DNA of 64,000 nt from an uncultured bacterium (lineage in GTDB: Bacteria; Zixibacteria; MSB-5A5; UBA10806): the NCBI GenBank assembly GCA_965541585.1, contig CBEUCH010000001.1, forward strand, positions 352,001-416,000, read 5' to 3'. The notes beneath the pieces were generated by a model. The model did no database searches. It had not been told where the DNA came from and saw only the letters and a list, made by a program, of their open reading frames with translations. Made by a program: the position numbers and the translations under genes. This document shows positions 1 through 64,000 of this stretch, piece by piece (the first letter of the stretch is position 1; each line of letters opens with the position of its first letter).

Positions 1-728
1 CTGAAAATTGCGGTCGCTGCCACATGGGGCCGGATCACCCCCAGATTGAGATTTTCAACGAATCCAAGCATGGCATTAAATTTTATTCCTCAGAGGATGA
101 GATGAACCTCGATTCCGATCAATGGGTCCTGGGGGTTGATTACAGCGCGGCGCCGACCTGTGCCACCTGTCATATGTCGGCCACCCGGAAACAGCCCGTT
201 AACCATAACGTGGGTGGACGGATTTCATGGACACTTCGCCCGATAATCTCGACCAAGCTGGAGAACTGGGAATCGAAACGGGCAAATATGAAAGATGTCT
301 GCAACAGCTGCCACGGCCCGGAATGGGTTAATAACTTTTTCATGCAATTCGATGATGCGGTTGAATTATACAACGTGAAATTTGCCTCTCCTGCAAAGTC
401 CATTATGGAAGATCTGAGGGTTGCCGGCAAGATCACAAAATCGCCCTTCGACGATAAGATTGAATGGACTTTTTTTGAGCTCTGGCATCATGAAGGACGT
501 CGAGCCAGGCACGGAGCCGCAATGATGGGACCGGACTTCACCCAGTGGCACGGATTCTATGAGGTAGCCAAGCATTTCTATTTCGAGTTTATCCCTGAGG
601 CCGAGAAACTTCTCCCCGGTGTTTCTCAAAAGTACCTTGAAAATGAGATGCATCAATGGCTCAAGGGATTGTCGCCGGACCAGATAAAACAGCAAATCGA
701 GTTTTACAGGAAACGTTACGGAGAATGA
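1..728 (+). CDS. Multiheme cytochrome c, hydroxylamine oxidoreductase (HAO)/octaheme family, C-terminal part (5' truncated by the window)
   Basis: The frame is open from nt 3 (ENCGRCHMGPDHPQ). It has three CxxCH motifs (CGRCH, CATCH, CNSCH) and HAO-family segments GPDHPQxEIxxESKHG and WHHEGRRARHGAAMMGPDxxxWHG. Confidence 0.85.
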   Translation, partial: ENCGRCHMGPDHPQIEIFNESKHGIKFYSSEDEMNLDSDQWVLGVDYSAAPTCATCHMSATRKQPVNHNVGGRISWTLRPIISTKLENWESKRANMKDVCNSCHGPEWVNNFFMQFDDAVELYNVKFASPAKSIMEDLRVAGKITKSPFDDKIEWTFFELWHHEGRRARHGAAMMGPDFTQWHGFYEVAKHFYFEFIPEAEKLLPGVSQKYLENEMHQWLKGLSPDQIKQQIEFYRKRYGE

Positions 729-754
729 CGTCAGTCATTTTCAGATTTTTATTA

Positions 755-782
755 TTGACTGCCGGGGCAGATGACTTATCTT
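755..782 (+). promoter_or_regulatory. Possible sigma70 promoter for the tRNA
   Basis: TTGACT-N16-TATCTT ending 10 nt upstream of the tRNA 5' end. Confidence 0.35.
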
Positions 783-792
783 AAGACCGTGT

Positions 793-867
793 GGCGCTAT
801 CGTCTAGGGGTCAGGACAGGTGGTTCTCAGCCATCAGACCGGGGTTCGATTCCCCGTAGCGCTACCA
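793..867 (+). tRNA. tRNA-Glu (anticodon CTC)
   Basis: 75-nt cloverleaf: acceptor stem GGCGCTA/TAGCGCT, anticodon arm GGTGG-TTCTCAG-CCATC, T arm CGGGG-TTCGATT-CCCCG, encoded 3' CCA. Confidence 0.96.
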
Positions 868-1440
868 GACTTATGACCCCGATAAATAAGTACTTGACAG
901 GGGATTCTCAATATCGTAAACTCCCTTCAGGATCAAAGATATTGCGCTTGTGCCTTATTTGCGATATTTTGCGGCAATGTACTAGTGATGTAATATGCTG
1001 CACTCCATTAGTGCGGAGGCTGATTTAGTTTGGTAATAGTGGCCCATCAAAGGTTGGGCTCATGACGGGCTGGATTCTCAAGTGAGTTCAGCGATAATGA
1101 GAAGGAAACAGAATTCAAGATTGGAATAATAAAGTTGCTCATACTAAATATATAATGAGCTTCCGGCGAATATTTCCGGGATGATTTTGGAAACTACCCA
1201 AAAAATCTGCTAACGTGAAACATAATGGACGCCGATATCGTTATATAGAGCGCGCTATGTTGTGGCTGGCAAAATACTGAAGGAGGTTACGGGAAAAGAC
1301 AATCATTTTTTAAGACAATTATTGCAACGGATTCTCTAGTTTGAAGGTGTCTCCATTATGACAGATAGAATCGCTATCTTGCGTCGACCTTTAAAGGAAG
1401 CATAATCAAACGGGGAAAAAATTAGTTCAAAGAGGTTAAG

Positions 1441-1746
1441 ATGCAAGTAAGCAAACTTTATGTTGGAAATCTCAGTTATTCAGTGACTAATGATCAGCTG
1501 GAAGAACTGTTTTCCAATCACGGAGAAGTCAAGGAAGTTAGAATAATCGAAGGCAAGGGCTTCGGATTTGTAGAGATGTCCGATGTCGCGGATGCTGAAA
1601 AGGCCAAAGAAGCCCTTGACGGCTCCGATTTTGAAGGCCGCACCATAAAAGTCGATGAGGCGCGCCCACCCAGGGAGAGAGGCGATCGCCCGCCGAGAGG
1701 CGGCCAGCGCGGAGGCTATCAAAGGGGAGGATATAGCCGCTATTAG
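1441..1746 (+). CDS. RRM-domain RNA-binding protein with Gly/Arg-rich tail
   Basis: RNP2 (LYVGNL) and RNP1 (KGFGFVEM) motifs, RGG-rich C terminus, GAGG ribosome-binding site. Confidence 0.93.
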   Translation: MQVSKLYVGNLSYSVTNDQLEELFSNHGEVKEVRIIEGKGFGFVEMSDVADAEKAKEALDGSDFEGRTIKVDEARPPRERGDRPPRGGQRGGYQRGGYSRY

Positions 1747-1819
1747 CATAGCGAGGGAGTAATTCAGATACGGTAATGTATCTGAAGTATTGTTCAGCCA
1801 GACACCTCATATAGCAGAT

Positions 1820-1855
1820 AAGAGGGAAAGCTATTTCAGAGCTTTCCCTCTTTTT
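1820..1855 (+). terminator. Intrinsic terminator after the RRM gene
   Basis: AAGAGGGAAAGCT-N7-AGCTTTCCCTCTT hairpin running into a T tract. Confidence 0.85.
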
Positions 1856-2068
1856 GTTTGGTTTCAGAGCTTCCCCGACTATTTAAGGTCTGAATTATGA
1901 TCTGATTTTGCGGCCTTCCGGAAAGGCAAATTATAGGAGTCCCCATTCGTCCTTGAAATTATGCAGAAGGAAAAACGGCATTTATCCCCCATGAGAAAAA
2001 TCTGTGATCATTTTTGTAAGCTGGACAGGTGAGATGCGGCAGTCGACCTGATTCGAGGGGTCTCGGCC

Positions 2069-4429
2069 TCAAACGCACTGTTCTGTCCGATGGATTATCT
2101 CGTTTTGCAGAGCTACGCCCAGATTTACGAAGTAATCGCTGTAACCAGCCACGCGGACTATCAGGTCGCGATGTCTCTCCGGTTCGCGCTGGGCCTCGCG
2201 CAAGATCTCCGCGCTTACGACGTTAAACTGAATATGATGGCCGTCCATGCGAAAATATGAGCGAATGAGGTGAACCAGCTTATCAATCCCGACCTCGCTT
2301 TCAAGCAACTGGGGTGTAAACTTCTGGTTTAGCAGCGTCCCGCCGGTTCTCAGATGGTCTATCCTGGCCGCAGACTTTAGAACAGCGGTTGGCCCGCGGC
2401 GATCAGCGCCCTGGACAGGTGAGATCCCCTCGGAAAGAGGCAGGCCTCGCTTACGCCCATCGGGAGTGGCACCGACTACGCTGCCGAAATAGACGTGGCT
2501 GGTGGTCGGGAGCAGATTAATGCGAAAATGCCCCCCTTTGGTGTTCGGACGACCATCGACAGATAGGAAAAAGCTCTCGAACACCTGCCGCAGGATATCA
2601 TCGGCGTAGTCATCATCATTACCATACTTAGGAGTTCCTTCAAGGAGCTTATGACGTAGTTCCCCGGCGTCCTCGAAATCTGTATTCATTGCATTCACCA
2701 ACTCCGGAAGAGGCAGGGTTTGTTTATCGAATACATGATATTTGATGGCCGTGAGAGAATCGGTAATGGTGCCGATTCCAACTCCCTGGATGTAGGACGT
2801 ATTGTACCTGGCCCCTTCACCATTGTAATCCCTGCCGTTCTGAATACAGTCATCGATCAGGATAGACATAAAGGGAGCCGGAAGATACTTGGCCCAGAGC
2901 CGTTCAATGATCCTGTTGCCTCTGATCTTAATGTCGATGAAGTGCTTTAATTGTCTTTCATAAGCGGCGTAGAGTTCTTCAAAAGTCGCAAACGAAGGTG
3001 GATCGCCGCTTTCATCCCCAATCCGTTTGCCGGTTCGGGGGTCCACACCGTTATGAAGCGCGATTTCCAAGACCTTGACGAGATTGAAGTAGCCGGTCAG
3101 GATATAGCTCTCCTTGCCAAATGCGCCGGTCTCCACACAGCCGCTGGCGCCACCGTTTCTGGCGTCCTCGATGGACTTTCCCTGCCTCACCAGTTCCTGT
3201 ACGATGGCTTCCGTGTTGAAGAGCGAGGGCTGACCGAACCCGGTCTTTATTATCTTAAGAGCACGTTTTAAGAGTCTGTTCGGGCTTTTCTTGCTGACCT
3301 GTAACATTGAACCCGGCTGCACAATGCGCATTTCCTCGATGACGTCCAGGATCAGATAAGTCAGATCGTTGCTGGCATCCTCGCCGGATTGAGTAACACC
3401 GCCGAGATTGATGAGGCAAAAGTCGGTGTAGGTGGCGCTTTCCTGAGCTGTCACGCCTACTTTCGGCGGCGCCGGCTGGTTGTTGAACTTAATCCAGAAT
3501 GCCTGCAAGAGTTCACGGGCTTGTTCCTCAGTGAGATTGCCTGTTTCCAGGCCGCGTTTGTAAAATGGCCAGAGATGTTGATCCAGTCTCCCGGGATTGA
3601 AGGAATCCCAGGTGTTTAGCTCTGTTATGACACCAATATGAACGAACCAGTAGTATTGCAGCGCCTCCCAGAACGTCTCCGGGGCGTATTCCGGCACGCG
3701 TGCGCAGATTTGCGCCATTCTCTCCAGTTCCTGCCTACGTTTGAGATCCGATTCCTTGTCGGCCATCGATCTCAGCCTTTCTGCATATCGCCCGGCAAAA
3801 TCAATCAGGGCTTCAGCGGCGATAGCCATGGCCCGGAGCTCCTCTCTCTTATCGAAGGCCTCCGAATCGGTGTAGTAATCGAGAACGACAATACGTTGAT
3901 CGATGGAGCGCCTGAAATCCACCATCCCCTGATTGTATATTTTATTATCCAGGACGGTATGACCGGGAGCCCGCTGCTCCAGAAACTCGGTGAATATGCC
4001 CGCCTCGTAGGCAGCCTTCCAGTCATCGTCCACTTCGTTGAAAATCCTGTCTCGAATGGATCGGCCGCTCCAGAACGGTATGATAATGTCGCTCTGTATC
4101 CGGCGTTCGGCATCTCCCACTTTGAAGGGGACCTTCTCCCGCGAGTCCAGAATGTCGAAATCCTCGAGCGAATGAGTGCAGATCTCCGGGTAGGTAGGCG
4201 TAGCCTTCGGCGCCGGACCTCGCTCGCCGACGATAAGTTCCCCGTCATTAATGCATAGTTCCTTGTTCTGGAGAATATATTTAAGCGCCATAGCCCGGGC
4301 TACCGGTACCGACACCCGCTCGGCAACGCCCTTTTTGTAGAACTCCGTTAGCAGGGTGGCTCGCTCAAGCGAAATGGCGGGAACGGCGTTTAGGCTCTGT
4401 TCCCGCAATTTGTGTATCCTGTCATTCAC
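2069..4429 (-). CDS. hypD: Glycyl radical enzyme, trans-4-hydroxy-L-proline dehydratase (HypD)-like
   Basis: Gly-radical motif RVAGYS and Cys loop GCVE. Segments characteristic of HypD from recollection: EQRAPGHT, ELNTWDSF, NNQPAPPKVG..ESATYTDF, LTGY, LPTT. Confidence 0.85.
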   Translation of the reverse strand: MNDRIHKLREQSLNAVPAISLERATLLTEFYKKGVAERVSVPVARAMALKYILQNKELCINDGELIVGERGPAPKATPTYPEICTHSLEDFDILDSREKVPFKVGDAERRIQSDIIIPFWSGRSIRDRIFNEVDDDWKAAYEAGIFTEFLEQRAPGHTVLDNKIYNQGMVDFRRSIDQRIVVLDYYTDSEAFDKREELRAMAIAAEALIDFAGRYAERLRSMADKESDLKRRQELERMAQICARVPEYAPETFWEALQYYWFVHIGVITELNTWDSFNPGRLDQHLWPFYKRGLETGNLTEEQARELLQAFWIKFNNQPAPPKVGVTAQESATYTDFCLINLGGVTQSGEDASNDLTYLILDVIEEMRIVQPGSMLQVSKKSPNRLLKRALKIIKTGFGQPSLFNTEAIVQELVRQGKSIEDARNGGASGCVETGAFGKESYILTGYFNLVKVLEIALHNGVDPRTGKRIGDESGDPPSFATFEELYAAYERQLKHFIDIKIRGNRIIERLWAKYLPAPFMSILIDDCIQNGRDYNGEGARYNTSYIQGVGIGTITDSLTAIKYHVFDKQTLPLPELVNAMNTDFEDAGELRHKLLEGTPKYGNDDDYADDILRQVFESFFLSVDGRPNTKGGHFRINLLPTTSHVYFGSVVGATPDGRKRGLPLSEGISPVQGADRRGPTAVLKSAARIDHLRTGGTLLNQKFTPQLLESEVGIDKLVHLIRSYFRMDGHHIQFNVVSAEILREAQREPERHRDLIVRVAGYSDYFVNLGVALQNEIIHRTEQCV

Positions 4430-4435
4430 AACCGT

Positions 4436-5242
4436 TCAGCCTCCAATAGATACCTGGTAACCGTGCGACTCCAGCATTTTTCCGGCCTGACGAACCTCCT
4501 CTGTTGGCATAGTCTGCCAGCGGCGACGAGGATGCCCCATCTCAAAACGCTCCATTTTATCCTCCCCCAGCTTATTATAGGGGAGAAGGCTTATACGATG
4601 AACATTTGGAAGGTTTGAAAGAAATAATGCAATAGCCTCAAGGTTGTCCCTGGTGTCGGTGATGTCGGGAATCAGCGGGACACGCACAATTACTTTGTCA
4701 GCTCGTTCGGTCAGACGGGCCAGGTTGGAGAGTATTCGCCGGTTCGATACCCCAACATATCTCTTGTGATCTGTTTTATCAATAAGCTTGAGATCATACA
4801 AAAACAGATCGACAAGATCATATATCTGCTCGAAATCCTCCCAATCAGCATACCCCGATGTATCCACAGCGGTATGGATGCCCAGATGATGACAGCCATC
4901 CAACAAGGCTTTTAGGAATTCCACCTGCATCAACGGTTCCCCGCCGGAGATGGTCACGCCACCGCCCGACTGATCGTAGAAAATCCGGTCTTTGACGATC
5001 TCTCCGACCAATTCCTCGACCGTCACGGTGCAGCCGATTGTCGTGTTCTTCGTCCGAGAATCAGCATGAGCTCCGCGCCAGAAGCGAACCTGCTTTGATT
5101 CCGGTTCGGGATTACGGCTCTCGGGATTGTGGCACCACCAGCAGTCAAGCGGACAGCCTTTGAAGAAAACGGTTGTACGGATACCGGGGCCGTCATGGAT
5201 GGCGAATTTCTTGATGTCGAAAATGATTCCTGTCTTTGCCAT
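4436..5242 (-). CDS. Glycyl-radical enzyme activating enzyme (radical SAM)
   Basis: HDGPGIRTTVFFKGCPLDCWWCHNPES (CxxxCxxC), GGVTISGGEP and DTSG motifs. It lies directly upstream of the GRE. Start placed at ATG 5242 behind GGAG; the ORF extends to 5263. Confidence 0.93.
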   Translation of the reverse strand: MAKTGIIFDIKKFAIHDGPGIRTTVFFKGCPLDCWWCHNPESRNPEPESKQVRFWRGAHADSRTKNTTIGCTVTVEELVGEIVKDRIFYDQSGGGVTISGGEPLMQVEFLKALLDGCHHLGIHTAVDTSGYADWEDFEQIYDLVDLFLYDLKLIDKTDHKRYVGVSNRRILSNLARLTERADKVIVRVPLIPDITDTRDNLEAIALFLSNLPNVHRISLLPYNKLGEDKMERFEMGHPRRRWQTMPTEEVRQAGKMLESHGYQVSIGG

Positions 5243-5726
5243 GCGGCTCTCCATAATAACCAACTGGATGCGACCCGCCTGTTAAAGGCGCTAATCTGAA
5301 TATACGCTTTTAGCCGGGAAGAATCAACTTGTCAGTCGGGGCGGCCGGTGATTCTTAGCCCGGTAAGATTGGATGGTCTATGCATCCTTGCCGGGGAGAT
5401 CGCAGGAGCAAGCCTCCAATGATGATAAAAACCATGACTCCGCAAAATACCGCAATAAGAACTGAGCCGGATCGCAGACGTATACCTTTTAAGGCCATAG
5501 CTGTAATAAGAGTCGCCGCCAATGGCATCATCTCACAGGCAGGCGAGACGCCACAAAGCATGCTGTGCCATAGGACATTTATGGGCGCATGACATACGCA
5601 GTGTGGAAGGAAGCGACAACGCACACTTCCATAAGACGACTTTCGCGTCATTCTACAACAGGTTTTCAATAGAAGTAAGAGGTTTTTGGGATATGCTTAA
5701 AAAATCAATGCGGGGAAATCGAATTT

Positions 5727-6209
5727 TTATACAAACGATTTCAATATCTCCCTCTGCAACCCGACCAATTCCGAATTCGCCTCGCTGATTTCATCGATCT
5801 TCTGCTGGAGCTTCTTGAGGAGATTTTGCCTTTCCATGCCGTTACGAAGGATAATCAGGAGATCATCGTTATCCCACGGTTTTTCGAGGTATTGAAACAG
5901 GCCCACTTCGTTGATGGCCTTGATTGCGTTTTCCTTATCGGCGTAACCGGTGAGAATTATGCGTGGGACGTCCGGTCGTATCTCCCTGACTTTAGCCAGG
6001 AAGCTGATACCGTCCATTTCCGGCATAAGATAGTCGGAAATTACGATATCAATATCGTTTTTCTTTATGAATTCAAGCGCCGCTTCGGCGGATGTGAAAG
6101 TTTCGATTTTGAGACTCGTCTCGAGATTCAGAAATGACCTTAAGCTGGTCAGAACCATTTCCTCGTCATCGACCAGCACAATTGTTGAATTCGATTGAAC
6201 GACTGACAC
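5727..6209 (-). CDS. Response regulator: receiver domain plus C-terminal coiled coil
   Basis: VLVDDE, SDYLMPEMDG (phospho-Asp), ILTG and LEKPW motifs. Confidence 0.92.
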   Translation of the reverse strand: MSVVQSNSTIVLVDDEEMVLTSLRSFLNLETSLKIETFTSAEAALEFIKKNDIDIVISDYLMPEMDGISFLAKVREIRPDVPRIILTGYADKENAIKAINEVGLFQYLEKPWDNDDLLIILRNGMERQNLLKKLQQKIDEISEANSELVGLQREILKSFV

Positions 6210-6370
6210 TTTTCTCTCCTGTTTTAAATCTACTATCCCTCAGGCAAGTTGCAATGCCTGGAAAATAACCGGGACTGCAGACGCCTGGCTTTTTCTACGG
6301 CGACAATGATCATGCTCTCCGGGCATGGTTCCCGTCGTTTCCGAACGCCCGGATTGTATACGGAACCACT

Positions 6371-6820
6371 CTAAGAACTGTTTCGATCTACCGGTCTTGA
6401 TCCCACTCTCTCCAGAAGACTTCTCAAGCGTTTGACCAGCGTTTTCATAACTCCTTGCGTGATTCGGACGTTATCTCCCAGCAGGTCAATGAAATCTTCT
6501 TTCTGGATTCGCAGTAGCTGACTATCCTCCATAGCCGTTGCCGTAACGACCCTCGGGTCATCATCGAATAATGCCCACGTTCCAAAAATGTCTTTGTGGG
6601 TGCCGATCATAACATCGGAACCGTCTCGAATCAGCCTGATCCTGCCATCAATGATCATATACATACAATCCGATATGTCTCCTTCCTTAAAGATTACATT
6701 GCCCTTTTCAAATTCTATTTCCTCGGTAATGGCGGCGATTTGAGCCAGGTCTTCGGTCGATGTGAATCCGAATATATCAACATCCTGCAGAAACAACACT
6801 TTTTCTATCGTGGTCAGCAT
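6371..6820 (-). CDS. Stand-alone cyclic nucleotide-binding domain protein
   Basis: IFKEGD..MYMIIDGRI..FG..ALFDDDPRVVTATA cNMP signature, no HTH. The N terminus (EKVLFLQDVDIF) resembles the cNMP tails of NTT-HEAT proteins. Confidence 0.88.
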   Translation of the reverse strand: MLTTIEKVLFLQDVDIFGFTSTEDLAQIAAITEEIEFEKGNVIFKEGDISDCMYMIIDGRIRLIRDGSDVMIGTHKDIFGTWALFDDDPRVVTATAMEDSQLLRIQKEDFIDLLGDNVRITQGVMKTLVKRLRSLLERVGSRPVDRNSS

Positions 6821-6893
6821 TGAATCAGACTATTCCGAAATTCGGTCTCGGGATTGCTATCTATCCAATTTCCTGGTTTTGAAGTCATTTTCA

Positions 6894-9725
6894 TTAATCT
6901 GCCAGATTGAGCTTAATTGCAGCATATCTGGCAGTCTCGGCGATAACCCGGTCTGCGGCATTGCCCAGTTCACGGAGGGTCCCGGCGAAACGCCTGTTTT
7001 CCTGCTCAGCGATAAGATACAATGTGCATACGATAAGCCAGCGGACATTGCTCTTCAGAAGCATATAGAGCCCTTCGTCAGTTGATTTTAGGCTGAAGCC
7101 CCAGAGGCGCTCGGTATGTTTGAGCAATGACCGGATCAAAACAGTTTCCACAATCGGGATTATATATTTTTTTAGGTCGGAATCAAGAATATTATCGAGA
7201 AATTCTACGGCGTCGGCCCTGAGGCCGGGCTTTTCGCTGGTTATCCCCAGATACGCATTATAGATATCCCGGGAATAGTAGTTAAGGCTCAAGAGACGAA
7301 ACATCCTCTCCATGCTCCGTGCGAGGCTTTCATGCAGCGCTCTGGTGATGAGGCGTCTGGCCTGTTTGCCGCTGCGCTCGCCGCCAATCCGCGTCGGAAT
7401 CAGGCGATGGGCACGGCGGTCGAATCTGTAGAGAACGGCATTCAGTTTGTAGTAATTTTCGGCCTCCGCCAGAATACTCCTTTCGATAAGCTGAGAATCC
7501 AGCTTCAACATCGGGTAGTGTTCCCTTAGCTTGTTCAGACCCCTTATGGTTTCATAGCGAAGAGTCAAATCCTTGTGCGTTAAATTCTCATACAAGGTAT
7601 TGACCGCCCTTTTTGAGCCAATAAGGGCCAGGACCTTCGGTATCCTGGTTCTTACCCGCATGTTTTCGTCCGGATCATTGTAGCGTTCCATCAAAGGATC
7701 GATGACTTTATCGCCGTATTCAGCCAGGGATTCGCGAACATCTATGGCCACTGCACGAGTACCGAGGTGGGATATCAGAATCGGAATGAACTCTTCTGAT
7801 CGAGTTTCGCCGGCGCTTATCACGGCCGCCTTCAGGATTTCCGTGGACTCATCGCCCAGCAATCTTATCAGAGTAGCATTCAACTTCGGAATTTTGACCA
7901 TCCCCATAATTTTTGCAATATTTAACTTCAAAAGCCTGCTCTGTTTGTCGGAAGGTCCTGACCATTCGATTCGGTCGACCAGTTCTTTAATCAATCTTTC
8001 CAGTTCGATTATGTTGCCAAACGGTTTGCCTTCTTTTACCGCCAGGGCGGCGCAGATCAGGGCTGATGTCTTGACTTCGATGCTGGATTGAGACAGAAAT
8101 TCCCGAAAAGTTGACTCGGGGTCATCTGAATGCATGCAGATATAGCTTATCGCCTCTATCCTGACATCCTGGCTACCATCCGCAATGAGCGATCTGGCCT
8201 CTGTGGTGAAATCCTCGGTTTCATAATGAGAGATCATCCCGAGAACCCGGGCCTTGATTTCTGCTGACGGGTGTTGGAGCAGTCTTTTCAGATGCGGCAG
8301 CAATAAGTCATTTCTTGTGTCTTCGAAAAGATTTAAGACATACAGGATCTGCCTTTCGTTAACGCTGTCCAGCACCCTCAACAGACTCTTTACTGTTGAG
8401 GAGTCGGTCCCGCTCAACGACAGTTCATCGATGTCTATCGTTCGTTTCTCAATGGCACGGCGAAATGAATTGACGTATTCCTTTTTCATTTTCATTATAA
8501 TGAATATCCAGAAGCAGATCAGTGCAATAATGAAAAGACTCACGTACCTAATTGGAAGATTTATGCCGGTTATCAGGGCAATTAATAACAGGCCTCCCAA
8601 ACCCATGGCCAGACTATCTATGAAAACATCGACGATACTCTTTGCCTGATTTTTCACCAGCGCCGGGACCGGAATTGAAAGCAATTCCATGCCTGCTTTA
8701 TTCACTGATTGCTTGAGGCTACCCTCGGTGACTTTGATAAATACTGCCGACCAGAGAGCCGGGCTGAAAAGACTACCCAGGGCTCCTAAGAAAACGCCGG
8801 CCGGCAAAAAGAAGAGGGCCCGGGCAGTGCCCATCGATTTGAGAATTCTGCCGGTCAAAAGTAATTGGATGATAAGAGCCAATATGCTCAGATTCGAGAG
8901 CCAGAAACCGAAAAAGGCGGTGAGTTGATCCTGATCGGGAATCTCGCTTGAGGCTAATGCGCTGAATTGGAAATCAACCAGGCTGGCCACGATTACACCG
9001 ACGCCCACCATTGCGGCGGTCAAAGCAAGATGCCTCGATCTGGTAAATAGCCTTATGGGATTGCCAGTTTCAAACGATTGCTTCATTCGCCTTTGAGCCT
9101 GAATCCTCTCCCGAAAACTATGTTTTCCGCCACTTTGCCAGATAACTGACATTAATATGAGACTGGATATCATAAAACCGATGGCGAAAAATAAGAGATT
9201 CGAAGTCTCGAGAAGAGGGGCTAAATAGCTGGTAAGATACCCACCGAAGATACCGCCCGAGATCGCTCCGGCGCCTATCAGGCCAAATAGCCTTTTTGCT
9301 TCACGGGCGTTAAATACATAATTTGCCAGAAGCCAGAATTGGGTTGTGGATATGACTCCGAAGATCGAAACCCATATATAGAACAGATAAAGAAACCAGG
9401 CTGCCGTCATATTGAGATATAAGAAATACCAGATGACCAGGAGATTAAAGACAACGATTAGCAGGGTGGCCGAAATCAGGTAATTGAGGCGAACTTTTCT
9501 GGAAAGTCGCCAGTATAGCGATACTACAATTCCTGATGCGATAGATACCATGATGAAAGCATATGGAAGCTGTTTTACGCCAAGATAAGTAAGAAAAAGG
9601 GAATTGCGAACCGGCTTTAAAATCATCAACGACGCGATAACAAAGAAAATATAGGCAAACATCAGGGAGACCCTGAAACCCTCGCCCTCTCGAATGCCAA
9701 ACAATTTTTCGAAAAGTGTCTTCAT
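6894..9725 (-). CDS. NTT/TLC (ATP/ADP translocase family) MFS carrier fused to a HEAT-repeat domain
   Basis: About 12 hydrophobic segments with ILKPVRNSLFL, QFWLLANYVFNAREAKRLFGLIG and VDFQF motifs, then ~500 aa of helical HEAT-like repeats. Start taken at MKTLF; the ORF extends to 9749. Confidence 0.85.
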   Translation of the reverse strand: MKTLFEKLFGIREGEGFRVSLMFAYIFFVIASLMILKPVRNSLFLTYLGVKQLPYAFIMVSIASGIVVSLYWRLSRKVRLNYLISATLLIVVFNLLVIWYFLYLNMTAAWFLYLFYIWVSIFGVISTTQFWLLANYVFNAREAKRLFGLIGAGAISGGIFGGYLTSYLAPLLETSNLLFFAIGFMISSLILMSVIWQSGGKHSFRERIQAQRRMKQSFETGNPIRLFTRSRHLALTAAMVGVGVIVASLVDFQFSALASSEIPDQDQLTAFFGFWLSNLSILALIIQLLLTGRILKSMGTARALFFLPAGVFLGALGSLFSPALWSAVFIKVTEGSLKQSVNKAGMELLSIPVPALVKNQAKSIVDVFIDSLAMGLGGLLLIALITGINLPIRYVSLFIIALICFWIFIIMKMKKEYVNSFRRAIEKRTIDIDELSLSGTDSSTVKSLLRVLDSVNERQILYVLNLFEDTRNDLLLPHLKRLLQHPSAEIKARVLGMISHYETEDFTTEARSLIADGSQDVRIEAISYICMHSDDPESTFREFLSQSSIEVKTSALICAALAVKEGKPFGNIIELERLIKELVDRIEWSGPSDKQSRLLKLNIAKIMGMVKIPKLNATLIRLLGDESTEILKAAVISAGETRSEEFIPILISHLGTRAVAIDVRESLAEYGDKVIDPLMERYNDPDENMRVRTRIPKVLALIGSKRAVNTLYENLTHKDLTLRYETIRGLNKLREHYPMLKLDSQLIERSILAEAENYYKLNAVLYRFDRRAHRLIPTRIGGERSGKQARRLITRALHESLARSMERMFRLLSLNYYSRDIYNAYLGITSEKPGLRADAVEFLDNILDSDLKKYIIPIVETVLIRSLLKHTERLWGFSLKSTDEGLYMLLKSNVRWLIVCTLYLIAEQENRRFAGTLRELGNAADRVIAETARYAAIKLNLAD

Positions 9726-9814
9726 AATGACTGGATTGGCAAGATACAAGAATGAGCGCTAATAATAAAGATGGAAATCGCCGGATAAAACGTTCGGATC
9801 GGAATGCCAGTCCT

Positions 9815-11143
9815 TTATTCTATTGGCCTTTCGGTCGTTTTTGTCCGGAATTGATTTCCTGCGTAACGAACCGCAATAATCCAGATTAGCACGACAGCGG
9901 CTGTTCCCAGTGACAGCCAGCGGATACTGGAGAATTCGGTAAAAATCGACGTGATCGCCAGGCTCACCCCGACGGCGATAACCTTGGCAAACCTCTGCAC
10001 AAACATATCTATGAAGGCCTTGGCCTTATACTTCTCGTCGCGGCTGGTGGGAACATAAAGCGTTTCCTTGGCCGATTGATTTATGGAGTAGGAGAAGCCG
10101 TTGTCTGCAGTGTTCAAGAAGCTACCCATCCATAGAATGGGCATCGCCATAAAACCGGCAGAGCCGACCAGGATTGCTACCGGCAGAATCATTAAGGCCG
10201 TTTTTACCCCAAATCTGGTCATTATGAAGCTTGTGAGGAAAAGCTGCACCAGCAGCGAGACCCAATTTGTAATCGAGAAAACGGTTGAGAATTGTTTCCC
10301 AATGGCAGGGCCGTCCAGATAATGTTCGATGGTGGCGGTGAACTGAAAATCCATCATAGTGGAGACGATCTCATATAAGCCCACGATGGCGACTATGGAG
10401 AGCAAATACCGGGAGTTAAAAACCAACCTGGCGCCCTCGATAGCGGGATTGCCTGCCTGTTTCTTAGCATCATCTTTCGGTTTTGGGTGCTCCGGAGGAG
10501 GGTTCTTTTTTACAAGGCTGCCCGCAATAGCGGCAATGGCAGTTATCAACAAGGCGAAACCAACACAAATCCATAACCAGTATGCCAGGGAAACCTGCTC
10601 GATCCAGATCCTGACAAAAGTGCTGCCGAATACGCCGCCGGTTACACCTCCCAGGCCTACCAGTCCGTAAAGACGCCTGGCTGATTCAGGGGTGACGCTG
10701 TCATTCAAGAACGCAAAAAACGTACCCACCATCAGGGTGCTGAAAAGATCGCCAAATAGATAGAACGACCATACAGTTATGTCGCCGGGGTTATTCGCTG
10801 CCAATAATATATAGGCGAAATATCCGAAAATGAAGAATCCTGAAAAAATAAATGTTAGTTGCTGCCTGCGGAACCTGCGGGCCAGGTAAGTGAATACTGC
10901 CACTGCAAAGAAGGCGACGACCATGTTGAGCACCTTTGCCAGGAGCTCAGCCTGCGAACCTCTCAGGTGCCACGATAACAGGTCGAAACCGGTTTGATCG
11001 TAGAATTGGATGAAGAGAGATTTTTTAATCGGCTTGAGAATCCAGAAGCTGGTAATTACCAGGAAGAAATAAGAGAACATCAGAAGTGATAAAGGCAGTT
11101 CCTCTCGCCTGATGTTCATTATTGCTCTCAGCGGATTTGCCAT
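9815..11143 (-). CDS. NTT/TLC family nucleotide transporter (stand-alone MFS domain)
   Basis: ILKPIKKSLF, FFAFLND..ARRLYGLVG, MDFQF and YSINQSAKETLYVP..KYKAKAFID motifs typical of Npt1/Npt2-like carriers. Confidence 0.85.
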   Translation of the reverse strand: MANPLRAIMNIRREELPLSLLMFSYFFLVITSFWILKPIKKSLFIQFYDQTGFDLLSWHLRGSQAELLAKVLNMVVAFFAVAVFTYLARRFRRQQLTFIFSGFFIFGYFAYILLAANNPGDITVWSFYLFGDLFSTLMVGTFFAFLNDSVTPESARRLYGLVGLGGVTGGVFGSTFVRIWIEQVSLAYWLWICVGFALLITAIAAIAGSLVKKNPPPEHPKPKDDAKKQAGNPAIEGARLVFNSRYLLSIVAIVGLYEIVSTMMDFQFTATIEHYLDGPAIGKQFSTVFSITNWVSLLVQLFLTSFIMTRFGVKTALMILPVAILVGSAGFMAMPILWMGSFLNTADNGFSYSINQSAKETLYVPTSRDEKYKAKAFIDMFVQRFAKVIAVGVSLAITSIFTEFSSIRWLSLGTAAVVLIWIIAVRYAGNQFRTKTTERPIE

Positions 11144-11249
11144 TATTGGCCTCGCAAACTGCTGAATTCTGTCTGAATTTGTTTAAAAAGACAGGGCATA
11201 TCGATAATCCGAAAAGAAATTATAGCATATTCCGTCAGGGCTTTCACAA

Positions 11250-12509
11250 TTATCTGTCGATAATCCGGAATTCATCGATCAACGGATCAGCCAATATTGA
11301 ATCGCCGGTTGCCTCGAATATCTTTACTGAAAGAACATCTTCATAGATATTTACCAGACTGTAATGATATTCTTGCAGCTGCTTTAGCTGTCTGACGTTT
11401 AAACCCTTAGCCTCGAAATCCTGTGCATATGAATTCAGGGCTTCGGAATCCGCTATCGGCATCAATGGAGCACCGCCTCCGCCGCCGACAATGAAATGAA
11501 TTTCTTGGCCTGGTGTTGCGGCGGAGCTATCGGCATACAGGACGTTGTGCTGGTAGAAATGATCGTGCCCTGAAAAAACCAGACGGACGCCATATTCTTC
11601 GAAGAGGTCTATTAATTTTCCGCGCTTGTTCAGCAGGTCTCTGCCATTGGATTTCTGATGCCAATCGTTATGATGTCTTCCAAAAGAGATGGGCGGCTGG
11701 TGTATGGCGACTATCTTAAAGGGCACGTTGCGGGATGAAAGTTGCTTTTCCAACCACGATGGTTTGTCATCATCGGGATCGGAGACGAACCATTTTTTGA
11801 AAAGCTCATCCTGCAGGTCATCATCGATATGACCCTTCTGGTCGAGGATGAAGTTGGCATCGACTACGAATAGCGCCCCGTCGGGGAAATCGATCACATA
11901 AAATCGAGGATATTGGAATATTGCCTGATAGTTTTTTAAGCCGAAGGTTGTGTCGTTAGCCCTTTCATGATTGCCGATTGCCGGGACGAAAGGGATCTCG
12001 TTCAGCAGGGGATGCTCAACCTTATTCATGTTCAAAAAACGGACCCAGTGCTCAGGTCGCCTGCCATCGTGAGCACAGATATCTCCGGTATTTAGAATAA
12101 AATCGACCTTGTTGCTCGTAGCGGCATGGTAAATAGCATCACGTACCATACGTTGCTCGTTAGCGGCATAATCAGGTTTGTGCCTGAACCAGTTAATCCC
12201 GCCAATGACGCCATTACCAAGCCAGTAGAGCTCGTAGAAAGGGAAGATTAGCATTTTCCAGGTTGCCCAATTATCTTTCCGGATAAATCTTTCGTAAGCG
12301 CGCCAGCCGGCCTGGTTGTCACTGTATACGAGAAACGTGGGATTTTCCCGGAGGGGCTCGTCGGCCAACAGTTTCGGTACCCGATAAAAGCTCTCGGGAT
12401 ATTTTTCAGAGATAAGTCCCACACGGGCGCAGTTGAAACTCAACATAAAAGACAGCAACACTATAAAGATAGTGATTCGAGAAGGAATATTGTGCTTTTG
12501 GCTTATCAC
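11250..12509 (-). CDS. Exported calcineurin-like metallophosphoesterase (purple acid phosphatase-like)
   Basis: Motifs SDNQ, GDIC, GNHE, HQPP and GHDH. N-terminal hydrophobic signal ending SFNC (possible lipoprotein). Confidence 0.88.
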   Translation of the reverse strand: MISQKHNIPSRITIFIVLLSFMLSFNCARVGLISEKYPESFYRVPKLLADEPLRENPTFLVYSDNQAGWRAYERFIRKDNWATWKMLIFPFYELYWLGNGVIGGINWFRHKPDYAANEQRMVRDAIYHAATSNKVDFILNTGDICAHDGRRPEHWVRFLNMNKVEHPLLNEIPFVPAIGNHERANDTTFGLKNYQAIFQYPRFYVIDFPDGALFVVDANFILDQKGHIDDDLQDELFKKWFVSDPDDDKPSWLEKQLSSRNVPFKIVAIHQPPISFGRHHNDWHQKSNGRDLLNKRGKLIDLFEEYGVRLVFSGHDHFYQHNVLYADSSAATPGQEIHFIVGGGGGAPLMPIADSEALNSYAQDFEAKGLNVRQLKQLQEYHYSLVNIYEDVLSVKIFEATGDSILADPLIDEFRIIDR

Positions 12510-12519
12510 CTATTGAAGC

Positions 12520-14238
12520 TCATTCCTGGCGTCTCAGGCCTATTAGAGTGTATTCGCCCGAGATTATATCATACTGAAGGTAGACCTTTACCCATCTGCT
12601 CCATTTTCCGTTCCCGTTCCGCTCGACCCTCAGGGCGAATTCCAGCTGATAGTTCTCGTCAGTGGGAAGGTCACCAGGTATCTCAATAGACGTTGAATTT
12701 CCAAGATCTTTATCTTTTCTGAATATTTCTCCATTGATTCTCAGATCATAACGGTACCTGGCCAGGTTTTTTGATTCGAGATTTCTATCAACGGCGAGAT
12801 CGACGAAACTGAGCTTCTGCGCGCCTTCCGGATCTTTATCCAGCTCGAAATAGTCAAGCGGATTAACTTTAGAAAACCAGTGGCGTCCGATAATATCCCT
12901 GCGTTGCTTCAAAGTCTCCAGCAGATAAGCCTCTGCCTCGGGATCGCTGTATTTCCCCTGCCTGGCGACGGTTTCAAGTTGCTCATCGGTAAACGACGTG
13001 ACAAGCTTTGCGCCCCAGTAACCGTCGAGATCAGTCATCAGGTCGAATGCTGGATTCGGTATATTGCTCTTGAACTTGCCTGGTTCGAAGAAATCCGATT
13101 TATAGCGACCGATTGAAGTGAATTGAAAATCGGTGTCTTTTTCCCATCCTTCCACGTTTAAGCCCAGGCTGAGAGTATTTTCCATAATATCCCTGGGATC
13201 GAACTGGTTCACGAATCCTGCCTCCGGTGAAAATGGACTATGAGCGGCGCTTCCCAGAGTCGAACCGAAATCGATGAGAAAATGCCTGACATAGCTTTTG
13301 CCATTCTCAGTTACGTAGGAATCGAGGGAGTTCCCGTCTTTGGTATCGGTGTGCTTGAGCCAGGCGCTCATCACCTTCAAGCCGCGCAATTCCCTGCGAT
13401 GCTGGTGTGGTATGAGATCATTCGGATCATCTTCTCTGAAGCCCTGGTATCTGAACGGCCCGATTGGTGTACCGGGGACGTATTTGCTGGCCAGGGCACG
13501 TATGCGGCCGTCCGGAAGAATTTCGATCTTTTTCAAAATCCTTTCCAGATCCTCCCCGGTCATAAAAGCCTTATGGCCCTTCTCATCTATGAATTTAACA
13601 TCCCCTTCCAGTCTCAGAATATCCGGATGAAAATAGACAAGGTAGTTTTCAGGCGTGTTATATCCGGCGGCATAGAACAGCTTGGTCGAGATGACCTCGG
13701 CGCCGGTCGCGAGTTCGGAATATCCTTTCGGGTCGAATTTTATCAAATACATTTCGCCCTTGGTATCCCTTATGGTGAACCCGGGTGTTACTCCCTCCAG
13801 CTTGGCCCGTATGATTGTCCAGACACCGTTGACTTCGGGGCCGCTTCCTTCGTTGGGCCCTCCGGCAATATCCTCCAGGTTTAGACGTTTTATTGCATTT
13901 CTATTCGTGAACCAGCTGGAATTGTCAACCTCATCAAACGAATTAAGGTTTAAAGCCTGTTTCGGCCGTCCCGCCAGATGTCTTAGCTGACGGGAGAAAT
14001 CCAGAGATTCTCTTACCTGCTGGAACGCAACCTTGTCTATAACATCGTATATAAGAGGGATTTTTCTCGATTCGGGCTGGCGAGGAACGTGTTTGGTGTC
14101 ATCGGGTATCGCGGGCGAGGGAACAAATAGATTCCGGCCGGAGCAGCCGGAGAAAATACCGAAAGCAACCAGCACCAAAATCGATGCAGTGATAGGAGAC
14201 GAGAATATGTGGTGAGATTTTAAATCCGTCTTAGCCAT
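12520..14238 (-). CDS. Predicted lipoprotein with protein-kinase-like (PKL) catalytic motifs
   Basis: Signal peptide with FSGC lipobox. In order: EGVTPG loop, YLIKFD (beta3 Lys), AEV (alphaC Glu), HTDTKDGN (DxKxxN catalytic loop), IDFG (Mg-binding). Confidence 0.75.
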   Translation of the reverse strand: MAKTDLKSHHIFSSPITASILVLVAFGIFSGCSGRNLFVPSPAIPDDTKHVPRQPESRKIPLIYDVIDKVAFQQVRESLDFSRQLRHLAGRPKQALNLNSFDEVDNSSWFTNRNAIKRLNLEDIAGGPNEGSGPEVNGVWTIIRAKLEGVTPGFTIRDTKGEMYLIKFDPKGYSELATGAEVISTKLFYAAGYNTPENYLVYFHPDILRLEGDVKFIDEKGHKAFMTGEDLERILKKIEILPDGRIRALASKYVPGTPIGPFRYQGFREDDPNDLIPHQHRRELRGLKVMSAWLKHTDTKDGNSLDSYVTENGKSYVRHFLIDFGSTLGSAAHSPFSPEAGFVNQFDPRDIMENTLSLGLNVEGWEKDTDFQFTSIGRYKSDFFEPGKFKSNIPNPAFDLMTDLDGYWGAKLVTSFTDEQLETVARQGKYSDPEAEAYLLETLKQRRDIIGRHWFSKVNPLDYFELDKDPEGAQKLSFVDLAVDRNLESKNLARYRYDLRINGEIFRKDKDLGNSTSIEIPGDLPTDENYQLEFALRVERNGNGKWSRWVKVYLQYDIISGEYTLIGLRRQE

Positions 14239-14256
14239 CGATTCAGTCTATCATTC

Positions 14257-15537
14257 TTAGTTAAGGTCAAGGTGGATACGGACAAGGTCGCGACTCTTGC
14301 CGGCCTGTAATGTTACCAGGTTGCCGTCCCGCTTCCAGATACGAATTCCGCCCCCGAACGTAACTTCGAAGTCATCGCCGGAAATATGGTCGAATATGTC
14401 GGGCGCGACCTGACCGGCATCAACAAACACAAAAGCGTCCAGATTCCGGGGCATTATGGGGTAACGATACTCTACGGAGCCGATCATGCTGTCGCGATCC
14501 CGGAATCGTCCCCGTTTTAATCCTCGAATCGTTTCCGTTCTTCCGATTTCACTCATGTGATAAAACGGGATTTCTTTGCCGGATATCGGCTCTGATTTCC
14601 GGGCGGCAAAACGCACCACGAGATACCGGCCATAGAATAGATGGATGTAACGAGCGATGTCCGCTGTGGCTGCAAAAAAGCCGTACCGGTCGCCCCCGGT
14701 CTGGCGAAAGGCTTCTCCGGAGAACTCAATTTCCCAACCACCGGTGGGTTTCCCGGGGTGATTTCTGGAATCGTAATGAATCGAAAGCCCTGCGCCATAT
14801 AGCTCGACGCCGGTCTCCAATCCCGGCAATGAGCTGCCGAATTGGACGGTTGTGGATGGAGTACTTGAGTCCTTTCCCTTCAAAATGCTGTTTCGTTCAT
14901 AGAAAATAGAAATATCCGCTGCCGCTTTTCCCCCAAATCTCCTTCCGAGGGAAAGTCCCGCCCTCACCTGCTCAAATGCAAAATTGGTTTCGTCATCTTT
15001 GCCGGTACTCATTCCGATTCCATAGAATGCCTCATCAGGCATAAGGGTATATTGAGTTGTCAGACCGGCCTCCAGGGCTCCGTCCGCAATATCAATTCTT
15101 CTCAAGCGAAACCTGTATCGTTGTCGCCATCTCAATCCTGCAGTTGCCGCCAGATCGAGTCTTGACTGATCGGAGATAAGACCCTTTTGATAATATTTCA
15201 ACCCGCCACCGGAACGGGATGCGTATTTTGGTACGAGCCCCCTGCTGCCGTCATCGGCGACCATGAAATCTGCCAATTCCACAACAAACGGGACCTCAAA
15301 ACTGATTCCGGTGACGAGATCTACACCTTTGAGTACAATATGGAAAGGCAAATAGAGCAATTTCCCCGGCGCCGAGACGATTCTTTCCCAGGTCGAATGA
15401 CCTGGAAATCTATCAGGGTGGTTTTCTGTCGCATTTGTATCGGGCGGCGATTGTGGATCGACCCGTTCCGAGAGCGCCTGTTCGGAAACTATAGGAGCAA
15501 ACGCAAGCAGAAGAGAAATGGAGATTATTTTTTTCAC
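14257..15537 (-). CDS. Omp85/BamA-TamA family outer-membrane beta-barrel, no obvious POTRA domains
   Basis: Signal peptide (VKKIISISLLLAFA), amphipathic beta strands, and Omp85 hallmarks YDSRN, TIRGL (VRGF-like), SVEYRYPI, FVDAGQV and GGGIR. GTG start chosen; the ORF extends to 15594. Confidence 0.82.
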   Translation of the reverse strand: MKKIISISLLLAFAPIVSEQALSERVDPQSPPDTNATENHPDRFPGHSTWERIVSAPGKLLYLPFHIVLKGVDLVTGISFEVPFVVELADFMVADDGSRGLVPKYASRSGGGLKYYQKGLISDQSRLDLAATAGLRWRQRYRFRLRRIDIADGALEAGLTTQYTLMPDEAFYGIGMSTGKDDETNFAFEQVRAGLSLGRRFGGKAAADISIFYERNSILKGKDSSTPSTTVQFGSSLPGLETGVELYGAGLSIHYDSRNHPGKPTGGWEIEFSGEAFRQTGGDRYGFFAATADIARYIHLFYGRYLVVRFAARKSEPISGKEIPFYHMSEIGRTETIRGLKRGRFRDRDSMIGSVEYRYPIMPRNLDAFVFVDAGQVAPDIFDHISGDDFEVTFGGGIRIWKRDGNLVTLQAGKSRDLVRIHLDLN

Positions 15538-15744
15538 TTTCTTAAGATCCTGTTTTCCTGAATTCTTCCAAAATGTAAATAAGCACGATGGCAACGCGAT
15601 CTGATTACGCTACCGTGCTCGCTTTATTGAATTGTAAAACCAATATAGTCGAGTCCTGGTTCCTTCAGACATCTCAGATGCCCGAACTTCTCGCGGCTGT
15701 GCTGAATAGAGTCCATAAGCTGTCTCCTGCCTTTCAGGCGACAA

Positions 15745-15773
15745 ATTATATCTAAGTCGCTTCCAAAGGTCAA
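15745..15773 (-). promoter_or_regulatory. Sigma70-type promoter upstream of the Omp85-kinase-phosphoesterase-NTT genes
   Basis: The minus strand reads TTGACC-N17-TATAAT. Confidence 0.65.
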
Positions 15774-15853
15774 TTTGGATTTCTGGCTTTATCTAAATGC
15801 AGATCAAACTATAATTCAGTTGATTATGAACACGGTTTCATTCCGGCAAGAGG

Positions 15854-16834
15854 CTAAAACTCGAAATGAATCGCGACGCCAATAGCATCTCCTTTTATCA
15901 TAGGAACAGTAACCAGGTTTGTCTTTCTATTTTCATGTAGCTTTATGACTGCGCTGGAAACAGCTATGCCGTAGATGGCGGCGATATAGACGTCGGATGG
16001 CCAGTGCGAATCCGATGTCACCCTCTGGAAAGCCACGGTTGTAGCGAGACCATAAAGAGTGAGCGTTGCCGGCCGGAATCTCAAGTGATGGGACAAAACA
16101 GTGGCCACCTGGAATATCGATGAGGCATGACCGGATGGAAACGACGTGCCCTTGTTGAACTCGAAGTTTCGCGGCCCCCTGCCATCGTGAGGGCGAGTCC
16201 GACCGACAACGATATTGGCCAGGTTTTTGACTCCACCCGCAATGAAATGAGATTCGAGGATTTGAGCCGATATTTCCATCAGAGGTCTGATTCTGAAAAC
16301 GTATCCGATTGCGAGGCCGCCAAAATAATACTTGTTGGTGTTACCCATCATGCCAATCGGTTCGAAAGTCTGGCCGATTCTTCTAAACGGCTTGTATAGT
16401 CTATCGTCCTGGTTGCGCTTTAGCCCGTCATAAATTTCCTGATCGTAGGCATAGAGTATTCCCGCTGTAGCCGTAAATGCTGTCAGCCAGTATGCGTCAC
16501 GCCGGCTTATCCTGGCGGGCGAGGAATAGATATGCCAGCTATCGGATAGATATATCTTTCCCATGTTGCCGAGATCCCGAAGCAAATGGCGTTTATTCTC
16601 GATTATCTGTTGCTCTTCCGCGCCGTTATCGTCAGAATATTGGCTGCTCATAAAGAGTAATTCCAGAGATCTCGTATATATGAACGGCGTCTCGGGGTAT
16701 ACACTGCTATATAGACGCGTAGGGAAAATCATTGAGTTTCTCCTGGCTTTCGATTCCTCAGCGATTGATTGCGAAATGCAAGATGTTGGCATTACAAGCA
16801 AGATTAATAAGACGCAGAACTTCTTATAATTCAT
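15854..16834 (-). CDS. PAP2-family phosphatase with N-terminal signal/lipoprotein-like leader
   Basis: C1 KNLANIVVGRTRP, C2 FPSGH and C3 RVTSDSHWPSD. Start taken at MNYKKF; the ORF extends to 16885. Confidence 0.88.
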   Translation of the reverse strand: MNYKKFCVLLILLVMPTSCISQSIAEESKARRNSMIFPTRLYSSVYPETPFIYTRSLELLFMSSQYSDDNGAEEQQIIENKRHLLRDLGNMGKIYLSDSWHIYSSPARISRRDAYWLTAFTATAGILYAYDQEIYDGLKRNQDDRLYKPFRRIGQTFEPIGMMGNTNKYYFGGLAIGYVFRIRPLMEISAQILESHFIAGGVKNLANIVVGRTRPHDGRGPRNFEFNKGTSFPSGHASSIFQVATVLSHHLRFRPATLTLYGLATTVAFQRVTSDSHWPSDVYIAAIYGIAVSSAVIKLHENRKTNLVTVPMIKGDAIGVAIHFEF

Positions 16835-16874
16835 ATGATCACTGTATTTATCAATGAATATTGGCGTTAAACGA

Positions 16875-19800
16875 TTACTTGTCATCTTCTACGGAATTTT
16901 CGCCCAGATCCATCGGCAAAATAATCGTAAATGTGGTTCCCCTTCCGACCTCGCTTTCCACCTTGATTTCGCCTCTGTGATCCTGGATTATCTGATAGCA
17001 AATGGAAAGCCCCAGCCCCGTGCCCACGCCGACGCCTTTGGTGGTGAAACCCGGATCGAAAACCCGCTTTAAATGTTCTGCAGATATGCCCGTACCATTG
17101 TCCTGAATTTCGATGAATACACTCTTGCCTTCTCTGTGGGTGGCTATTTTAATCTCGCCTTTATCCTTTATTGCCTGACTGGCGTTTACCAGCAGGTTTA
17201 GAAACACTTGATTGAGCGGTCCGGGATAGCAGGGAATAGGCGGGATATCGCCATAGTTCTTGATCACCACGGCCTTATGTTTTAATTCGTGGTGAATGAT
17301 GGTGAGAGTGTCTTCAAGCCCCTCGTGGATATCGGTTTTCTTCAGTTCGGCTTCGTCCAGTCGGGCAAAGCTTCTCAAGCGACGGACTATATTGGTTACT
17401 CTATCGGTGCCGGATTCGATGACCTTGTTGGCATCATCGATGATTCTGAGAATAGACTGCAGCTCCTGGTTTTGCTCGTACTGTTCCGATAAATTCGATC
17501 TGAGGATACCTTTGAGTTTTCGAGTAGAGCGGACGAGTGTATCGTGCATGCTGTTGACCGCACCAATTGGGGTATTGATTTCGTGTGCGATACCGGCTAC
17601 CAGCAGGCCCAGTGATGCCATTTTTTCGGATTGAATAAGCTGAATCTGGGTCTCTTTTAGGTGCTTATTGGCTTGAGCGAGATCTTCCAGGACCTTCATT
17701 TTTTCGGTGATATCATGGGCAACGCCGATGTAGGAAACCACATTTCCGTTCTCGTCTTTAAGCGGTGATGCACTTGACGTATGCCACCTCCAGCTTCCAT
17801 CCTTGTGCTTTACGCGGTATTCTATACCGCTCATGGTTTCACCAGCCATAACCTTCTCGAAGTAATCCATACAGGCCTGCAAGTCGTCCGGATGGACGAA
17901 CAGTGCAAAGGACGATCCCTGAACCTCTGAAACATCGTGCCCCAGTATGGAGGTCCAGTTGGGTGGGACATAAGAAAACACTCCCTCGGGTGTGAGAGAA
18001 TAGATGATATCGTTAGCTTTTTCCACCAGATTTCTGAACCGCTCCTCGCTGGCCTGAAGCGCTTCTTCAGCCCTTTTGCGTTTAGAGATGTCGCGTCCCA
18101 TTCCCGCAAAACAGATCAATTCTCCGGAATCGTCATAAATAGGAAAGAGGGACAGATCGATATCGATATTATCGCCCTTCTTATTGTGAATTTTTATCTC
18201 GCCTCGAAATGAATCCTTTTTGGCTATCGCCTCATCAACGGCCGCGAGACTTTCATCGCAAATGAACTCGGCGAGGGATTTGCCATATAATTCGTCATCG
18301 GAAAATCCGCTATATTGCCTGTGTGCGGGATTTCGCTCTATTATTTTGCCATCGGGATCTATAAGGGTGATGCCATCGCTTGTGTGCATGAAAATCTCTT
18401 TGTAGAGTTTGAGCTTTTCTTCAGCCTCCCTTTGCTCTGTGACATCTATGCCACTTGCGATTATATATTCTACATCGCCATCGTCATTTGTAAGGGCGGT
18501 ATTGGACCAGGCGATGAGCCTTCTGGAACCGTCTTTGGTCAGCCAATAATTTTCATGGGTATTTGGGAAATGGCCGGCCTTGAGACTCTTAAATATATTC
18601 CTTACCTGCTCCAACTCTTCGGCGATTAAGAATAAATCCCAGACATGTTTGCCCCTTACCTCGTCGAATCTATAGCCCGTTGTATCCTGGCAAGCCTGAT
18701 TGAACTGAACGATGCATCCATCCGAATCGAGAACCACCACCAGAGCGCCTGCCGTATCCAGTACGGCGCTGACGAAATTGCGCTCCCAGCGGAGCGCTTC
18801 TTCCATCTGTTTTCTTTGATGAATATCATGGATGCCCCCGATGATAGATGGTTCTCCGCCCATTTCAGCTATTACCAGCGAGAATATGGCCCAGAATACA
18901 GTACCATCCAGCTTCTTCAATCGGACCTCAAAGTTTTTAAGATAGCCATCCCTTTGCAGTCTCTCGATCACGGTCTTTCTATCATCAGGATCATAATAGA
19001 AATCCGGTGACTTCCTGCCGATCAAATCTTTCGCGGTGGTCCCGATCAGCTGTCCCAGATGCTCGTTTGCGTACATTATCTCCCCATCGCCGAGCCGGGT
19101 AATGATCAATGGTACGGGTGAAGCTTCAATTATGGTATGTATCTGTTCTTCTGCCTTTTTCAGCCCCGTTACATCGGAGAATATCCATAACCGCCCCAGT
19201 TCCTGGTTGTTTTTATCCAGCACCGGCATGGAAAAAAGCGATATGATTCTGGATTTCGGTTTGGTCAGCAGGAACGATCTTTCTAATATCTTTTTAATCT
19301 CCATGTCATCATCGGATGAATCAGGATTTTCAGTCAACCTCTTACATAATCTTTCAAACCTATCCTGGTCTTTAACCAATCCTTTGATGCGATTAAGGAA
19401 GTCATTGATGTTGGTGTTAAATATCTTCTCTGTTTCGATGCCGAAATAATCCCTGGTGTAGCGGTTTCCGGCAGTAATTTTGCCCTCATTGTTAGCCATG
19501 AGTATAACGTTGGGGGATGAATCGAGGATGGCCTGCAATTCGTCTCTGCCTTTTGAAAGATCTTCGAGAAGCCTGCCCATCTGTAGATTTTTTTCTTCGA
19601 GTTGTTCCTGGATTGCCAGAAGATCGATATTGGCGCGGGCCAGTTCTATTGTGTTGCTTTCCAACTGCCTGGTTCTATCCGTAAGTTTTACGTTGGCTTC
19701 CTTTAAGGACTTCGTCCTCTCGATCACTTTTCTATCGAGCGATTGATATACCCTGATGTTATCCAGCGCCATTCCCACCATGTTGGCAAAAGTTTCAAAG

Positions 19801-21077
19801 CGGGTTTTATCCTGGGCGTCCATTTCACGCCTGTGATGCTGCATATTTCCTATGATAAGGCCGATCGGTTTATTTTCTGCCCTGATGGGACTTATGATGA
19901 CCGACTTGGTGCGGATGATTTTCTTCCCGCCCCGCGGCCATAAAGGATCGGTATTAAGATCTGGAATAAAGATCGTTTCGTTTTTTTCGATGCTTTTCCT
20001 GAAGTGCGGGGGAGGATTGGTAGAAAAAGATTTCGAATTCTGGAGAAAGTTGGCAAGAATCCGCGGGGGATCCTTCTCAAAACAGTAGGAGCGAAGGGTA
20101 AATGTTCCGTTCTCGAACAGGACGAGGAAAGCCCGGTCGAAATCCAGTGTATGCGTGAGAAATTCCGGAACCTCATTGAGAAGTTCCTCCTCGTCGAATA
20201 TCCCTGAGAGCCGGCCGGATAACTCGCTTAACGCCTCGAGCTGACGATTGGAGTACTCAAGCCGTGAGGTGCGCTCCTCGACCATCTTTTCCAGCCCGAG
20301 CGAATATTCCTTCAGTCTGGCTTCGAGTCTCTTACGCTCGGTGACGTCGCGCGCGATACCGTCATTTCTGATGACCTGTCCGTCTTCAAAGACCAGGCGG
20401 CGTCTTATCTCGAAATCCTTCACTTCGCCTGACTTTGAAATCATCCGGAATTCAAGCGCTCTTATCTTATCATCCTTGTTGTTGATCGATTTTTTCAATT
20501 TTAGTATTACCGAATCCATGTCCCCAGGGTGGATGAAATCAAATACGGACTTGCCGAGGACTTCGCTCTCTTTGTACTCCAATATTTGCTCTGCAGCCGG
20601 GCTAACGCTCAAAAATACGCCGCCTGGATCGAGAGAATAGACAATATCCGGAACATTGTCCGAAATCATTTTCAGCATCGACTCCGATTGCCGGAGCCGT
20701 CTTTGCATCAGGGTGTTATCATAGGCCTGACGGATGGAGGTGTCTATCTCTCCAATATCTACCGGCTTCAATACAAAATTGAACGCCCCCTGGCTGATTG
20801 TCTTAACAGCTTTTGGAATCGTTCCATGGGCTGTTAGGATAATCACCGGTAATTCCGGGGCGATCTTTTTCGCACGTTTTAAAACGGTCAGTCCGCCCAT
20901 CACCGGCATGTTGAGATCGCAGAGGATTACATCGAACGCGCCCGTTTCCAGAAACTTAAGGCCGCTCTGACCCGATGCTGCAGGCCTGACTGAAAATCCT
21001 CTCGAGCGGAGCTGCTTGCTTAACTCCCGCCGCTGTTTTCCATCATCCTCTATGTACAATACTCTTATTCTATCCAT
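16875..21077 (-). CDS. Cytoplasmic hybrid sensor histidine kinase (REC-PAS-GAF-multiple PAS-HisKA-HATPase)
   Basis: N-terminal receiver (IEDD, DLNMP), repeated PAS/PAC (FIHPGD, FVHPDD, DVTE/DITE), H box AGIAHEINTP, N box NQVFLNLLVNA, and G boxes DNGTGI and GTGLGL. Confidence 0.93.
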   Translation of the reverse strand: MDRIRVLYIEDDGKQRRELSKQLRSRGFSVRPAASGQSGLKFLETGAFDVILCDLNMPVMGGLTVLKRAKKIAPELPVIILTAHGTIPKAVKTISQGAFNFVLKPVDIGEIDTSIRQAYDNTLMQRRLRQSESMLKMISDNVPDIVYSLDPGGVFLSVSPAAEQILEYKESEVLGKSVFDFIHPGDMDSVILKLKKSINNKDDKIRALEFRMISKSGEVKDFEIRRRLVFEDGQVIRNDGIARDVTERKRLEARLKEYSLGLEKMVEERTSRLEYSNRQLEALSELSGRLSGIFDEEELLNEVPEFLTHTLDFDRAFLVLFENGTFTLRSYCFEKDPPRILANFLQNSKSFSTNPPPHFRKSIEKNETIFIPDLNTDPLWPRGGKKIIRTKSVIISPIRAENKPIGLIIGNMQHHRREMDAQDKTRFETFANMVGMALDNIRVYQSLDRKVIERTKSLKEANVKLTDRTRQLESNTIELARANIDLLAIQEQLEEKNLQMGRLLEDLSKGRDELQAILDSSPNVILMANNEGKITAGNRYTRDYFGIETEKIFNTNINDFLNRIKGLVKDQDRFERLCKRLTENPDSSDDDMEIKKILERSFLLTKPKSRIISLFSMPVLDKNNQELGRLWIFSDVTGLKKAEEQIHTIIEASPVPLIITRLGDGEIMYANEHLGQLIGTTAKDLIGRKSPDFYYDPDDRKTVIERLQRDGYLKNFEVRLKKLDGTVFWAIFSLVIAEMGGEPSIIGGIHDIHQRKQMEEALRWERNFVSAVLDTAGALVVVLDSDGCIVQFNQACQDTTGYRFDEVRGKHVWDLFLIAEELEQVRNIFKSLKAGHFPNTHENYWLTKDGSRRLIAWSNTALTNDDGDVEYIIASGIDVTEQREAEEKLKLYKEIFMHTSDGITLIDPDGKIIERNPAHRQYSGFSDDELYGKSLAEFICDESLAAVDEAIAKKDSFRGEIKIHNKKGDNIDIDLSLFPIYDDSGELICFAGMGRDISKRKRAEEALQASEERFRNLVEKANDIIYSLTPEGVFSYVPPNWTSILGHDVSEVQGSSFALFVHPDDLQACMDYFEKVMAGETMSGIEYRVKHKDGSWRWHTSSASPLKDENGNVVSYIGVAHDITEKMKVLEDLAQANKHLKETQIQLIQSEKMASLGLLVAGIAHEINTPIGAVNSMHDTLVRSTRKLKGILRSNLSEQYEQNQELQSILRIIDDANKVIESGTDRVTNIVRRLRSFARLDEAELKKTDIHEGLEDTLTIIHHELKHKAVVIKNYGDIPPIPCYPGPLNQVFLNLLVNASQAIKDKGEIKIATHREGKSVFIEIQDNGTGISAEHLKRVFDPGFTTKGVGVGTGLGLSICYQIIQDHRGEIKVESEVGRGTTFTIILPMDLGENSVEDDK

Positions 21078-21369
21078 ACGCCTATCCCGCCAAACTCCTT
21101 ACTTAAGAGTTCCTGCTGATTTTCGCAGGGGAAAATACCACATTTGAATTGCGAAATCAACCGGGCGCATATTGATTGTCCTTTTGCCTTGAGAGCGTTG
21201 CAGAATATCCAGGGACCTGAATTGAGATATATGGCTTCGGTTGGCTGTCAGGAAAAGAAATAGGCGTGAGGCGACGGTTAGCAATTATATAGCATAAGAG
21301 CGATATTATTTGGGTAGATACTAAATCCGATGCGGAGCCGCTCCCTCCAACCTGTTGGAAGAAAACGTA

Positions 21370-21876
21370 TTACGCCCCGCCACCGGGTGTGCGAAGGTTC
21401 AGCGTTTCTATGATCCAACAGGCTATCTCGGATCCTCTATCCGGATCAAAGTTGGTTATTTCGGGCAACACCTTTTGTGCCGATACCGTGGCAACCAGCA
21501 ATCGGTTTCCCTTATGGAGCGGTTTGGCTCCGGCGGCCACACATTCAATTATCTGGATATCCTTATTTGCAATTCCCTCCCAGAACACGATGTCTTTATC
21601 ACGAAACAGCGACTCCTCCAGTCGTTTCCGTGTATCCGGATCAGGCATTGATGAATGACAGACCCACTTATTCGGCGATATTATGATCGCCGTTTCACTT
21701 CCGGCTTTTCTGTATCTCCAGGAATCGGTTTCAGGTCGATCGAACTCATGGTCATGGGAGGTATGCTTAACAGTGGCGCTCCTGTATCCGAGGCGAGCAA
21801 ACTTCGCCGTTAAAAGCACAATGAGCTTGGTCTTACCGCTATTTTTCTGACCTGCGATACAAATGTGAGCCGGCAT
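21370..21876 (-). CDS. mobB: Molybdopterin-guanine dinucleotide biosynthesis protein B
   Basis: P-loop GQKNSGKT, VKHTSHD and DSWRYRKAGS. Located downstream of moaA. Confidence 0.88.
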   Translation of the reverse strand: MPAHICIAGQKNSGKTKLIVLLTAKFARLGYRSATVKHTSHDHEFDRPETDSWRYRKAGSETAIIISPNKWVCHSSMPDPDTRKRLEESLFRDKDIVFWEGIANKDIQIIECVAAGAKPLHKGNRLLVATVSAQKVLPEITNFDPDRGSEIACWIIETLNLRTPGGGA

Positions 21877-21945
21877 ACTCAACCTCTTATATCTCCTCTC
21901 AATTCTTGCCAGTTGCCGTTGTCAATGCGGAATGAATTCCCTGAC

Positions 21946-22953
21946 TCAGCCGCCTATTCTCCGCATCGAGGGCTTGAAACGACCAATCGATATGTCGCCC
22001 GGTATTCGCCTGAACTCGGGGCTGGCAATTGCCGCGCGGATGTAATCTTTCACATCCCCGTCGTCTCCGCCGTTATGCAGTATATCCTTGATATTCAGGT
22101 GTTTTCCTTTGAACAGGCAACCTATCAACTCTCCGGAAGAGGTTAGCCGCAAGCGATTACACAGGTTACAGAATCCCCTGCTCACCGCCGAGATAAAGCT
22201 TATGCGCCCGGGATAATCCTGAAAGCGGAAGGTTTTGGCCGGACCGGAGCTCTTAATGGAACTGCAATCCTCATCGAGTTCCAATTCTATTTTACCGCGA
22301 ATCTCCTCCTCGCCGACAAAAAGATCCGGTCCCCATCCGGATTCGTTCGTTGGCATGAATTCAATAAAACGAATATCGATCTTATGATTCAGAGCCCACC
22401 GAGCCATCGAGGAGATTTCTTCATTGTTTACCCCTCGCATTACAACGGTATTTATTTTAATGAGCGGAAAGGCACCGCATTTTTCAGCCTCGATTATCCC
22501 GGAGTAAACTTTCTCGAAACCATCAACGCCTGTAATCATCCGAAAGGTGTTCTTTTTTAAGGAATCCAGGCTTACGTTGAGTCGGCTCAGACCAGCATCA
22601 ACGAGCGCGGGCAGAAAATGGTTCAGGCGAAGACCATTCGTGGTCAGCCCGATTAGCGAAATGTTGCCCGAACCGGACGTTTCACTGATGATATTAACTA
22701 TACCTTCCCTGAGTAACGGCTCCCCCCCGGTGAACCTCACCTTACTGATGCCCAATGCTGCAAATGAGTCTATAAGCCGCATCATTTCACGATTGCTCAG
22801 CTGTCCCCGGTCCGTCTCAGCCTTGTTGGAGGAACCATAGCAATAGCCGCATCGGAGGTTGCACCGCTCCGTCAGAGAAACCCGAAGGTACGTAATCGGG
22901 CGGCCCATGAAATCGATCAATCCTGTTTTGTTGTTCAGTGAATCCATCTCCAT
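21946..22953 (-). CDS. moaA: GTP 3',8-cyclase
   Basis: YLRVSLTERCNLRCGYC, TGGEP, C-terminal FCNLCNRLRLT..C and the terminal IGG. Start moved to ATG 22953 because the upstream GTG lies inside a terminator hairpin. Confidence 0.95.
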   Translation of the reverse strand: MEMDSLNNKTGLIDFMGRPITYLRVSLTERCNLRCGYCYGSSNKAETDRGQLSNREMMRLIDSFAALGISKVRFTGGEPLLREGIVNIISETSGSGNISLIGLTTNGLRLNHFLPALVDAGLSRLNVSLDSLKKNTFRMITGVDGFEKVYSGIIEAEKCGAFPLIKINTVVMRGVNNEEISSMARWALNHKIDIRFIEFMPTNESGWGPDLFVGEEEIRGKIELELDEDCSSIKSSGPAKTFRFQDYPGRISFISAVSRGFCNLCNRLRLTSSGELIGCLFKGKHLNIKDILHNGGDDGDVKDYIRAAIASPEFRRIPGDISIGRFKPSMRRIGG

Positions 22954-22965
22954 AAATGTCCCGTT

Positions 22966-22996
22966 AAGAAAAACCCCCACCGATCAGGCAGGGGTT
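22966..22996 (-). terminator. Intrinsic terminator in the moaA leader
   Basis: The minus strand reads AACCCCTGCC-TGATC-GGTGGGGGTT followed by TTTCTT. Confidence 0.65.
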
Positions 22997-23016
22997 AATC
23001 CGATGATTCCGGAGTG

Positions 23017-23110
23017 ACCTCCTTTGCCAGAATCGGGCAGGTCGGGGAATCGCTTCCCCGGCCGTAGAGTCCCCACCATCCAACATGGGATTTGCGGGGT
23101 TCGGAGGATA
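23017..23110 (-). ncRNA. Moco/Tuco RNA motif-like cis-regulatory element (candidate riboswitch) upstream of moaA
   Basis: Minus strand: P1 CCTCC/GGAGG, a P2 CCCCGC..GTGGGG, a CGGGGAA-GCGA-TTCCCCG GNRA hairpin, and a 3' CCTGCCCGATTCTGGCAAAGGAG segment resembling the Moco RNA 3' signature. Confidence 0.6.
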
Positions 23111-23119
23111 GGGGTTTAA

Positions 23120-23797
23120 TTAATCAGCTTCCGCCATCACCTCTTTCTCGTATTCAATAAACTGTTTCGTTAACAGTAACACCGAGGCATAGAACGTTTG
23201 CGGCTTCATCTGTCCAACTCGCTCGAAAAATTTTTCAACCCAGGATGCCACGTAGGTTTTGAAAAACTGTCTCTGAATCCTATCCGCCTCCTGACAGGCA
23301 TCGAGATTTTCGCTTTTGGAAGTCTCGCGTCTGGCAAGAATCAATCTTTCCATGAACTCAAACAAAACGGAAATGTGATCCGGGATTATGCCCGGCCTGG
23401 TTAATTTCAGGCCATAATGCTCCATGAACCGCTTGACCTCGCCGGTTGTGCTCCCCCATAACTCGCCCGACCTGTCATCGTCCTCTCTATGCACAGAGGC
23501 ATATAGCGGGACGTGAGACCCCGGGCCGATAAAAAGGCGAGCAAATTCCGTTGACAGCGATTCGTAATCCAGCGAAGGAATGCTCTTTGCTTCCTTAAAA
23601 CTACCATTTACATCAGCGAGCATTCTGAAAAATCCTATGCGATGCAGTTCGTCGGCGAATTCGGGCGTAAGCTCATGGTCATATAGCCTCGCCAGAACAC
23701 CGTAAAGAGCACCCCTGACGTTGTCGGGGTACTCCTTACCGGTTGTTGATGCGTCGTCCTCAGGACGAAGAGACGAGAAAGTTGATGATTCCATCAT
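23120..23797 (-). CDS. TorD/DmsD family molybdoenzyme maturation chaperone
   Basis: EFARLFIGP..VPLYASV and PDHISVLFEFM motifs. Overlaps the end of the molybdoenzyme gene. Confidence 0.9.
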   Translation of the reverse strand: MMESSTFSSLRPEDDASTTGKEYPDNVRGALYGVLARLYDHELTPEFADELHRIGFFRMLADVNGSFKEAKSIPSLDYESLSTEFARLFIGPGSHVPLYASVHREDDDRSGELWGSTTGEVKRFMEHYGLKLTRPGIIPDHISVLFEFMERLILARRETSKSENLDACQEADRIQRQFFKTYVASWVEKFFERVGQMKPQTFYASVLLLTKQFIEYEKEVMAEAD

Positions 23798-26328
23798 GCC
23801 TTGCTAACGGTAACCACGGTGTCCATCCACCGCTGGCCTCCTCCGATAGGATCGCCGGAATTGGGTATTATCCAGTTCGGGTGAACGCCCTTGTCTTTCC
23901 ACCAGATGCGATTGGTCTCGGAATCGAGAGCATCGCTTGTTTTATCAGCCATGGGATTGGAAACCCCGTTGGCGGTGGCGAAACGACCCCACTGCCAATG
24001 GCCGCAATGGTAACTTATAGCGATAACACCCGGGATAATTCCCTCTATGACATGGGCTTTGGTCGTTATCTCACCGATGGAAGACCGGACCTTAATACTG
24101 TCGCCGTCCTTGATGTTGAATTTACCGGCTGTCGCGGGATTTATAAGGGCAGGGTTCTCATGGTAGATCTCGCTTAGATATTTACAGCCCTGGGTTCGGG
24201 AATGGGTCTGGACATTGACCTTGTAGGTAGTCAGAATCAAATCGTTTTCACCAAGCTTCTGATGCTCGGGAATCGGTATATAGGCTGGTATTGCCGAGAA
24301 TCCCGCGCCTTTGATAAAATGCGATTTCAATTCTAACAGACCGCTTTTGGCAACCTTATCGGGTTTGAAACCGACATAATAGTCGCCGTCCACTTCCTGG
24401 CAGACATAGGCTTTGTAATCTTTCCAGGAACCGCCATCCGCACCATAGTTTCCGTTCCCTGTTTTCTTGGGATCGTAAACGGTACCGGATTTATTCTTTT
24501 TCCATTTGCCGGATGCCAGATTTGCCTCGACCTCGGCCTTGTCCTTCTTCTTTGTGTGTTTTTGGTATTGGGGTTTAGCGGCTTTGTCGTACCAGGCACC
24601 GTGATCTTTCATGTACGCGAATCCCCCGGCCTCTTTCACGCCGGGCGTGTGCTCGCAAGCGTCACGGACAAATTCCTCGGCGCTGCCTAATGACATGGCC
24701 TTTGCCACGTCTCCGCCCAGACGTTTGCCGATATCGCAGGCCACGTCGATGAAATTTCTGGCCTCTCCCAGGGGTTCGACCACGGGCTGCCGGATATAGA
24801 ATTCGGGGATCATATCGTAGGAAACCATATCATCCCAATCCCAGCGCTCGAGATAAGTCGCATCCGGGAGAATCAGGTCTGCAAGATCGGCGGTTTCCGA
24901 GTAGGCCACGTCGATCACTACCACGTACGGGATTATCGATTCGTCCTTTAAAACGTCGATGTTCTTCTGACAATCTCCATTTACGTAAACCGGGTTATAA
25001 CAGAACACCATATAGATCTCAGGGCGTTCTGCTCCTGGAATATCAGCTATGCAACCCAGAACCTGGTGGCAGCTATGGTGGGTGGCGTAAGCATATGCTC
25101 CCTCGGGGGCGAATACGTGCTTCAGCTTCTTCGTTTTCGCTTTCGGCGGCTTGTAGGAATTTTTCCATTTCGCTCCGACAGCCGGACAGGTTCCGCCCGG
25201 AACGTCTATATGTCCGCAAATGGCATCGAGCATCTTGCATGCACGTTCGGTTTCCACGCCGTTATAGTGAGTAACCGCTCCGCGATATGACACCAGAGTC
25301 CCCGGTTTCGCGGCGGCGAATTCACGCGCAATTCTCTCAATATCGGCCGCGGGCACACCGGATATCTTTTCCGCCCATGCAGGGGTCATATCCTTCAGGT
25401 GGCCTTTCAACTCTTTCACCGAAACATTGGTCCATTTCGAAATGAATTCGTTGTCATAGAGGTCGTTCGACATAACGACATTGCACATGGCCAGTATGAC
25501 TGCTGAGTCCGTACCGGGCTTAATCGGATACCACTCGTCAGATTTCGATGCGGTGTTGGAAAACCTCACATCGAATGTTACTATCTTGGCTCCGCGTTCT
25601 ACTTTGGCGGCAATGGCCCTCTGCGACAGTGGGATATGGGATGTATGAGTCTCGAAAAAGTTGCAGCCGAAATTGAGTATATAGTTGGTGCGGGCCACGT
25701 CGTTGACATCATAATGATGACCCCACACCAGCTCCTGGGCGGTCCACTTGGCGCTCTCGCAGATAGCAGTATGACCGTCAACCGTTCCCGTTCCATATGC
25801 CGGCAGGAAGAATTTCTTCAAAATCGTCGATGAAGAACCCTTCATACGGCCGTAATGAAACATGAACTTTTCCGGTTTCCCTTTATCGCGGAGATCCTTC
25901 AGCTTGCCGGTCAATTCACCCAGGGCATCATCCCAGGAAACCCTCTTCCATTTGCCCTCGCCCCGTTTACCGACGCGTTTCATGGGGAACATGATACGAT
26001 CGGGATTATACACCTGGCCGACCCCTCCCTGACCACGAGAGCAGAGCTTTCCATTGGTTCTGGGGAGTTCGGGATTCCCTTCTATATGAGTTAGCCTGCC
26101 ATCTTCGACATAGCCAATAATCCCATCCCGCGACACACACTGCCAGCAGGCTGAGGCCACTCTCTTGCGCTCTTTGCCGGTGGCCGGGGAAAAGTCTTTT
26201 CCGCCCTCCAGGAGCACGGTGCCGTGAAGATTAGAACCATAGGCTTCTGTTCCCAATAATCCTGCTGAGGAAGCAGCAACTCCAGCCAGGCCGATATTTC
26301 TCAAAAATTCTCTTCTATTCTTATTCAT
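23794..26328 (-). CDS. Tat-exported DMSO-reductase-family Mo/W-bisPGD oxidoreductase catalytic subunit (Psr/Ttr/Arr-like clade)
   Basis: Tat motif NRREFL, FeS motif CWQCVSRD..LCSRG, putative Cys ligand in GHTAIC, SETADLADLILP, and a C-terminal dinucleotide-binding domain. Confidence 0.9.
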   Translation of the reverse strand: MNKNRREFLRNIGLAGVAASSAGLLGTEAYGSNLHGTVLLEGGKDFSPATGKERKRVASACWQCVSRDGIIGYVEDGRLTHIEGNPELPRTNGKLCSRGQGGVGQVYNPDRIMFPMKRVGKRGEGKWKRVSWDDALGELTGKLKDLRDKGKPEKFMFHYGRMKGSSSTILKKFFLPAYGTGTVDGHTAICESAKWTAQELVWGHHYDVNDVARTNYILNFGCNFFETHTSHIPLSQRAIAAKVERGAKIVTFDVRFSNTASKSDEWYPIKPGTDSAVILAMCNVVMSNDLYDNEFISKWTNVSVKELKGHLKDMTPAWAEKISGVPAADIERIAREFAAAKPGTLVSYRGAVTHYNGVETERACKMLDAICGHIDVPGGTCPAVGAKWKNSYKPPKAKTKKLKHVFAPEGAYAYATHHSCHQVLGCIADIPGAERPEIYMVFCYNPVYVNGDCQKNIDVLKDESIIPYVVVIDVAYSETADLADLILPDATYLERWDWDDMVSYDMIPEFYIRQPVVEPLGEARNFIDVACDIGKRLGGDVAKAMSLGSAEEFVRDACEHTPGVKEAGGFAYMKDHGAWYDKAAKPQYQKHTKKKDKAEVEANLASGKWKKNKSGTVYDPKKTGNGNYGADGGSWKDYKAYVCQEVDGDYYVGFKPDKVAKSGLLELKSHFIKGAGFSAIPAYIPIPEHQKLGENDLILTTYKVNVQTHSRTQGCKYLSEIYHENPALINPATAGKFNIKDGDSIKVRSSIGEITTKAHVIEGIIPGVIAISYHCGHWQWGRFATANGVSNPMADKTSDALDSETNRIWWKDKGVHPNWIIPNSGDPIGGGQRWMDTVVTVSKA

Positions 26329-27140
26329 CTGGTATCCCTCCCGTCAGTATAGGCTTTGGGATTGAGGGAGACATACCGGCATTGCGGATCGGTGCCTTTC
26401 TCTGGAAGCAATATTCTCACCTTCTTGGACGCCATTATTTTGGATATCTCGCTTTCGGGATCGTTCAGATCTCCGACGATCCTTGCGTTCCCCTGGCATG
26501 TATTAACGCATGCCGGGACCAATCCCGCCTCCAGTCTGTGGACGCACAGAGTACATTTATCAGCGGGATGCTCAGCAACAGCGTCTGAAGAGGTGGTTTT
26601 CTTCATGGGATTGAGAAAGCGGACGTTATAGGGACAAAGATCGACACAGGCACCGCATCCGACGCAACGATCCTCGTCGACGAGGACAACGCCGTCCGGA
26701 CGCTGAAAGGTAGCCTTTTTCATGTATTTCTCTTCCGTATTATCGGGCCAGGTAAATTTGGCCTCGATCTCCTCGACCGGGCAATCACGTATGCAAATCG
26801 GCTTGCTGCAGTGATTGCAAAGCCATGGAAGGAAAGAACGCTTAACATTGGGATAAGAACCCTCGTCCAATTCCTTTACGCTTGAACGAAACACTCCCAG
26901 CGGCACACCGAATTCCGTTTTACAGGCCACGGAACAGGCTTTGCATCCAATGCACTTATCGAGGTCGATAAGAAAGCCCCATCGATGATTTTTGTCGCCG
27001 GCAATTGCCCGGGTCACGCCTTTCGACCCCAGCGGCGCCGCGGCTATGATTGCTATTACCCCCGCTGTTTTCCCGGCATCCTTTATGAATTTTCGCCGGC
27101 TATGACCTTCCCGTCCCCGCTCACAGATCTCTTCAGCCAT
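26325..27140 (-). CDS. Four-cluster 4Fe-4S electron transfer subunit (TtrB/PsrB/DmsB-like) with its own Tat signal
   Basis: SRRKFIK leader. Cys motifs CIGCKACSVAC, CNHCSKPICIRDCP, CVGCGACVDLCP and CTLC..PACVNTC. GGAG precedes ATG 27140. Confidence 0.92.
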   Translation of the reverse strand: MAEEICERGREGHSRRKFIKDAGKTAGVIAIIAAAPLGSKGVTRAIAGDKNHRWGFLIDLDKCIGCKACSVACKTEFGVPLGVFRSSVKELDEGSYPNVKRSFLPWLCNHCSKPICIRDCPVEEIEAKFTWPDNTEEKYMKKATFQRPDGVVLVDEDRCVGCGACVDLCPYNVRFLNPMKKTTSSDAVAEHPADKCTLCVHRLEAGLVPACVNTCQGNARIVGDLNDPESEISKIMASKKVRILLPEKGTDPQCRYVSLNPKAYTDGRDTR

Positions 27141-27248
27141 AATACACTCCAAAGCTAAATCTTCGTATCCAACTCACCAATTACAACTTTTTAGGATTCA
27201 AACCTCCAGGAATAATTTTTTTTGCTCAATCATACTTAGTATTCCTCA

Positions 27249-28391
27249 TCAAATTTCAAGTTTCGCCGCCACCATAATTCGCAGGTTTCGGAATGTATCG
27301 GGCAAACCGCGATCATACGCAGTCTGAGCGAACTGCACCTCGAGGCTATATATCAACGATGGCGTTGGCTTCCAAAACATATTTCCACCCAATGTAAGAT
27401 TCTGCCTGTAGGTCAAAGGTACATTATCCGGAAGATTTTCGGGATCATCGATGCCCGAGAACAACCCGACATCAACGTCGGTCGAGAGCGGGAAGACTAA
27501 ACTTGCAAATCCACCCCAGGCTCGCACAGGTTGCGGTTTTGAATCCGGATCCAGATACGCAACCTGTCTCACGGCAGAGCCATAACCACCGGCAGATGAG
27601 CCCCAGAGGGCTCCGATCAGGCGGACATCTGACAAGCGATAATCAACGTCGCCGCGTATTATCCAGGAAGTAACGTCCTCATACTCATTGCCTAAAGGAG
27701 GATCATCAAATTGCCATACTCCCCCTGCCCCCGACAGCGAAACAAAACCTCTGTCCAGAGTTCTTTTACAGCGCCATTGAATCCACGGCAAGGTCGGCGA
27801 GGAAACAGAATACCCCACGCCTATAAGCAAGGGAGAAGGGGGCTGCTGGTTCAGCGACAGGGCAAATTCATGGCTATCCCAACTGCGACTGATTCGTACT
27901 TGCGGAAGCCGGTCATGAACGTTTCCCTGCATCCACAACCAATCGTCATTGTTAACGGCAGGGCCATTATCCCCGATAAGAAGCCAGGTTTGACCGGCCA
28001 GAACAGTCCAATCGCCTCTCTGGTGAGATATGTACGCATGACGGAACCGGGGGCGATGGTTATTATGAAAGTCGAACTCTATGCGGCCCTTGGTGATGTC
28101 TCCATCGTTATGCTTTGACATTCCGAGACCAATACGCGTCGCGTCCCAGGACATTTCAGTAATTCTGTTATCCGATTCACCGGACACATAGCCCAGATGT
28201 GTGGATTGCCTCAACTCATTGTCATCAAACGTCCATTGATAATAGACAAACCCGTCAAGCGCCAGAGTCCAGCCATCACCTTCGGCAATTGATACAGCCA
28301 TACCCGGTGTGTGGTGCCCAATTAATAAAAAAGCAACGGCCAGAACGTAGAACATGCGGCACGACAAAAAAGAAATACTAAGGCCAATCAT
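27249..28391 (-). CDS. Outer-membrane porin, DcaP-like
   Basis: Signal peptide, alternating beta strands, and IEFDF..RFRHAY..LAGQTW and RLPQVR segments typical of DcaP-type channels. Confidence 0.65.
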   Translation of the reverse strand: MIGLSISFLSCRMFYVLAVAFLLIGHHTPGMAVSIAEGDGWTLALDGFVYYQWTFDDNELRQSTHLGYVSGESDNRITEMSWDATRIGLGMSKHNDGDITKGRIEFDFHNNHRPRFRHAYISHQRGDWTVLAGQTWLLIGDNGPAVNNDDWLWMQGNVHDRLPQVRISRSWDSHEFALSLNQQPPSPLLIGVGYSVSSPTLPWIQWRCKRTLDRGFVSLSGAGGVWQFDDPPLGNEYEDVTSWIIRGDVDYRLSDVRLIGALWGSSAGGYGSAVRQVAYLDPDSKPQPVRAWGGFASLVFPLSTDVDVGLFSGIDDPENLPDNVPLTYRQNLTLGGNMFWKPTPSLIYSLEVQFAQTAYDRGLPDTFRNLRIMVAAKLEI

Positions 28392-28467
28392 CTAGGTTAC
28401 CTGCCTTTGTGTGGATTGAATACTTTCACCAAATCAAACGGTCTACTGCTCGTTTGGGCTCCATCAT

Positions 28468-28599
28468 TCATATTGCGCTCAACAGCCAGAATAAGAAAGC
28501 GAATCCATTGAAGTTCCTGACGGCATCAAGATTCTCGTTCGCTGTTTTCCCGGCATCTCTTATGAATTTCCGCCGGCCGGTTTCAACGGTTTTACTCAT
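28468..28599 (-). pseudogene. 43-codon mini-ORF carrying a duplicated Tat n-region of the FeS subunit gene (probable gene remnant)
   Basis: GGAGG site, then MSKTVETGRRKFIRDAGKTA...AI*. Nt 28540-28577 match 27063-27100 at 35 of 38 positions. Confidence 0.5.
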
Positions 28600-28666
28600 G
28601 AAATTTCCTCCATCATCCCTGAAGGCGGGATAAGATCAGTTTCCGAATTCAGCCTGTCAGGAAGAC

Positions 28667-29821
28667 TCATAGGTTGTACCATAGATGCAGATAGAACGTG
28701 TTGTTGGCGTCGATGTCGCTATCCTCGAAAGATAAAATCTGCACATTGGGTATTATGTGAACCTTTTTCGCAGGCATCCAATCCAATCCGATAATCAGCA
28801 AACCAGCATTCGTCTCCAGCTCGGGATCACCGGTCGGCCTTTCGGCATCGTTGAAGCCGGTCTGGTAAATGTCGTAGCGGGCCAATGCTTTGAGTTTCTT
28901 TTCCACAATGAATACATTGCCAAAACCGGATATGCATGAGGCAGTTATGTCCTCCAGGCTTCCCGGAATTGTCTTGGAATTGTAGTTAACGCCTGCCAGG
29001 AAAAGATCTTTCTTCTGATAGCTACAGAATAGGTCAAACTGTATGTTGTTGTAGCTTGTTGGACTGCCCTGATCATCAAGACCCTTCCACGGCTCGATCT
29101 CGGCATAGGCGGATACATGAACTGCCTTTTCAAGAAAATAGCCGCCCGCCCTCACCTGGAAGTTCTTGTACATATCGTTTTCGGCCTTCTTGTAACCGAC
29201 GCCGTTACGGACCATGAAATTCGCATAGTAGAAACCGTTTGGCTTCCACTTCAAGCCGACCCCCATATCAGCAGAGGAACCCATCTTTGTATTGGCCCCT
29301 GTATCAAAATTACTGTGCTGGTAGCCAAGTTCGGCGGCTCTTGAAGGGTCCGCGGCAGCCCAGGCATCGAGTCGCTGCCCATAGGCGCCTCTGACGCCTC
29401 CCCAGAAATCCCCGAAGGACTCCATGGGGGATTTGCGTATAGCCCTGTATCCCCAGGCCTTCTCCGGCACGTTCCAGTTATTGGTGCCCTGAAGGCCCAT
29501 TAAAGCGTGAAGATTCCACTGGCTGAGATTCCAGTCAAGATACGCATATTTAGTGAAGACTTCGAATTTTCCTCCTCCCGGCTGGTGAGAAATATCCGTA
29601 AGATAGCGGGCTATGAACTCCTCTGAAATCTGATACTTCGCCCCGAAATACATCCGTGAGAAATCAAATTCGTTTTCCTGGCCTGCGCCCGACGTGAAAT
29701 CATGCAGATAATAGAAATACCCTTTTCCCTCAGGAGTCAGGGTTCCCGGATCCTTGCCGGCAAAAGCTGAAGCCGACAATAAGAGCAGGATACAAATCCC
29801 GATCACACCAAATTGTTTCAT
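28667..29821 (-). CDS. Outer-membrane beta-barrel/porin
   Basis: Signal peptide ending AFA, FDFSRMYFG and KYAYLDW strands, and a C-terminal beta-signal-like FYLHLWYNL. Start taken at MKQFG. Confidence 0.7.
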   Translation of the reverse strand: MKQFGVIGICILLLLSASAFAGKDPGTLTPEGKGYFYYLHDFTSGAGQENEFDFSRMYFGAKYQISEEFIARYLTDISHQPGGGKFEVFTKYAYLDWNLSQWNLHALMGLQGTNNWNVPEKAWGYRAIRKSPMESFGDFWGGVRGAYGQRLDAWAAADPSRAAELGYQHSNFDTGANTKMGSSADMGVGLKWKPNGFYYANFMVRNGVGYKKAENDMYKNFQVRAGGYFLEKAVHVSAYAEIEPWKGLDDQGSPTSYNNIQFDLFCSYQKKDLFLAGVNYNSKTIPGSLEDITASCISGFGNVFIVEKKLKALARYDIYQTGFNDAERPTGDPELETNAGLLIIGLDWMPAKKVHIIPNVQILSFEDSDIDANNTFYLHLWYNL

Positions 29822-30197
29822 CTTTCTGTTCAATACACTTTCCTTTCCTTTGCTATCATCCTCGTTCTGTTTCAGACAACACAATTCTTAATACACTGAA
29901 CTCTTCTGCCTACCGCATATTTAGAGGAAAACCAAGTTCCATAAATATATAAAATCGATTTTGTGTGGTCTTTTCGTTCAACACCATTTTCCACTTTGCC
30001 ATCATCTTCTCACTACGCCAGACAACACAATACACAAAATACCGAGGCTAAATAACACGTGATGGGAGCAAAGTCAACCCCCGAAACTAAAAATAATCGT
30101 TATTTTTCTTTTTTCCGTCTACGAAACCACCCTTCCTCTAAAACATGGAGCCATATAAAAATGAAGACAGCATGCATGTCAAAAAATACGCAACCGA

Positions 30198-31874
30198 TCA
30201 GTCGTAGCTGACGAACCATTCGGGAGCGAGCCTCCTGGTGGCATTCACAATATCCCGGTCTTCCTCTTTTAAAGCCCCTCGACCGATCAATGTTTCGATA
30301 ATCCTGCCCAGGAGCACCATCCTGTCGCGTATAGGTATCAGAGCCGGATAATACTCATTATTGAACATCAGACGATAGCGTTTGCTGGATTTCTCATCTG
30401 CCAGGATTCCGCCGATAGCCTTATCCAGTTCCGACCCCACTAATCCGGCTAAGGCCTCTTTCGGGGAGAGCATCGCCTGGCGGGTATGCTCTAAGCTTTT
30501 ATAACACCGGAATTTAAACTGCCAGCAATCCATCAGACCCAGCGAATTAATAGTTAGTACGTTGACGGATATTATGTTATCGGAAACGTCTATTCCGACT
30601 CCGGTCATGAATGGCAAGAAATAGTTATCGGTGATGGCGCCAAAAGCGCTGATTCCCCCCTTGAAGGGATCTTCGAGGATGTCAGCGATTGTAAAATATG
30701 GTTTTTGCTCAAAACGGGCGTCCTGGATCAACATATATTCTTCTTCGGTGTAATGAAACCGATCACTCCACAATTGCTCAGCCGTAAGGTTTCCATTTGT
30801 AAGGGATGATTGGCTGGTAAGCATCCCCAATGCCTGGCCGCCTCGCCAGACAAGAGGCAGCACCCCCACAGCCCATTCCGCAGAGCCGCCGATCTCGCCA
30901 ATCATCGACAATAATCCTCGATTATCGGGAAATTCCAGATTCTCTAGACCCAGTAACAGGGCGGGAAATAAGTCGCCATCCTTATCGTATGGAGTTGTCA
31001 CTCCAGCCTTGTTTAATATGTCCATAGCAGGATAGTGTCTTTTGCGATCCAGGAAGTAGGAGCTCAATCGGCCTATATCGGGGAGTCCATAGGAACCGGC
31101 GATGATTTCGGCGGCGTCGGTTAACGTAGCCTCACGAGGATTGAATTCCTCGAAAAATGCGCCCCCCATCCAACGCTGGACATATATGTCCGGCATGTGT
31201 CTTTTCACTCCCGATTCCGTCAGGAATAATGCTGTCAGGCTGGAATGATCCCCATTTATTGATTTTGTTGTCCCGTCGATAACGTCATTACCCATGGAAA
31301 GCAGGGTAATATCTTTGCCCATCGGCAGGCCGTACCGGGCACGGTGTTTGTCCTTGCCGAACAGCGCCCCGACCGCTATGGTGGGATTTCCGCCTGCCTC
31401 TTTGCCGGGTTTAACCCTAACTCCTTCAGTAAGCGTCGATTCTATGAGAACCTCTTCGGGCATCGGAAGAGATTCTGTTGTATTCTGGAGAACCTCTGCC
31501 ATAATCTGAGCCGCTGTCCTGTCGTTTGCTCTTTTATGCTTGTTTTCCAGATCCTTCGTGACCCTATCTTTCGTGACCTTCTTCAGGCTGCCGCGACCAT
31601 TCAGGCCAACAGCCACCGCTGATAACGCCGCCGATAAGATCACCGATTCCCTTAACTGCCTGTTACGAAGCGCACCCAGATTGGACCTGCTATTGGGTCG
31701 GTTAGCCAGATTGCGGATATCGGCTCCTGCAAGAGAAATATCATATTGGGAAAGAACTGCATGGTGACGATGGTTGAATTCGATTATCTGATCGGAATCT
31801 AAAGCGGTAGTTCTCGCGGCTCCATTATATTTCAGACGTTGATCTGCTATATTGAAGCGCATTTCGCCGGTCAT
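30198..31874 (-). CDS. Divergent, elongated GlpX-like (class II fructose-1,6-bisphosphatase fold) protein
   Basis: Motifs KRANDRTAA, TEG, NDVIDGT, DGDL and IGGSAE follow the order of GlpX KxxADxAA, GEGE, DPIEGT, DGDV and GGAPE. Confidence 0.65.
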   Translation of the reverse strand: MTGEMRFNIADQRLKYNGAARTTALDSDQIIEFNHRHHAVLSQYDISLAGADIRNLANRPNSRSNLGALRNRQLRESVILSAALSAVAVGLNGRGSLKKVTKDRVTKDLENKHKRANDRTAAQIMAEVLQNTTESLPMPEEVLIESTLTEGVRVKPGKEAGGNPTIAVGALFGKDKHRARYGLPMGKDITLLSMGNDVIDGTTKSINGDHSSLTALFLTESGVKRHMPDIYVQRWMGGAFFEEFNPREATLTDAAEIIAGSYGLPDIGRLSSYFLDRKRHYPAMDILNKAGVTTPYDKDGDLFPALLLGLENLEFPDNRGLLSMIGEIGGSAEWAVGVLPLVWRGGQALGMLTSQSSLTNGNLTAEQLWSDRFHYTEEEYMLIQDARFEQKPYFTIADILEDPFKGGISAFGAITDNYFLPFMTGVGIDVSDNIISVNVLTINSLGLMDCWQFKFRCYKSLEHTRQAMLSPKEALAGLVGSELDKAIGGILADEKSSKRYRLMFNNEYYPALIPIRDRMVLLGRIIETLIGRGALKEEDRDIVNATRRLAPEWFVSYD

Positions 31875-32182
31875 AGAACCTCCATCTTGGGCACAATCTT
31901 CGCTCTCCCGAATTCTCAGGAAGCGTCATGGACAATTCAACCCAAGGTTAACAGATTCTTATCTCATTTTCAAGTTTATAATGACCATGGAAAGACTGTC
32001 ACGATTTCTGCTTTTTATTTTATTTGGACTGGGGTTGGATTTTTGTATAATAATGCCCTGTGTACGGCGGGTTTGACGTTTACCCGGGACAGGGCGATCG
32101 GACCTCCGTCCCCCGGGTTCAGGAGAATTTCCGATATGGTTTCAATTGCAGGCCATAAACCTCAGGCGAAGGATATTGCGCG

Positions 32183-32677
32183 ATGAAGAAAAAAAAGTTA
32201 ACACACGTTACGGAGGAGGGCGAGGCTCGCATGGTGGATGTTGGCGGCAAGGAAGATACTGAAAGATACGCTGTTGTTAAGGGAAGGATTCTAATTTCGA
32301 AAGAGCTGTTATCGAGATTCAGGGAGAACTCTCTCGAGAAGGGGGATGCTCTTGCAGTCGCCCGTATAGCCGGTATTCAGGGCGCCAAGAAGACCGCCGA
32401 ACTTATTCCTTTATGCCATTCAATTCCTCTAACCTCCATATCCCTGGATCTGACGTTAGTTGATAACCCGCCGTCGGTGGAGATCAAGTCGACTGCCCGC
32501 GCCAGATATAAAACAGGTGTCGAGATGGAGGCCTTGACGGGGGCGGCCGTTGCTGCTCTGACCATTTATGATATGGGAAAGGCCATTGACAGGGGAATGG
32601 TAATAGAGTCGATTGAACTGGTGGAAAAATCCGGCGGCAGAAGCGGTCAATGGAAAAGGGAGAAAGGGTCTGATTGA
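32183..32677 (+). CDS. moaC: Cyclic pyranopterin monophosphate synthase
   Basis: LTHV..ARMVDV, LIPLCH, TGVEMEAL and LTIYDMGKAID motifs. Confidence 0.96.
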   Translation: MKKKKLTHVTEEGEARMVDVGGKEDTERYAVVKGRILISKELLSRFRENSLEKGDALAVARIAGIQGAKKTAELIPLCHSIPLTSISLDLTLVDNPPSVEIKSTARARYKTGVEMEALTGAAVAALTIYDMGKAIDRGMVIESIELVEKSGGRSGQWKREKGSD

Positions 32678-33870
32678 AAGACTGGCTGATCAAGTTAAAT
32701 CTGCGGTTCGATAGAAACGAGATAAGCGGTTCCCTCGGAGATATGGGGACTTTTCTTCCTCTGGTCGCCGGTATGGTGAACCGTTGCGGGATGAACCTGG
32801 GACATATTCTGTTTTTTGCCGGGGCGATGAACCTGGTAACCGGCCTGACTTTCGGAATACCTATGCCGGTGCAGCCGATGAAGGCCATAGCCGCCGTTGC
32901 GATAACCGAAGGGATGAATCAAAATATGATCATTGCCTCCGGTATTGCAGCCGGTGCGGCGATACTGATCCTGTCAGCGACCGGCTTGATAAACTTCGTT
33001 TATAGAATTGTCCCCAAACCTGTGGTTCGAGGTCTTCAACTGGCCATAGGCTTGAAATTGCTTATCATAGGTGTGGAGATGATCGCCGGCACGGGGCGGT
33101 TGCTGGCTCTGGATTCAGTTACCACTGCCCTGCTATGTCTGTCAATAGCGCTGATATCTTTTCGCTATAAAAGGATTCCCGGAGCCCTCATCATATTCAT
33201 CCTCGGAGCGGGGATGCTATTCTGGGCCAGGCCCGATATTCTTTCCCGGCTTACGTTGGGATGGGAACTTCCCCATTTTATTTTTCCATCGACCTCGGAT
33301 TTTTTGGCCGGTGCGTGGCGAGGTGCGGTGCCGCAAATTCCGCTCACGGTTATGAATTCTGTCATAGCAGTCTGCGCGCTGTCGGCTGATCTCTTCCCCG
33401 AAAGATCTCTCTCTCCCCGCAAGGTCTCGATGAGCGTAGCCATCATGAACATCGTTAGCTGTCCCCTGGGGGGCATGCCCATGTGTCACGGTTCGGGAGG
33501 ATTGGCTGCACAATACAGATTCGGCGCCCGCACGGGCGGCAGCGTTGTATTCCTGGGCCTGGCCAAGATGGTTCTTGCTGTCGTTTTTGGCAGCTCCCTT
33601 TTGACAATAATATCGATATACCCGGCAAGTGTCCTGGGGGTATTGCTTATATTTAGCGGATATGAACTTGCCATCGTCTGCCGCGATCAAACCGAATTAT
33701 CCCGGGTTCTCATAATGGTGCTCACGGCGGGGGTGTGTATTGCCGCCAACATCGCTGTTGGGACTATAGCCGGATTAGCTTTAGCCCTGTTTTTAGAAAG
33801 GGGTTTCCCCGGTTCGAAGTCTCGCCGGGCCAATAGTGAGAACGTTACCGGGACGAAAGAGGAAAGTTAA
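32674..33870 (+). CDS. MOT1-type putative molybdate/sulfate transporter
   Basis: EISGSLGDMGTFLP, PMPVQPMKAIAA and GGMPMCHGSGGLAAQYRFGAR signatures. Polytopic membrane protein. Confidence 0.85.
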   Translation: MKDWLIKLNLRFDRNEISGSLGDMGTFLPLVAGMVNRCGMNLGHILFFAGAMNLVTGLTFGIPMPVQPMKAIAAVAITEGMNQNMIIASGIAAGAAILILSATGLINFVYRIVPKPVVRGLQLAIGLKLLIIGVEMIAGTGRLLALDSVTTALLCLSIALISFRYKRIPGALIIFILGAGMLFWARPDILSRLTLGWELPHFIFPSTSDFLAGAWRGAVPQIPLTVMNSVIAVCALSADLFPERSLSPRKVSMSVAIMNIVSCPLGGMPMCHGSGGLAAQYRFGARTGGSVVFLGLAKMVLAVVFGSSLLTIISIYPASVLGVLLIFSGYELAIVCRDQTELSRVLIMVLTAGVCIAANIAVGTIAGLALALFLERGFPGSKSRRANSENVTGTKEES

Positions 33871-34325
33871 TGCCAGAGATCCGGAAGGCAGTGAAACCGC
33901 ATATTTTTCGCATCTCCATTGCGGCAGAGATAGGGCAGAAAAAACGCAATGTAAAAAGCGCCCTTCTTAAGGCCGGTGAGGGTATCAAAGGAGACGCCCA
34001 TTCCGGATCAGCCAGACCGGTAAGTCTATTGCCATTCGAGAGCTTCAAAAAATTAGAGCATCCGGACCTGGATATAAATCCCGGCGATTTTGCGGAGAAC
34101 ATCACAACCCTGGGAGTTGATTTTGCGGGATTGACAATTGGCACGAAGCTTTTACTTGGACAGGTGGTGGAAGTGGAGATAATTCAAATCGGGAAAGAAT
34201 GTCACCTCGGATGCATAATAAGAGAAACCGTGGGCGATTGCATCATGCCCAGGGAGGGCGTCTTTGCGCAGGTGCTGACGGGAGGCGAGATCAGGGAGGG
34301 TGATCCTGTTCGTATATTAAGCTGA
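33870..34325 (+). CDS. MOSC-domain sulfur-carrier protein
   Basis: GDAH, RPVSLL, PGDFAENITT and QIGKECH..C..MPREG motifs. Confidence 0.9.
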   Translation: MPEIRKAVKPHIFRISIAAEIGQKKRNVKSALLKAGEGIKGDAHSGSARPVSLLPFESFKKLEHPDLDINPGDFAENITTLGVDFAGLTIGTKLLLGQVVEVEIIQIGKECHLGCIIRETVGDCIMPREGVFAQVLTGGEIREGDPVRILS

Positions 34326-34326
34326 T

Positions 34327-35526
34327 ATGGTTAGTTTAGAGCAAGCTCAGGAGATAATTGACAAAAGGGTCGAAGAGCTTCCATTCCGGGATGCTCAGCT
34401 ATTCGATGTTGTTGGCTGCGTATTAGCAGAGGAGATCATGGCGCCTATTAACGTGCCCGATTTCGCCAGCTCCGCAATGGATGGCATCGCAATCCGTTTT
34501 GAGGATCTGAAGGGAGCTGCACCCTGGAAGATACCGATTCAAAAAGTTATAGAAGCCGGGAGCGAGAATCAAGATGCCCTTCTGCCAGGCAAGGCGGTGA
34601 AGATAATGACCGGCGCCCCGTTGCCTGAAGGGGCGGATACCGTTATACCCGTCGAAGATGTCCGCTTTGAAGCCGAATACACGATCTTAAAAGAGCGCCC
34701 TGAAAAGGGCCGGCATGTTCGCCCTCTTGGGGATGATATTCGAAAAGGGCGAGTTCTTTTTAAGAGAGGTAAGATCCTATCGCCGATTGACGCGGGCATT
34801 CTGGCATCATCAGGGCTATCAACCGTGAAAATTGTGCCCAGACCCAAAATCGGATTAATTTCTACCGGTTCCGAGTTAGTTAAACCGGGCGGGAAATTGA
34901 GGCGGGGGAAGATCTATGATAGCAATTATGCCTTCCTGCGATCCATGCTGATTCACGACGGCCATCATCAAGACGAAAAAATGAGCGTGATTGTAGATGA
35001 ACCTGATAATATCTCACGAGCATTGCAGGAATGCGGGAAGGAAAACGACCTGGTTATTTCGACGGGGGCTGTATCGGCAGGGGATTTCGATTTTATCCCC
35101 CGGGAAATCGAGCGGTTGGGTGGAGAAATAATCTTTCATAAAGCAAAAATAAAGCCGGGAAAGCCGGTTCTCCTGGCCAGGTTAGATAAGTGCTGGCTGG
35201 TAGGACTTCCGGGTAATCCCGTGAGCGCCATGGTCTGCTTTCATTTTTTTGCCCGGCGAGTGATCTCACGCCTGATGGGAATTCCCTTTAAGCCCGGAAG
35301 CTTAAAGGCCAGGTTAGGCGAGGATCTGTTAGTCAAAGGAAGTCGCTGCGTGGTAGTCGGCGCCAGGTTTGAAAGCGGTCCTGATGGCATAATTGCGCAT
35401 CCGGTTACCCGCCAATCATCGGGAAGGCTGTCCTCGATAGCGGATATCGATGGTTTTATCCTGCTTGATGGAGGCTCGAGAACCGTGCCCGGGGGCTCGG
35501 AGGTATACGGGGAGCGGTTGTATTGA
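34327..35526 (+). CDS. moeA: Molybdopterin molybdotransferase
   Basis: SAMDG, IMTGAPLPEGADTV, STGSEL, IYDSN and IKPGKP..GLPGNP motifs. Confidence 0.95.
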   Translation: MVSLEQAQEIIDKRVEELPFRDAQLFDVVGCVLAEEIMAPINVPDFASSAMDGIAIRFEDLKGAAPWKIPIQKVIEAGSENQDALLPGKAVKIMTGAPLPEGADTVIPVEDVRFEAEYTILKERPEKGRHVRPLGDDIRKGRVLFKRGKILSPIDAGILASSGLSTVKIVPRPKIGLISTGSELVKPGGKLRRGKIYDSNYAFLRSMLIHDGHHQDEKMSVIVDEPDNISRALQECGKENDLVISTGAVSAGDFDFIPREIERLGGEIIFHKAKIKPGKPVLLARLDKCWLVGLPGNPVSAMVCFHFFARRVISRLMGIPFKPGSLKARLGEDLLVKGSRCVVVGARFESGPDGIIAHPVTRQSSGRLSSIADIDGFILLDGGSRTVPGGSEVYGERLY

Positions 35527-36098
35527 GTAAGTATTATAACGATGTTACGGGATTTATACTCGCCGGCGGGGAAAGCAAAAGGTTGGGCCGGGACAAACGT
35601 ACCTTAAGCATTGGAGGCCAGACCCTTCTTGCAAAGGCTCAGGAGCTTTTGAAAAACGTCTTCGGCGAAGAACCTTTCGTTGTGGGAGATAATCTTGTAA
35701 ATTTCGGTATAAATCCCAACCGGGTTATCCACGATGCTCGTCCGAATTGCGGTCCTCTCGGAGGGTTGGTGGCATCCCTGGAAAAATCGCCGAGCGAGTG
35801 GATCTTAGTCCTGGCCGTGGATATGCCATTCCTGGAGAAGACAGATATACAAGAGATGCTCAAAGCAGGCCGGGAACAGTATGATGTTCTCACGCTGTCA
35901 GCAGACGGCAGACCGGAGCCCCTGGCAGCATTATACAAGAATACTACGCTTCCGTTCTGGCGGGAGCGACTGAATAAAGGGATTCTCGGTCTGGGAGAGG
36001 GAATCGAGCAATTAGAATGGCAAAGCGTTTTGATCCCGGATAATAAGAGAGCTCTCCTTAATATCAATGACCAGGGCGATATAGGTGATCTTCATTGA
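35523..36098 (+). CDS. mobA: Molybdenum cofactor guanylyltransferase
   Basis: LAGGESKRLGRDK, GPLGG, AVDMPF, EPLAALY and NIN motifs. Confidence 0.92.
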   Translation: MSKYYNDVTGFILAGGESKRLGRDKRTLSIGGQTLLAKAQELLKNVFGEEPFVVGDNLVNFGINPNRVIHDARPNCGPLGGLVASLEKSPSEWILVLAVDMPFLEKTDIQEMLKAGREQYDVLTLSADGRPEPLAALYKNTTLPFWRERLNKGILGLGEGIEQLEWQSVLIPDNKRALLNINDQGDIGDLH

Positions 36099-36149
36099 GT
36101 CAGGAGATGATGTTTTTCCTGATAAGAGACGTATATTGTCTGAAAATGA

Positions 36150-36175
36150 AGAAGCCGGGACCAGTCCCGGCTTCT
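36150..36175. terminator. Hairpin between convergent mobA and VIT/vWA genes (probable terminator)
   Basis: Perfect 11-bp stem AGAAGCCGGGA-CCAG-TCCCGGCTTCT. Confidence 0.6.
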
Positions 36176-36194
36176 ATCCTCGTCTGAACTGCAG

Positions 36195-38396
36195 CTAATT
36201 CTGGAATAAGGCTTCTAATTCGCTATCGGTAAGAAATTCTTTCCCGCTATCGGCGATCTGCACAACCTGGCCGCCGATTTTCAACCGCACTTCATCGCCC
36301 AATGCCAGATATCGTCCGAGTGAAGGGTCTTTCTCCAGCAATTGAAAATATGCGTTGGAGAACCGTTTAATTTCGATATCGTAATTATCGTTTTCGAGGT
36401 CTCCCTGTATCCAGTTGCTGCCGGACTGGAAGAAAGCCTGAGCGCCCACCTGTACGATATTGTTGAATTTCTTAATTTCCCCGCCGATATTGACTTCACC
36501 TTCAGGTATAGATAGCACCAAATCTCTCTGGGATTGGAGATTTTGAGATTGACTCACTGCCGATCTGCCGACCTGCTCATCCGCCATGAAATCCATTGAT
36601 TCCCGGAGCTTCTTCGACACTTCCGGAACAGGCATATTCCAGAACCTATCGTGCCTTCTGTGTTCATCTCCGGTTACGAGGAAGGAAGTGTATTCGGTGA
36701 TAATGCCGTATTTTTTGGATAACTCCACAACCTCGGTCAGAAGCTCATCGGATCTGCCATGCAAGCGCATCTGCTGAAGGAGATAGCCGATGCGGCGGTT
36801 AGCCCAGAGCAATGCTATATATTCATCTTTTATGGAACCGCCGGAGAATGTGATCGGGAATTCGTATGTCACATCGTTATTTCCGGCTTTTCCAGTTATT
36901 ACAGCATGCGATCTGCCGTTACCCTGAAAGCGTCCGGTTATGACGATCTCAGAGCCGTAAAAGAGATCCGGCAAAGGATCCGGGTATAAATGATGGGTTG
37001 TCATGGGATTGAATACGAGAGCCAGATCAGTAAGTGCAGGATAGCTTATCTTGCTTGCCAACCGCGATACCTTGATCTCTATATCCTCGCCGGGGAGGAC
37101 ATATTCGGCGGCCCCCTTATTATCCTCGGACAGACGATCGAGGAGGTGAGCGTTGACATCATACCCGACGCCGAATATGAACATCCGGGCGCGTCCCTCG
37201 TTCAAAGCTGTCGTATTCCGTATGATGCTTTCAATATTAGTGTTGCCGGATGTCGGCAGGCCGTCGGTTATAAAGATGATATAGGTGGGATCGCCGTCCG
37301 ATGCTATCATGCGGCAGCCGGTATCGAGGGCATTATAGATGTCGGTGCCGCCGGAGGCATCCAGCCCTTCGGCAAATGCCATGGCTGCTTCGATATTATT
37401 CTCGCTGGCTTTTATGAGTTCCGGCCTGAAAGGCCTGACCGCATCGTCATAATCGATGACGGCGAACTCGTCGCCGGCGTTGAGACCGAGAAGACAGAAT
37501 CTCAAAGCATCGATAGCCTGATGCATCTTATCGCCGCGCATACTGCCTGAGGAATCGAGGATGAAGATGACATTTTTATCAATATTTTTCAGGCGGCTTT
37601 CGAGCGGAGGGGAGAGAATTCCCAGAAAATGCCCGTCATCGGAACCGGGTTGTCTATAGGATAATAGATGGAATCCGAAATCCCTGTTCTGCCGGGTAAA
37701 ATGAAGGATGAAATCCTTATTCGGTCTGGTGTTTTTTTCATAAAATGACGCTATCAGCGATTTATCGTTAAGCCGTTCAGTCGTGATAGTATGTGTCGGG
37801 CAGTAGACGGAACCGATATTCTCGAAGGATTTGATCTTAAGATCGATTTTACATTCTTCGAGATTTGCGCCGGAGAATTTCTCCGTATTCAGAGGATACA
37901 AATATTCCACATTACCGTTTTCCGATTTCAAAGTCTGCTCGTATTCGATCTTGATCCGCACTTCGCCCCGGGCCGGGATGGGAAAAATCCTCATCCGGTA
38001 CATGCCTTTGCCGGCATATTCCAGGAGGGCCGGGTCTTTGAGCCGGCGGACGATATCCCGGTATATCTTCCTGGCCTGATCGGCATCGAGAAGTTCAGCC
38101 TCCATCTTGTGTCCCCCGAGCCAGGCCGTAAAGCGGCTGACGGATGCACCCTCGGGTAAGGGGAATATATAGTCGGCTTCCATATCGCGATGGTACGGGT
38201 TGACGAATACCTGATCCACTTTTGTCAAAGCGATGGGGTCATTTATCTCCACTTCGACATGGTGGTATTTAACATCCACTGCCGGTCTGGGGGGCATCCA
38301 GGGCATCGGGCGTGGGATTATAAAGCCGTCGGCAACAGCAGAGCCCGCCATCGCCAGGACAAACATCATGAGTAAGAACAGCTGTCTCATTTTCAT
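36195..38396 (-). CDS. Secreted VIT + von Willebrand A domain protein (inter-alpha-trypsin inhibitor-like)
   Basis: Signal peptide ending AVA, VIT domain (YIFPLP..DPALLEY), and MIDAS motif DSSGSM with GGTDI and ITDG. Confidence 0.9.
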   Translation of the reverse strand: MKMRQLFLLMMFVLAMAGSAVADGFIIPRPMPWMPPRPAVDVKYHHVEVEINDPIALTKVDQVFVNPYHRDMEADYIFPLPEGASVSRFTAWLGGHKMEAELLDADQARKIYRDIVRRLKDPALLEYAGKGMYRMRIFPIPARGEVRIKIEYEQTLKSENGNVEYLYPLNTEKFSGANLEECKIDLKIKSFENIGSVYCPTHTITTERLNDKSLIASFYEKNTRPNKDFILHFTRQNRDFGFHLLSYRQPGSDDGHFLGILSPPLESRLKNIDKNVIFILDSSGSMRGDKMHQAIDALRFCLLGLNAGDEFAVIDYDDAVRPFRPELIKASENNIEAAMAFAEGLDASGGTDIYNALDTGCRMIASDGDPTYIIFITDGLPTSGNTNIESIIRNTTALNEGRARMFIFGVGYDVNAHLLDRLSEDNKGAAEYVLPGEDIEIKVSRLASKISYPALTDLALVFNPMTTHHLYPDPLPDLFYGSEIVITGRFQGNGRSHAVITGKAGNNDVTYEFPITFSGGSIKDEYIALLWANRRIGYLLQQMRLHGRSDELLTEVVELSKKYGIITEYTSFLVTGDEHRRHDRFWNMPVPEVSKKLRESMDFMADEQVGRSAVSQSQNLQSQRDLVLSIPEGEVNIGGEIKKFNNIVQVGAQAFFQSGSNWIQGDLENDNYDIEIKRFSNAYFQLLEKDPSLGRYLALGDEVRLKIGGQVVQIADSGKEFLTDSELEALFQN

Positions 38397-38554
38397 CCTC
38401 CATTATGTTGTGGTTAAGCTGGCAAGCTCGCCGTTGTCTTTCTGTTCTGTTATACGTCCGCGTTAGGAATATATTCCATTTTTTATGATAGTTGTTCGAT
38501 AACCCGGGTTCAGGTACTGAATTCGCAGAGAAATTTGCTGGATATCAAATCATC

Positions 38555-38583
38555 TTGACTCTCCTGGCAACCTTATCTATTAT
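38555..38583 (+). promoter_or_regulatory. Sigma70-type promoter for the mocA-xdhC-yqeB-mog cluster
   Basis: TTGACT-N17-TATTAT. Confidence 0.55.
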
Positions 38584-38674
38584 GATTTTTGGTGGAGAAA
38601 TCTGAAAATCTTACGTCCCCTGTTAACAGTCGAGAGACCTCGGTGCCGCAGTTTAAGGGAAGGTCGGTTTTAGC

Positions 38675-39259
38675 GTGAAGATTGTCGGTGCGATCCTGGC
38701 GGCGGGAACGTCATCTCGAATGGGGCGCAACAAGTTGCTGTTGCCGTATAGAGAACATACGGTAATCGAGGAGGTTATGGTTCAATTATTGAAATCCGAC
38801 CTGGATGAAATCATTATAGTAACTGGATTTCAAAGAGAACAACTCGAGCAATTGATTCAGTTAAATCATAAAGATTATATCAAGATCGTTTACAATGAAA
38901 ACTTCAGACTCGGCCGGGCGGAATCGATCAAATGCGCAGTTAGAAATGTCGGCGATCGGGCAGATGCCATATTATTCATGGTGGGAGATAAGCCTACGGT
39001 GGGTGCAGAGTTGATTAGCAGAGCAATAGCTGAATTTAAGCGAAAATCACCTGATATATTATATGTGAAAACGCCGGCAGGGCGTGGTCACCCGATTATA
39101 TTTTCGAAAAGACTTTTCGATGAGTTGTTGATGCTGGACGGCGATATGGTGGGCGATAAGATAATAACCAATCATATGAACAATGTTGTGGAGTTAGAGG
39201 ATAGTGAGGTACAGGCTGATATCGATACGATAGAAGATTACAGGGTCTTGACGGAGTGA
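38675..39259 (+). CDS. mocA: Molybdenum cofactor cytidylyltransferase (MocA/YgfJ-like)
   Basis: LAAGTSSRMGRNKLLL, GDKP, GHPIIF and DIDT motifs. Adjacent to xdhC. Confidence 0.82.
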   Translation: MKIVGAILAAGTSSRMGRNKLLLPYREHTVIEEVMVQLLKSDLDEIIIVTGFQREQLEQLIQLNHKDYIKIVYNENFRLGRAESIKCAVRNVGDRADAILFMVGDKPTVGAELISRAIAEFKRKSPDILYVKTPAGRGHPIIFSKRLFDELLMLDGDMVGDKIITNHMNNVVELEDSEVQADIDTIEDYRVLTE

Positions 39260-39286
39260 TGTATAAGTTAGATCCCGGGGTATCCA

Positions 39287-40069
39287 GTGGACATTTATAA
39301 GGAATTAGCAAAGCGCCGGGACGCCGGCCAACCTTTCGTCCTGGCCACCATTGTGAGGACGGCCGGATCATCGCCGCGGCAAGTAGGGGCCAGGATGCTG
39401 GTTTTCCCCGACGGTTCAATTTCAGGGACCATAGGCGGCGGCAATTTTGAAAAGCTGGTAATCGATGATTGCCTGAGTTTATTCGAGGGCAAGGGAAATC
39501 ATCTTATGAAAAAATATAGCTTCTCCCGGACCGGACCCGAGGCCACGGGTATGTGCTGCGGGGGAGAAGCGGAGGTTTTCATGGAGTTGCATGGCAAGCC
39601 GCCGAGATTGATCATATTCGGCGGCGGACATATCGGAAGGGAATTGGCGAAAATCACTGCCGGTCTGGAATTCAAGATAACTATAGTCGATGACAGGCAG
39701 CATATACTGGATCAATACAGCGCCCCGATCGAGACAGTCAAAACCGATATGGACTATGAGTATAATCTGCCCTCGCTAGATAATAGTTGTTACGTTGTCA
39801 TAGTCACCCGCAGCCATCCGATCGACAAATTGATCCTGGAGAGAGTGGTCAAACATGATTGTACTTATGTTGGGATGATTGGCTCAAAGACAAAAATCAA
39901 GAAAATGTTTTCCACTCTGAAAGAAGAGGGGACAGAAGGATCGCTTCTTGATAAAGTGCACGCGCCCATCGGACTCGATATAGGAGCCGAGGGCCCTTAC
40001 GAGATAGCGGTCTCTATTGCTGCTGAGTTAATAGCTGTAAAAAGAAAAAAATTAAGACCGAAGAGTTGA
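39287..40069 (+). CDS. xdhC: XdhC/CoxI family molybdenum hydroxylase accessory protein
   Basis: GSSPRQVGARM, GTIGGG, CCGG, YVGMIGS and HAPIGLDIGAEGPYEIAVSI motifs. Confidence 0.9.
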   Translation: MDIYKELAKRRDAGQPFVLATIVRTAGSSPRQVGARMLVFPDGSISGTIGGGNFEKLVIDDCLSLFEGKGNHLMKKYSFSRTGPEATGMCCGGEAEVFMELHGKPPRLIIFGGGHIGRELAKITAGLEFKITIVDDRQHILDQYSAPIETVKTDMDYEYNLPSLDNSCYVVIVTRSHPIDKLILERVVKHDCTYVGMIGSKTKIKKMFSTLKEEGTEGSLLDKVHAPIGLDIGAEGPYEIAVSIAAELIAVKRKKLRPKS

Positions 40070-40887
40070 GCGATCAATTGATAGAGAATAGAGTTGTCGT
40101 CAGAGGCGCGGGGGAGATGGCCTCGGGCGTTATAAGACGGTTATCCCTGGCGGGATTTGAGGTGATCGCCCTCGAACAGGAGCAACCGGATTGTATCCGT
40201 CGAACCGTATGCTTTGCGGAGGCCGTGTATGAGAAGAAAATCTCTATTGAAGGTGTAACCGCCAGGCTCACACGGACAAACGATAATCCCTCAACAATAA
40301 AAGCTGATGGTATTGTCGCAATACTAGTTGATGCGGAGGCAAGCCTTCTTCCGGTTCTCGATCCGTCGATTGTTATCGATGGACGGATGCTGAAGCAAGA
40401 TATAAACTCCACGCTTGAAATGGCTCCCATCGTGATTGGCCTCGGTCCGGGGTTTGTTGCGGGTATTAATTGCCATGCCGCAATCGAGACGAATCGCGGT
40501 TTCGATCTGGGACGAGCCATTTATAATGGTACTCCTCAAACCTACACCGGCGTGCCGGCTCCAGTGGAAGGCATAAGCCAGGATCGATTGTTATGTTCCC
40601 CGGCTGATGGTAAGCTTAAAGCGTATTTGAAAATTGGAGACGAGGTTGAACCAGGGGAGAAAGTAGCTGAGGTATCCGGCCTACCGGTCGAAAGCCGCAT
40701 CGGGGGAGTCCTCAGAGGCCTGGCGCGGGATAATCTTATGGTGAAGCAGAGTCAGAAAATCGGCGATATCGATCCCCGCGGAATCAGGGAATATTGTTTC
40801 AGAATCTCCGATAAGGCCAACGCCGTTGCCGGTGGAGTTCTGGAGGCTATATATGTTTTGAGGCGTCGAATGAATCCGGGCATATGA
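40066..40887 (+). CDS. yqeB: YqeB-family selenium-dependent molybdenum hydroxylase system protein
   Basis: VRGAGEMASG, IRRTVCFAEAV, IGLGPGF, ETNRG and KIGDIDPR..ISDKANAVAGGVLEA motifs. Confidence 0.85.
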   Translation: MSDQLIENRVVVRGAGEMASGVIRRLSLAGFEVIALEQEQPDCIRRTVCFAEAVYEKKISIEGVTARLTRTNDNPSTIKADGIVAILVDAEASLLPVLDPSIVIDGRMLKQDINSTLEMAPIVIGLGPGFVAGINCHAAIETNRGFDLGRAIYNGTPQTYTGVPAPVEGISQDRLLCSPADGKLKAYLKIGDEVEPGEKVAEVSGLPVESRIGGVLRGLARDNLMVKQSQKIGDIDPRGIREYCFRISDKANAVAGGVLEAIYVLRRRMNPGI

Positions 40888-40903
40888 TCTCGGGGTTACT
40901 ACA

Positions 40904-41419
40904 ATGAGCCAGGTCAATCAGGAATCATCACAGAAAAAGTTCAAGGCGGCCATACTGATCGCCAGCGATAGAGCATATTCAGGAGAGCGCCCGGACAAAA
41001 CCGGACCGGCCCTGGGAAAAAGGCTGGAGGAACTGGGATATCCGGTTACCTTTCTCGAGGTTGTTCCCGACGACCGCCTGAAGATAGAATCGATGCTGAG
41101 AGAGTGGGTAACGGAAGAAAGAATCCACCTGATACTTGTGTCCGGAGGAACAGGTCTTTCTCCCGCCGACGTTACTCCGGAGGCAACCCTGGGCATCATC
41201 GAAAGGCGCGTGCCGGGAATGGAAGAAGCTATGAGACAGGCATCGGCGAAGATAACGCCTTTTGGAATGCTCTCCAGAGGCGTGGTCGGTGCGGTAAAAG
41301 AAAGCCTGATCATCAATCTGCCGGGCAGCCCGAAGGCAGCTCTGGAAAACCTGGGAATAGTAGAACCGGCTCTGAAACATGCACTTGAACTGATCAGTGG
41401 CGGCCACCCCGATCCGTGA
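40904..41419 (+). CDS. mog: Molybdopterin adenylyltransferase (MogA/MoaB family)
   Basis: SDR..DKTG, VVPDD, GGTGLSPADVTPEAT, MLSRG and NLPGSP motifs. Confidence 0.92.
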   Translation: MSQVNQESSQKKFKAAILIASDRAYSGERPDKTGPALGKRLEELGYPVTFLEVVPDDRLKIESMLREWVTEERIHLILVSGGTGLSPADVTPEATLGIIERRVPGMEEAMRQASAKITPFGMLSRGVVGAVKESLIINLPGSPKAALENLGIVEPALKHALELISGGHPDP

Positions 41420-41578
41420 TATTGTACACATCTCAATGATTATTCGAGATAAATAATCATCGTTGCGGCAGCCTACTATTAAGCATCATTATTATCATCC
41501 GGCAAATTCCCTTGCCCGCATAGGCGTTAATGTTTAATATCAGATTGCCAATATTGTGATGATCGGGAGGAGGTTGTA

Positions 41579-43711
41579 ATGGATAGAAGTCTCGATGGGA
41601 TTTTCAGGCCGAAATCGATAGCCGTGATAGGCGCCTCGACGAGAAAGGGAACTATCGGCAGGGAAATCCTTCATAATCTCATAGAAAGTGAATTCAACGG
41701 CAAGGTTTTCCCTGTAAATCCCAAAGCCAGCGTGATTCATTCCATCAAATGCTATTCGACCATACTCGATGTCCCGGACGCTGTGGACCTCGCAATAGTA
41801 GTTGTGCCGCGCGACAGTGTTAAGATGATACTTGAGCAGTGCGGCGAAAAGGGGGTCAAGGGCGTCGTGGTGATTACATCGGGATTTAAGGAGACAGGTG
41901 AAGAGGGGGCTGAAAAGGAACTCGAGCTTATGGAGATCATCCGTAAATACAATATGCGGATGGTTGGCCCGAATTGTTTCGGAGTGCTCAACACCGATCC
42001 GAATTACTCCATGAATGCTACGTTTTCAAAGACAAAACCTCCCGTGGGTAATGTCGGTTTTATGTCCCAGTCCGGCGCGCTGGGTGAGGCGATACTCGAT
42101 TATGCCGATAGACTGCGGCTTGGCATCTCCATGTTTGCATCTGTGGGAAACAAGGCGGATATCTCCGGCAATGATATTTTAGCATACTGGCAGGACGATC
42201 CTATCACCGAGCTAATCCTTTTGTATCTCGAGAATTTCGGTGACCCTCGCCGGTTTACAAGAATAGCTCGCGGTATCACTCGCAAAAAACCGATCGTGGC
42301 GGTAAAGGCAGGGCGCACTGCTGCCGGGGCCAGGGCCGTAAGTTCGCACACGGGAGCGCTGGCAGGGCTCGATGTCGGTGCCGATGCCCTGTTTGATCAG
42401 TGTGGAGTCCAGAGGGTAACATCGGTGGATGAGCTTTTCGATGTTGCCATTGCCTTTACCAATCAACCATTGCCGGAGGGCGACAGAATAGCCGTGATCA
42501 CCAACGCCGGCGGCCCGGGGATACTGGCCACCGATGCCGTGGTTAGCCTGGGCATGAAAATGGCCGATTTTGAACCGAAGACACTTAAGCAGCTAAAAGC
42601 GAATCTACCTCCGATTGCCGCCATTAATAACCCCATTGACGTCATAGCCGCGGGCGGGTCGGATTCTTATCGGGTGGCCATGGATGCCGTCTTATCGGAT
42701 AAGAACGTCGACGGCGTAATAGTCATTTTTGTGCCTCCAATCGTGGTTGACCACGGGGCGGTGATAAAAGCCATTGTGGAGATGATAGCCAAACACCGTA
42801 ACAACAAAACCGTTTTAGGCTGTTTTATGGGCACTCCCGACGGAATCGCAGGTATAGAGGAGATGGCGAAGCACAAGATACCGATCTATACCTTTCCAGA
42901 ATCCGCAGCCAAAGCTATGTGGGCCATGACCCGCTATCGCAAATGGATCGAGAGACCTGAGGGAAAAATAGTTGATTTCAAGGTCAAAAAGGATCGGGTT
43001 CGGAGGATAGTAGATGCTGCGGCTAAAGCGAAGCGTGAGATTATAATCGGCGAAGAAGCCCTGGAGATTCTCGATGCCTATGGTGTCGGGGTCGCCAGAT
43101 CGATGAAGGCGAAATCCCAGCAGGATATGAAAAAAGCCGCATCGAAACTGGGATTTCCACTGGTAATGAAAATCGACGATCCGAAGATTATCCATAAGAC
43201 CGATGTCGGGGGCGTTGTAACAGATCTTCGCAATCAGGCCGAGTTGGACGATGCTTTCAGAAAAATGAAAAAGAGATTCAGTCGTCAGGGGAAGACGTTT
43301 ATCGGAGTAATCCTGCAGGAAATGGTGACAAGCGGAGTGGAAACCATCGTGGGTATGCACGACGATCCGTCCTTTGGTCCCCTGCTGATGTTCGGTCTCG
43401 GCGGGATATATGTAGAGGTTATGAAAGACGTGGCATTCAAGATACATCCGTTAACAGATTATGATGCCGAGGAGATGATAAAATCGGTCAAGGGATATCC
43501 CTTGCTGACCGGTTTCCGCGGTTCTCCGGCTGTGGATATAAAGATCCTCGAGAAGACTCTCCTGAGGCTCTCGCAATTGGTTTCAGATTTCCCTATATTT
43601 GAATCATTCGATGTCAATCCTTTTATCGCCAGCAAGAAAACCGGGAAATCGAAAGCAGTGGATGCCCGGTTCGTTCTGAAGATTGATCGGGATGAGGATC
43701 CATCCAGGTAG
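41579..43711 (+). CDS. ADP-forming acyl-CoA synthetase (acetate-CoA ligase family), fused alpha-beta
   Basis: CoA-binding domain (IAVIGAS, GPNC), phospho-His SHTG, TNAGGPG, and an ATP-grasp domain with HKTDVGGV. No GNAT domain. Confidence 0.9.
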   Translation: MDRSLDGIFRPKSIAVIGASTRKGTIGREILHNLIESEFNGKVFPVNPKASVIHSIKCYSTILDVPDAVDLAIVVVPRDSVKMILEQCGEKGVKGVVVITSGFKETGEEGAEKELELMEIIRKYNMRMVGPNCFGVLNTDPNYSMNATFSKTKPPVGNVGFMSQSGALGEAILDYADRLRLGISMFASVGNKADISGNDILAYWQDDPITELILLYLENFGDPRRFTRIARGITRKKPIVAVKAGRTAAGARAVSSHTGALAGLDVGADALFDQCGVQRVTSVDELFDVAIAFTNQPLPEGDRIAVITNAGGPGILATDAVVSLGMKMADFEPKTLKQLKANLPPIAAINNPIDVIAAGGSDSYRVAMDAVLSDKNVDGVIVIFVPPIVVDHGAVIKAIVEMIAKHRNNKTVLGCFMGTPDGIAGIEEMAKHKIPIYTFPESAAKAMWAMTRYRKWIERPEGKIVDFKVKKDRVRRIVDAAAKAKREIIIGEEALEILDAYGVGVARSMKAKSQQDMKKAASKLGFPLVMKIDDPKIIHKTDVGGVVTDLRNQAELDDAFRKMKKRFSRQGKTFIGVILQEMVTSGVETIVGMHDDPSFGPLLMFGLGGIYVEVMKDVAFKIHPLTDYDAEEMIKSVKGYPLLTGFRGSPAVDIKILEKTLLRLSQLVSDFPIFESFDVNPFIASKKTGKSKAVDARFVLKIDRDEDPSR

Positions 43712-43948
43712 ACTTATCTTCAGCACGAATTCTCTTGGATACATATGATCTCCGCGCAAAAGTAGCGGATAAGCCCCATTTCCACTTGCAGGCCTGCACG
43801 ATCAATGTTATTATGGTCAGGGCGCAGATCTGACGTTTTAGCTGGCGGGGGCGGAGCGATAATCGGATCGAATTGAGTCAAAATCGATTAAACTTGTTTA
43901 AATTTAATAGATGAGGTTTTAAGAACATATAGCAAAGAAGAGGGAGAT

Positions 43949-44908
43949 ATGGATACTTTTCAGCCTAAAAAACCGGAAGATTACGGATTTAAAGAGATTA
44001 TCTACCAAAAGAAAGACTGGGTGGCTCGTATCACGATAAACAGGCCGAAGTTTTACAACGCCTACAATACGCCGTGCCTTCAAGAATTGACGACGGCTTT
44101 CACCGATGCTTCCTGGGATGATGCAGTCGGAGTGGTGATCTTCACCGGCGCAGGCGAAAAGGCCTTTTGCACCGGCGGCGATGTCAAGGAATATGCCGCT
44201 TATTACACCCAGAAACCGCGTGATTATTTTAAGTATATGGGGCTTTTTGCGGGCTACATCGAGGCGATTCTTAAGTGCGGCAAGCCGGTTATCTGCCGTC
44301 TGAACGGTATGGCCGTGGGCGGCGGCAACGAGTCGCACATGGCATGCGATCTCTCCATAATGGCTGATGATACGTACATAGGCCAGATTGGGACCAACGT
44401 CGGTTCAGTGGCCTGCGGGGGGGCCACGCAATGGCTGCCTATTTTTGTCGGCGACCGGCGTGCCAGGGAGATTCTCTTCCTGAACGAAAGAATCAAACCG
44501 GAAAAAGCGCTGGACTGGGGATTGGTCACTCAAGTCGTACCTCGCGATCAACTGGATGACGCCTGCGCGGAGATGGCCGACAAAATGCTCAACAAGTTCC
44601 CGGAATGTATGCGTTACACCAAGACACAGATTAATTATTGGAAGGAGCAGGTCTGGTATGCCACTATCGGCCATGCCCGAGACTGGCTGACCCTGCATTT
44701 TTCCTCCTGGGAGCCTAACGAGGGCATGCAGGCATTCGTAGAAAAACGCAAGGCCGATTATATGGGTCTGCGTAAGATTGCTGCCGAAGGGGGCTCATCG
44801 GAATTCAAATACGGGCCATATAAGCATGTATGCAAAGCCTGCGGCGCAACCCAGCTTCCGGGATTGCACAAATTCTGCGGCATGTGCGGCGCAAAATTAG
44901 AGGTATAG
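43949..44908 (+). CDS. Ring-opening crotonase-family hydrolase (6-oxocyclohex-1-ene-1-carbonyl-CoA hydrolase Oah/BzdY-like) with C-terminal zinc ribbon
   Basis: NRPKFYNAY, AFCTGGD and GMAVGGGNE..ACDL motifs, CKACG..FCGMCG tail. Lies in the benzoyl-CoA cluster. Confidence 0.72.
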   Translation: MDTFQPKKPEDYGFKEIIYQKKDWVARITINRPKFYNAYNTPCLQELTTAFTDASWDDAVGVVIFTGAGEKAFCTGGDVKEYAAYYTQKPRDYFKYMGLFAGYIEAILKCGKPVICRLNGMAVGGGNESHMACDLSIMADDTYIGQIGTNVGSVACGGATQWLPIFVGDRRAREILFLNERIKPEKALDWGLVTQVVPRDQLDDACAEMADKMLNKFPECMRYTKTQINYWKEQVWYATIGHARDWLTLHFSSWEPNEGMQAFVEKRKADYMGLRKIAAEGGSSEFKYGPYKHVCKACGATQLPGLHKFCGMCGAKLEV

Positions 44909-45664
44909 ATGTCTAAAAAAGACTCCGGCTGGTGGGATGATTTCTTCCCGGCGTTCACGCCGATTTTCGGCACTGTATCTCAAAAAGTGACTAATGCTCA
45001 CGCCCGCTACGTCATTAAGAAACTGGATCTCAAACCCGGGAAAAAATTCCTCGATTGCGCCTGTGGTATCGGCAGAATCGCATTGCCCATGGCGAAAAAG
45101 GGTATCAGGGTCACGGGCGTTGATTTTATGCAATCCTATCTTGACGAGCTTGCAAAAAAGGCCAAACGGAGCGGTTTGAAAATCGACCTGCAGAATTGTG
45201 ATATGAGGCGGATAAATTTCGATTCTGCGTTCGATGCGTGCGGCAATCTCTGGACATCGTTCGGTTTTTTTGAAAAGGAATCGGACAATCTTCTCGTGCT
45301 GAAGAAGATGTATCGTGCGCTCAAGCCGGGGGGGAAGTTCATGCTGCATGTTATCAATCGCGATTGGATCATGGCCAAATATGAATCCACCGATTGGTTT
45401 GAGGTTAAGGGTGTGAAGGTTATGCAAAAGCGCAGTTTCGATTATGCCAGATCGATCAATTGCGGCACCTGGTTTTTCCTTAAGGATGGCAAAGAAGAGT
45501 CTTTTGATGTCAACATTCGGATGTATTCTTTCCATGAATTGATCGGCATGTTTAAATCTGTCGGGTTCGTCGATATAGAAGGGTATGGGTCGGTGAAGGA
45601 TGAACCTATCAGCCGGGATACGATGATGATGTTTATAATCGGCACCAGGCCCAGAAGGAGTTGA
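44909..45664 (+). CDS. Class I SAM-dependent methyltransferase
   Basis: LDCACGIGR motif I, VTGVD, CDMR, TSFGFF and LKPGGKF. Confidence 0.9.
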   Translation: MSKKDSGWWDDFFPAFTPIFGTVSQKVTNAHARYVIKKLDLKPGKKFLDCACGIGRIALPMAKKGIRVTGVDFMQSYLDELAKKAKRSGLKIDLQNCDMRRINFDSAFDACGNLWTSFGFFEKESDNLLVLKKMYRALKPGGKFMLHVINRDWIMAKYESTDWFEVKGVKVMQKRSFDYARSINCGTWFFLKDGKEESFDVNIRMYSFHELIGMFKSVGFVDIEGYGSVKDEPISRDTMMMFIIGTRPRRS

Positions 45665-45665
45665 A

Positions 45666-46412
45666 ATGTTTGATTTGAAGAATAAAGTTGCCATAGTAAC
45701 CGGATCGTCGCTGGGTATCGGCTCGGCGGCGGCGCTATACCTGGCGAAATGCGGCGCCGACGTGGCCGTGAATTACCGTAAGCACGACGCCGAGGCCAAT
45801 GCACTGGCCGACGAGATTAAGAAGCTCGGCCGAAAATCGATGGCTATTCAATGCGATGTATCGTCATTTGAAGACGCGGCGAAAATGGTCGAGGATGTTA
45901 TTGCGGAATTTGGCAAATTGGATTTTCTGATTAATAACGCCGGCATAAACCGCGACGGTGTCATCTGGAAAATGACCGAGGAGATGTGGGATTCGGTGCT
46001 GGATACCGACCTCAAAGGGTATTTCAATTTCATCCGGGCGGCATCGCCGAAATTCCGCGAGCAGAAATCGGGCAGGATAATCAACGTCACATCGATTAAC
46101 GGGCTAAGGGGCAAATTCGGTCAAGCTAACTATTCGGCTGCCAAGGCCGGTATTATAGGGCTAACGAAGGCGGTGGCAAGAGAATTGGGTAAGTATTCTG
46201 TCAACGTGAATGCCGTTGCCCCGGGTATGATACTCACCGATATGATGTCGGACCTTCCCGAAGAGGTTAAGCAGAAGGCTGTTGATGAGACGGTGCTCGG
46301 CCGGCTCGGCGAGCCGCAGGAGGTGGCGTCGGTGATAGCGTTTCTTTGCAGCGAGGAATCTCGTCATATAACAGGCGAGGTGATCAAGATAGACGGCGGG
46401 CAATATATGTAG
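45666..46412 (+). CDS. Short-chain dehydrogenase/reductase (FabG-like; possibly the BzdZ-type 3-hydroxyacyl-CoA dehydrogenase)
   Basis: TGSSLGIG, NNAGI, YSAAK and VNAVAPG motifs. Confidence 0.9.
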   Translation: MFDLKNKVAIVTGSSLGIGSAAALYLAKCGADVAVNYRKHDAEANALADEIKKLGRKSMAIQCDVSSFEDAAKMVEDVIAEFGKLDFLINNAGINRDGVIWKMTEEMWDSVLDTDLKGYFNFIRAASPKFREQKSGRIINVTSINGLRGKFGQANYSAAKAGIIGLTKAVARELGKYSVNVNAVAPGMILTDMMSDLPEEVKQKAVDETVLGRLGEPQEVASVIAFLCSEESRHITGEVIKIDGGQYM

Positions 46413-46437
46413 GGTAGTATTTTAACGGGGGATAAAT

Positions 46438-46495
46438 GTAGGCGGCCAGCTCGTCCGGCCGCATGCGGGGTGTCGGCATTAAAATGCCGACCTAC
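46438..46495. repeat. REP-like inverted doublet (GTAG family)
   Basis: GTAG+GCGGCC..GGCCGC hairpin, then GTCGGCAT-TAAA-ATGCCGAC+CTAC (GTAG on the minus strand), in an intergenic gap. Confidence 0.55.
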
Positions 46496-46538
46496 GAAAG
46501 AAAAAGACAATAAAGAAACAAATGAAAAAGGATAATCG

Positions 46539-47723
46539 ATGAACCTAAACGATGTAGTCTGTATCTCCGCCTGCCGCACGCCCATGGGAAGATTTGGCGG
46601 TACGTTGAAGAATATGGCCGCTTTCGATATAGGCGCGGTAGCCATAAAAGAAGCTGTTAAAAGATCGGGCCTGAAACCTGATGATATAAGCGAGGCAATA
46701 CTCGGCAGCTGCCGGCAGGCGGGAAACGGCCCCAACCCATCGAGGACGGCGGCCGTTAGAGGAGGAATTCCAGAATCAGTTCCCACTCAAACGATAAATA
46801 TGGCCTGCCCGTCGGGGATGAAAGCGATCCAGCTCGCCAGCCAGGCGATTCGGCTGGGCGATTCGGAAGTCGTCCTGGTCGGTGGTTTCGATTCTATGTC
46901 GACCATACCGTATCTTTTGAAAAATGCCCGCTGGGATGGTTTCAAGATGGGCGATAAGACGCTTCAAGACGGGTGGTCTGATTCTATCGATCCTTTGATC
47001 AACCAGGGGATGGGCCAGACGGCGGAAAACCTCGCGGATAAATATAAGATCACTCGTGAGGAGCAGGACCAGTTTGCGTTATCATCGCATACGAAAGCTG
47101 CGAAGGCCCAGGACGAGGGATGGTTCGATGAGGAGATAGTGCCGATAGAGGTTATCTCGAGGAGAGAAACTATTACGTTTGCAAAAGACGAAACGGTCAG
47201 GCGCGACACAACCATAGAAAAACTGGCGAAGCTGAGGCCGGCATTTAAGAAGGACGGTACAGTTACAGCCGGCAATGCCTGCGGCATGTCTGACGGCGCC
47301 TGCGGATTGGTGTTAACCAGCAGGGATAAAGCGAACGCTATGGGCGCGAAACCCATATTTTCAATCCTGGCATATTCGGCTGTGGCTGTGGGACCGTCGA
47401 CAATGGGGGAGGGCCCCGGCGTAGCCATCCCGGCAGTTCTTGAAAAAACGGGTATGGGTATAAACGATCCCGACCTGATTGAGGTCAACGAGGCGTTTGC
47501 TGTGCAGATTCTCTCAAATGAGAAAGTCCTCGGCTGGAACCGCGACAAACTGAACGTCCACGGCGGAGCGATTGCGCTGGGTCACCCTACAGGGATATCG
47601 GGCGCAAGAATATTGGTAACGTTGTATCATGCTCTCAAGACCCACAATGGCGAAACAGGTCTGGCGGCGATATGCGGCGGCGGTGGTGTATCCATGGCCA
47701 TGATGATCAAAAGGGAGTCGTAA
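46539..47723 (+). CDS. Acetyl-CoA C-acyltransferase (thiolase)
   Basis: NMACPSG, NEAF, GGAIALGHP and CGGGG catalytic motifs. Confidence 0.95.
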   Translation: MNLNDVVCISACRTPMGRFGGTLKNMAAFDIGAVAIKEAVKRSGLKPDDISEAILGSCRQAGNGPNPSRTAAVRGGIPESVPTQTINMACPSGMKAIQLASQAIRLGDSEVVLVGGFDSMSTIPYLLKNARWDGFKMGDKTLQDGWSDSIDPLINQGMGQTAENLADKYKITREEQDQFALSSHTKAAKAQDEGWFDEEIVPIEVISRRETITFAKDETVRRDTTIEKLAKLRPAFKKDGTVTAGNACGMSDGACGLVLTSRDKANAMGAKPIFSILAYSAVAVGPSTMGEGPGVAIPAVLEKTGMGINDPDLIEVNEAFAVQILSNEKVLGWNRDKLNVHGGAIALGHPTGISGARILVTLYHALKTHNGETGLAAICGGGGVSMAMMIKRES

Positions 47724-47724
47724 G

Positions 47725-48498
47725 ATGGCTGAATACAAACATATTTGCTATGAGGAATCGGATAAAATCGGCTTCCTTACTCTGCAGAGAGATGACGGTA
47801 TAAACGTGCTCAATATCGAGATGATGGAGGAGATCAATTCTGCATTGAAATCTCTGGACGCTGGCCGGAACCTGAAAGCTCTAGTATTAAAGGCCAAAGG
47901 CAAGGCCTTCTCGGCCGGCGTTGATGTATCAGAACATACCGCGGAACTGGTCAATAAGATGATTGATGCATTTCATAAGATATTTCGTCTCCTCGATAAG
48001 ATGGAATGCCCGACCATCGCCCAGGTTCACGGCGCCGCGCTGGGTGGTGGCTGCGAGTTGGCATGTTTCTGTGATATGGTTCTTGCCGGGGAGGGAGTCA
48101 AATTCGGGCAGCCTGAGATCAAGGTAGGCGTTTTCCCGCCGGTGGCGGCAGCGGCGTTTCCGCAATACGCTCATCTGAAAAAAGTCTATGAGCTTTTGCT
48201 TGTCGGAGATGTTGTACTTTCCGACGAAGCCGAAAGAATGGGGCTGGTCAACCGAGTTTATCCGAAAGAGGAGTTCGAGAAGAAATGCCAGGAGTTTGTA
48301 TATAGATTAGCCTCCAATTCGGCGGCCATCCTGCGCTTGACCAAAAAGGCAATAAGGGCCGGTATGGGAAAACCGTTCTCCGAAGCATTGCCCGTGATTG
48401 AGAACATGTATCTTAAAGATATGATGCAAACCAAGGACGCTCATGAGGGCTTGGCGGCATTTATGGGAAAAAGAAGGCCGGAGTGGAGGGATGAGTAG
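47725..48498 (+). CDS. Enoyl-CoA hydratase, probable cyclohexa-1,5-dienecarbonyl-CoA hydratase (Dch/BzdW-like)
   Basis: AFSAGVDVSEH, ALGGGCEL and FGQPEIKVGVFPP motifs, plus cluster context. Confidence 0.78.
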   Translation: MAEYKHICYEESDKIGFLTLQRDDGINVLNIEMMEEINSALKSLDAGRNLKALVLKAKGKAFSAGVDVSEHTAELVNKMIDAFHKIFRLLDKMECPTIAQVHGAALGGGCELACFCDMVLAGEGVKFGQPEIKVGVFPPVAAAAFPQYAHLKKVYELLLVGDVVLSDEAERMGLVNRVYPKEEFEKKCQEFVYRLASNSAAILRLTKKAIRAGMGKPFSEALPVIENMYLKDMMQTKDAHEGLAAFMGKRRPEWRDE

Positions 48499-48558
48499 AA
48501 CCGACTTTACACGTGGAACTTTCCTGTATAGTGATTTACATAAACAACGGAGTTTGCC

Positions 48559-49728
48559 ATGAGAGCTTTATTTGTTTATCGGAGGCATGCCATTTGGCTT
48601 TTGTCATGTTTTCTTGTTCTTATGGCAAGTGTAGGGCGATCTGAGGTAATCTCCATCGAAGAATTTTTACGCGTAAGCATGGCATCAAAATCAGTAACTC
48701 AAGTTTATTCATATGATATTGGGGAGGATATTAAGGGATATGAAAGTGGGAATGGTCTTTTTGCTGTACGAACTAGCAGCAGTATAAAGATTTTTAATTC
48801 AGAAGGTGAAATCCAAACCTTCACTCCCTCATCGCGTATGGTTATAAAGGAATTCCTGGAAAACAAAAATATGTTTTTCGCGTCTACTCAGAATGAAAAT
48901 GGAGATTACGTACTTGGGTTATTTAAATTGGATGGGTCTCCCATAAAGTTTTACTCTAATCCTTATGTCCTGCCTTCTCCAGGAGGAGAATATTTATACA
49001 CCGGGTGCTCAATGTTAAGTTCGGGTCCCATTTACGTATATGATAAGGAAGATAATTTTAATTTTCAAATTCCGAATCGGTTCGAATGTCAAGTATCTGC
49101 CCCTTCGGACTCCCAATTGATTGTCTTACATTACCAATCTCTTTCCTTGTGGAATGTTAACACCCGGCAAAAAATATGGGAGTCAGATATTCCCAGGGAA
49201 GACTATTTTACCGACAGTGCATTCAAGATTACATATTCTGTTAAGGCAAATATCATTGTCGTTCGAGACATGATTGGCTGCCATTGTTATGATTTTCAGG
49301 GCAATTTCCTGTGGGCACAGGAAAGCCCTGGCAATAACAGGCATATTAACATGGTTGGAGTCTCCGAGGAAGACGGGAATGTTGTAATAACCGCTAATGA
49401 GGGCTTGATCAAATTAAATATATTTAGCCGCGACGGCGGTTTGCTTAGCGAGCCCGAGATTCCCTTAGGCCCGGATTGCCTTTTCTCAGCAAACGTGACC
49501 CCCGGTACCGCAGAGGTTTTTCCTAATTTCATATTTCTTCCATTCATGGCGAATACTGGTGAAGACAGGAAGCGGGTCACCGGTATTCTCTATTATGATG
49601 ATAGTGAATGGATTGCCGGCGTGGTAGAAGGATCCTGGTATTTACTGAGATCCTCAAATGATGAATGCACCTTAATTGGCCTGAAAAAAGAAACAAGAGA
49701 ATTATCGGCTTTTTCAATAAACTATTGA
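48559..49728 (+). CDS. Hypothetical exported protein, beta-propeller-like
   Basis: 389-aa ORF with a signal peptide and short beta repeats (IKIFNSEG, LFKLDG, YDFQGNFLW, IFSRDG). Visibly more AT-rich than its neighbours. Confidence 0.6.
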   Translation: MRALFVYRRHAIWLLSCFLVLMASVGRSEVISIEEFLRVSMASKSVTQVYSYDIGEDIKGYESGNGLFAVRTSSSIKIFNSEGEIQTFTPSSRMVIKEFLENKNMFFASTQNENGDYVLGLFKLDGSPIKFYSNPYVLPSPGGEYLYTGCSMLSSGPIYVYDKEDNFNFQIPNRFECQVSAPSDSQLIVLHYQSLSLWNVNTRQKIWESDIPREDYFTDSAFKITYSVKANIIVVRDMIGCHCYDFQGNFLWAQESPGNNRHINMVGVSEEDGNVVITANEGLIKLNIFSRDGGLLSEPEIPLGPDCLFSANVTPGTAEVFPNFIFLPFMANTGEDRKRVTGILYYDDSEWIAGVVEGSWYLLRSSNDECTLIGLKKETRELSAFSINY

Positions 49729-49767
49729 TTATGATTCCCGTAATCGATGAATAATTCCATTTTTCCC

Positions 49768-49820
49768 TTGACACCGATACTTCTACCCTATATTATTAGA
49801 ACGAACGTTCGATTTAATAA
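49768..49820 (+). promoter_or_regulatory. Sigma70 promoter with overlapping palindromic operator for tetR-bzdNOPQM
   Basis: TTGACA-N17-TATTAT (49768-49796), overlapped by the imperfect palindrome TTATTAGAA-CGAACGTTCG-ATTTAATAA (49793-49820). Confidence 0.75.
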
Positions 49821-49841
49821 ATTTCGGGTGAGGAGCCCAGG

Positions 49842-50453
49842 ATGCCGGAAGCTAGCACAAAATCGATCCCAATACGGCGTAACCGTCAGTATGAAAAGAG
49901 GTTAGGCTCCATATTGAAAGCCGCGGCGGAGATCATCGCCAATGACGGCTTCGAGGGGGCCTCGGTCAGGAAAGTGGCTGCCAGAGCCGGAATCGGGCTT
50001 TCAGGCATCTACTACTATTTCAAAAGCAAAGACGAGATGCTTTTCGCGATGCAGGAAAACACGTTTTCCATGCTGGTGGAATCTCTCGAGCAAAAACTAA
50101 AAAATGCTCATTCTCCAGAGGACAGGTTGAAAGCCGTGATAGACAACCATCTTCAATTCTTCTCGCAACAGATGAACGATCTCAAGGTCTGCTCCCATGA
50201 AATAGAATCGTTATCGGGCGCCTATTATGATGAGATTCTGAAGATCAGGAAAGAATACTATAAACTGGTCAGGGATGTCATCAATGAGAATATTCCCGGA
50301 CCCGGTTGTATCGATGCCAACCTGGCGGCGTTATTTTTATTTGGCTCTTTGAACTGGATGTATATGTGGTATGACAGAAAAATAAATCCCGATCTTGAAA
50401 AACTCTCCAATCAGCTCTTGAGGATATTTCTGGAGGGAATAAAAGCAACCTAA
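49842..50453 (+). CDS. TetR/AcrR family transcriptional regulator (KstR2/PaaR-like)
   Basis: HTH GFEGASVRKVAARAGIGLSGIYYYFKSK and C-terminal GSLNWMYMWY. Confidence 0.92.
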   Translation: MPEASTKSIPIRRNRQYEKRLGSILKAAAEIIANDGFEGASVRKVAARAGIGLSGIYYYFKSKDEMLFAMQENTFSMLVESLEQKLKNAHSPEDRLKAVIDNHLQFFSQQMNDLKVCSHEIESLSGAYYDEILKIRKEYYKLVRDVINENIPGPGCIDANLAALFLFGSLNWMYMWYDRKINPDLEKLSNQLLRIFLEGIKAT

Positions 50454-50469
50454 CCATCGCAGAGGAGTT

Positions 50470-51594
50470 ATGTTCTCAAAATTTTTCGAATGGTACGATA
50501 AAAGGCACGATTATGCCAGAAACTGGCTGGCCGAAAACGGCGGCGAGGTGGTCGGCTGTTTCTGCAGTTACGCGCCGGAGGAGATAATCTACGCCGCCGG
50601 GCATCTGCCGATGCGGATGTTGGGTTCCCACGAACCTCAGGATGTCACCGAACCGCATATCTTCGGCATGTTCTGTCCCTTCTGCCGCGATGTTCTGGCA
50701 CAGGGGCTCAAGGGGCGATACGATTATATGAAGGGGATAATGATCTCACAATCCTGCCTTCATTTGCGGCAATCGTTCACATCATGGAAGAAACATGTCC
50801 CGGTCGATTACGCTTATTATCTCTACATGCCGAATAAAGTGCAGACCGAACATTCCCGTCCGTATCTCAAAGGCGAGCTGGAGAAATTCAAGAAATCTCT
50901 GGAGGAATGGACTGGGAAGACTATCACAGATAAGGCGTTGCGTGAAAGCATCGATCTGTACAACGAAAACCGCCGGCTGATGCATGATGTCTATAATCTT
51001 CGCAAAGGGCCCAATCCACCGGTTACGGGCCTCGAAGCCATGGTCATGGTGGCCTCATCGTTTTTCGTTGATAAGAAGGATCATAATGCCGAATTAAAGA
51101 GGATTCTCCCCGAGCTGAAATCCCTAAATCTCGAGCGGGAGACGGGGTCGCGGCTGATGATTGTCGGTTCGGAAGACGATGACACCGAATTTGTCAAAAT
51201 GGTGGAGTCTGTGGGGGCGACAATTGTTGCCGACGATCATTGCACCGGCTCTCGTTATTTCTGGAATCTCACCGAATCGAACGGCGATATCCTGCAGGAC
51301 ATAGCCAACAGGTATATAGATCGTCCGCCCTGCCCGACCAAGGATTGGGAGGAACGCCGACGGTTTCCGCACGTTCTGCAGATGGCGAAGGATTTCAAGG
51401 TTGACGGCGTCATTCTGATTCAGCAAAAATTCTGCGATCCGCATGAATGTGATATACCGATCTTGAAAAATTATCTGAACGAGAATGGGTTCCCGTCGCT
51501 GTTTTTGGAATTCGACGTTACCGTGCCGCTCGGGCCGATGAGGATCAGGGTAGAGGCGTTTCTGGAAATACTTGGAGAAGACGAACTATTTTAG
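50470..51594 (+). CDS. bzdN: Benzoyl-CoA reductase, bzd-type subunit N
   Basis: 2-hydroxyacyl-CoA dehydratase-family motifs ([40 protein letters not shown]). First gene of the NOPQM order. Confidence 0.88.
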
Positions 51595-51620
51595 GCGGTT
51601 ATCCGCAAGAGGGAAAGATC

Positions 51621-52928
51621 ATGGCAGAATACAGGACAGAACCGCTGAAATGCTGGAACAAGGCTAAAGAGCTGCGGCTCAAATATTATAAGGATTACCA
51701 GGAGGCGCACAAGAAAGGCGGTATCCGCTGGACGGGCGGCGCCTGGGCGTTCGATGCCATCCCCGCCGGTCTGGGCCGCGACGTTTACAATATCACCGGC
51801 GAGCCTTACGCGGCCTCGGTGGCATTCGATAAGCCGTTTTCACAGAAATGTATGGAGGCGGCTGAGGCCAAGGGATGGGCCCGCGATTTGTGCAGCTACA
51901 TGCGGAATTACTGGGGCTCGATGTATCTTAATAAATATGAGTTCGGTGGTGAATATCCCACTCCCGATTTCTGTTACCAGGATCATATCTGCTGCAGCCA
52001 TGCAAAATGGTATCAGCACGTGGCAGAATACAAAAAGATCCCTTATTTCTGTATCGATGTCTCAGTCGGCCCATACAATGAACTCGACGAGAACAGGCTG
52101 ATGTTCGTGGTCAACCAGATGCACGAGGCCATAGAGTGGCTGGAGAAGGTGACCGGCAGGAAATACCAGGACGAGCTATTAATCGAAGCCGTGGAAAACG
52201 AACTGAGATCAACCTCGACCTGGGCCGAGATCTGCTATTATAACATGGCCAAGCCTGCACCCCTTGATGAAAAAACCATGTATTCTCTCTATGTGCACGG
52301 CACTCTGGCCAAACATTCAAAAGAGATGGCGGATTTCTACGAGGAGCTACGGGATGAAGTCAAATACAGGGTAGAGAATTATATTGCCGCCCTGCCCGAG
52401 GAGAGATGCCGGCTGATGTCCGATACTCAGCCGCCGTGGGGATTTTTAAAGGTTTTCCGTTACCTGGAGCAGTATGGCGCCGTGTCGATCGGTTCATTGT
52501 ATACGTTCGGGCTGATCGGTATCTGGGAGACGAAACCGGATGGCACCTGGGGACCGAGAACAACTCCCATGCAAAAAGGCGAAAAGATCACCTCCCGCGA
52601 CCAGGCGTTGAGGATATTGGCCGATTGGAATCTCTCCAAACCGGAATGGCAACATTTTTACTCTCCGCATCTGAAAACCGAGATGATGCTTCAGATCGTA
52701 AAGCAATGGAAACTGGACGGCGTTATGCTGCACCTGAATCGTGGTTGCGAGGGTCTATCGTGCGGCATTATGGAGAACCGGCTGGGAATAGCCGAAGCCG
52801 GCGTGCCGGTCATGACTTTTGAAGGAAATATGGGCGATGAACGTGAATTCGATGAGAAAAGAGTCATTACCAGAATCGATTCTTTTATGGAAACACTGGA
52901 TCTACAGCTATTAAAGGCTGAGAAATAG
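51621..52928 (+). CDS. bzdO: Benzoyl-CoA reductase, bzd-type subunit O
   Basis: [36 protein letters not shown] and HLNRGCEG motifs. Confidence 0.9.
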
Positions 52929-52957
52929 TGAGCCGGGAAGTTTAAATTTGATCAGAT

Positions 52958-53743
52958 ATGGGAGCTATGATGACTACAGCGGGTATTGATATCGGGGCCA
53001 AGTTAGCCAAGGTTCTGATACTGAGAGATCGGGAGGTTCTTGGTATTTCTCAGGAGCCGGTGGGGTTTGAACCCGTGGTGGCTGCAGAGAGAGCCTTCAA
53101 TCAGGTCTTGAAGCAATCCGGTTTGACTGAGAAAGATGTTGAAGTAGTTTATGCGACCGGGGCCGGCCGGAAAGTTGCGCCGCGTACAAATGGTTCAATC
53201 ACGGAGGTAACCGCCGCCGCCAGAGGGGCTGTATATTATCATCCTTCCGTGCGAACGATTATCGAAGTGGGCGCTGAGGAAGGCCGGGCCGTGAAATGCG
53301 ATGAAAAGGGGAAGGTTCTGGATTTTGCCATCAATGAGAAATGCGCCGCCGGCGCCGGCTCTTTCACCGAGGCCATGTCCAGGGCGCTGGAGCTCGATCT
53401 GGAGGATTTCGGGAAGATTTCTCTGGAATCCACCAAATCGATACCCATGAATGCCCAGTGCGCGGTATTCGCAGAGAGCGAAGTGGTTTCGCTAGTGCAT
53501 GCCAAAACGCCGAAACAGGATATCGCCCGGGCGGTTCATGATGCTATCGCCAGCCGAATTGTATCTATGGTCAGGCGGGTGGGAATCAATAAGGATATTG
53601 CGCTTGTGGGAGGCGTTTCATACAATCCCGGGTTTGTGGATTCCCTAAATCGGGCACTGGAAGCGGATGTGATTGTCCCGGATAATCCGGAATATGTCGG
53701 GGCGTTAGGGGCGGCGATTATTGCCGGTGAAAGGGGTAAATGA
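52958..53743 (+). CDS. bzdP: Benzoyl-CoA reductase ATP-binding subunit P (ASKHA activase)
   Basis: GIDIG, ATGAGR, NEKCAAGAG and CAVFAESE motifs. Confidence 0.88.
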   Translation: MGAMMTTAGIDIGAKLAKVLILRDREVLGISQEPVGFEPVVAAERAFNQVLKQSGLTEKDVEVVYATGAGRKVAPRTNGSITEVTAAARGAVYYHPSVRTIIEVGAEEGRAVKCDEKGKVLDFAINEKCAAGAGSFTEAMSRALELDLEDFGKISLESTKSIPMNAQCAVFAESEVVSLVHAKTPKQDIARAVHDAIASRIVSMVRRVGINKDIALVGGVSYNPGFVDSLNRALEADVIVPDNPEYVGALGAAIIAGERGK

Positions 53744-54624
53744 TGCCTGACGAAAAGAAAGAATTCTGGCGCTGGAAGGAATACAACTGGCATGATGAAA
53801 CCGGGGATTGGAAGGGATCCGAGACGATCACTGCCGGTGCGGATGTGGGTTCGGTCAGTTCCCAGGCCGTAATTCTGGTAGATGGTAAGCTTTACGCTTA
53901 CTCAAATATGCGTACAGGCTCAGATAGCCCGGATAGCGCCAGGAATGCAATGGACTGGGCTCTTCAGGATACCGGTATAAAGATGGAGGATATCCATTAT
54001 ATTGTGGGCACTGGTTATGGACGCGTGAATGTCCCGTTTGCCAACCGGGCCATTACGGAGATAGCCTGCCATGCTCGCGGGGGGAATCTTATGTACGGGC
54101 CGACGGTTCGGACTATCCTCGATATGGGAGGGCAGGATTGCAAGGCGATTCGTTGCGATGAGAGAGGGAAAGTCACAAATTTCCTCATGAATGATAAATG
54201 TGCTGCTGGAACCGGAAGAGGGATGGAGGTTTTCGCGGATCTTTTGGCTGTCCCGATCGAAGACGTCGGAGACCTGTCTCTGGACGTGGATGAGGAGCCC
54301 CCGCCAGTGTCCTCGACCTGCGTCGTGTTCGCAAAGTCCGAGGCTTCTTCTCTGCTCAGAGAGGGATGGTCAAAGAAGCGGGTGCTGGCCGCTTATTGTT
54401 CTGCCATGGCGCACCGGGTTGTTACTCTCCTTGACCGTGTAGGGGTTGAGAAAGATTTCGCTATTACGGGCGGTATCGCCAAGAATAGCGGTGTTATTAC
54501 CAGGCTTGAAAAAGAATTGGACCTTGTATCCTTGAAGTCGAATTATGATACTCAGATCGCGGGCGCTCTGGGCGCCGCTCTTTTCGCAAAAACGCTGGTG
54601 GAAAAACAGAGGAAAAGTGCCTGA
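53740..54624 (+). CDS. bzdQ: Benzoyl-CoA reductase ATP-binding subunit Q
   Basis: EFWRWKE N terminus, DVGSVSSQ, GTGYGR, DMGGQD, NDKCAAGTG and CVVFAKSE motifs. Confidence 0.9.
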   Translation: MMPDEKKEFWRWKEYNWHDETGDWKGSETITAGADVGSVSSQAVILVDGKLYAYSNMRTGSDSPDSARNAMDWALQDTGIKMEDIHYIVGTGYGRVNVPFANRAITEIACHARGGNLMYGPTVRTILDMGGQDCKAIRCDERGKVTNFLMNDKCAAGTGRGMEVFADLLAVPIEDVGDLSLDVDEEPPPVSSTCVVFAKSEASSLLREGWSKKRVLAAYCSAMAHRVVTLLDRVGVEKDFAITGGIAKNSGVITRLEKELDLVSLKSNYDTQIAGALGAALFAKTLVEKQRKSA

Positions 54625-54905
54625 TGAAAGCCAATTACGGATATATGGACGGCAGCGGAGAATATTTCATCACCATCGATACCGATCTCTGCATCAAATG
54701 CCCTCATCATGGCTGTGTTGATGCCTGCCCGGTGAACTTTTTCGAAGTTATCGTGGATGACTATGATGATGAAGTGGTTGCTGTTAAGGAAGAGCACCGC
54801 AAGAAACTGAAATACGACTGCGCTCCCTGCAAGCCGATTTCCGATCGACCGCCACTGCCATGTGTTACAGCATGCACGCCCGGCGCCATCACTCATTCCT
54901 GGTAG
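54624..54905 (+). CDS. bzdM: BzdM-like ferredoxin
   Basis: ANYGYMDGSGEYFITID, CIKC..CVDACP and CAPC..CVTAC motifs. Coupled to bzdQ. Confidence 0.85.
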   Translation: MKANYGYMDGSGEYFITIDTDLCIKCPHHGCVDACPVNFFEVIVDDYDDEVVAVKEEHRKKLKYDCAPCKPISDRPPLPCVTACTPGAITHSW

Positions 54906-54989
54906 ACAGGGAGTCGGTCGCTGTTTTAGGTAATGCCGGTATCAATCTGCAATTTCGATTGGGCAATTAATTAGGATATCAAAAGAGCA

Positions 54990-57521
54990 ATGGCAAAGCT
55001 GACCATCGAGATTGACGGGGCCCGAATTGAATGTTCCCCGGGAAAGACAATTCTCGAGGCGGCCGATTCGTCGGGCATTTATATCCCGCGCCTGTGCTAT
55101 CACCCCGACCTGTCACCAACCGGCGAGGTACCCCGGGTAGACTCCATCTATCAGGCAGATGTTAAAATCTCCGGAGAGAGGCCGGGTATTGCGACTGGGG
55201 AAGAGACCCATTGCAATTTATGCTTGGTCGAGGTCGCCGGGTGCTCCGAACCTGTGAATTCCTGTATCACTGCCGTCGAGGATGGCATGGTCGTGCGAGC
55301 GAATACGGAAAATATAAGAAATCTGCGAAAAGGAGCTTTAAGCAAGATTCTCGCCGACCATCCTCACGCCTGCCTGACCTGCGCCCAGAAGGAGGGATGC
55401 AGCAGAACTGAATGCTCGTTGAATGTCCCGACGGATGAGCGGTGTTGTATCCTTCTCGGTCACTGCGAATTGGAAAAGGTGGCCGATTGCATCGGTATCC
55501 CTCCCGATACTTTAAAATATAAGCCGAAGCATTACCCCGTAGTCAAAAGCGACCCCTTGTTCGACAGGGATTTTAATCTCTGCATCAATTGTCTGCGTTG
55601 CGTAAGAGTCTGCAGCGATATTAGAGGTGTGAATGCATTGGGCACTGTATGGAAGGATGGTCGCTTCTGGGTGGGAACGGTTGGGGGCGCTAAGCTCAAT
55701 GAGACTGACTGCCGGTTCTGCGGCGCCTGTGTTGAGGTTTGCCCTACAGGGGCGCTACTTGATAAAGAGGGTGTTCCCGCAATTCGAAAAGATGTCCCGG
55801 TTCCCTGCGTCGGGAGTTGCCCGGCAGGCATAGATATCCCCCACTACGTACAATTGATAGCAAAGGGCAGAAATCGCGAGGCGCTGGAACTGATTCGAGC
55901 TCGCGTGCCGTTCCCCGGTATCCTCGGTTATGTATGTTTCCATCCCTGCGAAGATGTCTGCCGGCGGGGAGAGATCGATCAACCGATAGCTATATGCGCT
56001 TTGAAACGTTTTGTGGCGGATTATGCAAATGACGGAGATCTACTGCAGGTCGAGAAACAACCAGATAAAGGAAGAAAAATAGCGGTTATAGGTTCAGGCC
56101 CCACTGGCCTTACTGCGGCCTATTACCTATGCGTTTCGGGGTATCAGGTTGATCTCTATGATGATGCCGATAAACCGGGCGGCATGTTACGCTATGGCAT
56201 TCCCGACTATCGTCTTCCTCCGGAGATTCTGGAGCGGGAATTAAAGATCATGGATAAGATGGGTATTAATTTTATAATGAATCAGAGAATCGACAGCCAT
56301 TTCGGGATTCCTGAGCTTAAAGCCGGCGGTTTCGATGCAATTCTGATAGCAGCGGGAGTATCGACAAGCAAGAAACTGTCCCTTCCTGACTCCGATCTTG
56401 AGGGAATATTCAAGGGGCTGGAATTCTTAAGATCAGCTAAAATATCTCATGAGCCTCAACTGACGGGCAAGGTAGTGGTCATTGGCGGTGGTAACGTTGC
56501 TATCGATGCCGCCATGACGGCCTTGCGTCTGGGTGCAAACAACATTAATCTTGTATGTCTCGAATCGCGGGAGGAAATGCCCGCTCATGAATGGGAGATA
56601 AATCAGGCAATAGAGGAAGGTGTGGAGATTCATTCGTCGTGGGGGCCTGGGGAATTCAAATCCCGGAATAACAGGGTATCGGGCGTGGAACTGGTTAGAT
56701 GCACAAGGGTAGTAGATGAGCAGGGTCGGTTTGATCCGCAATACGATGAAGATGAAACCAGCCATATTGATGCTGATTATGTGATTATTACAATCGGTCA
56801 GGAAATCGACCGGGGGCTCTTCGAACATGTTGCAAATCTTCAAAAGGGTCCGGGACAGCCATTGAAGGTAGATGAGAATCTGGCAACCGGCATTGACGGG
56901 GTTTTTGCTGCTGGGGACGTTGTGCGCGGACCATCGTCGGTGGTGGAGGCCATAGCCGACGGACGGAAGGCGGCGGAGGCCATAGATCGATATCTGGGTG
57001 GCGACGGCATTTGTGAGATTATTCTTGATCTGGCCGGCCTCGACTCTCCCATTCTGGGTAGTTCCGGCGATTCGATTAAGCGTCCGAGGCAAACTGCAAA
57101 AATAGCCGCCCCTGTGGAGCGAAAATCGGGATTCGGTCCGATCGAGGAAACATTTCAGGAACAGGCAGCGAAATATGAAGCAGAAAGATGCCTGCAATGT
57201 CAATTACGGCAGATGATTACGCCGGTCATCCTGCCGCCAGAAAGGTGGTTATCTCTGGATAAAGAGGGGGTGGAATCCATACCTGATTCAGAGGGCGTTT
57301 TTCAGTTGCTCGACGCTGAGAAGAAGGTAATCAGGATTTCGGGAACCGCAAATCTGCGGCAGGGCCTGTCGGAATGTCTGGAAAATCCGGGCGATGGGGC
57401 TTATTTTATATGTGAAGAAGATCCCATGTATACCAAGCGGGAGAGTGAATTGATTCAGAAATATCTTCAGGAACACGGAAGGCTACCGGTCGGCAATGAT
57501 ATGGGAGACGAGTTATTCTGA
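54990..57521 (+). CDS. bzdV: BzdV-like FeS/FAD NAD(P)H:ferredoxin oxidoreductase (2Fe-2S + 4Fe-4S + GltD-like domains)
   Basis: IPRLCYHP, CINCLRCVRVC, CRFCGACVEVCP, CPAGIDIP, GSGPTG and GGGNVAID motifs, plus cluster position. Confidence 0.75.
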   Translation: MAKLTIEIDGARIECSPGKTILEAADSSGIYIPRLCYHPDLSPTGEVPRVDSIYQADVKISGERPGIATGEETHCNLCLVEVAGCSEPVNSCITAVEDGMVVRANTENIRNLRKGALSKILADHPHACLTCAQKEGCSRTECSLNVPTDERCCILLGHCELEKVADCIGIPPDTLKYKPKHYPVVKSDPLFDRDFNLCINCLRCVRVCSDIRGVNALGTVWKDGRFWVGTVGGAKLNETDCRFCGACVEVCPTGALLDKEGVPAIRKDVPVPCVGSCPAGIDIPHYVQLIAKGRNREALELIRARVPFPGILGYVCFHPCEDVCRRGEIDQPIAICALKRFVADYANDGDLLQVEKQPDKGRKIAVIGSGPTGLTAAYYLCVSGYQVDLYDDADKPGGMLRYGIPDYRLPPEILERELKIMDKMGINFIMNQRIDSHFGIPELKAGGFDAILIAAGVSTSKKLSLPDSDLEGIFKGLEFLRSAKISHEPQLTGKVVVIGGGNVAIDAAMTALRLGANNINLVCLESREEMPAHEWEINQAIEEGVEIHSSWGPGEFKSRNNRVSGVELVRCTRVVDEQGRFDPQYDEDETSHIDADYVIITIGQEIDRGLFEHVANLQKGPGQPLKVDENLATGIDGVFAAGDVVRGPSSVVEAIADGRKAAEAIDRYLGGDGICEIILDLAGLDSPILGSSGDSIKRPRQTAKIAAPVERKSGFGPIEETFQEQAAKYEAERCLQCQLRQMITPVILPPERWLSLDKEGVESIPDSEGVFQLLDAEKKVIRISGTANLRQGLSECLENPGDGAYFICEEDPMYTKRESELIQKYLQEHGRLPVGNDMGDELF

Positions 57522-57778
57522 TGGCAACCGGCATAATAGATAGGTTGAAGGCCGATGGCTGGGAGCAACAATTCACCGCCTCCGGGGCTCGATTGGAGGA
57601 GGCCGTGGACAATTACAGGGCCCTGGGATTCGAGGTCAAAACTGTTCCGGTGAAGGAGCTCGGGGGCAACGGTTGTACAATCTGTTTCGATGATGAAAAC
57701 GATATTAGTATGATGATTTTCACAAGAAAAGCGGGCATTCGGCAGAGTAATGAATTATTTTCAGATAATGGTGGTTAG
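57521..57778 (+). CDS. Small hypothetical protein with CxxC, in the bzd cluster
   Basis: 85-aa ORF overlapping the upstream stop codon, with GWEQQF..RLEEAVDNYRALGFEV..CTIC. Confidence 0.7.
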   Translation: MATGIIDRLKADGWEQQFTASGARLEEAVDNYRALGFEVKTVPVKELGGNGCTICFDDENDISMMIFTRKAGIRQSNELFSDNGG

Positions 57779-57835
57779 TTCCAGCCGGGATTTTCTTGCG
57801 ATGGAGATTGTTGTTGTGAGTGAAAGGAGTATTCG

Positions 57836-58858
57836 ATGAAAGCGGCAGTATTTTACGGTCCGGGTCACCCGTTGAAGATAGAGGAAGTTCCCACTCCGGA
57901 ACCAATTGCCGGGCAGGTCTTGATCAAGACGGCCGCCTGTGGTGTATGCCATACGGATTTGCATTATATAGATCACGGGGTACCGACTTTCAAGAAACCG
58001 CCTCTCATTCTGGGTCATGAGCCCTCGGGGACAATAGCCGGCCTGGGGAAAGATGTCAGCGGTTTTAAGGAAGGCGATAGGGTTCTGGCGCCGGCTGTCC
58101 TGACCTGTGGTAAATGTGAATTCTGCCGCACCGGGCGTGAAAATATATGTGCCGCTATGGTGATGTTCGGCAACAATATCGACGGCGCCTATGCCGAGTA
58201 TTTTCTCGCTCCCGCCAAAGATATTTTCCATCTGCCGGACGAAATACCTCTGCAAGAAGGTTCTATTATAGCCGACGCTATATCCACACCTTTTCATGCT
58301 ATCAAGAACCGGGCGGAAGTTAAACCGGGCGATACTGTTGTCATTCTTGGTTGCGGCGGAGTCGGCATAAATCTTGTCCAGATGGCGGCCGCGGTCGGAG
58401 GATCGGTTATCGCCGTCGATATATCGCCGGAGAAGCTCGAATGGGCTAAAAAACTGGGTGCCGACATTACAATAAATCCATCGGAGGATGAAAACTGGAC
58501 GAAAAGCGTCAAAAAAATGACCGGCGGCGGGGCGGATATCGCTATCGAGGCAATTGGCAATCCATCCACCATCGAGACGGCGTTCAATACCTTGAGGAGC
58601 GGCGGCCGGCTAGTTGTGCTGGGCTATACCCACAAAAATATTTCGCTTAACGCCGGCAAGATCATGTTTCGTGAGATGGAAGTAGTGGGGTCGCTCGGAT
58701 GTCGTCCCGTTGATTATCCGAAACTGATCGAGCTTTGCCGTCTGGGGAAGATAAAGGTCAAGGAGCTGGTGACAGGCAGATTTCCGCTCGACAAGATAAA
58801 CGACACTTTTGACATCCTGAGGAAAGGTGAAGGGCTGAGGTCTATTATAACTTTTTGA
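57836..58858 (+). CDS. Zn-dependent alcohol dehydrogenase, probable 6-hydroxycyclohex-1-ene-1-carbonyl-CoA dehydrogenase (Had/BzdX)
   Basis: CGVCHTDL, LGHE, CGKCEFC..C, ADAISTP and GSLGC motifs, plus cluster context. Confidence 0.8.
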   Translation: MKAAVFYGPGHPLKIEEVPTPEPIAGQVLIKTAACGVCHTDLHYIDHGVPTFKKPPLILGHEPSGTIAGLGKDVSGFKEGDRVLAPAVLTCGKCEFCRTGRENICAAMVMFGNNIDGAYAEYFLAPAKDIFHLPDEIPLQEGSIIADAISTPFHAIKNRAEVKPGDTVVILGCGGVGINLVQMAAAVGGSVIAVDISPEKLEWAKKLGADITINPSEDENWTKSVKKMTGGGADIAIEAIGNPSTIETAFNTLRSGGRLVVLGYTHKNISLNAGKIMFREMEVVGSLGCRPVDYPKLIELCRLGKIKVKELVTGRFPLDKINDTFDILRKGEGLRSIITF

Positions 58859-58894
58859 TTTAATGTGAAGTTTTCTTCATAGAGGATTAAGGAC

Positions 58895-60040
58895 ATGAAT
58901 TTTGAATTAACGGAAGATCAACTGGCGGTCCGGGATGTAGCCCGGGGTTTCGCAGAGAAGAAGTTGAAACCGAGGGCCGAGGAGTTCGATGCCGAATCGA
59001 AAATGGATACGGGCCTGATAAAGGAGATGGGGAAGCTGGGTCTTTTGGGAATCGCACTACCGGAGGAGCATGGCGGCGGCGGCATGGATACCGTTTCGTA
59101 CATGGTTGCGGTGGAGGAATTATCCAGAGGATGTCCATCCCACGCGGCGGTACTGGCATTGCATAATTCACTCTATGGTGATCCGATCGTCCGGTTCGGG
59201 ACTGACGAGCAGAAAAAAAAGTATCTTCCCGGCGTGTGCAGCGGGGATCAAATCGGTGCATTTGCGCTTTCGGAACCGGGGGCGGGTTCGGATGCTGCCG
59301 CTCTCGCGACTACGTATGTGAAAAAGGATAATGGTTTCATTATAAACGGCACTAAAATATTTATCACCATGGGCTCACTGGCGGATAGTGTGATTGTATT
59401 TGCCACATCGAAAAAGGGTTCCGGTCCGAAGGGGATCACGGCATTTTTGGTGGATAAGGGAACCGAAGGATTCGGGATCGGTACCATTGAAAAGAAAATG
59501 GGATTCAAGGCGTCACCGACAACGGAGATGATTTTTGATGATTGCTTCGTACCCGGCGAGAATATTCTCGGTGACGAGGGCCAGGGATTTAACATCGCCA
59601 TGTCCACGTTGGATTGCGGAAGGATCAGCGCGGGAGCGCTTGCCGTTGGTATTTCCCAAGCCGCATTCGATATAGCCCTGCAGTATTCGAAACAGCGTGA
59701 GCAGTTCGGCAAACCGATATCTGCATTTCAAGCGATTCAGTTCCATCTGGCGGATATGTCGATCATGATAGAAAACGCCCGGCTTCAGGTTTACCGGGCG
59801 GCCTGGTTAAAGGACCAGGGTCGACCGTATTCGCTACAGTCGGCGCAGGCCAAGGTTTACGCCTCCGAGATATCATCGCAGGTGACCCACAGGGCGATTC
59901 AGATTCTGGGCGGTTACGGATATATGCGGGAATACCATGTCGAGAGGATGTATCGGGATGCCAGAGTTACGGAGTTGTTCGAAGGCACATCGGAGATACA
60001 GCGGCTGGTAATTGCCAGGCAACTGCTGAAAGAGAAATGA
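58895..60040 (+). CDS. Acyl-CoA dehydrogenase
   Basis: FALSEPGAGSD, NGTKIFIT, QREQFG, QILGGYGY and FEGTSEIQ motifs. Confidence 0.95.
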   Translation: MNFELTEDQLAVRDVARGFAEKKLKPRAEEFDAESKMDTGLIKEMGKLGLLGIALPEEHGGGGMDTVSYMVAVEELSRGCPSHAAVLALHNSLYGDPIVRFGTDEQKKKYLPGVCSGDQIGAFALSEPGAGSDAAALATTYVKKDNGFIINGTKIFITMGSLADSVIVFATSKKGSGPKGITAFLVDKGTEGFGIGTIEKKMGFKASPTTEMIFDDCFVPGENILGDEGQGFNIAMSTLDCGRISAGALAVGISQAAFDIALQYSKQREQFGKPISAFQAIQFHLADMSIMIENARLQVYRAAWLKDQGRPYSLQSAQAKVYASEISSQVTHRAIQILGGYGYMREYHVERMYRDARVTELFEGTSEIQRLVIARQLLKEK

Positions 60041-60053
60041 TAGATTCTTTAAA

Positions 60054-60599
60054 ATGAAAGAGATCACGTTTTACGGACGGGGCGGACAGGGGGCGGTGGT
60101 TGCCTCCGAGATCCTGGCCAACGCATATTTCAAGGAGGGATACCAGGTGCAGAGTTTTCCATCGTTCGGGGTGGAGCGTCGCGGAGCGCCGGTTACAGCC
60201 TTTCTGCGGATCGACAGGGAATTTATTTACCTGAGAAGTATGATATATAAGGCGGATATGGCAATCGTGCTGGCCCCCGATATTGTGAATTCTCCAACCT
60301 TCATACCGTCGCTGAAGAATGATGCCGTGATAATAGTAAATTCAAAAGAGGAATTAAAGGAATTATCGGAATATCGAGTTTATTTTGTGGATGCAACCGG
60401 GATCGCCGTTGAGCACGGGCTGGGATCCAGCGCCCAACCGCTGGTAAACACAGCCTTGCTGGGGGCATTTGCAAAGATAAGCGGCAACCTTGGTCTGGAT
60501 AATTTACTGCATGCGGTAGAGAAACAGGTACCGCAAAAAACCGATCAGAATATTCAGGCGGCAAGAAAGGCGTACGACTCGGTGGTGGGAGATGAGTAA
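60054..60599 (+). CDS. 2-oxoacid:acceptor oxidoreductase gamma subunit (PorG/PadE-like)
   Basis: GRGGQGAV, FGVERRGAP and NTALLGA motifs. Confidence 0.92.
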   Translation: MKEITFYGRGGQGAVVASEILANAYFKEGYQVQSFPSFGVERRGAPVTAFLRIDREFIYLRSMIYKADMAIVLAPDIVNSPTFIPSLKNDAVIIVNSKEELKELSEYRVYFVDATGIAVEHGLGSSAQPLVNTALLGAFAKISGNLGLDNLLHAVEKQVPQKTDQNIQAARKAYDSVVGDE

Positions 60600-62235
60600 A
60601 CTCATAGTATTCAAGACCGTCGATGAGATGCCGGAGATGGCGGTCAGCCGTCAATCGATGAGCTGGAATAAGACCGGCTCCTGGCGCTCATCCACTCCCG
60701 TCCACAGAGATCAATTACCGCCATGCAATTACAACTGTCCCGCGGGTGAAGATATCCGCGGCTATATGGAACTAGTGAAAGATAAGAAGATCAAGGAGGC
60801 CTTCGAACTGTTGACTCAGGCGAATCCGCTACCCGCAGTTTGTGGCAGGGTTTGTTATCATCCCTGTCAGGCTGATTGTAATCGTCAAGGGTTCGATCTT
60901 TCCATCCGTATACGTCTGATAGAAAAATTCCTCGGGGACTGGGCGATCGACAATAAAGCCTCGCCGCCCGTATCAAAGAAAACGTCCAAAAAGATCGCAG
61001 TGATTGGGGCAGGGCCTGCCGGTCTGGCAGCTGCGTATTACCTGCGCAGGGAAGGGCTATCAGTAACGATATATGATGAAAACCAGCTGCCCGGCGGAAT
61101 TCTTCATTATGGCATCCCGTCATATCGGCTTGCAAAGGAAGTGCTGGCCGCCGAACTCTCAAGGATTCTGAGGGGAATAGAATTGAAATCAAATATGCGG
61201 TTGGGTTCCGATGTGGATGCAGGGCACCTGCTGGAATATGACGCAGTCTTTCTGGCTACAGGTGCGCATCTTTCAAAGAGGATGAATATCGAAGGGGAAG
61301 ATTTACCTGGAGTTGAAGCGGGCCTTGATTTCTTGAAAGAGGTGAACTCCGATGCCAGGATCGATCTGAAAGATAAAAAGGTTGTTGTTGTCGGCGGCGG
61401 CAATACTGCCTGCGATGTTGCCCGCACGGCCTACCGCCTGGGCGGTGATGTAAGTTTGGTTTACAGGAGAACCGAAAAGGAGATGCCCGCTTTTGCAGAT
61501 GAGATCGAGGATCTTAAATCGGAACCGGTAAAGACTGAATTTCTTGCAGCGCCGTTGAGGATAGAGAAAAACGACGATGGGACTCTCAAGATTGTTTTTT
61601 CGAGGATGAGACTCGGCGAACCGGATGAAACCGGCAGAGCCAGGCCCTTGCCGATAGAGGGATCGGATTTCTACTTGCAGGCAGATAAAGTATATTCCGC
61701 CATAGGGGAGGACCCTGATCTATCGTTCTTTCCCGAGGTACGGGTGGAGAGAAAAGACATCTTTGATTTTTCAGGTGTGGATAGGCGATTGAGCAATAAA
61801 CTTTTTGTCGGAGGAGACATTCTGCCCAATCCCAGGACCGTGCCTCATGCGGTAGGCTCAGGACGGCTGGCGGCTCTTAAGATTAGTGCATTCCTTAAGG
61901 GCGAGATCTTTAAAAAGCCGAGCGATATCGTCGAAATAGCGGGTCCGGATGACATAAATAACGCCTATTTCACCTGTATCAACGCTAAGAAATGGGAAAA
62001 GAATATTATTGTCGATGGCCGGATTCCCGATACGGATGCGGCCGTTAAGGAGGCCAGCCGTTGTTTTTCCTGCGGCGTCTGCAACAAATGTGATAATTGC
62101 TACAATTTCTGCCCCGATATGGCGGTAATTAAAACCGAAAGCGGTTATCATGTAAGTCTCGATTATTGCAAGGGATGCGGTATCTGCGCTGAGGAGTGTC
62201 CGCGTGGATCATTGAAGATGGAGTGTGGTAGTTGA
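60592..62235 (+). CDS. Fusion of the 2-oxoacid oxidoreductase delta (ferredoxin) subunit with a GltD-like FAD/NAD(P) domain
   Basis: PorD-like N terminus (KTGSWR..P), GltD core (CPAGEDI, CGRVCYHPC, GAGPAG, GGGNTA) and C-terminal CNKCDNCYNFCP / CKGCGICAEECP. Confidence 0.85.
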   Translation: MSKLIVFKTVDEMPEMAVSRQSMSWNKTGSWRSSTPVHRDQLPPCNYNCPAGEDIRGYMELVKDKKIKEAFELLTQANPLPAVCGRVCYHPCQADCNRQGFDLSIRIRLIEKFLGDWAIDNKASPPVSKKTSKKIAVIGAGPAGLAAAYYLRREGLSVTIYDENQLPGGILHYGIPSYRLAKEVLAAELSRILRGIELKSNMRLGSDVDAGHLLEYDAVFLATGAHLSKRMNIEGEDLPGVEAGLDFLKEVNSDARIDLKDKKVVVVGGGNTACDVARTAYRLGGDVSLVYRRTEKEMPAFADEIEDLKSEPVKTEFLAAPLRIEKNDDGTLKIVFSRMRLGEPDETGRARPLPIEGSDFYLQADKVYSAIGEDPDLSFFPEVRVERKDIFDFSGVDRRLSNKLFVGGDILPNPRTVPHAVGSGRLAALKISAFLKGEIFKKPSDIVEIAGPDDINNAYFTCINAKKWEKNIIVDGRIPDTDAAVKEASRCFSCGVCNKCDNCYNFCPDMAVIKTESGYHVSLDYCKGCGICAEECPRGSLKMECGS

Positions 62236-63386
62236 AGAGGGTTATCTCCGGAAACGAGGCGGTCTCGGTAGCATTGAAGCTTTCCCGGGTACAGGTAATA
62301 TCCGCCTACCCCATAACGCCTCAGACGACCATCGCAGAGAAGCTCTCGGAGATATGCGGCTCGGGGGAACTGGATGCCAGATTCGTCAAGGTCGAGTCGG
62401 AGCATTCGGCCATGGCAACACTGATCGGGGCGGCATCGACAGGAGCACGTACCTTTACGGCAACATCTGCGCAGGGTCTGGCATTGATGCAAGAGTTACT
62501 GTTCTGGGCCTCGGGGGCAAGGTTGCCAATAGTGCTGGTCGATGTCAACCGCGCTATGGCTGCTCCCTGGACAATCTGGTGCGACCAGACCGATTCAGTG
62601 GCGCAGCGGGATACCGGCCTTATGCAGTTTTACTGCTGGTCCAACCAGGAGATCTTAGACAGTGTAATCTGCGCTTTCAAAATCGCCGAAGCGCTTTTGA
62701 TACCATGTATGATCTGCTACGATGGCTTTTTCATCTCTCACACTCATGAGGCGGTGGAAATTCCAGATCAGGATGAAATCGATAAATTCCTTCCCCGAAG
62801 AGAGGGGGGCAACCTGCTCGATACGAAGGACCCGCAGACCTTTTCGGGCGGCACCCTGCCTAATAATTTCATGGAGTTTCGCTATAAGCTCCAGAGATCA
62901 TTTGAAAGGGCGCAGGAGGAAATTGACAATACATATGAAGAATTCGGGAATAAGTTCGGCCGTCAGTATAAAGGTATCAAGCCATATTTTATCGATGATG
63001 CCGATTCGGTACTCGTAGCTTCCGGCTCGGCGTCATCGACGGCTTTTCATACTGTACGAAACATGCGCAACGCGGGGAGGAAAGCGGGACTTTTAAGAAT
63101 CCGGCAGTTAAGGCCCTTTCCGCAGGCTGAGTTTCTGTCGTTATTGAGACCGGACGTATCGTATGGGATTCTGGATCGCAATCTCTCGCCCGGTGCAGGA
63201 GGTGTGTTCACCCAGGAAATAAGGGCGATTCTAAGTCGCAACGGAAGGCAAAACAGGGTGAGTGAATTCATAGCTGGATTGGGCGGAAGAGATATTACTG
63301 CGGAGAATATCGAGCTGATTTTTGACAGGCTGGCTGATAGCGAAATCGATAGATCGGAGATACAATGGATCGGCTTGAAAGATTGA
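62232..63386 (+). CDS. 2-oxoacid:acceptor oxidoreductase alpha subunit
   Basis: SGNEAV, AYPITPQT, VESEHSAM, TATSAQGL and GLGGRD motifs. Confidence 0.93.
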   Translation: MKRVISGNEAVSVALKLSRVQVISAYPITPQTTIAEKLSEICGSGELDARFVKVESEHSAMATLIGAASTGARTFTATSAQGLALMQELLFWASGARLPIVLVDVNRAMAAPWTIWCDQTDSVAQRDTGLMQFYCWSNQEILDSVICAFKIAEALLIPCMICYDGFFISHTHEAVEIPDQDEIDKFLPRREGGNLLDTKDPQTFSGGTLPNNFMEFRYKLQRSFERAQEEIDNTYEEFGNKFGRQYKGIKPYFIDDADSVLVASGSASSTAFHTVRNMRNAGRKAGLLRIRQLRPFPQAEFLSLLRPDVSYGILDRNLSPGAGGVFTQEIRAILSRNGRQNRVSEFIAGLGGRDITAENIELIFDRLADSEIDRSEIQWIGLKD

Positions 63387-63436
63387 TTATAGAAAGCGTT
63401 TTGCGGATTTGGCCTTACTGAGGGTAACAGAATAAT

Positions 63437-64000
63437 ATGCCAGGATACGAGTTTTTTGTTGAAAGCGATTATTGCGGCCACATGGCCTGCCCGGGTTGCG
63501 GAGAGAAGATTATACTAAGACACATTCTCGGCTCCCTGGGGCCGGAGACTGTGATAGTATCGCCGGCGGGTTGTGCTGCTGTTACTGATGGTGTCTTTCC
63601 GCACTCGGTTTCGCCGGTGCCATTCCTGCACGTGCCGTTCGGGGCCACTGCCTCGGCGGCTGCCGGTGTTCGCGCCGGGCTGGATATGTTAGGACGCCAC
63701 GATGTAACAGTCCTGGCCTGGGCGGGCGACGGGGCCACGTTCGACATAGGTATGGGCCCATTATCCGCGGTGGCGGAGAGAAATGAGAATATTCTATACG
63801 TCTGCTATGACAACGAGGCTTATATGAATACGGGCGTACAGCGCAGTTCGGCGACCCCTTTCGGAAGCTGGACCACAACCACCCCCGAGGGACAATTGAA
63901 AAAGGAGCCCAAGAAAAATATTGATTTTATATTGGCGTCGCATAAGATCCCGTATGTCGCTACATGCTCCCCCGCGTTCATCGATGATATGAAGTCCAAG
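63437..64000 (+). CDS. 2-oxoacid:acceptor oxidoreductase beta (TPP-binding) subunit, 3' truncated by the window
   Basis: Not in the ORF track. Manual translation from ATG 63437 gives GHMACPGCG, PAGC, WAGDGATFDIG and YDNEAYMNTGVQRS, open to the window end. Confidence 0.92.
   Translation, partial: MPGYEFFVESDYCGHMACPGCGEKIILRHILGSLGPETVIVSPAGCAAVTDGVFPHSVSPVPFLHVPFGATASAAAGVRAGLDMLGRHDVTVLAWAGDGATFDIGMGPLSAVAERNENILYVCYDNEAYMNTGVQRSSATPFGSWTTTTPEGQLKKEPKKNIDFILASHKIPYVATCSPAFIDDMKSK

What the first reader, a model, noticed from the sequence alone, without database searches (positions are those of the whole stretch)
5727..21077. Candidate undescribed system: an extracytoplasmic kinase/phosphatase module with its own ATP/ADP translocases and Omp85 barrel
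Seen: nine co-oriented genes encoding a hybrid histidine kinase, a PAP2 phosphatase, an Omp85 barrel, a kinase-like lipoprotein, an exported metallophosphoesterase, an NTT carrier, an NTT-HEAT carrier, a cNMP-binding protein and a receiver protein. Gaps in the core are small (18 nt Omp85-kinase, 10 nt kinase-phosphoesterase) and a near-consensus promoter lies at 15745-15773. Established: NTT/TLC carriers exchange ATP for ADP in Rickettsia, Chlamydia and plastids; NTT-HEAT(-cNMP) homologues in free-living bacteria lack an assigned function; the periplasm is normally considered ATP-free. Inference: the NTTs export ATP and recover ADP to fuel the lipoprotein kinase, the two phosphatases reverse or recycle the modification, and the Omp85 protein displays or secretes a partner or admits the substrate. 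An alternative is a nucleotide/phosphoester scavenging system. I know of no characterised system with this architecture.
Basis: partly seen in the sequence, partly recalled or inferred. Interest (0 to 1): 0.92.

Follow-up and report, generated by a model that had tools for sequence, protein, structure and literature searches.

The report
Outer-membrane kinase module with nucleotide carriers
A conserved gene set in uncultured free-living bacteria joins an outer-membrane barrel and a kinase-shaped protein predicted to face the periplasm with inner-membrane carriers related to ATP/ADP exchangers and a dedicated signalling relay, which suggests, without proof, that these cells send ATP out of the cytoplasm to run phosphorylation in their envelope.

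Summary
The nine genes are real. The lipoprotein folds as an atypical kinase (CtkA/Fam20/PI4K/CotH clan) with intact catalytic residues and is predicted to dock on the periplasmic face of the POTRA-less Omp85 barrel.

Linkage to NTT carriers is tight. In the host phylum, all 38 NTT-bearing genomes lie among the 40 kinase-bearing ones, and 0 of 111 others have an NTT. In a second phylum, 55 of 55 kinase genomes have one.

New here:
- A second, distant kinase fused to its barrel sits between the same carriers in kinase-negative genomes.
- The same domain lies, unrecognised, inside the known 'Metallo-Omp85' proteins (phosphoesterase-kinase-barrel).
- The receiver and histidine-kinase transmitter are dedicated subfamilies; the receiver tracks NTT-HEAT.

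Best reading (about 0.5): regulated ATP export fuels a periplasmic kinase/phosphatase cycle.

Against it:
- Most carriers lack residues that plant NTT1 needs for ATP exchange.
- Bacteroidota fusion loci had no NTT nearby (0 of 5).
- The substrate is unknown, nothing was assayed, and the promoter match is within chance.

I found no description in ten literature searches. This scan noted the module before on other genomes (11 notes seen).

The parts
16875..21077 (-). Hybrid histidine kinase (receiver, PAS array, GAF, HisKA, HATPase). The transmitter belongs to a subfamily tied to this module; sensor parts vary between loci.
   Evidence: transmitter 48-71% identical to most HKs in related loci against at most 32% to paralogues in the own genome; different sensor domains elsewhere
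15854..16885 (-). PAP2 phosphatase with N-terminal hydrophobic segment (alternative ATG at 16834). Accessory member.
   Evidence: PF01569 E 6.5e-17; SFPSGH and RxxxxxHxxxD motifs in the sequence and in relatives; a PAP2 in 19 of 48 wide kinase loci
15745..15773 (-). Sigma-70-like match, 11 of 12; not above chance and not matched in relatives
14257..15594 (-). POTRA-less Omp85 barrel with signal peptide (likely start GTG at 15534, inferred). Predicted docking platform for the kinase.
   Evidence: PF01103; BamA/TamA barrel matches; directly upstream of the kinase in 84 of 88 loci; complex model
12520..14238 (-). Lipoprotein (Cys32) with atypical kinase fold and a C-terminal fibronectin-III-like domain; K167, E181, D298, N303, D323 conserved
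   Evidence: AlphaFold2 pLDDT 91.8; CtkA Z 13.6 (rmsd 4.0, 224 aligned), Fam20C 12.9, PI4KII 12.6, CotH 12.1; conservation
11250..12509 (-). Exported calcineurin-like metallophosphoesterase (possible lipoprotein, Cys27). Accessory member, replaced by other phosphoesterases elsewhere.
   Evidence: PF00149; purple acid phosphatase matches; 4 of 151 genomes with this query; other subfamilies beside the kinase
9815..11143 (-). Single-domain NTT-family carrier; keeps D132, D265 and K387 opposite E245, E385 and K527 of plant NTT1
   Evidence: PF03219; alignments to 9j3j and 9j3n; residue table
6894..9749 (-). NTT-HEAT carrier (likely start ATG at 9725); Ser and Met at the E245 and K527 positions
   Evidence: PF03219 + PF13646; in 36 of 40 kinase-bearing genomes
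6371..6820 (-). Cyclic-nucleotide-binding-like domain, fused to NTT-HEAT in other loci; cassette reads FGTW, not the usual (recalled) FGE
   Evidence: PF00027; fusions in L104 and L142; motif
5727..6209 (-). Stand-alone receiver with a short C-terminal extension and no DNA-binding domain; dedicated subfamily that tracks NTT-HEAT
   Evidence: 46-74% identity across loci; 37 of 151 genomes, 36 of them the NTT-HEAT genomes

Best explanation
A trans-envelope phosphorylation module. (1) The kinase-fold lipoprotein is exported and sits under its own Omp85 barrel on the periplasmic face of the outer membrane. Fold and docking are predicted; localisation is inferred. (2) NTT-family carriers in the inner membrane supply it with a nucleotide, most likely ATP sent out in exchange for ADP plus phosphate. 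This is inferred from co-occurrence and from what plant NTT1 does. (3) Exported phosphatases of several interchangeable kinds remove the phosphate, so kinase plus phosphatase return ADP and Pi, the counter-substrates of an NTT, and export is limited by use (inferred). (4) A dedicated HK-receiver relay, replaced in some lineages by a membrane Ser/Thr kinase, acts on the cytoplasmic HEAT/cNMP-like part of NTT-HEAT and gates the flux. This is inferred from variable sensors, a conserved transmitter and a receiver without a DNA-binding output. The acceptor is unknown. My order: an outer-membrane lipid or lipid-linked glycan; a small molecule that enters through the barrel and is trapped; an envelope protein.
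For: Kinase fold and catalytic residues; Cys32 in 115 of 119 close relatives and 38 of 62 diverse ones; Lgt present. Complex model: score 0.63, best of 3 controls 0.00; the mark was reached by 116 of 157 solved complexes and 2 of 215 mismatched pairs (counts hold only roughly, own alignments used); runs agree in at least 86% of contacts; partner pLDDT at least 87. The barrel contacts are its N-terminal segment and short turns, one of which aligns with a BamA turn I recall as periplasmic. Host phylum: kinase in 40 of 151 genomes, NTT in 38, all within the 40, patchy within families and genera. Second phylum: 55 of 55 kinase genomes have an NTT-family match; 42 of 43 genomes with a strong NTT-HEAT match have the kinase. 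A second kinase lineage fused to its barrel occurs in 13 further genomes, none with the first kinase, and lies between an NTT and an NTT-HEAT in 8 of 8 paired-carrier loci fetched. Metallo-Omp85 = phosphoesterase + kinase fold + barrel in one chain. The host encodes ATP synthase and PurD, so it need not import ATP. NTT1 counter-exchanges ATP for ADP+Pi (PMC3306366, passages).
Against: Similarity to proven ATP/ADP carriers is remote: the window NTT scores 45.7 bits against TIGR-unrelated plant NTT1 and 65.5 bits against a 387.2 cut-off for TIGR00769. Only 8 of 42 plain carriers keep the Asp/Lys pattern; 33 of the other 34 have Asp where NTT1 needs K527; NTT-HEAT has a basic residue there in 22 of 41; at least one carrier has it in only 30 of 63 loci (not de-duplicated). 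20 of 38 host-phylum genomes have NTT-HEAT only. Some NTT homologues move NAD or purine nucleotides, and one failed to transport (PMC5381601). Kinase without any NTT found: G131 and G140 (fragmented), and G120 for the second kinase. NTT-HEAT plus receiver without a kinase found: G260. Five Bacteroidota plasmid loci with the fused kinase have no NTT within 10 kb. No activity, localisation or substrate was measured. Related genomes are not independent.
Confidence: 0.5

Rival explanations
1. Outside-in signalling. The barrel-kinase detects or modifies an external ligand, the carrier senses or imports the product (ADP or a phosphorylated compound), and its HEAT/cNMP-like tail reports to the HK-receiver relay or Ser/Thr kinase. 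The carrier is mainly a transceptor. This can coexist with ATP export.
For: The receiver subfamily follows NTT-HEAT almost exactly: 36 of 36 NTT-HEAT genomes, absent from the two with plain NTT only. A Ser/Thr kinase replaces the relay in 6 of 8 fusion loci where it was scored. NTT-HEAT often lacks NTT1's transport residues.
Against: The HK input domains vary widely (PAS arrays, GAF, 7TM-DISM), unlike a fixed input from the carrier. The receiver has no DNA-binding output. The reading does not itself supply the kinase with a phosphoryl donor.
Confidence: 0.2
2. Scavenging. The barrel admits nucleotides or other phosphoesters, the phosphatases trim them, the carriers import them, and the kinase interconverts or traps them with a scavenged donor.
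For: Diverse exported phosphoesterases recur beside the kinase: calcineurin-like, PAP2, nucleotide pyrophosphatase, alkaline phosphatase (MPE or PAP2 in 30 of 48 wide loci). Characterised NTTs are importers in their hosts (PMC5381601).
Against: The kinase, not the phosphatases, is the constant partner of barrel and carriers. The host makes its own ATP and purines. Omp85 barrels are not known as solute porins (recalled).
Confidence: 0.12
3. The kinase works in the periplasm but uses a donor other than cytoplasmic ATP (polyphosphate, undecaprenyl pyrophosphate, another nucleotide or NAD), and the carriers move that donor or a different metabolite.
For: Fused kinases without neighbouring NTTs in Bacteroidota sit beside an undecaprenyl-diphosphate phosphatase or PAP2 genes. 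A Ppx/GppA gene lies upstream in L070. Most plain carriers have Asp at the K527 position.
Against: The nucleotide-binding residues of the kinase fold are conserved, and its structural neighbours are ATP-using kinases.
Confidence: 0.1
4. Two-partner-secretion-like export. The barrel moves the kinase to the surface, where it acts on other cells or surface polymers, as CtkA or CotH do outside their cells.
For: An Omp85 gene lies directly before an exported enzyme. The top fold matches are secreted kinases.
Against: The barrel has no POTRA domain, and the passenger has no TPS-domain hit and carries a lipid anchor. Predicted docking is on periplasmic turns. A surface enzyme would not explain the linkage to inner-membrane carriers.
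Confidence: 0.08

Closest known systems
NTT-HEAT(-cNBD) clade of nucleotide transport proteins (Major, Embley and Williams 2017, PMC5381601; main text read, supplements not seen)
   Same: NTT fused to HEAT repeats, followed by or fused to a cyclic-nucleotide-binding domain, in free-living bacteria; function unknown.
   Different: The main text names no kinase, Omp85, phosphatase or two-component partner. Here these partners track the carrier across genomes.
'Metallo' and 'noNterm' Omp85 subfamilies (Heinz and Lithgow 2014, PMC4104836, passages; Bettin et al. 2024, PMC11358297, abstract and passages)
   Same: POTRA-less barrel; those papers note that noNterm and Metallo barrels resemble each other. 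A phosphoesterase found beside the kinase in L122 is 37-47% identical to the Metallo N-terminus.
   Different: They treat the PF00149 domain as a metalloprotease, and the word 'kinase' has 0 occurrences in either main text. Here the middle of the fusion folds as a kinase, and the window has barrel, kinase and phosphoesterase as separate genes. The two kinases are related by fold and only weakly by sequence.
Plastid/parasite ATP/ADP translocases (Arabidopsis NTT1, Chlamydia NTT1; PDB 9j3j, 9j3n; PMC3306366, passages)
   Same: Same carrier family; the window NTT keeps residues opposite E245, E385 (E385 recalled as important) and K527.
   Different: Remote similarity, far below the TIGR00769 cut-off; free-living host; proposed direction is export; most relatives lack K527.
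Secreted atypical kinases Fam20C/Fam20B, CotH and CtkA, and the lumenal ATP supply of the eukaryotic secretory pathway (the supply route is recalled)
   Same: Same fold clan; works outside the cytoplasm and needs an ATP supply across a membrane.
   Different: No sequence-level match; lipid anchor, fibronectin-III-like tail and a dedicated outer-membrane barrel; an ePK-like HxDxKxxN loop; substrate class unknown.

Membership tests
NTT/TLC carrier family (PF03219) | Profile match above the curated cut-off and a multi-helix membrane domain | tested here: met
   79 and 42.2 bits against a cut-off of 21; alignment profile hits 9j3n at E 1.3e-30
Proven ATP/ADP translocases (TIGR00769) | Score above the family cut-off | tested here: not met
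   65.5 bits against 387.2 for the plain NTT; no hit listed for NTT-HEAT
Proven ATP/ADP translocases (TIGR00769) | Residues needed by plant NTT1 (K155, E245, K527) | tested here: inconclusive
   Plain NTT has D132 and K387, with K70 near K155 but of uncertain register; NTT-HEAT has Ser and Met
Proven ATP/ADP translocases (TIGR00769) | Measured ATP/ADP+Pi exchange | not testable with these tools
   needs a transport assay
NTT-HEAT(-cNBD) clade | NTT + HEAT repeats with an adjacent or fused cNMP-binding domain | tested here: met
   cNMP gene 73 nt downstream; fusions in L104 and L142. No tree against the published clade was built.
noNterm Omp85 | Omp85 barrel without POTRA or another large N-terminal domain | tested here: met
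   445 aa, PF01103 only, no POTRA hit; BamA/TamA barrel matches
Two-partner secretion (type Vb) | TpsB with POTRA domains and a TpsA with a TPS domain | tested here: not met
   no POTRA hit in the 445-aa barrel and no Pfam hit in the partner; partner folds as kinase + Fn3
Atypical kinase clan (CtkA/Fam20/CotH/PI4K/HipA) | Kinase-like fold | tested here: met
   Z 13.6 to CtkA (rmsd 4.0, 224 aligned), 14 clan members above the first non-kinase row; Foldseek E 1.6e-5 to Fam20
Atypical kinase clan (CtkA/Fam20/CotH/PI4K/HipA) | Conserved catalytic Lys, Asp, Asn and metal-binding Asp | tested here: met
   K167 61/62, D298 62/62, N303 61/62, D323 62/62 in the diverse alignment; roles assigned by motif, recalled
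Atypical kinase clan (CtkA/Fam20/CotH/PI4K/HipA) | Phosphotransfer from ATP to a defined acceptor | not testable with these tools
   needs an assay
Fam20C, CotH or HipA families proper | Sequence match to the family profile | tested here: not met
   no Pfam or NCBIfam hit at E 0.05; Atlas neighbours with these families score under 0.8
Metallo-Omp85 | PF00149 domain fused to an Omp85 barrel in one chain | tested here: not met
   separate genes in the window; the barrel aligns with the Metallo barrel (probability 99.6), the kinases only weakly
Cyclic-nucleotide receptors | Phosphate-binding cassette with Gly-Glu and Arg (recalled) | tested here: inconclusive
   fold family met, but Glu is replaced by Thr, Ala or Val in the relatives displayed while Arg is kept

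The most novel reading that the evidence does not exclude
Many diderm bacteria run a regulated ATP-export line: NTT-family carriers, gated by their own phosphorelay, feed ATP to kinases held under Omp85 barrels. The docked lipoprotein, the kinase-barrel fusions and the widespread Metallo-Omp85 proteins are three forms of one outer-membrane kinase machine that phosphorylates envelope lipids, glycans or proteins in a compartment regarded as ATP-free.
Probability: 0.4. Interest if true: 0.93.

Novelty: categorically new. Interest (0 to 1): 0.82.

Why it matters
The periplasm is generally held to lack ATP (recalled), which is why envelope chemistry is thought to rely on lipid-linked donors or energy relayed from the inner membrane. 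A dedicated ATP supply with its own kinase would be a bacterial counterpart of the eukaryotic secretory-pathway kinases. It would also give testable roles to three orphan groups at once: NTT-HEAT carriers of free-living bacteria, POTRA-less Omp85 barrels, and Metallo-Omp85 proteins. The kinase family is large (3,772 clusters at 50% identity hit by its profile). The fused form occurs in cultured bacteria (named hits), so the idea can be tested without culturing this host.

Tried and rejected
Sequence searches for the kinase in Pfam, NCBIfam and PDB gave nothing significant. The scan of named genomes used a single protein and returned only 4 loci, so named neighbourhoods are few. The search for long fused forms covered 1370-3910 aa and found none; lengths of about 1000-1370 aa were not searched with the kinase. 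No kinase match on plasmids; no fusion relative in viral contigs.

Direct homology of the two kinases by sequence was not established: hhalign probability 43-53% over the C-lobe, signal peptide only, none. The weak second-kinase hit in G279 lies in an elongation-factor-like ORF and was dropped.

The promoter was rejected as within chance. Rfam found only a tRNA in the window. No RNA run holding the stretch was listed, which says nothing about expression. The glycyl-radical genes on one side and the molybdopterin genes on the other did not recur among the clusters of neighbours shown and are not counted as parts.

In the second phylum, 28 genomes have an NTT-profile match without either kinase. 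27 are weak lone matches; the 3 examined had no kinase nearby, and the one scanned hit MFS_1 but not TLC. The other is G260. Two of the 13 second-kinase genomes (G292, G298) have only such weak matches and no carrier in the stretches fetched.

Literature: ten searches found no description of the module. The library lacks most subscription papers; the NTT structure paper I tried by a recalled DOI was not held. Supplements of PMC5381601 and PMC4104836 were not seen and could list neighbours or domains. The lipocone paper (PMC12419801), the Riemerella review (PMC13595192) and PMC13721041 were seen as passages only and did not describe this system.
Full report
1. Observation. Nine co-oriented minus-strand ORFs span 5727-21077. 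The 18- and 10-nt gaps are right; the other gaps are 65-259 nt, with an 11-nt overlap at HK/PAP2. The 11-of-12 promoter match exists, but 23.5% of 200 shuffles give one as good, and three related intergenic regions reach only 9 of 12. The closest named relatives of the kinase are from Zixibacteria. The genome is 98% complete, has one copy of the module, and encodes ATP synthase, PurD and Lgt.

2. The kinase. It has no Pfam or NCBIfam hit and no significant PDB sequence hit. With 119 relatives it folds at pLDDT 91.8. It matches CtkA (Z 13.6, rmsd 4.0, 224 aligned), Fam20C (12.9), Hydra Fam20 (12.8), PI4KII-alpha (12.6) and CotH (12.1), with a fibronectin-III-like domain at about 457-560 (Foldseek agrees). 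K167, D298, N303 and D323 are kept in 61-62 of 62 diverse relatives. Cys32 of the lipobox is kept in 115 of 119 close and 38 of 62 diverse ones; I take the rest to carry ordinary signal peptides. Roles for these residues are assigned by recalled motifs. The profile hits 3,772 clusters at 50% identity. The fold does not tell a protein kinase from a lipid or sugar kinase.

3. Barrel and kinase. Among 112 non-redundant kinase loci, the barrel gene is directly upstream in 84 of the 88 with at least 1 kb upstream. These loci are a biased sample: the best 80 of 511 metagenome matches, 20 of 40 host-phylum genomes, 14 stretches from second-phylum and fragmented genomes, and 4 named loci. The complex model scored 0.63 against a best control of 0.00. 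The mark was reached by 116 of 157 solved complexes and 2 of 215 mismatched pairs (rough, since my own alignments were used). Runs agreed in at least 86% of contacts, and partner pLDDT was at least 87. This supports binding; it does not show it. The barrel side is residues 59-96, before the first strand, plus the short turns 320-323 and 376-389. The first turn aligns with a BamA turn that I recall as periplasmic.

4. Link to the carriers. In 151 genomes of the host phylum the kinase was found in 40 and an NTT-family gene in 38. All 38 lie among the 40, and none among the other 111. The pattern is patchy within families and genera (for example 11 of 55 in one family), and in several genomes carrier and kinase lie on different contigs. 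The exceptions, G131 and G140, are fragmented assemblies with the most divergent kinases. 36 genomes have NTT-HEAT and 18 a plain NTT. In 151 genomes of a second phylum, centred on the Krumholzibacteria record L003, 55 have the kinase and all 55 an NTT match. 41 of the 96 others also match, but 42 of 43 genomes with a match below 1e-100 have the kinase. In 48 wide loci an NTT lay nearby in 36. Named relatives point to Acidobacteriota and Latescibacterota, and to Calditrichia, Poribacteria and KSB1. Kin are not independent, so I give no P-value.

5. A second kinase in the same place. I fetched kinase-negative genomes that had paired carriers. In 8 of 8 loci (L138-141, L172-175) the gene between NTT and NTT-HEAT is a signal-peptide protein of about 850-860 aa: a different kinase-like domain fused to an Omp85 barrel. 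Two are frameshifted and one is inverted, and a membrane Ser/Thr kinase was scored next to it in 6 of the 8. This second kinase occurs in 13 of 151 genomes, none with the first kinase and all with an NTT-profile match, though two only weakly. Other copies sit beside a phosphoesterase of the window's type, a small exported protein and, in one locus, a Ysc84/SYLF protein. These are the same neighbours the first kinase has in L069, L107 and L125. The two forms are therefore interchangeable in context.

6. Metallo-Omp85. A phosphoesterase beside the kinase in L122 is 37-47% identical to the N-terminus of roughly 1,240-aa PF00149+PF01103 proteins of Balneolota and Bacteroidota. This is the 'Metallo' Omp85 subfamily of Heinz and Lithgow (PMC4104836, passages). 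The middle of one such protein folds at pLDDT 93.9 and matches PI4KII-alpha (Z 14.2, rmsd 4.6, 250 aligned), CotH (14.0) and CtkA (12.1); its profile finds the fusions of section 5 at about 1e-115. So phosphoesterase, kinase and barrel occur as one chain, as two, or as three. The two kinases are related by fold and only weakly by sequence. Against obligatory coupling: none of five Bacteroidota plasmid loci has an NTT within 10 kb (a sixth hit was not fetched), their chromosomes were not searched, and G120 has the second kinase without an NTT.

7. What the carriers move. They are NTT-family by profile but remote from proven ATP/ADP exchangers. Plant NTT1 exchanges ATP for ADP+Pi and needs K155, E245 and K527 (PMC3306366, passages). 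By the printed alignment to 9j3j (offset 84), the window's plain NTT has D132 and K387 at the last two positions and D265 at E385. Its NTT-HEAT has Ser, Met and Asp. Over all loci, 8 of 42 plain carriers keep this pattern and 33 of the other 34 have Asp at the K527 position. NTT-HEAT has Lys or Arg there in 22 of 41, and 30 of 63 loci have at least one basic carrier (not de-duplicated, and including four loci without a kinase). ATP is thus plausible for the window's plain NTT and uncertain for the family. Major et al. (PMC5381601, main text read) describe NTT-HEAT-cNBD as uncharacterised and name none of these neighbours.

8. Signalling genes and phosphatases. The receiver is a distinct subfamily (46-74% identity across loci, at most 38% to paralogues). 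It was found in 37 of 151 genomes: the 36 with NTT-HEAT plus one copy with two stops. In the second phylum it was found in 29, of which 28 have the kinase. The HK transmitter is likewise conserved while its sensors vary, and a receiver-SpoIIE protein often joins. I read this as variable signals converging on a receiver that gates the carrier; the reverse direction remains open. Phosphatases are accessory and interchangeable: the window type is in 4 of 151 genomes, and some metallophosphoesterase or PAP2 is in 30 of 48 wide loci.

9. Mechanism and verdict. Shown by computation: gene content, linkage, fold, fusions and a supported docking model. Inferred: periplasmic location, ATP export, a kinase-phosphatase cycle returning ADP+Pi, and gating by the relay (0.5). 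Rivals: outside-in signalling (0.2), scavenging (0.12), a non-ATP donor (0.1), surface secretion (0.08). Ten literature searches found no description, within a library that lacks most subscription papers. The scan's own notes record the module on other genomes (11 notes); they are not independent support. A word search for the fused form returned nothing. The parts belong to known families, but the system matches no known kind. Interest 0.82.

Noticed in passing
P0289 and relatives; L158, L159, L161: Metallo-Omp85 proteins of Balneolota and Bacteroidota hold an unannotated kinase-fold domain between the phosphoesterase and the barrel.
   Followed up: yes
L158:5804-13570: In Fulvitalea the phosphoesterase-kinase-barrel gene lies beside a 'Pycsar system effector family' gene and an adenylate/guanylate cyclase gene, hinting at a nucleotide-signalling context without an NTT.
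   Followed up: no
L160:9887-12346: A Parabacteroides distasonis plasmid record has an 821-aa protein matching the second kinase and the C-terminal part of the fusion, without the phosphoesterase, annotated hypothetical; the form reaches gut Bacteroidales.
   Followed up: partly
L165-L167, L069, L107, L125: A small exported protein with no Pfam hit and a Ysc84/SYLF protein recur with a phosphoesterase beside both kinase types.
   Followed up: partly
L037:8093-9364 and 8 other host-phylum loci: A 423-aa exported protein with no Pfam hit recurs with a second PAP2 subfamily just downstream of the kinase (9 and 17 loci).
   Followed up: no
L142:7295-13123 (G260): NTT-HEAT-cNMP fusion with HK, receiver-SpoIIE and receiver, but neither kinase was found in that genome.
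   Followed up: partly
L143-L145: A lone NTT-like MFS subfamily lies in a conserved context unrelated to the kinase, next to what look like tyrosine-catabolism and chemotaxis genes (read from sequence starts, not scanned).
   Followed up: no
L062, L122, L129, L133: Duplicated barrel-kinase pairs or tandem kinases within one locus.
   Followed up: no
window 2069-5263: Glycyl-radical enzyme (PFL-like) with its radical-SAM activase directly downstream of the module; substrate not determined.
   Followed up: no
window 21370-29884: MobB, MoaA, a TorD-like chaperone, a molybdopterin oxidoreductase, an Fe-S subunit and two unannotated proteins with signal-peptide-like N-termini (27249-28391, 28667-29884).
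   Followed up: no
window 30198-31874: 558-aa protein with a weak GlpX-type fructose-bisphosphatase match (E 7.2e-7).
   Followed up: no
window 41579-63386: Acyl-CoA synthetase, thiolase, 2-hydroxyacyl-CoA dehydratase subunits, acyl-CoA dehydrogenase and Fe-S flavoproteins, resembling an anaerobic acyl-CoA degradation cluster.
   Followed up: no
window 793-864: tRNA gene (Rfam RF00005).
   Followed up: no
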